In this document: positions 1 to 64,000 of the stretch, piece by piece
Layout: every line of letters begins with the position of its first letter
How positions within the stretch are numbered: the first letter of the stretch is position 1
Origin: Iphione sp. A-MEVVRFRX5
Taxonomy: Eukaryota
Reading direction: 5' to 3'
NCBI GenBank assembly: GCA_976226885.1
Contig: OZ320319.1
Span: forward strand, 67,270,001 to 67,334,000
DNA length: 64,000 nt
Made by a program: the position numbers and the translations under genes
The notes under the pieces: generated by a model
Databases searched by the model: none
Seen by the model: the letters and a program-made list of their open reading frames with translations, nothing else
What the model was told of the DNA's origin: nothing

Positions 1-2118
1 AAAATGTGGATAAAGAAAGGTGCCCTGAAAAGGCACAAGGAGTCCAGGTTGGTCAGGCAGTGGCAGAAGGCGGACATTGATCAAATTCACGATGGACTAC
101 GTGCCAGTAAGCTCAGATTTGATCCGGATCCGTCTGTATGCTGGACGAATTTCGAAGAGGCTACCCGCAATATCCTTGAGGAATTGTGTCCTGCGAGGAG
201 AGTGTCCACAATATGCGACTCAGAGGGCTTTTGCCCATCAGTTGGGACGCTAGAGCTCATCAAAAAGCGTGCCTACTTCTTCAATAAGTGGAAGAAGGAG
301 CATTGTGAGGATGCCCATAGGATCTTTCAGTTTTATAATAGAAAGGTCAAAAAAGGGATCAGGATAGACCAGAAATCATATTGGAGTGACAGGTTATGAG
401 AGGCGGGAAGAGACTCTGCCAAGTTGTGGGTGGCACTGAAAGAAGCAATGGGTAAGGGAGTAACCCAAACTACATTGCCACAGGTTGATCCCCAAAATGT
501 GGAGGAGGTGCATTGCCTCGCAGTCAGGTTCAACGACTTCTTTATTGACAAAGTGTCCAAACTGGTACCGCCGCTAGGACTGCAAACAAACAGGTCATCA
601 GCTACAACTGTGCCATCTTTTGACATAGAAGTGCCACCGCCTGCTGAACTGAGACCTTATGTGGTGAAGGAGAAGATCAAAAAAGCCTCGGGGGTAAAAG
701 GGATTCCCACCAAGGTGATGAAACCACTACTTCTCTTGGTATTAGATCTGGTACACTGGATCTTTGCCCGGATAGTTGACACGGAGAACTATCTGAATGA
801 TGCCCATGTCACCCCACTCTACAAAAGAGGAGATAGGAATGTTGTAGGAAACTACAGGCCAGTGTCAATTCTCCCCTTGCCGGGGAAAATATTCGAGGCA
901 TGGTTTGTTAACACTTTGATGGAGAAACTAGAGGGCAAGGCATTGCTGAGCACACAACAACACGGCTTCCGCAAGGGCAGAAGCACCAAGACTGCGATCG
1001 CTGCAATCATGACAAAGGCAACCGAGCTGCTAAACAAGGGTGCCTACGTATGCCTCATGGCCTTTGACATGCAGAAGGCCTTTGATCTGGTGCCCGCGAG
1101 TGTTGTCATCAGAAGACTGACATCCGCGGGTGCAAATACTAAGGTCTGCAGACTTATTAGGAACTACTTCACCGACCGAACACAATTTGTGCAGGTACTG
1201 GGTGAGGATTCCAATTGAAGAGGTATCAATCATGGTGTTCCGCAAGGATCAATTTTCGGTCCAAATGCTTTTTGTATCATTATAGATGAGATATTGAAGT
1301 TCAATCTGAAGGAATGCTTCACTATCTTGTATGCGGATGACCTGACCATCTTGGTAGATGCAAGAGATCTATTGCGGTTGAGATGGTCATGCCCAACCAC
1401 CATCTATGCTGTTTCAAAGTGGTGCTCTAGTGTTGGCCTACTGTTAAGTGGCAGCAAGTGCTGTTATCTACCACTTGGAAAGGCTAGCGGAGCTGAACTC
1501 GATATCAACATCGATGGGGTGAAGATGGAAATGGCAACGAGTACGCTGATACTGGGATACACTATTGTATCCAAGCTAAGATTCACCGAGGCTGTAAAGG
1601 GGATGAAGGCTCGCATGTGGAGTGTGGCCCTAAGCATTGGGAGAAAAAAGCGTTTCCTGCCGCTGGCCTCGAGAGTGATCTTGTTCAAATCTCTGGTGTA
1701 TACACACCTGCAATACATTGCGATCCTCCTCTATGGTTGCTCCAAGTCATGTGTGTTGAAGATGCAGATTCATTTGAATCGCTGCATGAGGGTTTCATTG
1801 CAAAACAACCCGCGCCAAATGGCTAAAGCCATCTGCACCAAACACAACATTGAGAGGGTGGACACGCTACTTGCCCATCAATCTCTAGCTGTGATCCATA
1901 AACTGGTGGCTCTCGAGGCACTCCCGAGGGCAAAAAACACCAGCACTAGAAGGGGAACAACAGTAAAGATCAGTTGCGACTGGCGACGTTTGAGTCTCAA
2001 CGCTCGCAGTCTTAGGCACAAGGATGTACAAGACTGGAACGATCTGCCGTTGAACCTCAGGCAGCATCCCAAACCGAATTTCAGGGCATGGCTGCAGAGC
2101 AGGGGTGAATGCGACTAG
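1..2118 (+). mobile_element. Non-LTR retrotransposon (CR1/L2-like clade) ORF2, RT-containing part, cut by the window edge; two in-frame TGA stops
   Basis: ORFs 4..399, 424..1218 and 1294..2118 are all in one frame. They are interrupted only by TGA at 397-399 and 1216-1218. RT motifs: VTPLYKRGD..NYRPVSIL, QHGFRKGRST, FDMQKAFD, NHGVPQGSIFGP (1228-1263), YADD, C-terminal WNDLP. A possible 3' end is AATAAA + (TATC)3 at 2679-2699. Confidence 0.92.
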
Positions 2119-3937
2119 GTTAATGGAGCCAGAAGTGGCAGCGCTTTCCCCTACAGTCACACCACTGGCTATGGTTCACAACTGCAATAATCTGCAATAA
2201 AATTTTCTGGGTGGTACATGGTCCAATAGTCTTGTATTATCGCAACAGAGAGAGTGAGCAGATTAACATTCTTGGGTTATCATGGTTTATTTTTTGAATG
2301 ATGGGTAGTTCTTGCCTAAGGCGTTGTGACAGGTTCAAGACCTGTAATTATTATAACACTTGAAAGGTAACTAATACATGTACCATGGCACCGGTTTATA
2401 GGTAAACCAGCCCAACTATTGCCGCAGTGTGTGTGCGAGCTGTTTCATATGTCAGATCAAAGAACTCACCTGTATACGTCATGTGAATTGTGAATGCAGT
2501 ATGCTGATGATTGGTGATTCGTTGCAACAATACCTAACTGTATGTAAGAAGTCGTCATATGTCGCTGTATGTAATTATGTTCAATTGTTTCAAGTCAGGA
2601 TATTACTGTGTGAATGTAGACTCACGTGTTGTTCGACATAACTGTCCAAGGAAAACTTTGTAGCTTCACAGAGAGGACAATAAAGTTATCTATCTATCTC
2701 AAAACTAGGCAAGCTGCACCTGAATACATCACAGGCTTGCAAGCTTCTCTAAATTCCTTTATAATTGTACACCAAACTTAGAAGAAGGCTATTCATCAGG
2801 GCTGTTTTTCCCTCAAAACTATATTTTTCCAGGAAATTGGAAAAATATAGAGCGCCCTGGTTACCTGAAGTCACTCTTTTCTACAAAAAAGTTCTGTTGA
2901 CATGTGATTTGGATAAAAGAAACTAGAATGAGTGAGTTTAATTCAATTGTTCGTTAAATGAGAGCCAATGTTTACTAATAACTCTTAATCTAGCTAGCTT
3001 TTTAAAGACAAAATATGGAATCCGAAGAAACATTAATCCCAAAATCAACATAATGCCAGGGAATATAAATCAATCTAAGGAGAGCAACATTATATTTATG
3101 ATGCAATATGATGAAATATTTTGGAGTATGTTTCTCAGATCCTTATTCAAGCAAGCATTATCAATTTACAACTACTTACTCCTTCCACGTGTCCACCAAT
3201 GATTTCCGTATCTATGAGACACAGCATCAGGATGACTAATAATACTTGCATAAAGGTCTGTTGTGCCGGATTTTGCTACTCCTGTGTTGGTAAAAAAATA
3301 AGCAACTTCATATGAAAGAGCGAATTGTGACGAATACTCTAGGACCTCTTGGAAAATGCAAATAATGACGAGTATTTCATCCCCTCTACAAATTATGAAT
3401 ACAAAATTCACGAGAGCAATATAAGTAATGCGCTGTACTTATATTATAAATTTACTTATACGAATATAATAGTCTTTGAAATAATATTACCTGCCAAAAA
3501 AAAGTAAGGAAAACATCGTAGTTTTCGGCCTTCAATCCAGCAAGGATTTTTGTACTCTTTAACATATGGCGGTGCCTCCTGAAATGTGTTTTAAAATATG
3601 AATTCACAGACAATAAATAACGACTTCCAGTTTCTTAACATGACAAACATTTACATATGCATGTTAATTGGCGCAGTATAATATAAATATGTACATATAT
3701 ATGTCTATCAACCAACAAACGAAGGAATGGGGAAAATAGACACCTTTATTGATAAAAGCAAAAGTTTGTAAGCGAAGTGTCATTATGGAATATGATAGTC
3801 AAGGTGATGATATATGTTGCTAGGTGACAATAAAAATGCTCTGTTCATGACATATATTAATATAATTACATTATAAAAATATATATGTCTATCAACCAAC
3901 AAATGAAGGGATGGGGAAAGCAGACACCCAAACCCAA

Positions 3938-4806
3938 TCAACAAGCAAAAGATAAACCTTTCTCAGATTCAAGCATGTTGTAGAAGTCTGCATCAATATA
4001 CTTGTACGCACAAGACATTTTCCAGTTCCCCCTTAACTTGATTAGTGAAATATTCACACCTCTACTAATCAAAAATGTTGTTCCACCTCTCCTTAAGGAG
4101 TGAGAAGAGACTCTACCTCTGATTTTGAGATTAACACAGATACTCTTCAATTTAACCATAAATTCTTTGTGGACTAGCCTACAACACTTGCCGTTCTTTA
4201 TATAAGAGAAAACAGCTTGGCTCTCCTTGAAACAATACCTACTTTTAAGCAGCTTGAGCCAAGATACTACCCAAAATTGGAAATCATCAACATACATCAA
4301 AGGCAAGGAAAAGGAATCTCGGTCAGATTTAACCATTTTACCTCTACTAACACTGATCATGGCACCATAATTAGTGAATGTCACCTCCTCCTAAACTATG
4401 CTGCTGTTTGAGGCATATATCTCCTTTCTAAATAAACATCAAAATGCCAAGAGGCAGGCCACCCAAAATACTAAATCTGTATCTTTTTCAAGATGTAAAC
4501 ATTCAAAAATCCTCCTCATATCATACAAACTAAAAGCATATATGCCCTTTTAGGTGCCTGATCACAACACTTTTTCAAACCCACCATCACTTGGCTCACA
4601 CCAAAATCATGGATATTTGGGGGTTCACATGAAAAAATCCTGCTCGAATGAACAAGACCAGAAAGATAATTTTTCATTGAACTAAAACATAAGGATCCAC
4701 CCAGATAGGCCAAGTAAAGTCCTGCCTGGTAGTTACTACAGGAAAAACCATCCCGATGATAATAACTGCAAAAGTCATTATACTTTTTAGCTGCAACTCT
4801 CTGCAT
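3938..4806 (-). pseudogene. Tyrosine recombinase of the Ngaro/DIRS element (frameshifted)
   Basis: N-terminal SAM-like part at 4806-4516 (YLAYL..SMKNYLSGL). Catalytic part with HSLRRGG and GNW..AY..Y at 4384-3938. Confidence 0.85.
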
Positions 4807-5010
4807 TTGTTGGTGTTTGATGAAGTTTCTTTCAAGTTGTCCATCTCTCTCCTTACTTCTTTAGCTCTCCTGAAACCAGATAGAATCAAATTTTTGCAAC
4901 ATGCCTTTTCTGTCCAGAGGTCATCATACAATCTTGACAATTGACCATTCTCATTAATTCTAGACAGTACATCTGCAATGACATTATTCGTAGTAGTAAT
5001 ATACTCAGCT

Positions 5011-5922
5011 CTAGCATAGATGTTCATGAAAACACATCCAAAAAATTTCACGTAACCAAATCATACACCAACGATTACTACTCCTCCCTGTATGTAGCAT
5101 ATACATTACACTCATATTATCTACATGCAAGAGTACCATCTGATCTTTCAACTTATATGACCATCTCTTCAGGGCTACTAGTGTGGCCCATAATTTTAAT
5201 ACATTAATATGATTTTCATAATGGTTGAAACAAGGTTTATTTTCTCTGTGATGGCCCAAACATTCCAACTCACTCACCATCCTCCAGCCATCTGCCACAA
5301 AATCAGCCACATCCAAACCAACCACCAAACCCCTCCATGCTAGAATCAGTGGTAATCACCACTTCCACAAATTTCGTTTTAATAATTTTCTTCCTCCCAT
5401 TCAATGAGTCAATAAAATTTGACCACCACTTCAAGTCATCTAGCACAGGCTCACTGATTTTAAGCTTCTTCTTTTGCTCACCACGTTTCTTGAGCTCCTC
5501 ATACAACCTCCTTGAGTACGCTCTTCCTCCTTTTACTACTGTTGAACAATATGATAATGACCCTGCTAGGCTCTCTAGCTCCTTCTTACTGAAACTCCCT
5601 TTATTTACGGCCTGTTTTGTTTCCTTTACCTCGGCCGCCTTGCCCTCTGGCAATGTCAACTGCATCTCCGTAGAATCAATGATGATTCCAAGAAATTTAC
5701 AACGCTTCGAGGGCTCGCTATATTTGTCAAGTGACATATCAAAATGAATACAGCTACTTCCTTCAAAATATCCTGGTACACATGGCAAGTAATCTCGTCA
5801 CAACTGTCATTACCAATATTATTGCATGGACTATCACTCACAAAACCAGTCTTACCAGAGACAATAAAGCAGTTCTCCTCCAAGGAAAAATCAATTGACT
5901 CATATTTCTCCTCATAGTCCAT
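5011..5922 (-). pseudogene. Truncated, frameshifted RT thumb/RNase H of the Ngaro/DIRS element
   Basis: FLGIIIDS, LESLAGSLSY, LKWW, TDSS, HINVLKL and DNMSV are spread over three frames. The RT palm (YxDD) is absent. Confidence 0.85.
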
Positions 5923-5959
5923 CCTTGTGTCAGTGCCGTTCTCTAGTCAATCCTTTTTT

Positions 5960-6775
5960 TTACATGCTTTTCGCTTTTGATGAGTCGCCACCTGACAACT
6001 TATTCAAATAACACTTGTCTTTATAATGCCCCACCTTCTGGCAACTCTGACAAACATGACAAAAATGACAAGAGGTGTCGTCACAGTTGCCATTATTGAA
6101 CTTAAACCAGATGCCCTGGCTCTTCTTGGTCTTTTTCTTCAGATCTCTCTGCCTAGCCACATCAACTGTGGCATCAAGATTACGAAATCTATGGACATTG
6201 ATGGTGCCCCCATAGGAGAATGATCCAAGACCATCCTCTTTCACCTCCCGCCTCACCTCCTTATCATATGAGATGAGAGAATCTCCAGTGTAGATCTTCA
6301 TTGAACCACAATCAGCCAGAAAGCTGATATGATTGATGTAGCCCACTATATCTTTTCCTCTCTGGACGATCTTCATGAGAAGACCTTTAGACCCCACCAT
6401 AAGGTCTTCGAAGGACTCGACCTTCCCACCCTTGACATAAGCAGAAATGGCAAATTTCCTGCTTTTACCTTTGCTTGTCCTCTTTTTCCTTACATGGCTG
6501 GACCCCTCATCATTGTCAGAGGAGCAACTCTCCTCATCTGAACTTGAACAGCTCACTTCATCATCGTCAGAAGTCCCATTGCCTTGGGGCTGCTTGCTAG
6601 CCATCAGGACTTGCAACATATTTTCTACCTTCTCGAACCGCTTGTCAAACTCAGACTTCTGAGAAAATAACTCATCAGCTGACTCGATCTCCTCAGGAAC
6701 ACCATTTCCTTGGGTACAATTCTTCCCAACTGGTGAGACATGCTTAATCTGGCACTTTTTGCAGTACTTCTCCAT
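5960..6775 (-). CDS. gag-like ORF1 of the Ngaro/DIRS element
   Basis: 271-aa open frame starting just inside repeat A1. It has an N-terminal CxxC..H..C motif, an acidic Ser-rich linker and a C-terminal C-x4-C..H-x-C-xx-C..GH..C knuckle. Confidence 0.8.
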   Translation of the reverse strand: MEKYCKKCQIKHVSPVGKNCTQGNGVPEEIESADELFSQKSEFDKRFEKVENMLQVLMASKQPQGNGTSDDDEVSCSSSDEESCSSDNDEGSSHVRKKRTSKGKSRKFAISAYVKGGKVESFEDLMVGSKGLLMKIVQRGKDIVGYINHISFLADCGSMKIYTGDSLISYDKEVRREVKEDGLGSFSYGGTINVHRFRNLDATVDVARQRDLKKKTKKSQGIWFKFNNGNCDDTSCHFCHVCQSCQKVGHYKDKCYLNKLSGGDSSKAKSM

Positions 6776-8599
6776 AGCAAATTGAAAAGATGTCTGCCTG
6801 CTCCAAAATTTGTATGCAAAGCGTTGTTATGGAATATGATAATCAAGGTGATGGTATATGTAGCTAGGTGACAATAACAATGCTCTGTTTACGACATATA
6901 TTGATATAATTACATTATATAAATATATATCATTTGCCAATCGAACAATATTGGGTTTGATGCTCACCCATTATAGGGACTTTATTCATTGTCTATAAGG
7001 CAACCATCCCTCCTGCATGCCACGTTGTATTTTTATAAGGTTTAAAAGTAATATTGTTTCTGACTACAGTGGATGAAATGATATGCAATTTCAAACTTTC
7101 TTCAACCTTTTGTGTGTCCCACTTTCACATTGAGGTCCTAGCACTTTACGTATCTGCAATGCTGTAGAAACATTGTTTAAATGGAAAGATGAATTGACTG
7201 GTTTTCATTGCTTTTTTGTAAGGCATGAATAGTGCCAGCATAACTGGTCAAGGTGTTACACATGAAAACAGCTACTTTGCTGTCCAAATCACATTTTCAC
7301 GTGATTAAACTCAATAGGTTGGTAACGTGTGCTTCTTGGATATAAGCCTTTTGTAGTTTCAGCCGGTGAAGGATCCAGCTCAGAAAAATACAACATTCCA
7401 TTGAAAAGTTTCGATCAGAAACAACTGAAAATTAGTTCCAATCGAAAGAAATATTAACAATTTCAGCAAAGTGACCCCCCATACTACCATGAGTGAATAA
7501 GGATAGCAGGCTGGCTGCAGAGGAAAACGAAACAGAAAAACCTTTTGATTTTTTCTCTGTTTTCTCCACATTATGTTTATTGCCAACACTAATTGAGTAT
7601 AATAACAAAATGTGCAGCCAGGAGATGAGTGAACCTGAAAAATATGAAATATAGTGGACAAAAGGATCAAAGCACTACATTCGAAATTTCATTGCATTAG
7701 GCCTCTTGATTAGAATCATCTAAAGCGCATGGATAAAATACTACTCGTGTCAAATGTAATGTATTAGAACGTCATTCATAGCAAAACTCATGTCAGCATC
7801 GTCTCACATAGACTTTGAGATACGTTTGTTATATATTCAATTTTACACTTTTATGTACTTTTGTCATAACACATCAGTTACCAATTATTTGTATTGAATT
7901 TGTATGACACTGCTTGTAATAGATGATTTTAGAGGTACATACATTTCGGAATGTGAACAAAGAACCCCCTGAAAACCAGCAAATTAAAAGAATTGTGTAA
8001 AATTTACAGACAACTTTACAACTTAAGTCGCTGATATATATTATACCTCTGTTCCATTATTCTCCAAACTATTTAATCTTATAGCTTGGAAAGAGCAGAT
8101 ATGATCTCCGCAGTGATGTAAAAGTCAAGAAACCTGTATTCTTGAACAGCAAGGTTCAAGCAGATATATTACAAAAATGACAGCTTTATATTGTTCATTT
8201 GGACCAAAGAAAATTGTTAAGATCCTGTCAACCATCCATGGATCAGAGTCAGGTCAAGTGTCTAGGAATGTGAGAAATGCTGCTCCTGTCAAGTGTAAAT
8301 GCATGCAAATAACGTCATGCTTATATGGTCACTTACACTAATATTATGGGAGTAGTTGACCTCACTCTTGCTTAAGCCTTGGAAGAAAGAGAATAAACAA
8401 ACCTATCAAAATCCTTTAGCACATGCTTGACTTGTTGCAATTAAATGCTCAAACCCTATCATTTTGTAGCAGAGAAACATGTTTATCTTTGAGTTTTTAC
8501 TGGTTATCAAAGCTCAACTCAATTAAACACTCGACCCCAGCACTATATCCAAGTCAGTAAGATATCATCTGTTAACTGGAATTGATGTATGCCTCTGAC

Positions 8600-9420
8600 A
8601 CACGGGTGCAGACAGTCATACTTACACGTATGTTTTCACAAATGCAAATATTCTACAGGCACAAGCAAACTGATACTGGTATACAGGTGTATAAACATAC
8701 ACATACACAGCCACATTTCATGTTTAATGTATTCCTTGTGTTTACGCAGGTATGTGTGTAAGGATGGGTGTGTCAGTATGTGTGAGGTTATGCATATTGG
8801 TGCATGTATGAGTATGTGCATGTGCAGCTGGGTTTATCTCTGTGAATGTATGTGTGTTAGTTGGTGTGGGTGTATGCGAGTGGGTATGTTTGTAATGATG
8901 GCTGGATGTGGGAAGTAGTGTGTGTATGCATGCGTTGGTGTCTCTAAGTGTGTGCTATATGTCAGTGTCGGTGCGCGTGTATGGATGTCTATGTGCGGGC
9001 ATGTTCATGTGGATATGGATTTGCATATGTGTTGTTGTATGGGGTATGTGCACATATGTATGTAGTTTATGTGTGGGGTTGCATCTGAGGGCATGAGTGT
9101 GTGCAAATGTATGCGGTTGTGAGTGTGAATGTGTGTGTAGATGTGTACGGTGGGTATGTGCATATGTGGGTGTGGATGTGGGTAGCAAAGAAATTATATG
9201 TGATGGTTTGTGGACATGTTTTGATGTATAGGCGTGTGGTTGTGTGTTCCTGGGTGTTGGCGTGTGTATGTGTGGAATGTGTGTAATCTTCGTGTGTGGG
9301 TGGTCTGTATTCATTATGCAGATTGTGTGTGCCTTGTTTGTGCTCTGTGTAATGGGGTTGCGCGTGTTAGTTGTGGGTATGCGGCGTGGTGTGAGTGCTT
9401 TGTGTCTGTGAGGCAAACTG
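8600..9420. repeat. Long degenerate (GT/AT)n purine-pyrimidine low-complexity tract
   Basis: About 800 bp dominated by TGTG/TATG/GTGT. It produces spurious His/Thr/Pro- and Val/Cys-rich ORFs. Confidence 0.9.
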
Positions 9421-10966
9421 GCCAGTTCCCGTTAGTAACCATATAGATTTCATACTCAGTCTGTACCACCTGACATGTAGAAATAGGTTTGTGCATGATA
9501 TTATGTCTATGCCGAATCCAGACAGCAAAAATGTACACGGAAAGGTTACCTTATCTGTCTGAGTCTGAGACTGTTTCATCATTTCCCTTCTCTTGTTACA
9601 CCAATGGCTGACTAAAGAAATAATTTCTTAACGTTTCATCATCATGCTCCACTGTCAGTGAGTCTTCTTCATGGTATTTTTTTCTGGAGAACAACTTTCA
9701 TTTCACGTTTTCCTGGTTTTAATAAAAGGCACCCTTTCCTAAGACAAAGTTTGAGCTATCATTTATGCATGTATATTGAGCAATGCCGACGCTCTGACAC
9801 AAAGGGTCATCTTCCATTTGTTCTGATGTTGATATAGGTGAAATAGTCGTCAGGCCTTGGATTCAGAATAATTCGAAATACCATATGCGGGAAAGGGTTT
9901 GAGAACAGAGGTGCTGGTGGGGGTCAGGTACTGACCCCGGACCTTGATGTGGGTAATGTTAAACACCCAATGCGTACCATCTGCCGTCTGGTCAGTAAGT
10001 GACTTAGTCCGACCTAGTTACGGTCTTGTTGGCATGGCAACGAAACGTTCAGGGGAAGCTGAGGTCAGAGGTCGTGTTTCATACACAGACTATTCCCAGT
10101 TGAATGCAATGTTAGGGGTTTTCGCTAAACCCCTGTAACTCTATAATAATTATTCCATCTCCATTTTACTGGCATGGCCCGGGAGAAATGGGCACACTGC
10201 AAACCACATTGCTAATACGTGAATGAAGAAAAGGCTTGCAAGAACCGAAGAAAGGATCAATTAAATATATATATAAACACCCAGCGATTACAAAATTAAT
10301 ACAAAACCGCTTTCAGCCATGACACGCCTATTATGTGACCCGTATATGATCAGCCATTATCTTCATTTGTGATCAATTGAGTTCAGTTATTGTCCCACAG
10401 GTTCGTCCGAAACAGAAATAAAACACATGTACCATTCAGGTTTTTCGGGTGCGTAAAATATGTATACCAGGAAAAACCACCTAAGACATCCAATATACAT
10501 GCATATGGACGATGCTGCAAACTTCTAATCCTTCAAGGACATGAAGGATGTACCAGTGCCAGACCGTGCACTTGATCACACCCCTCAGGCTCGCCATAAG
10601 CCTGTTCAAGTATCCAAGTTTAACTTTCTACCTATATCCTCCACCTGCCTATCAATCGTGATCAAGCCATATTTAAGAATTCGTTTCATTTTGACGCAGA
10701 AAATAAACGTAATTTTTACAAAAAAATTATTGTGACAATGCAACACCATTCCAATGGCCAATCATTCATGGACAAATTGAAACATCGCCACAAAGTGCAT
10801 ACTTCCTAATGCTGGACTTTCCATGGCCGGTGAACTTGGTATCGTGTACACACACACATCAATTGATGTAAGAATCAGACAAATTGACTCCAAAGTGACG
10901 CGGAAATGCAATGCTGTATTGAGCGTTGGCCTTTTGCATCTCTGGCCTCGGTCGCTGACAGGCATC

Positions 10967-11280
10967 TTAGGCCATGTTTACATGCATCCTGATGAAATAT
11001 TATGTCTCCATGTGTGAGAGTGGAAAAAAAACCTACAGAGATCATTGTTAATTGCCTTCATATGATTCACCGATGTATTTTACAATTGGCTCCTATGGAA
11101 TCTGTGTCCGGGTGCAGAGAAAACCCATCCCAGATGGTTTGACATCCGCACCCACATGTGGACATGGAAAAATCTGCCTATATGTGAATGGGTATATCAG
11201 AAAGGCAGGGCTGGGAGAAATTCTGTGCCCCCATGCAGGTGCAGAGCGGAAAAATCCAGCTGTATGTGAACAGTGCCTTA
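10967..11280. mobile_element. ~310-bp PIF/Harbinger-like MITE, copy 1
   Basis: Imperfect TIRs TAGGCCATGTTTACATGCATCCTGAT and rc TAAGGCACTGTTCACATACAGCTGGAT, with TTA/TA flanks. The interior (11079-11177) is similar to 13776-13874. Confidence 0.7.
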
Positions 11281-12899
11281 GTTTCAAGCAGTTCTGTTAT
11301 TTCCAGTGGGAAGGCGCTAAAGCTCGGTACAACAAAATCAATCGGCAGCCTAGAGAAAATGACACTCATAGGCCCGACTTTAAGCAACCCTCAGAAATTA
11401 ATAACTATATGTTCATTCACAATAATCCAATAATTAGTGCTAAGTGTCTGAGCGTTCAGGGAAAAGTGTGTGGAAAAATAACCGACAACCTAGCTATTAT
11501 ACACAACTAGGTTCATATATTTCTGTCGTTGTACTTGTTATATCTCCTCTATTTCCATCCCTCTGAGAGCTAGCATAGTTAGCAAATTCCCGTGACATAA
11601 TTCTGTGTACTGGTGTCAACAATAGTTCAGGACACTTTAGACTGTTAGTTCCTGAAACCAAGCCAGGAACAGAACTGCAGACCACCTCTGGGTCATCCAT
11701 GTGAGCAACCCTGACATGATAAGCAATCCAAACGTCCATAGCCATATGTTATGCCTTTGCGCAAGGCCTCATGAGCTCATGTGCCTATGCTGTCATCATG
11801 CTCTCACGGTCTCTGATATCAAGTATGACTCTGTCAAGGACTAATGTAATCATCTGGGAGAGAGAGGGCTACATAAGGAACAACCCCCCTGATATGACGG
11901 ACACACTCTTTAACAGAGCAGAGCACATTGCATTGGCTTGGGCTATATCAAAGAACAGACTTATAACAGCAATGAAGAACTGTCTCCATACTCTCTCTAT
12001 AAACTGTCTCCATAAACTGCCACCAGCCAGTGGGTTACAAATGTGTACTAAAAGAGGTGCTCTGGGAGTTAGTGTACTATCTGTAACTCCCTAGGAAATG
12101 AAGGTTACAAACTTCCATACCTCTGACTTTTATTTCACACTACCACAACAGTTGTGATAGAGGGATATTCATACCTCCATTGTGTTAGTGCATTTGCATT
12201 TCCATTGTATTTGCATTATATGTTTTTTGGACAATGCTTATAAATTTCACAAATGCTTGCCAAGACATAAGTACGAGACAGTAGATAGCATTTGGAGCAG
12301 GCTAGAACATGTATGCACATGTGGTAAAAGACTCTTGTTAGATTGTAGGTGCACATTTCCATCAATTTCATGACTTATTTTTCTCAGTTGTGTATTCTTT
12401 TATTTATGTTTCTGTGTGATTTTGTAATGAGTTGTTTACTCTGCTGTATATTTCTTTCAAGAATATCTATCTATATGCGATACAATCATGCAATAGAGTT
12501 ATACAACACATTGACAAAAGCAGGGCTGAGCACCCAAGAAAACTTGTCACGGCTTTTAATGTCCCTGTCGCAAAAGAAATATTATTTAAGCACTGAACCA
12601 ATGAGGAGCAAAAGAAAGTTGTAGCATTTTGTGACACCTATGTCATACGGTTTTTTTTTTAGCGAAATGCGATGGGTAACCCAGACCTAAAAAGCAAAGG
12701 GACACCCGCCCTCCCCTGCATGTGTATCTATTATTCGTCACACCACAGGTGATTTTCAAACAACCTAAACGCAAACACAACATAATGATGTAAGTATAGA
12801 AACAGGCTCGCATACTTCTTTACATTTACTTTGATTTTGAACTCATGACACCAGGTGTATAATCGTTTGCAAGTTATCGTCCATTCTCTTTAGAGCTTC

Positions 12900-13600
12900 T
12901 TTCCAAAGATTATATTTCCCCACTATTTCGGAGTCATCAGCACATAATTTGTCACTCCTGTCTTTATGTCATCTTTTCAGAAAACCATCTGCATGATCTA
13001 GCCTATATTGAGAATAAATGATACTTTTATTGATATATGTTAACATATTCATGATAATGAAAGTTCTATGGAATTTCAACATCTGTAGTGCGTTGGTGGT
13101 CATCAGTGTTGGAACATTAACATATTGAACCGTTCCTGTGATGGATTACGTTGCCACAGTAGGCTTGTTAATGGTCCATCAACTGCCACATGACTTCGTT
13201 GCAGACAGAGCCGGATAACATCTGAATCCGTAATGTTTAGTGATTGTATCACATGCATTTACTCATCACTGTTGACTCCACGTATCCTCAGTTACTGTTC
13301 ACATGGAATGTGTATTTTGCATGGGAACATGAGACACCATATACAGTACAGGATATTAAAGGTGTCTGTCGGTTTGTGATAAATTTTGGTTTTCATGTTG
13401 ACTCCCTCCACTTTTATGAATGTGGTGTGTTAGGAGTCGACCTTCTCACTACAGTATTCTGCTAAGAACTCGAATTTAGCATCCCATCCATTTAGATGTT
13501 CGATAAACATACCTAATTCCTTTAGCAGCGAGGAATTATCATGAATATGTTGTTTATGAGTCTCTATTATATCAAAGTAGTTTTTTATGGGTGTAGACTT
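12900..13600 (-). mobile_element. Penelope-like retroelement remnant (RT C-terminal region)
   Basis: Manual minus-strand translation gives INNIFMI (degenerate YIDDIF), FIEHLN..KF, KTKIYHKPTDT (13361-13382) and IP..Q*LRIR. These match the Penelope RT thumb/linker pattern. Several stops and frameshifts. Confidence 0.72.
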
Positions 13601-13664
13601 TCATTTGCTCAAGGTTCATCATGAACAGACATTTATACATGGGTGCAATACAGTAGAAACTTAT

Positions 13665-13965
13665 TAAGGGCCTTTTCACATGCATCCTGATCAAAAATCC
13701 GGCCCCATGTCCAGACACAGAGAAACACTCTGCTGTGTCCGCACATCAATTGCCAACATATGCTCACTAGATTTATTTTACTATTGGCTCCTATGAAATC
13801 CGTGTCTGTGTCCAGACCAAACCCATCCCAGACAGTTTAAGATACACACCCGCATCTGGACATGGATAATTCAGGATGTTTGTGAATGACTAAACAGTCC
13901 ACCCTTGTTTGGGGAAATATGTAGACGTAGAATGGAAATATCCGGTTATATGTGAACACTGTCTT
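13665..13965. mobile_element. ~300-bp PIF/Harbinger-like MITE, copy 2
   Basis: Left end TAAGGGCCTTTTCACATGCATCCTGAT, right end rc AAGACAGTGTTCACATATAACCGGAT. Shares the core ATTGGCTCCTATG.AATC..AAACCCATCCCAGA..GGACATGGA with copy 1. Confidence 0.7.
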
Positions 13966-14349
13966 GGAAACGAAACTTTGGACTGGACAATTTTGGTCTA
14001 TCACCTGAGTTGGTCTACCCAGTGGGGCGTCTTTAAGTATATATGCTCCCATGCCTGTCTCAAAAGCCTGCAATTAATGTTCCTTACTGAACCTGGAGTT
14101 GTTCGTCGCTAGTATCATTTGTAAAGTTGTCTTAGAGAGGTGTTTAAGGTTCACATGGGAACTATTGATGTACATGTATATGGGAAGTATTGATTCTAAT
14201 AGCAGCCAACAGAGCAACCTACTGGTGAGCTAATGACGTCGCTTCAGCACTACACTTTCAGCCCTTTCTTACATATTGCTTATACCAATGGTTAATCAAT
14301 ATGCTATTAGGAAATACCAATATAGATTCTCTTACACTGCTGTTCTATA

Positions 14350-15000
14350 GTTTAGTAACTACCTAAAGACAGACTACAGTATTGATACTTGATATGCCTC
14401 AGGCTCCCTTCTTGGGACCATTACTTTTTTCGATGTTCATTATTGATCTGCTATTTTGCCTATATGAGAGTCACTTTCTTTGCGGATGATACCATGATTT
14501 CTGTTAACTCTACATATATCAATATTTTAAATAAAAAATAACCGATACCATATGTTATAACATCTTCAAATGGTGTCAAAGTAATAGACTGTAGTGCTAA
14601 ATGTGCTATAAAAAACAAACGTTCTTCCATTTCATTATGCTGTGTAAACTTCTATAAGCTGGCACAAGTCTGGATATATATAGAGAGTGATTGACTTGAT
14701 ATAGGATCATCATAATCTATCTTGGTATTATTGACACTAGACTAAACTTTAAGAACTTTGAAAAAAAATCTGAAAATTCCACACTAGAATGCATATAAGA
14801 TGAATAAAATTGAAAACTATCTTAGAATTGACGATCTTACGCATTTTAAGGCTATTATCAGGCTACATATCCATGCTTTCCTTGTAATGCAAAAAACAAT
14901 AGAAAAACAGACAAATTACATTGTTTGCTGGGAATAGAGACCTAAAGAATACAATGGTGTATTGTATAAGTCTGGACCAGTATTCATTGTGAAGATGTGG
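14350..15000 (+). mobile_element. Decayed CR1/L2-type LINE RT fragment
   Basis: YLKDRLQY (14359-), PQ..LGPLLF.MFI.DL (~14397-14450), FADDT (~14479-14493) and LGII..TRLNF (~14722), with many frameshifts. Confidence 0.75.
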
Positions 15001-15740
15001 ACAAAACAATTATTGAAAACATTGTCCCAAGAAATGAGAAATCAGCATCAGTTGGGTTTCCAGGAGCACTGATACATTTTAATAGGTCTTATTACAGATG
15101 CTTTACGCTCAACCTTAGAGGAGCACTCGCATTGTCATGTTGCAAGTCTCCTCTATAGTAAATCAGCATTGAACAAAAAATACACCTAAATCGGGCATTA
15201 ATCGGTGATGTAAGGTCTGGTGTGATTGTTGCACTTGTAACAGGGACCTTTCCCTTGGGGGTGATGTTCTAAACGTTATCTAGTAATATTTTATATACTG
15301 TGCGTGAGTCATGCTTCTTACTATGGCTGTAATACCAACTTTGCATTTTGTAAATAAAACATCTATTTTTCTTTTGATATTAAGATAATCTATTACTGTA
15401 CGCGTAAGGAGAGTTTATCCAAAGGGAATCTAAATTTTGATGCAAATGAACAATTGGTACCAGCTCATCTATGCATGTCAAAACTGACTTGTATGAATAC
15501 ATTTCATCAAAAAACAATGCAGACCCATTTGTGCCTAAATAATTTGTCAGTATGAGACATGAGGCTCATGACGTCACTACTCAATTATACCATCTTCAAA
15601 CCTATGTACACTCACGAGGATTACATATCAGCTGCCAATGATACAAAGGTTTCAATCCCTCTCATCAATTACAACAGTATGACAGCTACATCTCTCTCTC
15701 CAGCCTACTTACAGTATCGAGCACAAACATAATCTATCCT

Positions 15741-16130
15741 TTCATAGTGTCATAGTTTCATAGTTTTTATTGAGCCACAATGTTATCACCCATATTAGGT
15801 GCTTATTCTAACACAGTTCTAGAAACACTTAAGCACTAATCCAGTCAATTTATTTCTGATTACTAGGAGAAAATCAATCTGCGAATAGCTGTTTTTACAC
15901 AGGCAGGCTCAGATCCTTCGTGTGTTTGGGTAGTCATTCCACATCTTCCCTCCATTATATTTGAAGCTGCGCTTGAAAAGTTGTGAAGTTGGTTTTTGAT
16001 AGAGCAACACGAGGAACAGCACTTGCCCTCATTGCCCTTTATGTATGTCTGTAGAGGTGTAATTTTGCAGATAAAGTGGAGTATTTAAAGACAATTGAGA
16101 GACCTCTATATTTTCAAAAAGAAGAATTCA
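15741..16130 (-). mobile_element. 3' end of a CR1-type LINE with an (AAACTATG)n-like tail
   Basis: Minus strand FKRSFKYNGGKMWNDYP (15977-15927), then GGGTGATAAC..GCTCAATAAAAACTATGAAACTATGACACTATGAA (tail 15741-15772). Confidence 0.75.
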
Positions 16131-16674
16131 ATATAATAATATTTCCGTTCTGTGTTACAATTTTTCCCTTTCATAATGGTGCGATAGAATATTGATGATA
16201 ATTGAAATCAACATTTATACACACTCTGTCATAGTGATATATTTAGTAAAGAATTGATAGCAGCTACATGAATATAGAAGTCAGAGTTACAACTAAGTTG
16301 GATTTTAGACCATCTTCGACTTCTTTCACTAAAAGTATGTCATTCCCCATTTCATTATTTGTCATGTATCATTCGTTGCTACCATACAGGTCTATTTTCG
16401 CATTGACCTCACGTTATCTGTTGATCACATTCTATTAATGTATACATGAACGATGTTCGTTGTCATTCAGTGGTGGTGGTAATACTAGGCATTGCTGTCT
16501 GTATTGTATATATTGTTTTGCATTCAGCGTAGCTATCATTCACATATGATCGAGTCCTAATTATTTACATAATATTTGGGGTAAAGTATGCATCTTTAGG
16601 CTGAGCAACACTTAAAGTGACATAGCCCACTGAGGATACGTTTCAATCCCTCTTATTTTTACCGTTAATCGCGG

Positions 16675-17310
16675 TAAAGTGCTATCCCCATAAACACGAA
16701 TTATCCGCACGCACAAAGTGGCGTGGTGCAGATTTCCCAGACCATCCCGCAACAAGTGGCGGGGTCTATCCCCATGTGTGCGAAATCTACGCATTGTCTT
16801 CCTGATGTGTGTGTGTGCATGTGTGTGTGTATGTGTACACATCTCATTGAATTCCTGTCAAATTTGTGTAAGTAATGTGTTTTTTGTGCAGATCTCACAG
16901 AATTCCTGTCAAATTTGTGTAAAAATGTGGTTTTTGTGCAGATCTCATTGAATTCCTGTCAAATTTGTGTAAAAAATGTGTTTTTTTCTGCAGATCTCGC
17001 TGAATTCCTGTCAAATTTGTGTAAATGATGTGTTTTTTGTGCAAATCTCATTGAATTCCTGTGTGTCCTGCAGTAGGTAGTACAGTACAGTAACCTTTGT
17101 GCAGAGTTCTATTGTATTTCCAGCACGCACAGAGTGGCGTGGTGCGGGATTCCCGGACGAACATTGATCACCCCGCACACAGCAGGTGGCGGGTCCGGGT
17201 TGTCTGCGCACATGGGTATTGTTCTATATTGACAGCCTGGGCCATATTTCCCGCTCTTCACGCACCAGGTGGCGGGTGCGGAAGGTTCGCGTCTATGGGG
17301 ATAGCGCTTA
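16675..17310. mobile_element. ~630-bp MITE with ~35-bp TIRs (PIF/Harbinger-like TAA/TTA ends)
   Basis: Left TAAAGTGCTATCCCCATAAACACGAATTATCCGCAC versus rc of right TAAGCGCTATCCCCATAGACGCGAACCTTCCGCAC. Internal direct repeat GTGGCGTGGTGC..GTGGCGGG at 16718 and 17134. Confidence 0.75.
16841..17063. repeat. ~50-bp minisatellite, about 4.4 copies, inside the MITE
   Basis: Unit ATCTCA.TGAATTCCTGTCAAATTTGTGTAAA..ATGTGTTTTTTGTGCAG repeated head to tail. Confidence 0.92.
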
Positions 17311-17726
17311 AAAGTGATGTAAATTGATCGCACAGAGAGGCGAAACTTTACAGGGCTACAGAATCCGTCACAATGGTCATAGAAGGTCATGCTATAGCTC
17401 ATTTTCTTCCTTAGAACATTAGCCTTCATTTAAGCTATATTTCAGAAGTTGGTCTTATAAGCCTTGGTCTACACTAAATATCGGAACATGGTAAATAACA
17501 CTGAGTTGGTCCCTGGATTAAGTCTGCCGACACTTATCCCTTTAGAGGGACTAGCCATTCCCCTGACTAGTCCAGGGAAGAGCTAGTTACTGGACTAACT
17601 TTTCCAAGGATCTAAAAGCGGACCATCTGTGTCTATGTCTTTGTCTAACAGCAACCCCCACTGAAATGCTAAGTTTTGAAGAAAAGATATTCTATCGTAC
17701 CCCTGGTATTTCCTAGTGCATCTCCT

Positions 17727-17805
17727 CTTTTCTAGAGCGTTGTGGTTTGGTTAGGTAACGCAATATTTTCTAGAGCGTTGTGGTTTGGTTAGGTAACGCA
17801 ATATT
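17727..17805. repeat. Perfect 38-bp tandem duplication
   Basis: TTTTCTAGAGCGTTGTGGTTTGGTTAGGTAACGCAATA occurs twice in tandem. Confidence 0.92.
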
Positions 17806-18294
17806 GTATAAACATTCAAATTGTGATTAACACAGCTGTTAGCTACAATATAGGAGGACTGTAAAACAGTTTGAATAAAGGTGATGATGCGTCATTAGAG
17901 ACAATGCTCTCAAAATGGGTAATATTGTATAACATTTGAACCAATAAGTGTAGCCACTTGATAAAAGTAACGTTATGTTAATGTGAGATAATGTTATGCA
18001 ACATTATTAATATAATACTTTAGTGCAAGTGGTTTTGGTATAACATTATCTTATATATAGTGTACAGATAGAAATGCTACAGATAAAGCATACTGCGAAG
18101 TAAACATCCCAGACGAAAAATTTGTTTGTCTGGCAGGAACTTGCATTTTCTTATGCAATTCTCCTTATCAGTGTTGAATGTAACTAGACTAAGAACAGCA
18201 TTGAAGCCATTATATTTCGTGTTGAGTCACCATGTAAACAAAGAAGATCTTATCAGTGATACCTTACGAGACCCTGAATGCTAGGTGCTAGTGA

Positions 18295-18532
18295 TGTCAT
18301 GACATTTGAGTCGTTATGACCCATTGTATTCGTGACATGTGATAGATGTTTATATCAAGTTGATGCACACAGAATGTTATGCCGCTGAGTATAAAAGTAC
18401 TTTGAACCGACGCTCTTGTCGGACTCGCCTTCCTGTTTCTGTTGAGAGGCTGACTTGCTGTACTAGTTGCTGAAGAAGAATAAAGGCTGATATCAAACCT
18501 GACTTGTGGTGTTGGCTTTGTGCTACAGGACA
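18295..18532 (+). mobile_element. Possible solo LTR
   Basis: TGTCA...GGACA ends, TATAAAAG at ~18391 and AATAAA at ~18479. No clean TSD found. Confidence 0.45.
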
Positions 18533-18619
18533 TAGTAGATGTCAAGTTGTTGAAACAGAGCCATAATTGTAGAAACACTCACACACACTCAGCCCCATAG
18601 ACTCCAGACTCATAATCAC

Positions 18620-18790
18620 AAGCAGGGAGGTGGACAGGTGGCCCAAGTGCACTGCCATCACAGGCCTTTTCCTTCCTATCAGCTGGGTATCCAGCAGGGA
18701 GGCGGACAGGTGGCTTGAGCAGGCTCCTGTCATCGGCTCCCTCTTTCCTAATGGCCCATTTTCCAGCAGGGAGGTGGGTGGATGTAAGGG
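18620..18790. repeat. ~70-bp degenerate tandem repeat, about 2.5-3 copies
   Basis: CAGCAGGGAGG(T/C)GGACAGGTGG motif at ~18620, ~18693 and ~18764. Confidence 0.6.
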
Positions 18791-18959
18791 GTATTCTCCC
18801 ATCGCCAGCCCTCTGCCTCCTTGTAGCCTGGCATCTGGCAGGCTGTATCACTAGCAGTCTTAACTTTCTTTGCACTGAACCCTTCCCTCCTCGTGGCTCA
18901 GTGCCCAGCCTTATATGATAAATCACCACTGGTGGCCCATACATCAAACAGTCTCCTAT

Positions 18960-19560
18960 TTACTGTGCAGGTTTTCCCAGCTTTGCCTATAGTGGAGGTC
19001 CGAAACTTATACACATACACACTATAGAACTCCACTGATCATAGCATTCAGGCAGTATTAGACTATCTTAGAATGTTGGGGTTAGCTTAGTAATGTTTTT
19101 AGTTTCATTGTAGTCTGGTTGTATTAGACAATAAACATGGGGAATTTTGTGAACGTGATTCAATAATAAGTCAAAATAGCACTGTGGCTAAAGTGCCCAA
19201 CTGTCATAATTAAAACTAATTACTTTTGGTGTCTGACAAGATCACACGGTCGAAACCATATAAATATGTCCTTTCCCTTGTGTGGAGACAAAAAAATAGT
19301 CAATCTTAAACAAATGCCAATATGTTTTCACTGACATCACAATGGACATGGAAGTGTTACCTGAACAACATATATTGACATCCCTCCTCTCCCTGACAAC
19401 TGGGTTCTATATCCCAACTGTCTCTCACATCAGAGACACACTTGACACGGTTGCACCACGTCGTACGATCTAGCCACGCCTATATCAAATCCTAAAGTGG
19501 GAAGCCTGATCTTTTTCAAAGTAAACGTTTCTGTCGGTTTCAGGAAGCCTTTTGCCAGTG
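18960..19560 (-). mobile_element. Highly decayed LINE apurinic endonuclease remnant
   Basis: Minus-strand fragments in the expected order: FDIGVARS (approx. DILGISE), GRGGMSIYV (approx. GGGVAIYV), IFIWFRP (approx. IYRPP), IMTVGHFS (approx. IIVGDFN). Confidence 0.4.
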
Positions 19561-19909
19561 TTTCACTACAGCGTTCTATAAACATTTAAAACATTTCTCC
19601 TTCTAACATTTTATACCTGTTAATACTTTATACATGTTGACCTAATTTTACTCATTACATGATTGTGCAGAAAAGTGATTTTCAAGTGAATAAAAGTATG
19701 ACTGGTGTATCTACACCTCGCATTCACACCTATGAGAACTAAGTCCAAATGTGGTATATGAGCGGCAACTGCTCCTGTGCCAAAAGTAGTGATTGCCTAT
19801 CGAGAGGGACAGCATAATAGAGAAAAAAGCTTTTGCGAATGATGATAGGAGGACATGAAAGGAGATAGCCACGTGGCTGAATGTTCAGTTCTTGGTCGTC
19901 TAGGCACTT

Positions 19910-20169
19910 ACCAGTGTCAATAGATTTTCCACTTGCTTCCTTCGTTCCCATGGAATGAGGTTACGCCCATCGTGGGCCCTTGGTAAGGTGCAATGATTCT
20001 TTTTGGCAATTGGTGACGGATTGATTATATAAAAGTGCGACATTCTCGGCAATATCGCTCCGTGTCCGACAAATGCAGCAGTGATAAAAAGAATGAGGAC
20101 CAGCGCTCCAAGAATGACACGTTGATTAGCACGTAAAAAGTGGAGGGGAACTTGTTTCGATGATGCCAT
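19910..20169 (-). CDS. First coding exon of a putative type II membrane protein (family undetermined)
   Basis: Acceptor CTTTAG just before GAGATGG (good Kozak context). Short basic N-terminus, hydrophobic helix VILGALVLILFITAAFVG, a stem region, then a strong donor CTG|GTAAGT at ~19909. A candidate next exon begins at 19796 after a pyrimidine tract + AG. Later exons were not identified. Confidence 0.5.
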
Positions 20170-22149
20170 CTCTTGATCTAAAGCGAAGCGGAAAAAGCTT
20201 ATTTAAACTTTATTCTCCAGTATCTAATATTCCCACTTCGGAAAGGTCAGCCATGGATAGATTAATCGAATATTTTGTTTTTGTTATTCTGGGAATTCAT
20301 TTTGGAGAGGGGGGACTTAGCACTAGCAACATGCTTTTCTTCGATTAGCATTAGTTTTTGACTATGTTGACAAATATTTGGTATACATATCAGGTTTTCA
20401 CTGAATATAGTTCGTAAACTCTTGCCACGTTTACTCAAATCATATTGAAACAAACTACACTGCTTTTGTGCATTTTCGCCTCGAGTATATGTTCAACCAT
20501 CCAAGGACATATTGTACAATACAACTGAGAAAGGATATGGCATGGCATGAACACTATGAACCGATGATCCATGATCAGTACATGGGCATACTGTGACCTG
20601 TATATATTCTTTCCCACAGATTAATTAAAATAAGCTCATTGGTCATCGTCCAAAGTGCTGTGCCAGTTCGTAAATACAGACCAACTTCATAGTGTCGTGT
20701 ACACACCGGTAAATGGCACGCACAACGGGGATTCGGGTGCATAGTCTTGGCTGAAACATGCTAGAATGAGCCTGTACGCACACATGTATGTATACATATA
20801 TATGTGCTCACTCCCATTTGTCCTTCCAACCGACACTCCGTCTCTTTCTGTCTCATTAAGCTTTCCTTTTCTGCTTTGTTAACTTTTATCTCCCATTTAC
20901 ATAATGATGTCAGTACTTACATTTTCCTGTATTTTATGATGCTTTATCTTCTGCAGGAGTTGTCGTCGGGATTTTAGGCCGCAAATAGTAAATCCTCGGA
21001 TACTTTGCACGATAGCCCTGCTCCCCATTCGAAAGAAAACGTGTATGTGACGAAATCTCATTCGTTATTTCATTGTGATACAGGTTTTACCTTCTCGATC
21101 AGTTGAATCAAGAGTTGTCTCTCTGTCACCTATGACACCAAGCACTGCATGAAGCAAAGTGGACAGCTATGTACAGTCTCCTCCGTTGGTTTTCAGATAC
21201 ATGTATGTGGGTGCCTCTATATCGAGGCCACCAGGCAGTGAGGACCATGCGGGCCAAGCGAGCAGCATCAAGTAGCCCTGAACCAGCACTGAGTACGACC
21301 ACCCGTAGGTATGTGTTTATAATTGCGGGTCAGTGGGCGGGGAAATGGTCTTGTGGGTTTAAGCATTACCTCCCGATTTCTGTCTGTAGCTCCATTTTGG
21401 CTTTGTGACTTCCGTTTTCTGACAACGGACGGAATATACAGTTACATGTAAAGTTCAACGACGCGTAGGTTGCATGCGATTCTTTGAAGTGTACGGAGAA
21501 AGGCAGAAGGTGGCTTGACCATCGAACACGTATCTCAGTGCAGAGCTTCACGACACAGAAGCCCTACCAATCCTGTTGATCATTGGAAGTAGTAAAAGGT
21601 AGATTCAAGTAGAATGTTTTACCATGCAAAGTAATCCATACCGACTTGGCCATTCCCGAATCACTGAGACATACAGGGGAGCATGTCCAAACTTGATCTA
21701 GGGCATGTTTTTTTATTTGTTTACGGTTTGCAGGGATAAAGTAGTATACATACTTACTTCTTTAGATAGCAGTCAAGCTTCAAATGCAGGCTACATTCCA
21801 AAGTGAATAATCCTAGACGTTTTGAGAATTGTAGTTTTATATCTATAATCCTGAACAAAATGGCAGATAAGTTATAAGCGGCTGTGCTTGGAGTGATATG
21901 GCTTTGGCAGTATATTGTGCTGTGGTACATGTTTCATGACATCCACATGCTAATGCCTTTTGGATCCTCTCAAGTCTGTAGTATATATGTATACATGTAA
22001 GTATCTTTGCATGCCTTGATGAGTTTGGTGACCTATATGTGAAGAGTCTGTGTAGCATCAGACAAACTAGAGAATCAAAACATGTAGGCATAATTACCAT
22101 AAACCACACCTTGACCTTGCTGAATACACTGTTCACTTAAGCAATTCAT

Positions 22150-23218
22150 TATGTTAACAACCAACAATGGTAAAATCGGACATTTTTGTCTGATGGAACT
22201 TTGTGATCATGTATAATAATTAATTTTAAAGATATTCTGTCCAATTTTTCCAGATAAGCCCAGAATATGGTATTCTTCTGAGGTGTGATAACAAATTACA
22301 CTATGTTAAGAGGACAGCCTGTGAAATTGATCACATGACTTTCCTCATTTGCATAAATTAGCATTAGCAGCTTTTCTTTAGCACTACACAAATTTCTTAT
22401 GATGAAATCAAGCCATTGTATTGTTGAAATAAAATGAAGATTTGCAATCTATTTAGAAATCATCCTATAGAATTTGAGTTGATGTTTGATTTTAAGCAAC
22501 TTTGTCAGACACTGCACTCTTTTTTATTGAATTAGATAGAATACCAGTTACATTTCCAGAAGCAATGGGCATATATATAATGAGAGGTGTTACATAGTGC
22601 CTTGCAATAGGAACACACATTATATCTCTCCAATCTCTTGGAAAGATGTTTAATATTCTTACAAAAATTACTTAGCAAGAGTTAAACTGATTAATAAGAA
22701 TTGAGATCTATCTAAGATGATTGCTAAATTATTTAATTTGTTACCATGGCAACATCCCAAAACTGCTGATTCAATTTCAGTGATGCAGCTGATGCACATG
22801 ATTGTCCATTTTTTTGGTAATGGATGCAAAATGGCCAGTCATGATACAATATAATTATTTTATGGACAATAACAAATAAGGTATCAAAAGATTGCAAATC
22901 ACTTACTGAACATTTGCTCAATAGTAAGCTTTTCTCTAGAAGCAATATTTATAACTCTTTCTTGACATATAATGTAAATAAGTGGAAATTTCTCATTTTT
23001 TTCTGAAAAAATTGCCTATTCTCAGGGTTATCCTGTCACTATGGTAACTAAATTATAGGAACAAAATTAATGCTCAATCAAAGTACAATTCCCAAGGTTT
23101 ACAATGATGTATGATATGATATCAATTCTATCTGCATACTCTTGTTAGGAACACAGGTAATCTTTTACCTCCATTCCCAGAGGCTAAAACATGATTTTTC
23201 CTGTCGTTAAAGGGTTAA
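22150..23218. mobile_element. Possible piggyBac-like non-autonomous element; only the right end is clear
   Basis: Right end GTCGTTAAAGGG|TTAA at 23203-23218. Internal motifs (GATCACATGAC, CCATGGCAAC/CTATGGTAAC) are shared with the element at 42301-43414. The left boundary is uncertain. Confidence 0.35.
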
Positions 23219-23372
23219 AGCCTGGCTAATTATGCACACAACCATCCAGGCATATCGTAAGTAGCCAATGAAGGTGAAGTATCCCTCTAACCAATTTTAT
23301 TATTCAATTAAAGTAGCAACGGTTATGCATTTCCAGTGTACACCACTGCAGTCCTTACTGTAACGTCCAACA

Positions 23373-24640
23373 ATGGACTTCTTGGATATTCCCAATTTTG
23401 AAATAGAACTGGATCTATGTACCCAGGCAGATGAAATGGAGAGAGATTATCTCTCCCAAACTCAAAATTCAAGCCAAAAGGAAGATTTGCGCCAGTTCAA
23501 TCCGAACATGAATTTAAGGCCATATTGCCTCACGCATTCCCAGGAATACCCAACAGTCGTCCAACTGGGCACATAATATATATCGAGAGTGGCACACCTG
23601 GAGAAATGGGCATAGTAAATCCCATTTGGAGAAGAACTGGCCTGTCCCTGCTCTGACGACTGACAAAGTGGATCTGCTGGACTATTGGCTTGCATGTTTT
23701 GTGACTGAAATCCGAAAAAAAGATCATAAAGATTACCCCCAGGAACGTTTATTTTCATATTCTACTACATTGTGGGTAGGGGGGACAACAAACTAATTTC
23801 TAATTTGGTGATTTTTGACATATTTTACAGGCACTCTCACCAACATAGCTGCATCCATTCAGAGGTAAATGTGGGACATTCTTGGGAGAGCAGATATATG
23901 GCTCCTCAAAAAAGATGATATGCATTTCAAGCTATTTCGGGATGCTTTTGATGCTCATCACAAAGTCTTGATAGCACAGGGCATTGGATCACAACACACC
24001 AGAGCTGATCCTATATCCATCGAGGAGGGGGCAGAACTATGGGAGAGTGGAGTTATTGGTTTCCACTCTGCACAATCTCTCTTCTATGGATGTTACTACT
24101 ATAACTGCAAAATCTTTGGATTTCGTGCTTGTGATGAACATGTTAATTTCATGGTTGAGCAATTTTCATTTGGAACAGAGAGAGACGGTTCACAATACTT
24201 ACAGTTAAGGGGCGTTCGGCCAAAACAATCACTGTGAAATTCAACTCTTAATGTCATCCAAGGATTGTAAAGCACTATGGCCAGCCAGAAAACAAGCGTT
24301 GTTTTCTCAAGTTATTTTGCAAGTATCTCGAATGTGTCACTCCTGCAGGCCGCTTCTATTGACGCCCTCTAGCCAATGTCAATGGGCAGATCATTTTTAG
24401 CATTCATCATGTGGGCATCAACAAGCTATCTCAATACATGGCCAATATGTTCCAGACAGCTGGTATTGATATGCAGGGAAAAAATATTAGTGGTCACTCT
24501 GGAAAGGTGACATGCTGCACGACCCTATACGATCAACAGTTTGATGAATAAGCGATCACCTATTGCAGCGGTCACCACTCCAATGCAGTTCGTCTCTGCA
24601 AGAGGCCTTCATTGGATTTGGAAAAACGTATTAGTGATTC
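23373..24640 (+). mobile_element. Crypton-type DNA transposon (DUF3504/ZMYM-like tyrosine recombinase), pseudogenised, with one intron
   Basis: LDYWLACFVTEIRKKD.KDYP (23677-23739), then an intron ending TTTTACAG at 23830, then TLTNIAASIQR*, GFRACDEH, KRCFLKLFCKYL..FY*RPL and GHSGKVTCCTTLY..FDE*AI..SGHHSNAVRLCKR (24490-24604). Several stops and frameshifts. Confidence 0.85.
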
Positions 24641-25597
24641 ACTTCAACCCCCACCTCCAAAAACAAACAAAACAGCCACGAACACTCAATCTCCTCAGAC
24701 AAGCACACATGCACCCCCTACCACACACTCGCAGTCAAGTCCCATTCAGATGGAAAAGCACGATTCTCCTCCACAGAATATTATGGCAGTCACCCCAATC
24801 ACTCCACACACTACAAATCAAAACGTTCTACCCACTCCAACAAATGCCACAAACACAAACACTGATATGTCTCTCTCACCAGCTCAAGGTACTCTCGAAC
24901 TAGCATCACTGATTGACAGGAGAATGTTTATGGTGGTCATTCCCAGTGATGTCTATCCAGTGGCCATTATAAAAGATGGAAAAAAGGTTGTGGTTCAAAT
25001 TAGAATTTTTTTACAGCAAATCCAACATGTACACTTTCCAAGTATTTACTTTTGTCAGTTAGACTTTATAATTTTGTATTTCCATAATTATTTTCACTCT
25101 GTTATATGTCAATGTGATTTACCTAGTTCCCCTTGCTTTAGTTTATTTCATTGTCTAGGGACCGAATTATTATGTTTGTCAATTTATATATATTTCATTG
25201 TTTAACTTTTTATATTTCATTAATACTATTTTCCAACGAACCTTTAATAAATGTTAATACATCATTTCATTCTTTATTTTTTATTTCTACCATTAAAATA
25301 ATGCTAACACCCTAACATTACCCTCCCTATTATGTAACTAATCCAACATGACAACCACCTAGATGCGTTCACAGGTGGCTAGGGTAAGTATTTTCGCAGT
25401 TTGCTAGGTGTGCAGTACACGAAATAAATGCACTGCATGGTCATATAGGCTTAAAGAAGAGAAAAGATGGCAGCCGTGCTTTAAATCAATAAGGACCATG
25501 ATACCATACTTCCTGCATGCAACAGAGCACAGTTATGGTAAGTGGTATACACAAGTACGAATATCATTCAATAACTACAAAATCTTACCTTATACCA

Positions 25598-25954
25598 TAG
25601 GCCCCCCAAAAAATAGGCATGTGTCTGGTAACAACCGGCCAAAAACCTAGGTGGGGAGGGGGGTATCTTTTTTTTTTTTTAGATTTTTTGTAGTTTCTTC
25701 CTCTGGTTTTCAATAACAATAAAGACAATATCAATAATCTTTACCAATCTGTATGAGTTTTACAGTATTTTAGTTAATTTCTATGGATTTAGTTGTTTTT
25801 CTACTGAATTTACTAAAAACATGTGTTGTGAAAACACATATCTAAGGAAATTCAGCCCTAGAAACTCTTTGGAGCCAAAACATTTTTAGGTAGGGTAAGG
25901 TTTTACTAGGTAGGGGTGGGTTACCAGAAACACACCTATTTCTTTTTGGCCTTA
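25598..25954. mobile_element. ~357-bp TIR element (unclassified MITE), full copy
   Basis: Left TAGGCCCCCCAAAAAATAGGCATGTGTCTGGTAAC versus rc right TAAGGCCAAAAAGAAATAGGTGTGTTTCTGGTAAC. Homologous copies at 46412-46545 and 53589-53850. Confidence 0.8.
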
Positions 25955-26331
25955 GCCAGTCACACCATTTTAAAATTGCTAATGAGGTAGTAAGTGAAAG
26001 TGTATGGGAGAGACGTTTGATGGTTACACAATAGGACACTCTTCCCCCTTATGAGCTATTCTGTATAAAGAAAAAGTTTCAGACTATAACCATGTCCTAA
26101 TCTTAGAAGATTCTTGTTTCCATCAAAAAAGTAAGAATTTGCATGGGGAGTTTGGCTCCGAGGAAACTAAACAGCAATGGGAGGGCCCACAGCTCCAAGG
26201 AACATAGTATCAAGCAAACTGCTCATTACTCTTAACTAGGTGGCATGTGTTCTTCAGGAACATCAACATCACTGTAGGCAAAGGGGAAGATCCAATGGAA
26301 CAAAAACATCAACTATGGTCTACCATCAGAA

Positions 26332-26824
26332 TACAGGGGACTGCGGATGACGTCATAGAATGGATATACTTGCAAAGTAGTCTGTAAGAGGCAAAATTTC
26401 AACAGCGTGGAACAGGCCTTTAGGCGGAGTCAAGCTAACATGCAGGACATCAAGCTGAGGTGCTTTAGATTAGTCTTGCCCCTAACCTAAAGACAATACG
26501 ACGGCTGAGCAAACGATTATTGTGACTGATGAATGGAAGTACAACCGACTTGACAAAATGAAACAGATTGTCCTATGTAAATTCACCCAGAATCCATTGC
26601 TGGCTGACAACCTGGTACTAATTGGCAGAAAGAAATTCGTCCAAGCGACGAGCAACCCGTCATGGGGGACAGGAGTTAGTCTAGGTTGTGTGGAAGTCAG
26701 GGCAGACACATTCACTGGACATTCTCATACGGGCATGACCCTGGCGAACATTCAGACAGAACTAGAGGAATTACTCTCTGGCGAATCCGGTGACAAAGCT
26801 ACACCAAGTGTGATAAAGTATTAA
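26332..26824 (+). pseudogene. NADAR (YbiA-like) domain, decayed
   Basis: YRG....*NGYTCKV..QNFNSVEQAF (26332-26421), a frameshift, then W..RLDKMKQIVLCKFTQNPLLADNL..IGRKKFVQAT.NPSWGTG...FTG.SHTGMTLANI. This matches the NADAR pattern F.S.EH.YQ / W..M..KF.QN..L..TG...EA...WG.G / G.N.LG..LM. Confidence 0.8.
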
Positions 26825-27480
26825 TTTCGTCGATTAGCCACCTCAGACATCATTCTCAACACATAATCTCGGAAACACTCGGCTGTATGTTCAAGCGTAC
26901 CCAGGTGCAATATGCTCCTCAGACTTGCTCACAAGGTTTCTAAGTAGAGAGGTGACTACGCCAGCTACACAGTGTTGGTGCTGTGTAGTATAATCAACGT
27001 TCCGAGAATCATTCACAAAGACACAACGAGGCGGCTACCAATGAAGATAATGCGAAGATTCTCTAACACTGACAGAGCAACGCATCAGATTAGCGGAGAA
27101 CTATACGTAAGATACTACACACTCTGAAGATCTATTCGGGAGCGCGGATAGTATTTTCGACCTTCTTCGGGCTGGACATACAAACCTATAACGTTCACAA
27201 TGGAGGCTCAATGCCGGAAGTTCTTCAGTCTGCAGATCAGTTCATCCTGGAAGAAATAGTTCACAGGATGAATGGTACTATCGTCGATCTGAGCGAGTGA
27301 AACGGCTCGACTACTCCTTGGGGTGCAAGGATCGTTCACTACAGGAGAAATGGTAAATGGAGGGATCGATACAACAAAGCTGGAGATGGCTGCTACCTGG
27401 ACTCGGACGGGCTTGTCGAGCTAGCTAAAAAGCTGAATGACTGGTGGAGAGAATGCCCTACCAAGAACCAGTACCTTTGA
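26815..27480 (+). pseudogene. SGNH/GDSL hydrolase-like domain, decayed, directly downstream of and apparently fused to NADAR
   Basis: KVLI..(D)SHLRH (block I, degenerate), VQAYPGA (block II), TVLVLCSIIN (block III-like), ARIVFSTFFGLD..TYN, TPWGARIVH, YNK.GDGCYLD..GL.ELAKKL (DGxH-like, His lost). Frameshifts and one TGA. Confidence 0.65.
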
Positions 27481-30320
27481 GGTTTCGTCTCCAGTGCAAG
27501 CAGTGGTAGATGTCCCATTTGGGATAGGCCGTCCACCGAGGGGAGCTCTATGGCTGAGTCACTCGTTTTACCACAGCTAGCGGGCGCACTAACGACATCC
27601 ACTGTTTCATATACCTGTAACCAACAGTACATGCACTAATGACTAATTGACAGTCTGACTCCAGCTGGTTAGGTAGAATCAACCACCCCTGTCATCTTTG
27701 GTTGAAGGAAGTAACCACGCTTACTATAGTATAGCAACGCCATGCTGATGAATGGAAGTACATGTATTACATACAAACTCCGTTCAATATATATGAATTA
27801 TTGACAGGATCGTACCGAGTCGTCCGCATAATTTATGAGCTAAAGTTGACAACTTCTATATTTACCATTAGCTGGAGCTAGTATTGTCGACCCTAACCTT
27901 AGCATTAGGTTTAGAAGCTTAAGTCCCTGAGCATGTAGTATGACATTTTAGACTGACTGATTCTCACTGTCTCCTTGACATGTACTTAATATTGTTAACA
28001 AACCACAACTACTGCTGATCGCCTTATGCATCGAGAATAATCAATTGCCAGCCAATGTATTGTCTGCATGAGGGCCTTTTCTTATGCATACTACACTCAT
28101 CTGCGAGGTTTTAGGGCCTTTTGTACACAACAGCTTGTTTTTTTTCCTTTGCTTAACTTCCTGTGGAGACTGCTATACCTATTTCTGTACAATAGCTGCC
28201 CAACCATCAACCTCATAGAGATGTATGACTAAATGTCTTACTACGAAAGACATGCAGTCTTATACCATGCCTTGATCAATAGGATAGAGAATGGCATTGT
28301 TCTGTTACAGGAACGTGGTTGGATAACGATGTCCCAGACGCCTACGTCGAATGTACCAACTACACCCTATATCGCCACATAGTGAAAAAAGTTAACAACT
28401 CAAGTAAAGTAAGTAAGGGCAGCGGCATCATTATGTTCCCAAGGAAGTGAAAATGATTCAAAATCAAAACTCAAATTCAGGGGATGTTGAGGCTATCTGG
28501 CTAGAATTATTGATTGCCTGGCACAGGCAAGATCCTTCTAATAATGCTAACTTGGTTTACCTAATATATTTGCTACGTTAAGTATTAGTTAACAATGAAG
28601 ACAAAAAACCTACCAACTGACCCTGTGTTTTTTCAGTTTGTCAGCGGAAACACAGTTCTTTTTCTATATGCCTAAGGCGAGATTTCCGTGTCTGGTTTTG
28701 TAAAATGTATCCTTGACTTTGTGTATAGGGTTGACTGTTTCATGACCATGAACTACTCCGTGTGTCTGTGTCCATGTGTCCAATGTCCAAAAAAATGTTC
28801 ATATATTTTCCCATACACACAGACCCCATATATGATTAACAAAAGGACTGTCTAAGACTGCCGCAACCCTTCTACATGGATATATCCCATCTGCAAGTGT
28901 CCCTGAATGTCCAGGAAATTGACCACAACCCCCAAACATTTCCTGTATACAGGATACAAACTATGCACATGGAAAACTTGTCTAACGCGGTATTTCAATG
29001 CACATGGGTTTTGCATTTACAAGTTGTCCAATTGCATCTATTTTAAAATAAATGTATGCATGGATGCATGTTGTGTGGACACACATGTGGGTCCAGATAG
29101 AGCAGTAATGTATACGCTCGATCTGGACCCATGTGCAGGTCAATACCTAGCCCGCATACATGGAAATACCGCTTAAGGGTCAGGTTTGAAAATTAGCTTG
29201 GAAAAACAGGTCTGTCAACTTTGTAGGAGTCTACTCTTTCGTTAGTTGGAATATGAATGAGAAAATCAAGAAATGGTTCAATATGCCCAAGTGAGCATTT
29301 ATTGCCAAGAGTTGTCAAAAAAAATATTGTAAATATTAGTAACAAAATGTTAAATGTCTTTATTGAGACAAAAAAAATGATTGCCATTATAAATAGACTG
29401 AATGACCTAACAAAGGCAAAAGTTCAGAGATAAAGTGTGCGCGCTGTATGGCATCAAGTTGGTATGAATGCTTTGATCGTCAATTGTTGACGGTGTTTAC
29501 AAAAGATAGTCCTTTAGAAGCAACCCCGTATCCAACGGGGTATCGTCCGATACCGCCCTCAAAATTCCCTACATACACACTTGAATAGAGATCGTCACGC
29601 CTGAGCTATTGGGGGTATCGTCCGATATCCCCCTCAAAACCTCCTGGCTATGGGCCTGAAAAGGCATCATGTTTATAATTTGTACCCATATTGCGTGTGT
29701 GTATGGTGTTGGTTGAATATAAATAGAATATATAGGCATATATCGTTAGGACAACGAGGTAATGTACATGCTGCGAAGGACGCTTCACATAAATAATAGG
29801 CTTGCACTAATGTGACGGGGCAACCGTGCTTCTGTCTGGTATCTACATCTGTGTGCAAAGGGGATGCGGCGACTGCGCCCAACGTCAGGAATCAGCAGAT
29901 GTGGACGTAAACGATACGCTCAGATGCTAGCCTGCTCAGCACCTGCTCGCAATATAACTCCTCCGGGTCAGCTCAGAGAAGCGCAAACAAAGGCAAATAG
30001 CGAGCATCCTCCACAGTGGTTTTGCGATACCATGAATAGGGAAAAAACGGAAGAAGTGTTCAAATCCCAAATTTAGAAATTATTTATTGACATTTCAACG
30101 CGACAAATGTGTAAACATATGTAGAGTCTGCGATCAGAAATATTTCAGTCCTTTCAGTCCTAATCTTAACACAAATGTAATCACCATGTCTACGTCGCAA
30201 ATTACATCAAATTATGTACCATTAACATTTAATGATCTTCTTTCACGGTGGCCTCGATTAATTGCACCGTATCCCTCTGCAAATCATATATGTAAAAAGT
30301 AAAATTGTGCATGCAATATG

Positions 30321-30482
30321 TTAGACGCCAACGTTGTCCTTAATCCACTGACGGAAGTAGGTTACTCTTGTGTACACTGACGGCAGGAGGGGGTGGCAAC
30401 CGTTTGGGCCCCATGATGTGACACCCGCCAGAACAAAATAGCCGCCCCTATTCTCGCAGACAAGAGGCCCACCACTGTCTCC
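30321..30482 (-). CDS. Protease exon 5
   Basis: TTTTCTTCAACAG|GDSGGPLVC...VTSWG..C....PSVYTRV..WI..NVGV*. Confidence 0.95.
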
Positions 30483-33400
30483 CTGTTGAAGAAAATCCAG
30501 AAGTGGTCCTAAGACTTTTTTCAGAGCGAAAATGAAAACCGCAAAGGAAGGGCTGAATGGAGTAATAGTCATGACATGAAAAATGTGCAAATAATTCAAA
30601 TTAATTGATTTTGTTCACATCTCAACAAGAGAGGTGAAACGATGGAAAATACCAACAGTTTCTCATGCCATATGCGATTATATATAATTATATAGTTGGC
30701 CCGCACCAGATGTACAGTTGTTCACACTTCATGATTTCATTAAGTATGACAGCAGATGTCCCTGTGACAAGTGGTGCGAAACATGTAGATCGCAGCTGCT
30801 AGAGTACCTTGTATAGCTAATTAATAAGCAGCAAAATAATAAACCAACCACCATTAAAGGCACCTAGCCATCAGTTGGATACTTCACTCATTTTATGAAT
30901 TCAAACTTTGGCTGCCTATTCATGAATTGAGTTAAAGGCACAATGCTTGTTTCATTAATTTAACTAATCCACACCAAAAGCCTTTGACGTTTAGATCTTG
31001 TGCAAAGATGGATGAATGAAGCCTCTTTTTAGCAGAAATTAAGTATGGGAGTCACTGAGAGTTTGACCCATATTCACAAATAACAGTGCGTGTTAATGGT
31101 CCCCCATTATTGGCAATTAGTTTTATATTCTACCTCCCATGCCATCGGGATGTCATCATGCTTTGCCAATACAATCGACACCTGCAGAGCAACCACCAAG
31201 GGGACTTGAGGAATTTGGTCACTTCTGCAATAGGGTTGGCCCTGGCGATGGATGTTCGCTTTCTCTCACCTAAGTGGAAGTAATAATTATTCCTTAAAAA
31301 TGCCTATGTAATTGAAGTTAAATCACACATTAGACAATGAATATCCTTTCAATGTTTTGAGCTTGGACATGTGAGGGGTTGTGGTGACATCTCTGGTCGC
31401 ACCTTAAAAGGTGAATATCTCTTCATAGCTTGGGCATGGATATCTAAGGCTGAATTTATCTTTTTATTTCATTTATTTTTCCAGGAAGTTGTACATTGTG
31501 GCAGACACACGTTGTTGGATCTTTAACATCCAACATCGTGGTCTGACTAGGTGATATGATGGATACTAATCAAACAAGATGTATATTGGATGTCAGATGT
31601 CAGATTCTGGAGGTATTGCAAAATAGTTGTCTATTGTATAATAACTGTCTATTACAACATTTCAGTATTGCAAAATCATGATATTGCACAAGCCACTATG
31701 GCTCTGTATGTATATAAAGGGCACATTTTTTTCTGAACAGATATTCTCTCTTTGCACCTTGAGAGAGTTACACCTAGCAGAAGTCCAGCAGTGGAGTGAA
31801 CAAGATTTTGCTGTGTTGAAGTTGCTTTGTCTTGGATCCCTGCCTTTCCGGCCTGTTGGTTAGAGTTCATCAAATGCTCGTATGTTATGACATGAAGATT
31901 TACCCTGATCTCATTACATTAAGTAGCATCACTAGATGATAATACATAATGAAGTAGAATGAATGATTGGACACCAATACCTGGCTTTAAAATACTGTAA
32001 GTTGGAAGATAGGTAGTAAAAGCAATTAAGTACAGACGTCGGTAGTAAAAGCAATTAAGTACAGACAACTTCGAATCTCATCGGTGAAGTACATAATTGT
32101 CTGGAAAATTGCCTTTACAGACACCACCTTTACAGTCATCACCACAGTGTTCACCAACTTTCCAGGTCTCAGCTCTATACCTTTCATATTTTCACCACAG
32201 TGTTCACCAACTTTCCAGGTCTCAGCTCTATACCTTTCATATTTTACTGCATTATTGTCTGCTTTAAACAAATTATATTTCCGATACGCCTAACGTTGAC
32301 ATAAAGGTTATTCTAAATAACAATGGAAACATAGTGCACTGATGTACAATACCTTTCAAAGTGAAGTCTTTCTCACTTGCAGTGACACTAGTCCCATTTC
32401 CTTGTAGATTCTATCTAGAGTGACCTTGTTACCAACCCTATAACCCAGTGCAATCCTGCAAGCTCTATTCAACAGAACTTCAATTTTATAGAAACTCTGG
32501 CTTTTCCATTGATTGAGCATGATGCCTCCATAGTCACATATTAGCAGAATCAGTATCTTTACCAGAATAACTATTGTATTCTGTCTATTAAGTGTCTTAT
32601 TTTTAGAAAACATCCTGATCTTCTGTGCAGTTTTTCCCATCTGGATAACTAGGTGCCGGTGGAACTCACGCTTATCATCAACAATGTACCCTAGGTATCT
32701 GTACACTGAAACCACTTCATTAGAGTGTCCATTTAGGACAAGTGACAGATGTCCAACATTATCTTTTCCCCTCTTTTTTAGGATGACATGCACTGCCTTG
32801 GTTTTTGAGCTATTCATAATGATTCTGTTTATAAGACACACAGAGCAATTCTATTCATCTGCCTAGAGGTGGGATTGGATCTCCTATAATGAGTTGCCAG
32901 CATACACAATTGCCATATCATCTACATACAGAAATGCATGTGAGTATGTTAGTATTTCAGCTATAGCATTTATCATAACTAGGAATAGAGTTGGCCCAAG
33001 GGCAGAGCCTTGTGGCATCCTAGAGATGAGTTCAGCATAACCAAACAATTTCCCGTTTACCCTGGTGCGTTATTTTTTTATTAGGTAGCTGGCAAACCAT
33101 TTCCAGATTTTCACCCCTACTTGCTGGGGTTTGTTAAATGCTTGGGAAAAATCAAAGAAAACAACCCCTGCAATTTTGGCATTGTTAGTTTTTTTTTATG
33201 TAGCAGACCAGTTAATGCAGCAGCTGCTTGAGCAGTGCTTCCATTCTTGCATAAGACAAAGCAGATCACAGGATATTATTATATTCCAGGTACTCGGTAA
33301 GTTGTTTGCATATTACCTGCTCCAGAAGTTTGAAGCCATGCCAAGCACACTAACAGGGTGATAATTTGACACTTTTTCTCTTGCACACCTTTTGAAAATC

Positions 33401-36400
33401 AGTGTCACAGTAGGTAGTTTCATATCTTTAGGGAAGATATTAGTGCATATTGAGCAATTTATAAGTATGGATACCCTGTCAATGAGTGGAAGGAAGGCAT
33501 CCTTCCATACTCATTTTCACCATGCACAGTCCAGAAGGTATTCTATCCTTCAAGGTTGAAACTAGCTTTATAACCTCCTTGTATGTTTTAGTTGTAACAT
33601 AGTATAGGTGCTACAGGGATCATGTGATGCCTTGTCCATTTTCTTCTCCAGGTTTACCCCTACATTCAGATAGTAATTATTAATGTAACATAGCAGCATG
33701 TCACACTCAACTGGCCCTCCTGTGTCATCGTTTAGAATCAGTGGTTTGTTAGTACAGTATTTTGTTTCTTTCTGGACCAATATTGTAGATTAGTTCGTGG
33801 TACCACCAGCATAAGGATAAGTAAGACTACCTGATGCACCCTGTACTATTACAGTTCATAGTAAAACCAATATAAGGCTAAGTCAGACTGTTCCTGATGC
33901 ACTCTGTACTAAAACAGTTCATGGTTCTGCCAGCATAAGGCTAAGGAAGACTGTACCTGATGCTCTCTGTATTAAAAGGGTTCGTGGTATCACCAGTGTA
34001 AGGTTAGGTGAGTCTGAATCTGATGCAATCTGAGCCAGCTTGTGGTACCACCAACAACTGTTAATGAGGGATTACACTTAATGAACTAAGGGCCCCTGCT
34101 TGTGGCACCACCAATGATGTATAGGTTAAAATTTCCACTTGGTGCCCTAACCTAGCTAGAAGATGACATTGGGCCCTGGAGATCCAGGCACCTTCTACTT
34201 TGTAACTAGCTGTCTCTAATCTGATTGGTGGAAAGCACTAACACAAGTCAGTTTGTAACCACTTTGTTCTTTCATTCATTACATTGCTGCTATGACACCT
34301 GGCCACCTGGCCTTTGGACTGGCTATAAATATGGACCCTGTGTGGCCAATGAACCACTCTGCACTTGGATACCATTGTGGAACTTGTCTCTTCAGGGGAG
34401 TCTATAGGAACACATATCCACTTGGACTATCACAGGGGAGGACTTACTGGTTGGGCTTAGCCAAGGATTGCATGGAGTAACTCAAGCCACAACTGTAGTG
34501 GATATAGCTGGAATTACCAAGTGGGAGTATTAACACACATGCTACACTAAGATTAACTAGGTCAGGACTAGGAATACAATAGCTGGATTTACCCAGTGGA
34601 ATACAAACATGCATATTACAATATGATTTAGGATTGATGTTGGAGGATTGTACCTTATTTTTCACATAATCCCCTTTGGCTCCTCTGATCGTTTGGCTAG
34701 TCTTCTTTTAGCTATTCTAGCCTGCAATAGGTCCTCAGGAGTTTTTATTGCTCTTGTCCACTGAAAGTATGCATCCCTTCCCCTAATTAGCTTCTTTATA
34801 TCAGTGTTAAACCAGCTATATGATCACCCAGGAAAAGTATTCCTTATCCTAAAAGGATACAGTTTACCCACTACCTTTGTGATACACAGCTTTGAGGAAA
34901 TGCCATTTTAGATTATTATTGGTCCAGAATGAAAATGTCAGTTTATATTAGAGTAAGCTCCAACTTTAACCACTATAACCCCCTCCCTCCAGTCAGTGGG
35001 CTTTTTGGTGAAGAACTGGCAGGGACCATTGAGATTTGGCTACCCCTAAGGGTGAAAAACGTCGTTTTGTACTAAATATTGTAGTCTCCCCCCAAGAGTC
35101 GGTTGCCCCGGGCAGTTGGTTGTCCCTTTTATCCATTTTGGAGAAAATACACTAAGAATTGTTCTATTCTGACCAAGGTTGGTCTCTCCTATGAGTTCGT
35201 CTCCCCTAGAAGTTGGTAGCTAACTGAGGTTTGCCTGCAATTGCAGCACATGAAGCAAGGATTCCCATCTAGAACAGGTTGGAAAACAATTGATTCAGGG
35301 CTGATAACAACACTAAACAATGGTGTGAAACGTTTTTCAGCACACTGAACATCATCTGGTCACCAAATTGTCCTCCATAGTAAGGTTTGTTTCTACCTAC
35401 TGCGGGAGGAGAGGTATAACTTTACAACATGCAGGTGAACAATTTCACATCAACAAACATCATGCCTTCCATTTGTTCAATCTCACCATACATACTCTGG
35501 AAGATAATAATGCTCTCATTGGACAAATCTGTGGATAACCGATCATCTCCTTTCTTGTTGGCCTGCTTTCCATCTTGTATTCCTCCTATCTGCTAGTAAG
35601 ACTGATGACCCATAGTGTCTCCAGAGTTGAACACCCTTCAATTAGATGCAGGTCGTAAAACATCTACTGTGCAGCTTGCAACTGCAGTCTTCATGCTAGT
35701 TCATATTAAAAATATTTAAGCTTCATAAAAAGGACCATGCCTAATGCTCCCACTTACAGGTCCACTGAGCACATGTTTTGCTACTTAATCAAATATGTTG
35801 ATGTAGAGTACTATGTCAATCAACAATGCCAAGGAAATTGAGAACTATATAACATATTGTTGCATAGGTGAACTGTGTGGGGGGCAGGTTGTGCATAGTG
35901 TGTGCAGGTCAAGGTGTGCTAAGTGCATGCATAGCAGTACATGCAGGGCAGTGTGTGGAGGACAGTGCGTGTGGGGCAGGTGTAAGTGTGGCATTTTGTG
36001 CAGAGTGCATGTGGGGCAAGTATGTGTAGGGCAAGTGCATGTGGGCAAATGCAGCGCAGTGCATGTGGGGCAGGTTGTGCTTGATAGCTCCACACCAGAG
36101 ACTTTATAAGAGTGCTTGGTGAAGGAACCCAGTCAGTCTACTGTTTGTTGTTGGATCATGCACGTCAAGCTGTACTTTTGGAATAAACACCTCTTAAACT
36201 TTACTCTGGAATCATGAGTCTTCGTAGTGGGTGACTACATAACAATATCAAAAAAGAAAATAAAATCTGACTCTTTTAAATGGGAAAAACCAACACTCCC
36301 CCCAAAACAACAAAAATCTTCAAACTAATTTTTTTTAAGTAAAGAAAAGTTTATATGATAGAGTGATGCGTCAGTATCAACACTAGAAATAAACATCTAG

Positions 36401-39400
36401 TATAAATGTCTGTATTCCAATTATTAAAGCTTAACCACAGCTGCAGTAACAAAATATGGTAGTCAAGGGTACAGGAAGTGTCATCCATAAAGAAAATACA
36501 ATATGCCACAACACACTTTAGAGACCAACTCATATTCTGCCAGAACATGGAGGTACATGACTTTCAGTGCCTTATTATCATTGCCATGATGATTATTTCC
36601 AATCCCTGTCTTCAAACTATCACCTAAATCTGTAGCTATAGCAAACAAAACTTCCCAATATGGTGCCTGATGAGGAGGGTCATGGTTGAAATAATTTCAA
36701 AGTAACTTTCCTTGGTGTATATCTCACCTAAGTGGTCTCCTAGCCCAAGCTACTGCTACGTGAGATGATGGACGGCTGTTTATATCTTATGTAAACACAA
36801 AAGGTGATGGGGTACCAAAAATAGGCATAACAACATATTTGGCATCTTAGAGACTGTGTGGTACATCAGGACTCTTAAGGAAAGACTTGTTTTTTCTAAA
36901 CATAATGAATGGCTTCTTCCTAATTATGATAAGACCCTATACAGTATACCCAGCAATGTACGTATGAGCAGTCTTGTGATGGGAAATTCCCATCATCCAT
37001 GCCCTATTAGTTTCCTGTCTTAATCTTGGACCCAAGCAGGATAGCACATGCACTTTTTGATGGAAAAGCCTTAGTATTTTCCATAGGAGGAACGATTAAA
37101 AATTTACAACAAAGCAGATAACACTTCAACCTATATACCAAAAGTTGAACGTAGTTCTTTGCTTATATCTGCATTTTTAGAGAGACTATAAACATTCTAG
37201 TCATTAGAATTTAGCACGAACACCAAACACAAGGAAAGTGCACACTCCATCAGAAAGAGTCATTTTCCAGCTTTAATTTGATGTATAATATGCATCTATC
37301 GTGCATAAATTAGTAATGTGTAGATCAGTGTAGATCAGTGTAAGATTCATCTATTTCATACAGTTTTAATGCTCTGGAAGAGTTTTCTAAAATTCGTATC
37401 ACATTGCTAGTATACCTCCTCCACTGTAGGTGATGGAGCTGTAAATGTCAAAATATCCTTGCTGTGACATTAGTGAAAACAAAATTGATGTGTCACGTAG
37501 CATTACCCAAATTAGTTTCATTTTGATGTCATGAGGATTTTTCTCTTGACATTGCCACGAAATTAGCTAGTACACCTGGAAAGAATCCAGTCCTGAAAAG
37601 GAGTGCGGAAGCTTAAATCATAGGCAGGGTTCTAATGGTTCTACAGAGTGTGGCATATTTGAAGGTGGTTGTAGCACTGTAGCCATCTCCTCATGTAAGC
37701 TGTATTCCGTGTACTCTATATTCAATGAGTGGCACAACAACCAATCTGTATAGGAACTGTACTCTGTGAACCTGACTCATGTTAGAGGTAACTATTTATG
37801 GTATCTGATTGGCTCAGAGCATTCTATTTATGGTAACCACTTGTAACACTGTAGCTATTCTATTTATAGCACCTAATTGCAACACTGTGGCTATGCCTGA
37901 CCAATTTTTAGAATATGTCAGGGAGTACTGTAGCCTCTTCCTTCTAAAGTTGGCTACTATGTTTCACACCCATGTTGGTCATGTGATCGGTGTCTGTTTG
38001 GCAAATAAAAACAGTCTGCAATTCGAGCTACTTTGTGGAACTTCCTAGGAAAGTAACTGGAGATACCCACTTAGAATTACAACATTCATTCATTTCATAC
38101 ATTTCATTGTATCTTTTACCAGGAACTAGATATTCACTTATCATATGACAGGGATCTTCCATATCCTCCTGGAGTAGCATATACTACCATCTGTTACTGA
38201 GAATTGAGAAACCAGAATACCCTGGGTTGCCCCCTACTCTTATTTCAAATAAGTTTCTGGGTTTTTTGTGCATAGGGGACAGAATCCTATACACCCACAG
38301 CCTTTTTATGAGTTGTGGACCACTCTGGGTTGGGGCTACAGTAAATCTGTCTGGTCTTGATCAATAGTCCCAGGCCCAGGATTGAACCTGCAAACTTTGT
38401 AACTTGCTTTTACTGGAGTCTTTCTCCCCTTCTCTGGGGGTAAAACTCCAAGACCCCACGTGTAAATACAACACATTAAACAAATATACACTGAAATAAG
38501 ATAAAATCATCTGTCACTACCAAAATATATGCTTCTAAGTTATCTATATTACAGCTGCATATCAGTTATGCCACCTCGATTCAAATGGTCAAGATACCCA
38601 ACAATACTGCTCAACTGACTGAATTTTATATAACTATATCTGTTGATCATCTACTATAATCGTTTCCCACAACTGACAGCTCCCATATTGTTGGGGAAAT
38701 TACCAGAGGGCAAGTGTCGGTTATGAAGGAACCACCGTATATATAAACAAGTGCCTTTCGCTCGTGCATTTTCATCTTGAGCGTAGCGGAAAATCCCATG
38801 ATGACATCATCACTGGGAAACCCCGCATTTAACCTATATTACTACAGCAAGCTGAAGAATTAGTACAGGATAAATCAGCATTCTGTTTAATTGTCTCTTT
38901 TCTCCTTGAAAATATCTGTCAGTCTCCATTTTCATAGAACACTTTCACCTATAACGCCAAAGGAATATAAAAAAAACCAGCCTTCCAATATGCCATTCGT
39001 CTCAATCGTATTACTTGGAGAATACCAATATGCAGAATTATTTTTTATTCCACCTAATGCAGCCATTTAAACTAAGGAGTGTAAAAAAACATAGAACAGT
39101 GTTTTCCAACTGATGGTACAACCAATACATTAGGCATAATCAGTCGTAAATGTACCCAGGATGCATACTAAGTCAATCTTGGAATATGAATACAGCTACA
39201 TGGTGCAGGAAAAAGGTAGCTAGTGCATAAGGTCAATATACCAGTTTCATACTGAACAAGCCAACAGAGCAAACTTAATACCAGACTGATGTATCGACCA
39301 AGTGCAATACCTTATTCCTGTACACTTTAAAGTATTCTGTACACTGAATCCCAAATAGTTAATCTTTTATTTGTAAAAGCCATTATTAGGCTAAACATGT

Positions 39401-42400
39401 ATGGCATCACAAGAGGTCACAAACAAGGTGTACAGCACAAGGTATGTAGTACAAAAGTGTTTTCTGATTTTCGGTCCAAGGTAAGTACTTTACAAGTCAA
39501 CTTGACAGGGATTCAATAAAATGTATCTGCTAATGAATAATACGCAATGACTTCATCATGAAACCTTACCTGAATTACATGGACTTACATTACAAGAACC
39601 TTTCTTTCCCCACACGCCAATGCAGATGTGCCCATCGTTGATCTGCCCAGGCCAAGCATTCTTACAGTGCTCCTGGGTGTACACATCAATATGCGCTTCT
39701 TGCAATATCTCCGCCACCTTCCCATTTGGACCGGCTGTGATAAAGATAATTCAGTCAATTCAGCTTTAAGGTATAAATCTATGTACAAGTTTTATCTCGC
39801 ATTTGTATTGATAAATCCGATTTATTTCCACTAATGCTTATTCTAATAGATTTAACAGAGAGACTTGAGAATTTCTATTACAACTTCCCCTCCTATACAT
39901 TAGAGATTTTTCGATGACTAGATTACTACCATTCTGAACATACTTTCCGTGTAGCCCCATCCCGTTATCCAACAGTTGGGGTGGTTGGCAAAGTCATCAT
40001 CCTCCGCGAGTTTAATCGCTGCGATATGCGTTCCTTTAGCTGAGGAGTTCAACTTCATGAGGGCTATATCATTTGGTAGAGATCCGCTCCCACTGCCGTA
40101 TTTAGGGTGCTACTCGAAAAACAGAACTCTTTCTTGATTTCTGTCATACTCAAATGACAAGTAAAGGAAGATTTAGGATAACAACACTGGATAAACATGT
40201 ATGTAACGCATACATAGAGATAGGTATTTATTGATATATGTGATGGAGATAACTGACAGAAATAACACTGTTGTGATTAAAAGATATAGATACTATACAC
40301 ATGTGCATGTCTTGTACGTCCACCACCAGGGGAAGGATCTGGGCTATCTGCACCTTCCTGTCATTGGGGGTGAGGACTTATCCCCATGCACCTAGGCTAT
40401 ATGCAACCTGTTAGTTGGCATAAAACCTACACAAGCATACGCAAGCATACACAAGCATAAACAAGCATACACAAGGTGGCATAGTCCGGGAGGGCCAGAC
40501 CATCCCTGTTCGACCCGCACGTGCCCAGTGGCAGGTCTGGACCGTCTGCACACGTGGGGATAATTACACTACACATATAAAACGTTGTGCAAAAATAGTC
40601 CGGCCATGGGGAGAAACTCTCAAGGGTATGAGACTCTTTTAAAACCTTATAATATGTTTTCTTTCATTGGTTATTGTAATCTTTTTTAGAATAATAAATA
40701 CTACCATGTATTTTGAGGTAGAAAACAGAATATAAAAGAAAGCAGAGCAAAATTTGGGCACTACTTTTTCATTTGACTGTAGTAATACACCAAAAACCTT
40801 TGTGTTCAGTCAAGCAGAACTGAGGGTTGTAAATAGTAGATAAGGCAGGGTCAGGGAGAGAGAGTATGTGTGTGTGTCTGGAGGGGGGGCGGCGAAGGCG
40901 CTTGTTCAATTAAAATTGCCTTGTTTGGTCTAGCTGGGTAGTCCACCACAGGAAGGAGGTCTGGATAGTTTGCACACATAGGTATAGCACCTTACTTTTC
41001 ATAAAACATAAGAATGGGGACCTACACAATACAGTGGAGTCTCTTTTTCCGAACTCTGAGATTTCTGACCAAAACGCCCATTCGGACCATTTGAGCTTGG
41101 AACCAAAATTCTGCCTATAATCAATACAGGAGGTGATCAGTTTCCGACCAAATCGATTTCCTACCGATTTCAGCTTCCTACCAATCTATAAAAGATCAAT
41201 TGTGGTATATTTAACTATCAATTTAGGACCATTTGAACACTCTGATGTACCTCACGCCCTTGAGGAACTGGTTGGGAGAGGCCGGGGGCATCAATGGTTA
41301 CCACTCTGATGTCTCTCCTCTGTTAATGACTGAAAAAGTGGTCGAGAGAGGCCGGGGGCGTCAACGGCGACCTCTCTGATATTGAAAGGGATATTGTCTC
41401 CAGCCCAAACCCCCTACTCAATCGATTTCCGACCATTCTCGCCATTCCTACCGTTTGAGCTCGGAACAGAGTATATAGGGGTCGGAAATAGAGACTCCAC
41501 TGTAGTTAATCCATCTGCATCTTACCGATATAATGGAGGCTATACTATATGTCTGACCTCCTTTGCTTTGGAAGTTACTGCCAAAAAGTACGGAATATCT
41601 TCGCCTGTTGAAAAAATGGATTTATGATTACATAATAGTAATAAGCAGCCGCCTGAACTGGAATTGAAGGTAGATTGATCGGCCGTATCCTTCCTCCCAG
41701 TCTCGTGACATAAACGTGTCTTATTTCACTACTGCCTCCATCTCACATGACACAGACTGTCACCCCACCATTGTCACAGTCTTGACCCAAGCAGAAAAAT
41801 TGATCACAAATAGCTATTAACCATCGGAACAGAGTATATAGGGGTCGGAAATAGAGACTCCACTGTAGTTAATCCATCTGCATCTTACCGATATAATGGA
41901 GGCTATACTATATGTCTGACCTCCTTTGCTTTGGAAGTTACTGCCAAAAAGTACGGAATATCTTCGCCTGTTGAAAAAATGGATTTATGATTACATAATA
42001 GTAATAAGCAGCCGCCTGAACTGGAATTGAAGGTAGATTGATCGGCCGTATCCTTCCTCCCAGTCTCGTGACATAAACGTGTCTTATTTCACTACTGCCT
42101 CCATCTCACATGACACAGACTGTCACCCCACCATTGTCACAGTCTTGACCCAAGCAGAAAAATTGATCACGAATAGCTATTAACCATCGGCAACCTCATT
42201 TACCGCATGTCAGCGTGAGGGCCACACAGTTACCACTACGGTCTTGATATCAACAAAACATCCACACATCGGCCCTAGAAAGGTCACTCGTGGCTTTTAA
42301 CCCCTTCCTGATCACTCATAGGCTTATCCGCCCAATTGGGTGGATAAGCCTACAGATACATAAACAGAAATCTACATGAAATCTGGGCATTGTTTCTCCA

Positions 42401-45400
42401 AAATGTGGATGGATCTTGTACTAAAGGGTGTGTTATTTAACTAGCCCTAAAATTATTGTTTCATAGTTTCTGGAATCACCAAAGTGGTCACATGACTATG
42501 CCATAAATTATGTGATTACCATTTTTGCAAATTATCTCCTATTTGGACCATTAGTAATTATCTATAGCACACATATTTTATGTAAACTTCTATTGAAACA
42601 AAGTAGTTTTGTTGAATACTCCTCTAAATTGGGTTTGTTTTAATCATTTTTAAAAGAATTTTTGAAGTTATTACTTTGAAAATGTGAAATACATTGAAAA
42701 TGCAAGGAGATTTTCTGTTACAGTCCTACTTTTGCATAGACACTGACATAACAGTGTAGCACGTAATAATATAAATGATGTTCATATTTTACTTAGACAG
42801 ATGACAACGTGAGGTGAGTGCGTGACCACTGTTGGAAAATGTTGGTAGAACGTCATACTAAAAGAAACATTTTAGTTAGAAATGAAAGTTATATCAATTT
42901 TAAGTTATTCTATACTAAGACTAATAATTTGGTGTTAACACTGTTTCCATGGAAATCATGGAATTTCTAAAAAAAAAAACATACCATTGCAGGCATCATT
43001 TACATTGTTTTTGATGCAAACCTACATCATCTCTCATTGTCATAGAAACTGATTAGGTCCATGTATAATAACAAATTATGTATCAAAAGACTTTAAATAA
43101 TATACTGAGCACTTTATTAATTAAACATTTCTCTCTAGAAACAATATTTTCTGGTGTTTTTCTACTGATGATGTAAATTAGTGTAAATTTAGTGTAAATT
43201 TAGGTGATCATATTTCACATTCAATGCTGTTCTGTTGCCATGGTAACCAATTAAATCAAACAAAAAAACCCTGGATATAAAGTACAAATCATATGCTTTC
43301 ATATGGTATATAACATTACAAATTGTCTGCTATACTAAAAACTACAGGTGAATAGGTTATACTGGCCTACATTTACCTTTTCAAATCACACTATTTCTGG
43401 TGGTCAGGAAGGGGTTAAATAGTGGCCGGAGCCAACTTCTATTTCAATATCAGCAGGCCATTTGGCAGTTGACCACGGAAATCTATGTGAGCAGCCTGAG
43501 ATACAAAATACAGACGCCTACCGGACTTATCGACGCAAAAAAGTGCAGTTAAAGATGCACGCCAAAGAGGACCAATGAAAACAATCGCAGCAAAAGCTAC
43601 CTATATCCGACAGGCTGTTCATCAGAAGGATCTTGGACGCCGGTTAGCAGTTTCCGAAGCTATTGTCGAGTTTGATAATGATGAAGGAGAAGGGCTCTCG
43701 TTTGCCTCTTAAGACGGAAGTAGATACATTCGTCGAAGAGGCCAATTCAGTAACTGTTCATTCCTGTTTGATGGGGGGGAGAGCAATGACTCAAGCATGT
43801 GTATAGGTCATGCTCAGATTCTTCTGAGGTGCGCCTGATCTCTATAGTTCCCTCGTTTCGCTATGTCCACTTACATCTGATACTTAGCCTGATGTTCTTG
43901 CCTCTTGATTTTTAATCAATTATGCATGAAATACACCATGAAGGGTGGGCTTAGAGATGGAGTGCCACGTGAGAACTCTTGCTAATCCAGTCAATACCAA
44001 TCTAATAAATAGGATATATCAGATACTAACGCACATCACGAGATAGAGACTGGGCTGGCCCAACAATCATTACGGCAGTTCTCTTCACTATGCTTCCCAT
44101 ACGTACGTACAATACAGTCTGGCCGTAGTGGTAAGCTTTGATTTCTTGCTGATTTTGAAATTAGTGAGGTTACCTCTGGAGAGAGAGGTTATGTAAAAGG
44201 TTTCACCAAATTCTCACAGGAATAATGTAATCTTTGTAAGCGATATAACCTCTTCATGAATAGCTTCTATTTCATATGAACATAAATTGGCCCAGACCAT
44301 AACAGGTCGAGCAGGTGCACCAATAAGGGTTATTTTTTTGTGGTGCTACTGTATGTTCCTTTGTATTTTGCTTCACGAAATCTTCCAGTTAACAGAACGC
44401 TTTCACAATATGCACCCCGTTCGGTTGAGCAGGGATTATTCTATAACCATGTGTGTGCATATGTGTGCAAGGATGCAGGGATCAATTATTGTACGAGGTG
44501 TACATAATGACTTATGGACTACAATAGCTTGTACCTTCTTTGTATAGTGTTGTATAATGTTCTTTTTTATGCATACAAAATAGGTGCCTAAACATTGAAA
44601 TACATTTGATTTCACAATACATTTGTGAAATATTTGTATGCAGTGGAGAGACAATGCTTCATAACGATTAGCTACTTTGGGTTTGAGAGTATGTCTAGTT
44701 CCCCTTTTCACCACTAGGCTATTATTACCCTCCCTCTTTTAAAACGGCTGCCGGAAGTAGGCTGAAAGTAGACCGGTCAAGCAGTTCCTTCCTTCCTTAT
44801 GACAAAATAGGTTATTTTTGTATATATGACCCTCACAGAAGTATCTTTTAGAAAGACTCGTTGTACAAGATTATTAAATAGTATAAGAATGCTGTAAGAA
44901 GAAAAATATTTGGAGACAGCTGCACTCCTTTTTCAGTTGGTGTAGTGATACTATCCTTCTTATACATCTGGGTCACATATGGCAACTGTCACAAACATAG
45001 AGACAAGCTGACCACACATTTGCCGGTGCTGCCTAGTCATCGAAGTGGCCTTCCCCGGCCGTGACTCCCGGCCTACGGCCAGTGAGACGAGGGGGATATA
45101 TCAAGTAGTAGCAGGATGACGGCAGCCAATCAAGTTGACCGCAGACTGACTCGGTTACAGCATGGCTCGGCCGCTCACCAAGTCGGCCGCTAACACATGC
45201 GAACTAGCACGAGAGTGTGTGTGTGTGTGCCTGTGTGTGTACACAACCAGTGCAAGCGCCGAAGGCGCTTGTGCCTCTAAAGATGCAGTACAAACGGGGG
45301 CGGGGGGAAGTTCCGGGGCAAACTCGATCAATAATGCATCACCAGTAAAAGTTGAATAATGTGTAGTGCTTCATTCAGAAGGCAAATAATGGTTTGCAGT

Positions 45401-48400
45401 GAATTAAAACACCCAATAACGCTTCACCAAAATAGTTGCCCCCTCCCTGTGTACTAGATGTTATATGCACCTGTAAGTAACTATAAATTATATGAATTCA
45501 TGTCTGGATCATAGGTATGAAAAAGATTGTTACATCACATTTCATCAGTAGCAAGTTCTGGCAACTTTCAAGGCTATGGTTTTGGCAATACGCAAGGTTA
45601 ATTTAATATGGGAAACTTACTGCAGGTGAGACTTTTGCCCTAGAAGCTTTTTTCCACGCATTTCATCTGGCAATAAACATTTAGCCATCTGTGATGTCGC
45701 TTTTCAAAAATAGAGATGAGCTCATGTCCGAGGCAAGAATTGTCGCTTTTTGTCCAAGGATATTGGTGCATCTTCAATGGATTTTCTTATTTTTGATGGT
45801 GCCTAATGGAAATGGTATTTCACAGGAATGTGCTGTAGCTGACATGGTGCAATCAAAAATGGTAATGGTGATATCAAGGAAATTTCAGTTTGATGGGCCG
45901 TTTGGAAGATATGTTTTCTATATATTTATGGCATGTATGATACTTTCTCCTATCTTTCTCTCTTTTTTCTTTCTCTTTTCCTAGTCCGCTCTTCCTCCCT
46001 GTCCCTCTCTTTCTTTTTTTTTATTCTCCCTCCCTTTCTCTCCCTAGGCATAGCCCGGTACTGTAGTCTTCTCCTGGTGAGAAAAACAGAAACTAATATA
46101 ACCCCTGGTGGAAAGGTGAGGAATAGGCAGTCCATTGATACAACCTACCTAAAGAAAATACTGCAGAGATACAGGCAAGGCAATAAATGATATTTTATTT
46201 TTGACGCACAAATTATGTATCAGTCATCATCTTTCCTAAAGATATTTCTAAATACATGTACAAATAAAATAAGTCATACATATTTCTAAAATCAGACCAC
46301 TGTAAGATGAAACTTCACTAAGCATGGACTACTTTCAGGAGACTTTTTTTTAAAAGGTAGTGTAAAATGCATGTACAAAGGAATAAACAAGGATGTTTCA
46401 TTCATCAACTATGAGGCCAAAAAAATGCATGTGTTTCTGGTTATGATCAGTTCAAAACCTAGGTAGGGAGGGGGGAATTTTTTTTTTTCAATCTTTTTTA
46501 GTTCCATCCTTTGGTTTTCAACAATCATAAAGACAATATGAAGGAGGCCTTGCATGGTCACTTACATCACTACATACCTTGCACATAGGGCACACAGACA
46601 AAGGGGCCTCTACCATGTGTGCAGATCAAAAAACACATGCAGGGATTCTGCACAAAATGCAACAGATGTTAGACAGGTGTTTCCATAAATATGGGTCATT
46701 CATACTGTCATATACATGTATATCATTTATATATATTTCATATAGGCCTAGTTATCATGTTGAATTATGTATCCAATTTACATACCGTTTGCATAAAAAA
46801 TGCACAATGTCCAATGATATGCCTCACTTTCCACAAAAAACCCACACAATTTCCAGAGATATGCCTCACTTCACACCAAAAAAAGCATAGTTTCCATGGA
46901 TATACCTCACTTTCCACCAAAAAAACACACTTTCCACCAAAATGCCTGTTTCGCTTCTTCTCTGTTACTTACTGACATTGTGAATTGCCTTCGATGTATG
47001 TTTTCACAGCCATGACAGTGTGTATTTTGGGGAACCATGAATCATGCAAGCACTGTTTTCTTACAGGTATATGCATACAGTATGTACAGTATGTTTCCAT
47101 TTACATACCACCATAATTTTGGATTGGAAAGGTTCCCATGTTTCATAGCCATGTGTGCATGTTTATGTTTCCTATAAAATGGAATGTCTTGAATGTAGAC
47201 AGCAAATTTTTGAGAGCGTCTCCCTACGGACACCCTCAAAGGGTAGGGTTTCAAGCCTCTGTGCTTATTTTTGCGCAAATTTGGGGCTGCATAAAGTCTT
47301 CAGAAGTCATTTTTAAAGGTAGAAATGAATAACCCATGTGGACAAGGTGTTGTCCTGTGAATTTGGGCTGCAGATGGGCCACAGAGATTGTTTTGGTACT
47401 TATACTTGAAAAAATCCATGTGAACCCTTATCCTCCAATTCAGTACTTTTAGGACTCTTACTTGTCTAATTCAGTACTTTTTGTACATTTACGCGGCAAA
47501 TTCAGTAATTTTTGGACTTTCACTCATCATATACAGTACTTTTAGGACTCTTAAACATCAAATTCAGCATTTTTAGGACTTTTACTCGTAAAATTCAATG
47601 ATAATGTATACACATCTCATACACTACTCAGTGATCTATAAGCAGGACACTTCTCAAATGCGGATGATTCAGTGAAGAACTGAGGATGTCCAGAATCAGG
47701 AAGCTTGACTGTATTTTACAGTCTACAGTATGTAAAATACACACATATGGCTAAGCTGCTGTTGAAATGTTTACTCATGTCTTAACACACTCCTGGTACT
47801 GCAGGTGTGTCTGTAAAGTACATGTGCATAGAAAGACCGCCTAATTACTCTCTCTCCGATGTCATGCACACATTCAAGCACAGGAAGCTCAGGCAGTTCA
47901 AGTGGTTCGACTCTCCTCAGGCATGCTGACTGGGAGCTAAGGTTAGTTAGGAATGAATTTGAGGAAAGCAGTACAAATGTTGGAAGACAGAGAGACAGTG
48001 ATACAGTGAGAAAAGCAATCAGACACATTCATTTATAGCTGACCTTAGCTAACACCTGACCAGAACTTGCCAATCAAAGGCCCTTTTGCAAACATCGCAG
48101 AGGGTAATTAAGGTGATAGCATCACTGAGCACAAAGTTAAAGCAAACGCACTTTGAGCAAAACTACATGTACCATGAAAATTGTTACACTACCTATATAA
48201 AACGTTGCCCGAAAGTAGTCCGGCCATGGGGAGGTGGTCTCCTAGGTGTGAGACTTCTCCTAAACCTCATGTTTTCTTTTCTCCTATATGTTATGTTACT
48301 CTTTTCAAGAATAATTGAAACTGCCACATGTTTTAAGGTAGAAAATTGAATATAAAAGAAAACTGAGCAAATTTCTGGCACTATTTCATTAGATTGTAGT

Positions 48401-48533
48401 AATACACCAATGACCTTGACCTCTGTGTCCAGTCAAGCAGAACCGAGGGTTGTAAATGGTAGATAAGGAGCTAAGAAAGTCTGTGCACACATTCTGTACT
48501 TTGACCCCTATGCCCCCCCCTCCCCATGAAACC

Positions 48534-48592
<59 letters not shown>

Positions 48593-49027
48593 CACGTGGA
48601 GAGCGCACATACACCAGTGCGAGTGCTGAAGGCACTTGTTGCACTTAAAACAGTACCCTGATAACAAAGTTTCCCACAACGACGACAGTCATATTTATGC
48701 ATAAAATTCATGTTATTCGCATTTTTCATCTCAAAACTAGACGTGTGTTGATTTCATCTCGAGATTCAACATATTTTAAAAAAACTAAAAGACTTTATCG
48801 ATATGTATATGTTGTGCTTACGTGCTCAGTTGAGAACAGTGAGCGGCCGTCAATAACCAGTTTTCGGCTATAAGTGAGCAGCCGCAAGCGTGCGAACCAT
48901 CCACCCGCAACGAACCCTGCCAGGGATATTTGCCGTCTTGAGTTACGTCATTCCCACCGATGATCAAGGGAAGGTGCCATGCATTTGCTTCAGCCCAAAT
49001 AGCCACTGCCAGTAGAAGGAGAAACAT
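30321..49027 (-). CDS. Secreted chymotrypsin-like S1A serine protease (252 aa; resembles annelid fibrinolytic/digestive proteases); exons 49027-48822, 41967-41889 (duplicate 41604-41526), 40109-39944, 39734-39589, 30482-30321
   Basis: All junctions are GT-AG and in phase (2,0,1,0); the CDS totals 759 nt. Signal peptide, IIGG mature N-terminus, LTAAHC (His), NDIALMKL (Asp), GDSGGP (Ser), and cysteines for the four canonical disulfides. AATAAA on the minus strand at 30083-30088. Confidence 0.95.
32012..32245. repeat. Two adjacent short tandem duplications (29-bp and 53-bp period)
   Basis: GGTAGTAAAAGCAATTAAGTACAGAC at 32012 and 32041. CACCACAGTGTTCACCAACTTTCCAGGTCTCAGCTCTATACCTTTCATATTTT at 32140 and 32193. 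Confidence 0.9.
32340..35720 (-). mobile_element. Decayed CR1/L2-type LINE ORF2 in protease intron 4, interrupted by a repeat-rich insert (~33620-34680)
   Basis: Minus strand: [17 protein letters not shown] and IRGAKGDYV (34700-34840), NYHPVSVL (~33350), FFDFSQAF (~33150), [10 protein letters not shown] (~33010), VYAGN (degenerate YADD), [10 protein letters not shown] (32700). Weak endonuclease-like motifs at 35200-35700. Confidence 0.75.
33793..34030. repeat. ~62-bp minisatellite, about 4 copies
   Basis: Units start GTTC(G/A)TGGT at 33793, 33854, 33917 and 33980; they share ATAAGG.TAAG..AGACT...CTGATGC.C.CTGTA. Confidence 0.8.
35796..36244 (+). mobile_element. Possible solo LTR containing a GT-rich tract
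   Basis: Terminal inverted motif TGTTGATGTAG...CTACATAACA, TTATAAGA at ~36105 and AATAAA at 36182. No exact TSD. Confidence 0.5.
38200..38400 (-). mobile_element. tRNA-derived SINE-like remnant
   Basis: Minus strand GCAGGTTCAATCCTGGG (~38375-38392) resembles a Pol III B box. The body TACTCTT.TTTCAAATAAGT..TGGGTT..TGTGCA..TCCTATACAC resembles conserved invertebrate SINE domains (recognised from memory only). Confidence 0.35.
39589..39734 (-). CDS. Protease exon 4
   Basis: CAG|(T)[13 protein letters not shown]...[14 protein letters not shown]|GTAAGT. Confidence 0.95.
39944..40109 (-). CDS. Protease exon 3
   Basis: TAG|[20 protein letters not shown]...[10 protein letters not shown]|GTATGT. 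Confidence 0.95.
40429..40475. repeat. 10-bp minisatellite (ACAAGCATAC)n
   Basis: About 4.5 copies with single substitutions. Confidence 0.85.
40563..40915. mobile_element. Unclassified dispersed repeat, copy 1 (copy 2 at 48183-48647)
   Basis: TTACACTAC..ATATAAAACGTTG..AGTCCGGCCATGGGGAG...AGTAATACACCAA...CAGTCAAGCAGAAC.GAGGGTTGTAAAT.GTAGATAAGG is shared by both copies. Both end in a microsatellite and GAAGGC(G/A)CTTGT; a related end lies at 45250-45285. Confidence 0.8.
41032..41502. mobile_element. 471-bp Tc1/mariner (pogo/Tigger-like) MITE with TA target duplication
   Basis: TA|CAGTGGAGTCTCTTTTTCCGA ... TCGGAAATAGAGACTCCACTG|TA. The TIRs are 21 bp with 1 mismatch. Confidence 0.88.
41526..41604 (-). 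CDS. Protease exon 2, copy B (identical duplicate)
   Basis: Same sequence and splice sites as copy A, offset by 363 bp. Confidence 0.85.
41889..41967 (-). CDS. Protease exon 2, copy A
   Basis: TTTTTTCAACAG|...|GTAAGA. 79 nt encoding (T)[26 protein letters not shown], which bridges AAHC to HPKY in frame. Confidence 0.88.
42301..43414. mobile_element. 1114-bp non-autonomous piggyBac-like element
   Basis: TTAA|CCCCTTCCTGA ... TCAGGAAGGGG|TTAA: perfect TTAA duplication (42297-42300, 43415-43418) and CCC-type TIRs. No transposase ORF. Confidence 0.88.
46412..46545. mobile_element. Partial copy of the 25598-25954 MITE family
   Basis: AGGCCAAAAAAATGCATGTGTTTCTGGTTA...AAAACCTAGGTAGGGAGGGGG...GGTTTTCAACAATCATAAAGACAATAT. 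Confidence 0.75.
46818..46940. repeat. ~42-bp degenerate minisatellite, about 3 copies
   Basis: ATAT(G/A)CCTCACTT(T)CCAC.AAAAAA at ~46818, 46861 and 46901. Confidence 0.7.
47437..47598. repeat. 31-bp minisatellite, about 5.2 copies
   Basis: Units start at 47437, 47468, 47499, 47530, 47561 and 47592. Consensus AATTCAGTACTTTTAGGACTCTTACTC.TCA. Confidence 0.88.
48183..48647. mobile_element. Unclassified dispersed repeat, copy 2, containing (GA)n at 48537-48590
   Basis: Colinear with 40563-40915. Confidence 0.8.
48822..49027 (-). CDS. Protease exon 1 (signal peptide to AAHC)
   Basis: [25 protein letters not shown]...[10 protein letters not shown]; donor AC|GTAAGC. Confidence 0.95.
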
Positions 49028-49073
49028 GCCGCCGTCTTCGTAGGAGAAGGGTCCTCGTTCTCCTTTGGGACCA

Positions 49074-49081
49074 TTTATATA
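49074..49081 (-). promoter_or_regulatory. TATA box of the protease gene
   Basis: TATATAAA on the minus strand about 47 nt upstream of the ATG at 49027. Confidence 0.7.
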
Positions 49082-50760
49082 GAGCACGTAGAGGGGAAGG
49101 CCAAAAATCCTAGCAATAAATTTCAGCACGAATGCCAAACAGTAAGAATGAGCAAGTTGTATCACTTCCAAGATTGCTGCATAAATTGAATAATTGTAAC
49201 GATTTCATCACCATGTGAAATTGAGGTATTGCTTATGAAGCTCCAGAAGTATTATTCAACAACGAAATTAATGCTTAAATTTTACGGTTTTATCTATTGT
49301 GTCGTGTGCTCTTTTTCAGTGTGTTATCAAGAGCCAACATATGGGGTGGATCCCATGAGGTTTTTGATGTTTTGATTGAAAATATTTTTTAAAACGTTCA
49401 CTCACAGCACGGTGCACACAGTGGTGGCTAGTGTTACGAAAACGCTTGTGGAGAATTTCTACTTTCAAACATATTTCCAGAGCTTTGATATGTAATCGCC
49501 ATGTGTTCTCAGAGTTTCTTCTTTCAATCATAACAATATCCGGAAACATCTTCAGTCGAGAGCAATTCTGTAGTAGTCTCGAGCGACTCTTTCGCTGTCT
49601 CAGAGAGCTTTCTTGGCAGAAGGAATCTCCTTTAAAATGCACTGCTGCAAAAAGCCTTAGGCTAAATTCCTATGTGAACATGCATATATGTATTCCATGC
49701 CTATATGTGGAGATGTTTATGGAAACATAAGGGAAAATAGTGACGGGTTCATACCAAAATGTATGTTTTGATACATTTGTGTTGTAGATAATCTCAAAGT
49801 ATGATAATTATAGTTTTTGAATATCTGTTGACGGACATGTCTACAATATGGACTCATCTCAAATGCGGATGCGTAATTTTCACTCAAATCTCTCTGTAGA
49901 CAAGGTGTTGGCATGAAATTCATGCAAATCCCCCCCAAATAGTAACATTCATGCAAATGTGGCCAAAAATGATGAAATTCATGCACATTCAGTTAAAAAA
50001 AGGGCAAGATGCATGTAATTTTCACTGCCCATCCCCCTGAGGACAAAGTGTTGAAGGGATATTCCTCATCAAAGATGTGACCACGGGTGTTAGCACGACC
50101 TTTCAGATGTCCATGCTCAAAATTCTGAAGGGATATTTATTCTTTAACATGTGACCAGAGCTGTTAAATTCATGCAAATTTAGCCGATAAACAGCGAAAT
50201 TCATGCAAATTTAGCCGAAAAATAGCAAGCTTCATGTAATTTCCAGTCTTTCCTATGCTACTGATAGACCTCGTCATGTGGCAATGTCTGAAATGCGGAC
50301 AGCTTAGGGAAGAACAGAGTGTCCATAATCAGGACATTCCATTATGAGGATCTTGGGTAATTTTTTAAAATTGAATATTGAAATAAATGTTCTATCAGTC
50401 TATGACACTGGAAGTTTTGGCCAAGCTTGCAACATTGCCGACATATATTCATGCATGTGTGCAATGCTATCAATGCTGTTTTCATTGGTTCTGCATCCGT
50501 GTACAAGGATGTTGCATATCTCTACGTTCCTCCATGTATTTAACATAATCATGTTTTGAGGTTTCTCGAATTGTAGCACTATGTGCAGTAGATAAAATCC
50601 CCAAAGGGCGCTGTATATGAAATAATGAGTATACAGTGCCCTATGAGGAGTTTGATCTAATGTAAAGCCCTTCCCCCTCGCAGCTGCGTTATTTGTTGGT
50701 TCAGTCTAGAGAATTGGGAATTCCAGGGGCTTGCTTGTACTACCCAGTTAAAGAGGTTTG

Positions 50761-50763
<3 letters not shown>

Positions 50764-50803
<40 letters not shown>
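50764..50803. repeat. (GA)n microsatellite
   Basis: About 20 uninterrupted GA units. Confidence 0.95.
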
Positions 50804-50805
<2 letters not shown>

Positions 50806-52155
50806 GGGCAAACAGACTATAGAGTTAAGTCCCAGTATCTACCTATTTATTAGCTAATGTTCATAATAATGGACTTATTAATCCATTTAATTTCAAAGGA
50901 CTAACAACTTGTTACTTTCAAAGCTCAATTACCTATGGTCCTATAAAGGTATCGTGCGGTAGCAGCAAGACACTAATTTTAGAAACCTCGTCTATGTTAT
51001 TAACATTGTATCTAGTAGATGCAGCACACCCTCTCCTTCATTTTGCTTTTTAAATTTTTAAAATTACACAAGTAGTTATTCAATTATAATAGATTCCATA
51101 ACACTAAAAGAGAAGAACTAGGTGAAATCTTCTCCCATAGGAACAATGTAAATAAGTGACTAAAGTGTGGCACCATGATAGATTTTCCTGAACATTTTCC
51201 TTAATTATGAAACTTCATATACAAAGGTGTTCTGATATGTCAAATTCACCAGTAACATTTAAAAAGTATTTTCATAAATTAAATTAAGCTTACATTAAGA
51301 GAGAAGAAGTATGAATATGAGTAGAGTATAAGTAAGGAGTGAGGAGTAGCTAGTTTCACTTTATTCCCCTCATACCTAATTAATAGACAATATATACACA
51401 TGTTATGCATCAAATTAAAACTTAAAGACTTGGCATTCTTTTGGTATATGGGCCTTTCTGTTACACAAGATTCTCAATGAATATTAATGTATTAGATCTT
51501 CGTACTATTTCTAAAAATGGAAATATATAAGATAGAAATTTAGTTCAAACTTTCTAAGGAAGGGTAAGGTGTCATCTACAAGGCTACGAATAATAGAAAA
51601 ATTCACTGTATGGGAAAGAGTGAGACTTTTTGGTCAAGGTGCTGTGTATGCGTCAGTATTGGACCATGTTTCAGACAGGAAATAGGTTGGCTGTGAGTGA
51701 TGGGAATTTCCCCTCACAAAATCGCTCACCGCTCACTGCTACATAGAGGTAAGTTTGTCAGTGCAAAATTAGGGTCATTTCTGTTTCATGGAGTAATAAC
51801 TTGCAAACTCTCTCTTTCCCTGAAAGACCAATGAAAGCCAAACGCATAATTCAGATAGAAATTTATTGAATGTTCAGCACTTTGGTAACACGCATCTGTG
51901 AATTACAAGACGTGAATAATAATAATGGGGATCGGCATAAGACTAGAACAACAAAATGTTTTGTGGAACCATGGACCTCTTGGAATGTGTTACGAAATAA
52001 AACAAATCCTGCAGACTCTTTGGAGGAAGGATAACCCCTCGAACCAGCCATGTTTCAGATATCATTACGTATGCAGGAATTTCTAGGATATGACAATGGA
52101 TGTATAGTTTGTCACCACCGAATGTTTAGCAAGTTTTTTTTAGTTTTTCCATCGC

Positions 52156-52355
52156 TTACACGTAGTCAATGTCCCAGTGCTGGTTGTCGCTTCCCTGGTA
52201 GTCCCACATGCACATATGCGCTCCCTTATCCGAGTCGTTGTTCTTGATGTCAAGGCACTTGCCGGGATCGCGGAGGTTAACAATTCGCGCGCCGTCGATG
52301 GCAAAGCCCTGGTTCATGTTGTTCTGGTCGAATGGGTTGACAACGATGTCACCAC
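52156..52355 (-). CDS. Lectin coding exon 5
   Basis: GTGTAG|(S)GDIVVNPFD...CLDIKNN...DNQHWDIDYV*. Confidence 0.93.
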
Positions 52356-55300
52356 CTACACAGCAGAAGTAGACGACATACTTTCAGTGGTGATTTGGGA
52401 ATTAAATGATTGGAATAAAGTGCTCATATATAAATTATAATAGATGGAACCCATAAAAAGGCAGACATCATGAAAGAATCAGACAACAGAGTAATTAAAT
52501 TAATTAAATTCACGCATTACGAGCTGGCTTTACGACGTACACATCGCTTTTCAAGTTTTGGTCCACATTGGATAAGAATCAGAAATCTAAAATGATCAAA
52601 CAGGTGTGTATTTGTTGTGGGGGCAGCTGTTGGGTCGGAAGATATAGGAAACGTATTGAAAACACTATGTGACGACTTGGTTAGGCCCTTTCCTCATTGA
52701 ATGCTACCGAGTATGTCATGTATTGAGAACACTAATATCGTCCTCCACACAGAGGGGCGAATCTGCTCACTTGAGGCATCCAGGACGAAGTCGTTGAGTT
52801 TGGAGCGAATGAGGCCATAGTGGTCCTCATACCAGAGTTGGTTGTCAGCGCCCGACTGTTCCCACATAATGACGTCAGTATCCGCGTCAGGACTAGCCCC
52901 GTCGATGTCCAGAACAAGGCCGTTTAGGGCGGAACGGATGAAGAAATAGGCTTGGTCCCTATTTGAAATGGGAGTAGGGGTAATTGAGTAAATGTACGTT
53001 TTGGTTCCCCATGACACTACAGGCACTGTTGTATGCTACAATATATATAGCAATGATAACAACGAAGAGGATGTCACAAAAAAAGGTGTGGCCAGACAAC
53101 TTTGTGCAGTTGGTCAAACTGAAAGAAAATATTTTGCATTTGTCAAAGATATAAAAGGAGCAACCGTTTTATATTTCGGGTAACAATATTAACATTTAAT
53201 ATTCGTGAGAAAGTTTTTAACTGGGGTTACATTAATTTCAGGCTATGACCGCCACACTTAAGTAACATTCAATGATGGAACATGTTTTTGATGGGGAGCA
53301 CTCAAAGTGAGCTCTGATAACTCAAGTAAGGGGAGAGGTAAAACATGTGGTGATAACGTGGAAAATATTATTGGGCCTTACAGATAGTTGAAGGACCAGA
53401 CTTGGTTGTTTCCACCGTTGAAATCATAGAGGCAGACGCGAGCGCCCTCACAGTCGTCACAGTTCGCCACGTCGAGAACCTACGGAAGAAAAAGGTCAGC
53501 TTATCATCCTCCCAAATGTCTGCGTTAAGACGACACATGTCGTGGGCAAACATGCAGAGTACATGTGCACATGTACGTTGATTTTGTATAAGGCCACAAA
53601 AAAATAGGTGTGTTTCTGGTAACGACCAGCCAAAAACCTAGGTAGGGAGGGGGGGTATCTTTTTTTTCTTTTCATTTTTTTCAACTTTCTTCCTCTGGTT
53701 TTCAATAATAATAAAGACAATATGAAGAAATGAGAACAATTTGCATGAGTTTTACAGTTTTTTTATTGAATTTCCATGGGTTTTGTTGTTTTTCCACTGA
53801 ATTTACCAAAAATATCCATGATGAAACACATACCTAAGGAAATTCAGCCTTGGAATATAGAAGTAATCCAGTACAAAGGCATAGCCTTTTTTTTGAAAAC
53901 ATGTTGCCACGCTCGTGAATAAACTCTTACAAAGCTAACGTGAAATGATATGTGGAAAAAACAGACACGAAAGGCGGGTGACTCATGTCTACCAACTTAA
54001 AATAGAATTGACAATTGAGACTCTAACATGGGAAGCTGCAGGTGGCAGCAGTGTCTGTTTGCACTTGCGGTGACAAAGAATATAAATGAAATCTGTCACG
54101 GTAATAATACATGTAATCTACATGGAAACTGCATGAAGAATCAGCATGGTTCCCTTACATTTGACACTGATATTGAGGATGGAAATAATCCATTAAAGCA
54201 ACGTTCCCTTTCCCACTCCTGACAGCCCGTTTTATATGAATACTCCTGGAGTCTGCAGGGAAATACATGTACACGTATGGAATCATTTTGTATGTAAGCA
54301 GGCTCAAAGTTGAGAGCCAAAAAATTAATCAATTTCTCGTCTCTTTAGGCTCAGAGCAAAACAAGGGCAACTGAAATGTAAATGCGGGTACGCTTAGTTC
54401 ACTTTGACGCGGTTTCGTCTGTGGAAATAGCCAGTTTACCTTGCCGGGATCTGCAAGCATGTGGACACGGTCATCTCCACACAGCAGCTTCTGGCTGACG
54501 CTGCCTTCATCGTGTGGGTTGATCACAAGATCGCCATCTAGAAACAAAACAAGGACACGGTTAATACATGTGAGTGCAAGGCCGGGCACAAGGCACCGCC
54601 TGTCTTTCGACATTGTTAAATCGCGAGTTTAGAATGTTTCGCACGTGTTCGCATCAAAATGGGGTATACATGGGCACGTAGATGCCGCCACTATGGTCAG
54701 TAATTAATTCACGTTATTCTGCGTCCTTCTAGTTCCATGCTTTATTGCCTGCTATTGGACGTAGTGCATTTTGTCTGATACAGTCGGCCCACCCGCCAGC
54801 AAGGCTGATGGTTTCCTGTGAATGCGTTCAGGTGTGGGAGGTGTTCGGGTATGAGGTCCCTCTGATGCATGTCCTGACACATTGTCCTGACCCAGCCCCA
54901 AACCACTGTTTTTCAGTAATTGTCACACTTGGTACACTCAGCCCTTAGTATATGGAGTATTAGAGTACTTGTACCTTCAATTTGTGCAATATCAAGCGTT
55001 CATGTTCAGAAAGGGAATCGTTTGAAAACCCGTACCGTTTGGTTCCTGATCACGGCATTCGGATATGAGATTAGTTTAGATGTGCTGCGTCTGGATAGAG
55101 TGGGCTGACTGTATATAGCTTTTATGTGATTAGGCCTACAATGAAAAAAATCGATCCTTCCCTCTGGCCTGTTTGACCTTTGTTTTGCAAAACTATTGTT
55201 TTGCGAATAACTTGAGAATGAGTAATGTTAGAGATTAACAATGGAAAAGTACATGTATATTGAAAAATATTTTTTAAAAACAAAAAAACACTGACCTACC

Positions 55301-55651
55301 AACACTACTTTTTTTACCTTAGCGGGAATACAGATATAATTTGGGTGGGCCCTACCAGAAGAGCACTCTGTGTCAAACTACGATTTAATGGTAGAAACAA
55401 TACTAGGTGTCTGCAAAACCACTATGTAAGAATGATACCGACTGTTAGCACTTACCAGAATCAATGTCCAAGACATAATCGTGGTTGAGCTTTGAGCGGA
55501 TGACCCCAGAATAAATGTCCTGGTACCAGAGCTGGTTATCCTGGCCGTTGTGCTGCCAGGTGACCACGCGGGTGCCTGGCTCGGCCCTGGCGCCCTCTAC
55601 GTCAAGGACGTATCCGTTGAGGGCGCTGGCGATCGTGAAGTATGTGGGCAT
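52156..55651 (-). CDS. Tandem-repeat ricin-B (R-type) lectin, EW29-like, 259 aa; exons 55651-55456, 54537-54440, 53479-53382, 52958-52771, 52355-52156
   Basis: All junctions are GT-AG and in phase (1,0,2,1); the CDS totals 780 nt. Two beta-trefoil domains each carry YF.I.SALNG.VLD.....DNQLWY.D...IRSKLN and LD....NQ.W motifs. No signal peptide. AATAAA on the minus strand at 51862-51867. Confidence 0.93.
52771..52958 (-). CDS. Lectin coding exon 4
   Basis: AAATAG|(L)DQAYFFIRSALNGLVLDIDG...NQLWYED...FVLDAS|GTGAGC. Confidence 0.93.
53382..53479 (-). CDS. Lectin coding exon 3
   Basis: TTCCGTAG|VLDVANCDDCEGARVCLYDFNGGNNQVWSFNY|GTAAGG. Confidence 0.9.
53589..53850. mobile_element. Truncated copy of the 25598-25954 MITE family in lectin intron 2
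   Basis: TAAGGCCACAAAAAAATAGGTGTGTTTCTGGTAAC...CCTAAGGAAATTCAGCC, colinear with 25598-25860. Confidence 0.82.
54440..54537 (-). CDS. Lectin coding exon 2
   Basis: TTTCTAG|(D)GDLVINPHDEG...LADPGK|GTAAAC. Confidence 0.9.
55456..55651 (-). CDS. Lectin coding exon 1
   Basis: MPTYFTIASALNGYVLDVEG...DNQLWYQD...VLDIDS; donor G|GTAAGT. Confidence 0.93.
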
Positions 55652-56087
55652 GCTTTCATAGGGCGGAAGATAATATGTTTGAAGAATTAGTTTATTTCGT
55701 CAATTTAATGATCTGGTCGGTTCATTGATCTTAAGCACTATCGGAACTTTTGCCGTCCATGAGCGAGTTTTAGCAATTATCTGCGGACAAAATGATAAAT
55801 AGTATCTAATCTTCCAAATGCAGTTTACCAGAAAATATGTCGTTCAGAAACAGCAAGATACATGCGTTGTACAAAATGTTCTACATTATCTTTAAGTCAA
55901 AATGTATGAGTAGCCTATTCTAAAAAAAAGTAATCACAAGTATCGGATTTCTCTTATACCGACATTAGTATTTATAAGCTGTTATCAAATATCACTGAAT
56001 TGATTCGATGGAGAGGTTAGTAGAAAATGAAATCTTATGCAGTAAGATGGCTGCTAACATATTGGTGACAATATGGTGGTGAGCGAT

Positions 56088-56159
56088 GTTAGAATAAGCA
56101 TCCCGTCAGGGGTGATAGCAATTCAGCTCAATAAAAAACTTGAAACTTGAAAACTTGAA
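56088..56159 (+). mobile_element. Extreme 3' end of a CR1-type LINE/SINE with an (AAACTTG)n tail
   Basis: GGGTGATAGCAATTCAGCTCAATAAAAAACTTGAAACTTGAAAACTTGAA resembles the 3' end at 15741-15800. Confidence 0.55.
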
Positions 56160-58459
56160 TATTCCCCATAGCCTTGACTAACCCCCCATTAGAGCCAATT
56201 ATAACTTTTTTTCTTTTCTTGTAATAATCTTTGAAATGAATAATGATAAAGACTCATACTACATCATTGTGTTCCGTACACGAGTAGCTTCCATTTGGAA
56301 TAAGTTTCATTAAGATCTAAGCAATAGAAGTGATACTGCCATATACATTTGTAATTTTTGGTATGAATTAACACGGGGAAATGTTTTTAAAGATTCTAAC
56401 GCTGATTCGTGTATCTATTGGCTTACCATTATTTCTCTGTGTGATTTCAACAAGACTCTTACATCAATTCCTATTCCTTTTTCACTCATATTTCCACTTT
56501 GAGTGTTTCTGAACGCGAATTCCATTGGTTAGAATGGCTTTTCACCACGTTTCCCCACACTCCCGTTTGATTTTTTTTTAATATGGAGGGTGAATATTCT
56601 ATAATGAACAGCACGTGTGAGACTGCCTATAACGTGTAGGATTATCTACCATTGCAAGAGCCCTTGAACGGTAAGGAGGGCTTTTGGCTCAGGTGCATGT
56701 ATACCGGTATCTTTGTAGATGTGATTATAGGTCTTTATCTGGTCGACGTGGCCACCCTTTTACCTATCACAAGTGCAGCTCAGAAAGCATACGGCCAAAC
56801 CAAGCGAGTGGCACACAGGTCAGCAGTTCATCTGTTATCAGGACTCGGGAAAAATCAATTTATGGCAGATAAACCTTATCATGTTGTCGCCTTTTTGGTA
56901 GAAGAGCAGAGTACGGCCCCTCGTCTCTACAACCATTTCTCTATTATTTTATTCTTCTTGTTAGTTTGGTAACTTTGTGTGTATGTTATATATAAGTATT
57001 TAGGAGTTAGATGCATCAAAACTCACTGGAAACCGGGCTGTGTGAGTTGTGCTTTATTGAATACATAAAGTCCAACATTTTGTCTGTGTGGTATACGTCT
57101 CCGGGGGCATGCATGTACATATTCTAACGGTTTATTTTGCTAATTCAGAAGCGATTAGAAGTCTGCTAAGTAGGGATTGGCTTTTGACAGTAACTGGAAC
57201 TGAGTATTAGCAATTCCCTCGAAAACATGTACACATATTGCCTATGGATTATCCATGGGTTTCGTCTATACATATACATGTACACGCATTTCTATTGATA
57301 AAAACGATACGGGAATGTGGCAAATGGCTTGCCCCATGTCAGGAAATAGTATTACACGAGTTGGTTCTATCAATGTTAAACTTAGCCTACGTGCAGCCTT
57401 TGAGGGTACAAGAAAAATAACGTGCTGATTATATACGTTTTAGAGAAAACAACTATTGCGGCAAACACGACGGTTGCCTTGATATGACGAGAATGACACG
57501 GCCATGTTGAAAAGGTATTTCATTTAAATTATCTTTCCTTCATCCTTCTGCTGCATGTTTAAGTAAGGAGATCTACACAAAATATCAGCAAATACCACAT
57601 ATCTAGGTACAGTTAACCTACCAAAATTTCGAATTTAAAAAATATTCTCTCTTCATTTATTCTTTTGTTTGTCAGGATGAAACATTGCATAAGCTCTTGC
57701 TCTAAATGATATTTAACAATTATAGAAATAATTCAAAGGAAGACTTCAAGAAAACATAATAAATCTGCAGGATCCTCAGCATGCAATGGTATCAAACACA
57801 GCTGATCTTGAGGTGTACGTAGAGGCAAATGCATCTATAGTATGGACCACTTTACAATATCATTCCCTAAATAACTATATACATTTATTGGGCCAAAGGA
57901 ACAAGGCACAGTACCAGCCAACGCTGCATACACAGATAAGTTATCTGCATCCACACAACGTCCTTACCACTCGAACATAGGCCAAATCCCCCACGCTTGC
58001 ATTCTAAGTAGCGTCCAAACAGATCGAAACCCGGACCGTGAGCCTAGGCTCTGTGCGGCATATTTACCATCGATAACGTGATTATGCAACAAATTTGAGC
58101 GTGATAAGATACGATATAGTGAGTCAAAGGTAGAGGGAACTGTTTTATTTGGATCGAATCGTTTGAAAAATGTTGGTAACATATAGGATCTTCTATTTGA
58201 GAGAATATTACGTACCTTTGTATAACAATTTTTCTTGATTTGTTGTATTCTACAATGCAATGTTTGTAGTCTATTTTTGTGTGTCCTAGTCTCAACAAGT
58301 ATGTTACAGTGCAAAAACAGGGGAAAATTTAAAATGTGCAAAAAAAATCAGAGTGCAATCAATCAGAGTGGCATTTATGTTTAGATATAGAAAATACACG
58401 AAAATTATCAGGAGGGTATTGAAATCTAGCACGTCCACATATAGGTAATATCCACTTAC

Positions 58460-58582
58460 TTTGTTAGTGACGACTGGTCCTGATCGAGTGCACAGATGAC
58501 GTGAAACGTTGGACAGAGTGAGCTAAGGGATGACCTCCCGACTTTTATATCGTGGCTCAAGGATGTGTGCTTGACAACCAAT
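58460..58582 (-). promoter_or_regulatory. Putative lectin promoter and non-coding first exon
   Basis: Read along the minus strand: inverted CCAAT (58578-58582), TATAAAAG (58549-58542), Inr-like TCACTCT (~58521-58515), then a ~60-nt exon ending in a GTAAGT donor (58459-58454). A plausible acceptor (AAAG|C ATG) lies just before the ATG at 55651. Confidence 0.6.
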
Positions 58583-61500
58583 CACGATGATCGTCTTATC
58601 TCTGAGTCAATCTTAATCCATCCGTCCACATAGTGCTTAACTAATACGGCATTTCATACAGATATATAAAGCAATTTCTCGATGTACCGTATATAAAAAC
58701 GAAGTTACACTTTTATCATTTCCTTGATCTACCCAATCCCTTTACATTCTAGTTAATGGCTTCAGGTAAGGTTCCGCATAACGTACTTCCTATCCACAAT
58801 CTGATGGCCATTCTAATGACTGGGGAGGGGGCGGAGGCCTGGTACCTCTGTACCGTGATAATTACATGTACATGTACATGTGATCCTTATTTGTGGATTT
58901 TTTTTATATTGCGTGAGGAGGCCTTCCACCTCGTTGTAACAGTCTATATCCTTCTCTAATTAATGACACGTTGTACCCTTCCCTCACTGGCGTTCACATG
59001 TTACTTCTGTGTTATATAGATCTGACTCTTTGCAGAAGAGGAGCCCGGCAAATTTCTAAATCAGCAATTGTAACTCATGCTCAAATGAGCATCATTTTAG
59101 TTCATATTATGCAGTCAAATGTCACCTGAGAGACAGGTCTGAAATAGGGACAGACCTTAAATTAGGAGAGTTTGGTAAAGAACAAAATTATTTCCTATGC
59201 CTCAGGTCTCTAAAATGGCTTCTATAAGGACGGTGAAAGGAGTATTGTTGCCTTCAGTTAAAATTAGCCTTTCAACGATAGATGCTTGAAGACACAGGGT
59301 AGATATCTACACCTTATTGTATATACCCAAGTGCCACATACAAGATTGGGTTCCCAAAAGGTTTTATATCTTCTCAGCCAATCAGAGCACAGAGGTCATT
59401 TTTTGAAATAATACCATTGTGTGGTTGCACACCTGTTAAAACAATTGATATGATCACTCTTAACTGCGGACATCCCTCATACCAAACGCATCCCTTTTAT
59501 TCAACACATCTCCACTTAGGGCCAGTTTCCATCACTTTTGTAAATGTGTTCCCCTACATTTGCCTTCCATGTGCATTTGTGGGCATTTTTTGCCATGCAG
59601 CCTCACGAACAGGGGTATACCTCTAATGACCAGTGTGGGCAAGTGCAGGCCAGTACATTTAATGACTGGAAAAGTAAAAAGTAAGCCCAAAATAGCTTAT
59701 TTCATGGACAGTCAGCCTAGGAATGACAATTTTCATGGAAAGTCAGTCTAGAAATGGTGAAAATGACCAGGAAAATTCCAGAAAAAGATGAAGTTGTGCA
59801 TAACCATGTGTAAATGTGCACAGATCATGTTGACAGTGAAGAAAGATAAAGAATTATGAAGAAATAGCAGAGTGTTGCTGTGTGTGTGCAGAAAATTATC
59901 AGGCATGCACCTTAATTAGATATCACTGGTCCAATAAAAATGCATGAAAATTGCACCCGGACACCAACACAGGTATGAAAACCAGGCTTAATCAACTACA
60001 CCTTCCCCAACTCAAAATTCTCACCTCCTCTCCCCACATGAGCAGGGCCTCTTCAATGGAACATGATTACCTTTCACTGAACATGACCCCCTTAACTGAA
60101 TAAAAAAAACTGTTAAAAGAACCTGACGTCCGAAACTGATAATGACCCTACTACCATAAAAACAGTTCATTTTACGGAAAGCTCTGGCAAGGTCATGACG
60201 GATTGATTGTCATGAGTTTCTGTATCTTTCCATGCCTTCTCCAACCCTTCTCCATGTGGTCATATGTACATACAGGGTAACACATAAGGATTAAATCTGC
60301 ATAAAATGCATTGGAGGCTAATTTCAATCCACAGATACCAGGTGTAATGTCGACTCATAAATATAGGGACACACACGAACGCTGACCACAAGCCTGTACC
60401 GCCAAATCTTTATCATGGAGTCTCTGACTGTTAAGCAATGTAAGGAGAGGTCTTTCGCCTCAAGAAGAGCACAATGATAACTTTCTTCATGTAAATGGAA
60501 TTTTGATTATGTGCGTACTTCAAGAGCATGTGTTCATGCAATAATGGGTGAGCTAGTTTGCTATGTTGAAATAATATGCTGACCATGAAGATGTAATGTA
60601 CAAAATAACAATAAAAATTTCTCTTCCTTCTGTTGCATGCCTACTCATAATACTCTATCTTTGGAACTTTCGTGTGCATAAAAGTCAGGATGGTGGGCGG
60701 AAATAGAGGAAGCAAACACTTAGTAGGAGTGCCCCACGTCGTTTGGCGTTGATTATCAGCAAACTTTGGTCAGACTATCGTGAGTTCATCGCCAACAAAC
60801 ATTGATAAAGAGTAATCCAGACAGCGAAGGAATAGAAATTAACCACAGGTATTTACTCTATCTCGTATGAGACTGTTAGAAATGGGATAATATTATTGAG
60901 AAACAAATATTCACACAGATAAGATGATACAGCGTAGGCAGGTAGTCACACCGTTGAAAAGTAGGACATCATAACGTTCGCCGTACTTTTATGTGTGTTT
61001 GAATACTATTAATTAATTTTAGTAAACTAGCTGTTCTAGTAAACTACCACTAGCTGTGCTACATTTGGATACGTTACACGACATTAAAAGCCAGGTGAGG
61101 CTTCTTTTTAAAAACCGAGAGTTTTTTAACAATCAGTTTATTAATATACATGTGTGATAATAGAGCAATACTGCAACGCCTCATTCTAATCAAATTTGAT
61201 TGGAACATGGCAGCTGGATTACCAAAGGATTACCGTACGTTCTGTGTGTGTGGTTTGTGTTTGCTTATGCACCTTTCCACAAAGCTTATTTAGATTCAGT
61301 CGAACCTCAGTTGGACAAACGCACAGGGGTGACTAAGGGAGAAAGAGTGACCAATATTGGCCAGGCCTAAGGGTGGTCACCTCTGTGCAGGTCGCCTCCG
61401 CAGGTTGTTCTCCCCTGTGGGTGTATGATCAGATATACAATGTGCTGAAAGATGTGTGGCTAGATGTATGGTGAGGTGCACAGAGCGGTTGGGGAGTTAG

Positions 61501-64000
61501 AAGTCAGCACAGCAGGATGGCAGGGGTAAACGATAGGACATCCGGGGTAGAAGGTAGGATGGCAGGGGTAGAAAGCAGGATAGAAGGTTTAGAAGACAGT
61601 ATCGTCGGGATACAAGACAGGATGGCGTTAGCTATTCCTTCTTTCTTGTGCACAACAAACAATTGTCTAGAGAGAGGTCCCTCTACATAATTGCCTTGGT
61701 TTGACCTTGGTCGGCTCTGTTAAGCAAAATAGTATTATCAAGACTCTAATTTGGTCTATCCCCCAGTTGAAGAGATACTGCAACTGTAGTAGAGTATCAC
61801 AACCGGGCACACCTTTGGTTTCCAGTGTATCCACTTAAGGGATGCGTCCGTTCTGGATGGCACCATGTATAGCCCAAACATTACGTTTATCTGGCCCAAC
61901 GTATGCCAGTTTAAGAGAGTCTCCCTGTTTTCATGGCAATTATTTCTCACTAACATGGATACTAATAATTGATAGAATAGGAACCAGTGTATTGTGAAAA
62001 GAAGAAAACGTATCAAAACTCTGAGTAAGTTTCTCAGAATTACAAAATGATCCACGGGCACTGTCTAATTTTAATCAATCCAGAACCCAAACGTGTCGAA
62101 TTCATCATAGATAAAGGGGTTACCGCGATGGTTGGATGGACACCAGTTCTACTCATAAACACACAGTACTTGCACTTACTACACCCATCAATTATACCCA
62201 ATACACACACTAGTTAGGTTACTTGCGCACAAGAGTTAACCATACCGGAGGGACCGATGCAGCATGAACGGTTATGACATATTCTATGAACATAGGATAG
62301 CAGATCTTACTATGCTTGGCTCCAGTCATCAAAGTTGCATGTCTCGTAATTTGTTCCACAAGTAATTTTCTTGTTGTGTGGTGCTTCTCGCATGCAAAAT
62401 ATTATATTTTTGGTGTTACACATTATTAACTTGACGTGATAAATTGAGAGCCATATGGGATATAATATTTCAATATAAGTATCGTTAACTTTCTTTTCAT
62501 CTTACTTAAAACATCTCATTTATCGTGTTTTTCATCTAGTTTGGAAGTAAGGTACTTGAACTACACACATTTTATATTTCGTAGTATACCCCTAGATATG
62601 TAACCAATATATCATGTTCAGACGAAGCTTCATGATATTCAATGACTTTTAGGCAACCAGCAAGTACCTACTGCTGTTAAAACCTGTAATATTCACACTT
62701 ATGTATGCAAGAAAACCTGCGGACAGTGGATCATCATCCCAGGTATATGGAATATATGAATCATATATGTATATAACAAGGCATAGCATCTCAATGGATG
62801 TTCCCATAGTCACCTCAGAGCAACAATCACTGTTGCCTAGCATTGTGTTCTTTCTCAACGTTCACAGGGATAATACGTCATTCAACTGAGAAGATTTTTC
62901 TTTGCTTGATTATGAATAAAGGAGAGTTCCTTTGCACGCCACTCTGTGTTCATGTTATTACTTGTATTTTAATGAGTGATATGCTTATACATCTATATGC
63001 ATTATGTCTTGACACGTAGGTTTGTGCCACATGTTGCCCCTATGCATCTGGAGGTGTGAATATGTATGCATGGAAAACCCACTTTTCATGAGGATATATT
63101 GACCAAGGATGAATTGACAAGGCATTAATTGGTGATGCTGGGAGTGGCTAATGGATCAAATGCAGTCCTGAGCAAACCGTGTTGTGACACAAACTTACGA
63201 GGGTTTATAGTCGAGGGAGGGTGCACAAGGAGCCACTCGTTCATGCCAGTCACTGGCGTCAAGTGAATATATGGTCACATAAGCTTTTTGTCCACCAACG
63301 GGAACCATCCGGAGCTTGTCAACAGCGGCTCCCTCTTTTTGACAACCCATCTGGCTTCCATACTGCTCGGTGTAGATCGACCTGAAAATATGAATTGAGC
63401 AAAAAACGCCTTTTTTTATTCTTTAAAGTGAATTTTGTAACACTAAACCCTTCGCCCGTTATGTCTATCTGGATTCTGTACCGGGTTGATCCATACAGAA
63501 GTGATGTACTATTTAGAACCCACCTGGGTCCAGTTTTGGCACGCGGAATCCATACAGAGAATCGCATGGTTTCAGAGGGAATCATTCTCCATGGAAAGGG
63601 GAAACTGGTTCCCATACAGAACCCATACGAGACCCAGTACAAACGTTTGTCAGACAATGCATACACGTGACCCATACACATCAATGCATCCCTCAATATC
63701 ATACATTGATGCATGGTAGACGAAATTCAATGAACATACTTCTCATATCTCTGTGAACATGAGAGTTGTAATCCCATTTTCCTATCACCGTGTGTAGTCC
63801 ACTACGTATTAGTTATCCTCCTTTTCATTATTGGACGGTTGCGTCACTTGAAAGTGTTCACATCTTGCCCTGCCATCTGTTGTTTAGTGGTGACTGTTTT
63901 GAACGGAACAGTAGTTTCGATACAGGCGATACTTGACAGTTGCTCAAAACTGCACCGTCAGGTGAGTAGTTTATGAAAGCCTCGCTTGTTAGTTCTGAAC

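Follow-up and report, generated by a model that had tools for sequence, protein, structure and literature searches.

A decayed NADAR domain followed by a putative SGNH-fold esterase in Iphione DNA: candidate fragment of a retroelement accessory gene

NADAR and SGNH domains as cargo of selfish elements

NADAR domains are already on record as retroelement cargo, having been described in the Tx1 ORF1 of Crassostrea gigas and at the N-terminus of an Ectocarpus Gypsy Pol, with a role in retrotransposons that the same source calls unclear (PMC12477816). What NADARs do in animals is described as unknown (PMC11125620). In vitro, members of all NADAR subfamilies take G-ADPr off DNA and RNA, and a NADAR from a sponge does the same for C-ADPr (PMC12945103). 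CARP-1-like guanine ADP-ribosyltransferases are found mainly among bivalves, with further occurrences in cnidarians, sponges and other bilaterians (PMC12945103). NADAR or Macro domains also occur in RNA viruses of animals, where they are thought to counter host ADP-ribosylation (PMC9503650).

SGNH cargo has been published for LINEs, among them CR1 and RTEX, and for Penelope elements (PMC3905857, PMC4120745), for Ngaro elements (bioRxiv 10.1101/2021.08.05.455354) and for rotifer LTR/Athena elements, and is also reported on a Helitron (PMC4021074). The esterase of ZfL2-1, with catalytic positions S143, G165, N195 and H282, binds acidic phospholipids and has been proposed to target the ribonucleoprotein to membranes (PMC3905857).

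The locus described here, at 26332..27480 of the window (the whole 64-kb stretch of Iphione sp. DNA that was analysed), may bring both kinds of module together. Our leading interpretation, to which we give an even chance, is that it is a fragment of a retroelement accessory gene, either ORF1-like or an extra ORF, that encoded a NADAR followed by an SGNH-fold esterase in one protein. The initial annotation of this DNA had proposed the fusion as undescribed mobile-element cargo. For the NADAR this does not hold, as its carriage by transposable elements was already published (PMC12477816), whereas no paper on its fusion with an SGNH domain was found in a literature search outside whose scope lay most subscription journals and Repbase Reports, where it may be on record. 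Each module is already known on retroelements, and probably only the NADAR–esterase pairing would be new; if real, it would represent a new accessory-protein architecture.

A decayed NADAR gene and its relatives

The locus divides into three parts.

26332..26770 (+), decayed NADAR (YbiA-type) with a stop at 26356 and two -1 frameshifts (~26469, ~26516), from frameshift-aware profile alignment
26771..26811 (+), linker with a frame change, placed by three-frame translation and inference
26812..27480 (+), putative decayed SGNH/GDSL esterase with ~3 internal frameshifts, two stops and a terminal TGA, placed by eye

In-frame stops lie at 26356, 26945 and 27298, and the putative SGNH stretch terminates in a TGA at 27478–27480. 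After the NADAR come about four more frameshifts, which a reading by eye puts near 26800, 26866, 26925 and 27115. The frame is thus broken by stops and multiple shifts, as the initial annotation had it, although the frame changes needed after the NADAR exceed those that its reading implied; no intron is required to read the locus, in agreement with its description as lacking splice structure. The second domain has no ATG ahead of it in its frame, which favours a single fused ORF over two genes. Only one copy of the NADAR gene is present within the 64-kb window. The sense strand carries an A skew of +0.15 over 26050–27550, a region that spans both domains (3 of 250 windows are as extreme, and these may be the region itself), and such an A-rich sense strand is in keeping with, but not diagnostic of, a retroelement coding strand. 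The locus at 26332..27480 is a dead, intronless, transposon-type gene, and the present copy makes no protein.

The NADAR identification is secure. Pfam family PF08719 matches the C-terminal half with E 2.1e-7 and 31.8 bits, which for half a domain falls under the 35.1 cut-off. When aligned, with frameshifts allowed for, to a profile built on 103 full NADAR domains from relatives, the locus covered model positions 14–151 of 155 at 26359–26770 and scored 104.6 bits, against a maximum of 8.2 among 324 null windows. The region 26359–26770 is therefore a member of the NADAR superfamily (PF08719) by near-full-length sequence match, and the NADAR call, for which the initial annotation had itself proposed a frameshift-aware profile search, is borne out. 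An AF2 model of the C-terminal half (pLDDT 84) found 8BAU as its top PDB match (probability 1.0, TM 0.62, E 0.088), a check that is partly circular because that half was folded with a NADAR alignment. A weak Pfam match to leukocidin upstream (E 0.006–0.013, far under the cut-off) overlaps the NADAR frame and was rejected as chance on that ground.

Comparison with the Phytophthora NADAR 8BAU, for which residue roles are described (PMC11543638), shows that the locus has kept residues matching E43, W89, R93 and W133, while the K50 and E125 positions have become Gln and the D130 position Asn. Among the relatives, 91 of 103 domains have Lys or Arg at K50, and the same fraction (91/103) holds both for Glu at E125 and for Asp or Asn at D130. 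With the catalytic Glu and the basic K50 residue kept in these relatives, the transposon-type NADAR family looks enzymatically intact; the two Gln substitutions in the decayed copy lower the case for an active enzyme, not that for NADAR descent.

Two further sequence features lie close to the domain.

26140..26250, with traces to 26310 (+), possible second NADAR remnant (N-terminal half), weak, spotted by eye and then tested
27745..27762 (+), exact 18-nt copy of 26526–26543 (inside the NADAR), 265 nt past the terminal stop, with unrelated flanks

Against the full model, 12 of 324 null windows score as well as the upstream trace at 26140–26250; against an N-terminal-half model chosen afterwards, the counts are 3/324 and 0/324. 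This weak match to a NADAR start suggests that two NADARs may have stood in tandem in the parent. As a source of the trace, recent tandem duplication was rejected at the DNA level (240 of 300 shuffles were as good), and a search downstream of the locus found no second NADAR. The exact direct repeat of 26526–26543 at 27745–27762 has no counterpart in 300 shuffles (0/300).

The relatives number 111 proteins, 92 of them drawn from 1.84 billion cluster representatives and 19 added by profile search; the 92 match essentially through the C-terminal half of the locus NADAR. A coiled-coil/RRM-like region is common to 59 of the 64 relatives that have at least 60 residues before their first NADAR, Pfam recognizes only coiled-coil families in this upstream region (71 of the 92 relatives scanned), and the tails that follow the NADAR are low-complexity. 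We infer that this layout of coiled coil, RRM/CTD and NADAR is of the LINE ORF1 type, a label supported by the published NADAR in the C. gigas Tx1 ORF1. The initial reading of the locus as a dead copy of transposable-element type gains support accordingly, the NADAR being real and its relatives mostly ORF1-like proteins. A profile of the shared region, built from 31 of the 59, found no coiled coil or RRM before the locus NADAR (-0.8 and 2.6 bits).

The closest relatives share at most 37–39% identity with the locus NADAR. In a quick tree, from which three of the six near-identical repeats in one protein had been removed, this NADAR has a long branch and joins no well-supported group. In GTDB genomes, 120 pattern matches yielded no confirmed relative, none was found in phage DNA, and the window contains no Rfam families. 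The Atlas clusters for two relatives are NADAR-only and eukaryotic, their few recorded members being from Annelida.

Several of the relatives are of interest in their own right. Proteins P0005–P0113 form a large unnamed family of coiled-coil, RRM-like and NADAR proteins with conserved catalytic residues, and its intact members are better test subjects than the decayed locus. Protein P0004, of 4240 residues, contains seven NADAR domains within long acidic repeats, and in P0043 three NADARs are combined with a microbial PARG domain.

The stretch downstream of the NADAR

Read by eye in three frames, the 26812–27480 stretch presents a series of SGNH-like blocks. A strand ending in Ser 26836 resembles block I, with a damaged GDS motif; Gly 26904, within a YPGA motif, resembles that of block II; and a hydrophobic strand ending in Asn 26996 resembles block III, after which come a further strand and long helix-like segments. 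The last block reads D-G-C-Y, DxxH-like with Tyr 27394 at the His position, and is followed by a helix-like segment. From the Ser it is ~23 codons to the Gly and ~54 to the Asn, where ZfL2-1 has 22 and 52, whereas the distance from Ser to the last block is ~187 codons, against 139. The motif pattern is one that we take to resemble those of invertebrate transposon esterases. From the order and spacing of these motifs, as placed by eye, the second domain is probably an SGNH-fold esterase.

Statistical tests of this assignment gave mixed results. No Pfam family matched any frame piece of 26812–27480 at E<=1, and hmmsearch with a profile of 15 bacterial and phage SGNH proteins gave no match to the stretch. 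For the larger SGNH profile, 2 of 80 GTDB loci were set aside in advance, a further 12 had no anchor motifs, and redundancy trimming left 42 of 81 sequences. In global alignment, 12/174 and 20/174 null windows were as good as the stretch with the 15-protein profile, and 1/174 and 3/174 with the 42-protein profile, which places the latter scores in the top 1–2%. Frameshift-aware local alignment to the SGNH profiles was negative (119/170 and 120/170 nulls as good with the 42-protein profile), as was a block-chain test with the 15-protein profile (388/1048 and 169/1048 windows as good). In residue shuffles with the 42-protein profile, 64/1000, 293/1000 and 13/500 were as good (z 0.5–2.0), blocks I–II were misaligned, and an off-target DIRS stretch used as a control reached a z similar to that of the locus. 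The profiles were built from bacterial and phage proteins, not transposon-type esterases, to which such profiles are only remotely related; given also the heavy decay of the copy, the scores neither prove nor exclude an SGNH domain. In the initial annotation the NADAR ran directly into an SGNH-like domain: the first part stands, at 104.6 bits, but the second found no statistical confirmation and no Pfam family at the threshold given above.

Searches for an intact fusion were negative within their scope. An SGNH-like segment was found in 0 of the 111 NADAR relatives (best E 0.19), and an esterase in 0 of the 23 profile-search matches. When the 111 relatives were compared with the post-NADAR stretch, no credible match emerged, only five weak pairs with E 0.016–0.046 against a short target, and the same relatives compared with the whole window gave no match to that stretch at E<=0.5. 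Word-based homologue searches with an X-read middle piece returned 0 of 513 and 0 of 175 candidates. The main query was partly out of frame, which weakens these negatives, as intact fusions could have been missed. The co-occurrence of the two domains in intact homologues, by which the initial annotation proposed to check the fusion, was therefore seen in 0/111 proteins with a query that was itself partly out of frame.

The best-surviving alternative, which we nonetheless judge unlikely, is that the locus is a truncated NADAR-bearing ORF1 of the Tx1/L1 type, or something similar, and that the DNA downstream is unrelated and merely mimics SGNH motifs. The relatives, mostly ORF1-like and without an esterase, fit this alternative, the SGNH profile and shuffle scores are borderline at best, and the three frame changes that align blocks I–III were picked by eye. 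However, neither an RRM nor a coiled coil lies upstream of the NADAR, and the stretch that follows it is unlike the usual low-complexity tail: its hydrophobic fraction is 0.35, compared with 0.15–0.29 in 27 long ORF1-like tails, a difference that sets it apart from such tails and provides no separation from translated non-coding DNA. One frame of the stretch spans 125 codons with a single stop; this open frame, the strand skew that continues across the stretch, and the position of the larger-profile global SGNH scores among the top 1–2% of window nulls also speak against unrelated downstream DNA.

Carrier, proposed function and comparison with known systems

The following features of the window bear on the identity of the carrier.

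23376..25060 (+), decayed CryptonA-type tyrosine recombinase (DUF3504, QRICH1-like region), Pfam DUF3504 E 1.2e-9
25597..25955 (strand unassigned), MITE (non-autonomous DNA transposon) with terminal inverted repeats; related pieces at 46409–46543 and 53588–53855
400–2118, LINE RT
3938–6826 (-), decayed DIRS/Ngaro-type retrotransposon (gag-like, RT/RNase H remnants, tyrosine recombinase)
30342–30485 and 48818–49204 (-), host trypsin-like protease exons, the last and an early one, of a gene that spans ~19 kb

The initial annotation had seen neither reverse transcriptase nor integrase next to the locus. As regards reverse transcriptase it was correct: six-frame Pfam scans of 19000–26342 and 27481–32482 found no RT, endonuclease or viral gene. 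As regards integrase it was not, given the decayed DUF3504 tyrosine recombinase at 23376–25060. The scan of 27481–32482 matched only a trypsin exon on the opposite strand, and the locus may have been truncated. It lies ~3 kb beyond the last trypsin exon, on the opposite strand, and a decayed LINE at ~32350–35600 sits in an intron of the trypsin-like gene. The DIRS/Ngaro-type element has a 126-nt direct repeat (89%) at 3761–3886 and 6805–6930, and no SGNH ORF was seen beside it. Elsewhere in the window are a ricin-B-type beta-trefoil lectin exon at 52694–53035 (-) (Pfam E 4.8e-8) and, at 41461–42190, a 363-nt unit duplicated in tandem with a 99% match, which is either a recent duplication or an assembly artefact.

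The carrier of the NADAR–esterase gene may have been a non-LTR element with the gene as its ORF1-like component, a proposal we rate slightly below even; it is doubtful that it was another retroelement with the gene as a Ngaro- or Penelope-like extra ORF, and the hallmarks of Ngaro and DIRS elements (RT/RH and YR upstream, split direct or inverted terminal repeats) are absent from the locus.

A further alternative is that the NADAR–esterase gene was a second, cargo ORF of the CryptonA DNA transposon whose recombinase lies 1.3 kb upstream. The recombinase gene matches DUF3504, QRICH1 and Phage_integrase in Pfam, and is broken by ~4 stops and two or three frameshifts; by eye, it probably also has one decayed intron near 23742–23830, whose donor is damaged. 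The two genes are adjacent, on the same strand and both decayed, an additional C48 peptidase can be present in CryptonF/S elements (PMC3212892), and animal Cryptons are without terminal repeats, so that missing repeats are no objection. Yet the Crypton ORF is followed near 25250 by an AT-rich stretch with an AATAAA, as at the end of an element, and then by the MITE at 25597–25955. This is the only copy of its family with both ends, its terminal inverted repeats are ~25–35 nt and start GGCC after TA/TAA, and we take the family to be Harbinger-like. A search for terminal repeats joining the Crypton to the NADAR gene, or flanking the latter, found none, nor were shared termini found, and the window is full of unrelated transposons, among which such an adjacency is expected by chance. 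No extra ORF is described for animal CryptonA in the available text of PMC3212892, and on balance we consider this origin improbable.

Somewhat less probable again is an origin from a host NADAR gene, with the locus as its processed pseudogene or duplicate. Invertebrates widely have NADAR genes of their own (PMC11125620) and the window holds a single copy, but the locus NADAR falls outside the multi-NADAR, non-ORF1 proteins in the tree (with weak support), and neither a poly(A) tail nor an AATAAA follows the stop. Least probable of all is an endogenous viral fragment, whether from an RNA virus or from a large DNA virus: NADARs are recorded from nidoviruses, hepe-like and picorna-like viruses of invertebrates and from NCLDV (PMC9503650), an oyster nidovirus has NADAR/YbiA-like domains (PMC12377751) and viral NADARs are among the fold-search matches, but these last are generic NADARs with 12–28% identity, none at E<=0.001, the sequence relatives are ORF1-like proteins and not polyproteins, no viral family lies within ~5 kb on either side, and the available text of the oyster-virus paper contains no SGNH domain or esterase (PMC12377751).

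Under the retroelement accessory-gene interpretation, the protein of an active parent would travel with the ribonucleoprotein of the element. Its esterase might bind or trim membrane lipids and so position the particle, as proposed for ZfL2-1, while its NADAR would hydrolyse ADP-ribose from guanine (or cytidine) bases of the element RNA or cDNA; clearing such base adducts would keep reverse transcription unblocked. Given the fusion, a counter-defence role for the NADAR is conceivable, at rather less than an even chance, and the main alternative to it is RNA clean-up or processing, the latter having been suggested in PMC12477816. A bolder proposal, which seems to us unlikely, is that of a new invertebrate mobile-element family (possibly the adjacent Crypton, or a retroelement that has lost its enzymatic core at this locus) with a dedicated accessory protein, one or two NADARs joined to an SGNH esterase, that erases host-added ADP-ribose from the nucleic acid of the element itself. 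If true, it would imply that animals have an ADP-ribosylation-based defence against transposons, and that transposons counter it in a way that parallels the anti-DarTG1 NADARs of phages. As ORF1-like NADAR proteins are numerous and retain catalytic residues, the idea of an ADP-ribosylation eraser is directly testable on intact natural proteins; one dead copy with a putative second domain matters less than the family to which it points.

Among known systems, the likeness to the NADARs of viral polyproteins and to phage anti-DarTG1 NADARs is one of functional model only, that of a selfish element carrying an ADP-ribosylation eraser (PMC9503650; PMC11825919); unlike these, the locus is a genomic transposon remnant, known here from its sequence. 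With Ngaro elements that have a fourth, SGNH-hydrolase ORF it would share an accessory SGNH domain near the 3′ end of a retroelement (bioRxiv 10.1101/2021.08.05.455354), but upstream of it there is neither a gag nor RT/RH nor a DIRS-type YR, split direct repeats are missing, and the available Ngaro text mentions no NADAR.

In their order and spacing the first three SGNH-like blocks, with a block II of the YPGA type, are like those of the type IV esterase ORF1s of CR1, L2, RTEX and Penelope elements, of which ZfL2-1 is an example (PMC3905857, PMC4120745). This likeness is by eye and without statistical support, and unlike ZfL2-1 the locus has ~48 extra residues before the last block, a Tyr at the His position and, ahead of the putative esterase stretch, a NADAR in place of the coiled coil or zinc finger.

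As in Tx1 ORF1 and the Ectocarpus Gypsy element, a NADAR of the YbiA type appears here as retroelement cargo (PMC12477816), and the nearest relatives of the locus have the coiled coil, RRM-like region and NADAR expected of Tx1-type ORF1s. Unlike that of a Tx1 ORF1, the NADAR of the locus is neither preceded by a coiled coil or RRM nor followed by an ORF2; and where its Tx1-type relatives end in a low-complexity tail, the locus has in that place a globular, probably SGNH, domain.

What the first reader, a model, noticed from the sequence alone, without database searches (positions are those of the whole stretch)
41461..42190. Protease exon 2 is tandemly duplicated with both copies splice-competent
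Two identical 79-nt exons with identical splice sites lie 363 bp apart. The exon is phase 2 to phase 0, so including both shifts the frame upstream of the catalytic Asp and Ser. Functional mRNA needs exactly one copy. The allele is therefore a natural null/hypomorph filtered by NMD or a very young substrate for mutually exclusive splicing. One mismatch and a TCGG junction microhomology fit a recent real event, but a haplotype or assembly artefact is possible.
Basis: partly seen in the sequence, partly recalled or inferred. Interest (0 to 1): 0.7.

Follow-up and report, generated by a model that had tools for sequence, protein, structure and literature searches.

The report
Young tandem duplication of protease exon
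A 363-base piece of an otherwise intact digestive-type (trypsin-family) protease gene of an invertebrate, holding one whole small exon with its splice sites, has very recently been copied in tandem. Splicing in both copies breaks the reading frame, which is a known and fairly ordinary kind of gene-disrupting variant, though a jumping-element hairpin could partly rescue it.

Summary
Window 41461-41823 and 41824-42186 are tandem copies of a 363-bp unit with one mismatch, a CpG transition, and a 4-bp TCGG junction microhomology.

Each copy carries a 79-nt exon with AG/GT sites. This is exon 2 of a five-exon, minus-strand S1 (Pfam Trypsin) protease gene.
- One copy gives a 759-nt ORF of 252 codons.
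- Both copies give a stop nine codons into the second copy, before the catalytic Asp and Ser.
- Neither copy also shifts the frame.

Five distant paralogs in the same genome each have one 76-nt exon there, with the same phases. No other copy of the unit exists in the 1.18-Gb assembly.

Most likely this is a real, very young, microhomology-mediated duplication that makes a null or hypomorphic allele. An assembly artefact cannot be excluded without reads.

New here: the left breakpoint lies inside a Tc1/mariner-like MITE. Its right terminal repeat is therefore duplicated behind each exon copy, while the left repeat stays single. That is the "one docker, two selectors" layout proposed for the birth of mutually exclusive exons. 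Folding favours the pairing that loops out the downstream copy. This rescue is untested.

The scan noted other exon-edge tandem duplications elsewhere in this genome.

The parts
41461..41823 (.). Copy A of the 363-bp duplicated unit. In the gene's orientation this is the downstream copy.
41824..42186 (.). Copy B of the 363-bp unit, the upstream copy in the gene's orientation. The novel junction lies at 41823/41824.
42187..42190 (.). TCGG microhomology. It repeats the first 4 bases of the unit, at 41461-41464 and 41824-41827.
   Evidence: chance about 1.6%
41811..41811 (.). The only difference between the copies: A here, G at 42174. It is a CpG transition in the intron, 207 nt upstream of the acceptor.
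41889..41967 (-). Exon 2, upstream copy. 79 nt, AG/GT, phase 2 to 0, encoding [26 protein letters not shown].
41526..41604 (-). Exon 2, downstream copy, identical 79 nt. Read after the first copy it gives AKIFRTFWQ followed by a stop.
41575..41577 (-). Premature TAA created when both copies are spliced in. It lies 49 nt before the exon 2/exon 3 junction, and two more junctions lie further downstream.
48822..49027 (-). Exon 1 (coding part). It holds the ATG, a hydrophobic leader, IIGG and the catalytic His in TAAHC. The donor is GTAAGC and the exon ends in phase 2.
   Evidence: (Trypsin profile 1-45, E 1.8e-12)
39944..40109 (-). Exon 3, holding the catalytic Asp in NDIAL.
   Evidence: (Trypsin profile 77-131, E 1.4e-8)
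39589..39734 (-). Exon 4.
   Evidence: (Trypsin profile 133-177)
30321..30482 (-). Exon 5, holding the catalytic Ser in GDSGGP and the stop codon.
   Evidence: (Trypsin profile 177-220, E 2.7e-13)
41030..41504 (.). Tc1/mariner-like MITE in intron 2. It has TA target duplications, 28-nt terminal inverted repeats, internal 70-bp repeats and many copies in the genome. The left breakpoint of the duplication (41461) lies 44 nt inside the MITE's right end.
41030..41057 (-). Left terminal repeat of the MITE, present once. It is the candidate 'docker' in the pre-mRNA.
41477..41504 (-). Right terminal repeat, original copy. It is the candidate proximal 'selector', starting 21 nt after the donor of the downstream exon copy.
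41840..41867 (-). Right terminal repeat, duplicated fragment. It is the candidate distal 'selector', starting 21 nt after the donor of the upstream exon copy. Pairing it with the docker loops out the downstream exon copy.

Best explanation
A very recent microhomology-mediated tandem duplication of 363 bp occurred inside an otherwise intact five-exon S1 (chymotrypsin-fold) serine protease gene of an invertebrate. The likely mechanism is a replication template switch or end joining at TCGG. The duplication copied the whole 79-nt exon 2 with its acceptor, donor and flanking intron. The two copies have the same splice signals and are separated by a normal-sized 284-nt intron. The default outcome (inferred) is therefore that both are spliced in. 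That shifts the frame and stops translation nine codons into the second copy. The product would be about 104 residues, with the catalytic His but without the Asp and Ser, on an mRNA that fits the rule for nonsense-mediated decay. Only transcripts that skip one copy encode the 252-residue enzyme. The allele is thus a null or, more likely, a hypomorph, and is probably a polymorphism of the sequenced animal. Shown here: the duplication, the gene model, the frames and the single-copy state in paralogs. Inferred: the splicing outcome, NMD, and that the duplication is real in the animal.
For: The microhomology and the single CpG-type mismatch come. The gene model has canonical GT-AG sites throughout. 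One copy gives 759 nt (mod 3 = 0) with no internal stop. Both copies give TAA at 41577-41575. Neither copy gives a frameshift. Pfam Trypsin hits cover profile positions 1-45 (exon 1), 77-131 (exon 3), 133-177 (exon 4) and 177-220 (exon 5). This leaves exactly positions 46-76 for one exon 2. The triad motifs TAAHC, NDIAL and GDSGGP are present. Five paralogs on contig C1 have a single 76-nt exon in the same place with the same phases, flanked by introns of roughly 290-550 nt. The unit and the exon occur nowhere else in the 1.18-Gb assembly. The MITE family alignment runs unbroken across the left breakpoint in copy A but not in copy B, so copy B's 44-nt MITE end is the derived piece. Two-copy tandem duplications of 97% or more identity with period 100 or more were absent from 200 kb of random sample, so this is not a pervasive assembly pattern. 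In C. elegans, double inclusion of homologous exons whose length is not a multiple of three is removed by NMD in 14 of 19 clusters (PMC4165533).
Against: No reads, RNA or population data were available, so neither the reality of the duplication in the animal nor any splicing outcome was tested. The docker/selector layout found here could make skipping of one copy frequent, in which case the allele would be nearly normal. Exon 2 alone gave no Pfam or PDB hit (26 residues). Its assignment rests on frame, profile gap and the paralog exons. The closest paralog is only about 50% identical in exon 3 and no ortholog was examined. Nothing therefore shows that the gene was under selection before the event.
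Confidence: 0.68

Rival explanations
1. Incipient mutually exclusive splicing through competing RNA structures. The single left MITE repeat (docker, 41030-41057) pairs with either of the two identical right repeats (selectors, 41477-41504 and 41840-41867). Pairing with the distal selector puts the downstream exon copy in a loop of about 780 nt, so it is skipped and a normal one-copy mRNA results. Transcripts that use the proximal selector include both copies and are removed by NMD. The allele would then keep much of its function.
For: The layout is the mirror image of Figure 3a of Ivanov and Pervouchine 2018. There, duplicating an exon together with only one arm of an intronic stem-loop creates two selectors for one docker. 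With a downstream docker, both selectors are transcribed before it and have equal chances (PMC6071210). The arms are 28 nt long and 89% complementary. The duplex has 22 pairs with one mismatch, at -37.0 kcal/mol. In the minimum-energy and centroid folds of 991 nt, the docker pairs with the distal selector. The pairing probability is about 1 for the distal selector and 0 for the proximal one. Forcing each pairing in four windows of 881-1351 nt favours the distal one by 2.4-7.8 kcal/mol of ensemble energy. Inverted repeats of about 30-40 nt can bring splice sites together in cells (PMC4201285).
Against: Equilibrium folding of 1-kb RNAs is unreliable. The whole-region z-score is only -1.64. The proximal pairing has the shorter loop (419 against 782 nt) and may win kinetically. 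Liang and Wilusz stress that thermodynamics alone does not predict the effect. Only one of the two pairings gives exclusivity, so this is at best a one-sided mechanism. With identical exons there is no benefit for selection to act on.
Confidence: 0.2
2. Assembly artefact. The animal has one copy, and the assembler wrote a stretch twice, for example from two haplotypes differing at the one mismatched site.
For: The copies are almost identical, and the single difference could be a heterozygous SNP. No second assembly or read set was available. The window holds two further perfect small tandem duplications, 38 bp and 53 bp units.
Against: The duplication lies inside a gap-free stretch (no N in the 64-kb window) of a 98-Mb contig in an 89-contig assembly. 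It is not at a contig end, where false duplications usually sit (my knowledge). The junction has a 4-bp microhomology expected by chance only about 1.6% of the time, which fits a biological repair event. No duplication of similar size was found in 200 kb of random sample. Collapse, not expansion, is the usual assembly error for short tandem repeats (my knowledge).
Confidence: 0.12
3. Real duplication in a gene that was already dispensable or silent. It would then be a neutral step in the decay of one of many protease genes, with no phenotype.
For: The genome holds many trypsin-family genes, including a cluster of at least eight on contig C1. Redundancy could make loss of one gene tolerable.
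Against: All other exons are open, all splice sites are canonical and the catalytic triad motifs are intact. However, the event is too young for decay to show, so this weighs little. No close paralog exists (best about 50% identity in exon 3).
Confidence: 0.1

Closest known systems
Tandem exon duplication as the origin of mutually exclusive exons (Kondrashov and Koonin 2001; Letunic, Copley and Bork 2002, as cited in PMC4165533)
   Same: Two adjacent homologous exons of equal length and phase. The length is not a multiple of three, so only single inclusion keeps the frame. NMD is a known backstop for such clusters.
   Different: Known clusters are old, diverged and encode different peptides. 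Here the copies are identical, so there is no protein diversity and no evidence that splicing is exclusive. This would be the state just after the duplication.
Docker/selector competing RNA structures and the Ivanov-Pervouchine duplication model (PMC6071210)
   Same: An exon was duplicated together with one arm of an intronic stem-loop. This leaves one docker and two identical selectors, with the docker downstream as in 14-3-3 zeta, Mhc and MRP1.
   Different: The stem is a transposon terminal repeat, not a conserved regulatory element. No expression data exist. Only the distal pairing would enforce single inclusion.
Out-of-frame intragenic exon duplications known as loss-of-function alleles in human genetics, such as single-exon duplications in DMD and the BRCA1 exon 13 duplication (my knowledge, not checked here)
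   Same: A tandem duplication of a whole exon with its splice sites. Both copies are normally spliced in, giving a frameshift and a premature stop.
   Different: The unit here is much smaller (363 bp against kilobases) and sits in a wild invertebrate genome. The consequence is unknown.
'Mirage' minisatellites that copy exon-intron borders, reported by this scan's other agents for the same genome (s1-347239, s1-347242)
   Same: Tandem duplication in the same genome that copies splice signals.
   Different: Those are multi-copy arrays whose short unit straddles one exon edge. This is exactly two copies of a 363-bp unit holding a whole exon with both splice sites.

Membership tests
S1 / chymotrypsin-fold serine peptidase (Pfam PF00089 Trypsin) | Significant match to the Trypsin domain profile over its length | tested here: met
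   The exons were searched one by one. Profile positions 1-45, 77-131, 133-177 and 177-220 were hit, all above the 20.6-bit cut-off. Positions 46-76 correspond to exon 2, which is too short to score alone.
S1 / chymotrypsin-fold serine peptidase (Pfam PF00089 Trypsin) | Catalytic triad His, Asp and Ser in their conserved motifs, and an I-I/V-G-G mature N-terminus | tested here: met
   TAAHC and IIGG lie in exon 1, NDIAL in exon 3 and GDSGGP in exon 5.
Mutually exclusive exon pair derived from tandem duplication | Adjacent homologous exons of the same length and phase | tested here: met
   Two identical 79-nt exons, phase 2 to 0, 284 nt apart.
Mutually exclusive exon pair derived from tandem duplication | Exactly one of the exons is present in mature mRNA | not testable with these tools
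   No transcript data are available.
Mutually exclusive exon pair derived from tandem duplication | Steric block: the intron between the exons is too short to be spliced | tested here: not met
   The intervening intron is 284 nt. Paralog introns of about 290-550 nt are evidently spliced.
Mutually exclusive exon pair derived from tandem duplication | Spliceosome incompatibility (U2 against U12 type sites) | tested here: not met
   Both copies have the same AG and GTAAGA sites.
Mutually exclusive exon pair derived from tandem duplication | Frame-dependent removal of double inclusion and double skipping (exon length not a multiple of three) | tested here: met
   79 nt. Both copies give a stop at 41577-41575, and neither copy gives a frameshift. 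NMD itself was not testable.
Docker/selector competing RNA structure | One docking sequence complementary to a selector next to each exon variant, with the pairings mutually exclusive | tested here: inconclusive
   The sequence layout is present: 28-nt arms, duplex -37 kcal/mol, distal pairing favoured in silico. No conservation or functional data exist.
Tc1/mariner-type MITE | TA target-site duplication, terminal inverted repeats, small size without an ORF, many copies | tested here: met
   TA lies at 41030-41031 and 41503-41504. The terminal repeats are 28 nt and 89% complementary. The first look found 1221 candidates in the genome, of which 40 were scored, giving 51 matches. Scored copies are 73-88% identical and end at the same base. 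Full-length relatives with varying numbers of the internal 70-bp repeat were found.
'Mirage' splice-junction minisatellite | Multi-copy array whose short unit straddles a single exon-intron border | tested here: not met
   Exactly 2.0 copies of a 363-bp unit that holds the entire exon.

The most novel reading that the evidence does not exclude
This locus is a natural 'time zero' of the birth of mutually exclusive exons. A single duplication copied an exon plus one terminal repeat of an adjacent transposon. That instantly created one docker and two selectors, which make part of the transcripts skip one copy, while frame and NMD remove the rest. If so, transposon hairpins in introns could be a general source of ready-made docker/selector systems.
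Probability: 0.15. Interest if true: 0.6.

Novelty: new member of a known kind. Interest (0 to 1): 0.33.

Why it matters
As it stands this is one more young out-of-frame exon duplication, a well known class of loss-of-function variant, in one of many protease genes of an invertebrate. Its value lies in being almost unaged. Both copies and their introns are still identical, and a transposon hairpin arm was copied with the exon. A simple RT-PCR or minigene test could therefore ask directly what the splicing machinery does immediately after an exon duplication. It could also ask whether competing RNA pairings alone can impose single inclusion. So far that question has been argued mainly from old, diverged exon clusters (PMC6071210).

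Tried and rejected
- **Exon 2 alone:** searches against Pfam and PDB sequences (E up to 10) gave nothing, because 26 residues are too short. The paralog exons were used instead.
- **Own-genome searches:** I looked for a second, single-copy allele or a close paralog of the unit or of exon 2. Only the two copies themselves were found.
- **'Mirage' minisatellite reading:** rejected, because there are two copies of a unit holding the whole exon.
- **Steric or U12-type exclusivity:** rejected.
- **Joined spliced protein:** it was never built for, or sent to, any search or fold. Exons were searched one by one by reference. The frame check translated each exon separately in its inherited phase.
- **Large protein searches:** the searches of the big protein collections and their representative sets were not used, because the family scan already settled what the protein is.
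- **Origin of the contig:** I do not take it for human. It carries ricin-type lectin exons and a MITE family, and other notes of the scan call the animal a worm.

Full report
**The observation**

The stretch 41461-42190 is a head-to-tail duplication of a 363-bp unit. The repeat finder and an alignment with flanks place copy A at 41461-41823 and copy B at 41824-42186. Similarity ends sharply on both sides.

The only difference is 41811 A against 42174 G. The context is ACAA against ACGA, so it is a CpG transition. The four bases after copy B, TCGG at 42187-42190, repeat the start of the unit. The ancestral sequence therefore had TCGG at both breakpoints. I calculate about 1.6% for four or more bases of junction microhomology by chance.

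**The gene**

A six-frame scan found one TAAHC motif (near 48850) and one GDSGGP motif (near 30482) in the window, both on the minus strand. Reading the open segments and the DNA at their borders gives a five-exon model:

| Exon | Coordinates | Length |
|---|---|---|
| 1 (from the ATG) | 49027-48822 | 206 nt |
| 2 | one of two copies, listed below | 79 nt |
| 3 | 40109-39944 | 166 nt |
| 4 | 39734-39589 | 146 nt |
| 5 (through TAA) | 30482-30321 | 162 nt |

- All introns are GT-AG.
- The exons were searched against Pfam one at a time, by reference. The joined protein was not built for any search.
- They hit Trypsin (PF00089) at profile positions 1-45, 77-131, 133-177 and 177-220. The missing slot, 46-76, is where exon 2 belongs.
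- IIGG, His in TAAHC, Asp in NDIAL and Ser in GDSGGP are all present.

**Exon 2 and the frames**

On the minus strand each copy holds the same 79-nt exon, at 41967-41889 (upstream in the transcript) and 41604-41526 (downstream). Each follows ...TTTTTTCAACAG and precedes GTAAGA. The exon enters in phase 2 and leaves in phase 0.

- With one copy the coding length is 759 nt, with no internal stop, giving 252 residues.
- With both copies the second is read as AKIFRTFWQ followed by TAA at 41577-41575. That stop lies 49 nt before the next junction, with two more junctions further on. The truncated product lacks the Asp and Ser.
- With neither copy the frame is also lost.

Sequence is shared for 219 nt upstream of the two acceptors, with one mismatch 207 nt away from the acceptor. 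It is identical for 65 nt downstream of the two donors. I see no sequence basis for the spliceosome to tell the copies apart. The intron between them is 284 nt.

**Is one copy the normal state?**

The closest relatives in the same genome are only 40-53% identical in exon 3. Most lie in a cluster on contig C1.

In five of them (L014, L015, L017, L018, L019) the stretch between the TAAHC exon and the exon that starts with His holds one small exon. It reads ...YYSVGFGSVYWRS...QII... and is 76 nt long where I could count it. It has the same phases, and the flanking introns are roughly 290-550 nt. A single exon 2 is therefore ancestral, and introns the size of the new 284-nt one are ordinary here.

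Neither the unit nor the exon 2 peptide occurs anywhere else in the 1.18-Gb, 89-contig assembly.

**A transposon at the breakpoint**

The left flank of the duplication is a repeated element. The own-genome search returned 51 matches out of 1221 first-look candidates, most covering window 41384-41504 at 73-88% identity and ending at the same base.

The element spans 41030-41504. It has TA on both sides, 28-nt terminal inverted repeats starting CAGTGG (89% complementary) and internal 70-bp repeats. Full-length relatives carry varying numbers of those repeats. I read it as a Tc1/mariner-type MITE.

It ends 21 nt after the donor of exon 2. The left breakpoint (41461) lies 44 nt inside its right end. 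Copy B therefore carries a detached second right terminal repeat (41840-41867), while the left repeat (41030-41057) remains single. Another first-stage note on this stretch (s1-352027) saw the same geometry as a TIR-bounded 834-bp unit around an exon, and I confirm that geometry.

**What most likely happens**

The event looks like a microhomology-mediated tandem duplication and is very young, with one substitution in 363 bp. By default I expect both copies to be spliced in, giving a premature stop and NMD. The allele would then be a null or hypomorph.

This is inference. It rests on the general behaviour of out-of-frame exon duplications (my knowledge) and on C. elegans data. There, double inclusion of exons whose length is not a multiple of three rises in an NMD mutant in 14 of 19 clusters (PMC4165533).

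**A possible rescue**

Ivanov and Pervouchine proposed that duplicating an exon with one arm of an intronic stem-loop creates two selectors competing for one docker. Pairing with the far selector loops out and skips one exon copy. A downstream docker gives both selectors equal chances (PMC6071210). This locus has exactly that layout.

- The duplex has 22 pairs with one mismatch, at -37.0 kcal/mol.
- In a 991-nt fold, both the minimum-energy and the centroid structures pair the docker with the distal selector, enclosing the downstream exon copy.
- The pairing probability is about 1 for the distal selector and 0 for the proximal one.
- Forced pairings in four windows favour the distal one by 2.4-7.8 kcal/mol.

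These are equilibrium predictions on long RNAs. The overall z-score is only -1.64, the proximal loop is shorter, and experiments show that thermodynamics alone does not decide such effects (PMC4201285). I give this reading about 0.2.

**Artefact?**

I could not test this. The points against it:
- The window has no N.
- The site is internal to a 98-Mb contig.
- The junction has microhomology.
- 200 kb of random genome held no two-copy duplication with a period of 100 or more at 97% or higher identity.

The points for it are the near identity of the copies and the lack of any independent data. I put it near 0.12.

**Comparison and verdict**

This is a new example of a known kind, a young out-of-frame tandem exon duplication. 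It is not a 'mirage' minisatellite, the class that other agents reported in this genome, because it is exactly two copies of a unit with a whole exon.

Interest is modest. It is raised somewhat by the docker/selector layout, which makes the immediate consequences of exon duplication directly testable.

Noticed in passing
window 52159-55699, minus strand: Several open segments upstream of the protease gene encode ricin-type beta-trefoil lectin repeats (Pfam RicinB_lectin_2 and Ricin_B_lectin, E 1e-6 to 7.5e-10). This is probably one or two multi-exon lectin genes on the same strand. I did not test whether they are separate from the protease gene.
   Followed up: partly
window 41032-41865: After the duplication, the left MITE repeat and the detached second right repeat bracket 834 bp that include the downstream exon 2 copy. 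This composite unit could in principle be moved by a Tc1/mariner transposase. It was also noted by another first-stage reader (s1-352027).
   Followed up: partly
window 17728-17805 and 32139-32245: Two further perfect two-copy tandem duplications, with units of 38 bp and 53 bp at 100% identity. The second lies inside the transposon-derived part of intron 4. In 200 kb of random genome only one such small event (a 32-bp unit) was seen.
   Followed up: partly
window 32359-33510, minus strand (intron 4 of the protease gene): Broken open segments with reverse-transcriptase-like motifs (for example YVDD in the segment 33069-32887) suggest a decayed retroelement in the 9-kb intron 4. Two of the flanking segments gave no Pfam hit at E 0.01.
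   Followed up: partly
window 41871-41879 with 41977-41985, and the same in copy A: A short stem of 7-9 bp (AAUCCAU with AUGGAUU) brackets each exon 2 copy in the predicted fold, so the duplication also doubled both of its arms. It is too weak to weigh, but it adds further possible cross-pairings between the copies.
   Followed up: no
G000 contig C1, about 12.84-12.95 Mb (L014-L020): A cluster of at least eight trypsin-family genes sharing the exon layout of the window's gene. Two of them (L014, L017) appear to use a GC donor (CAG|GCATGT) after exon 2.
   Followed up: no
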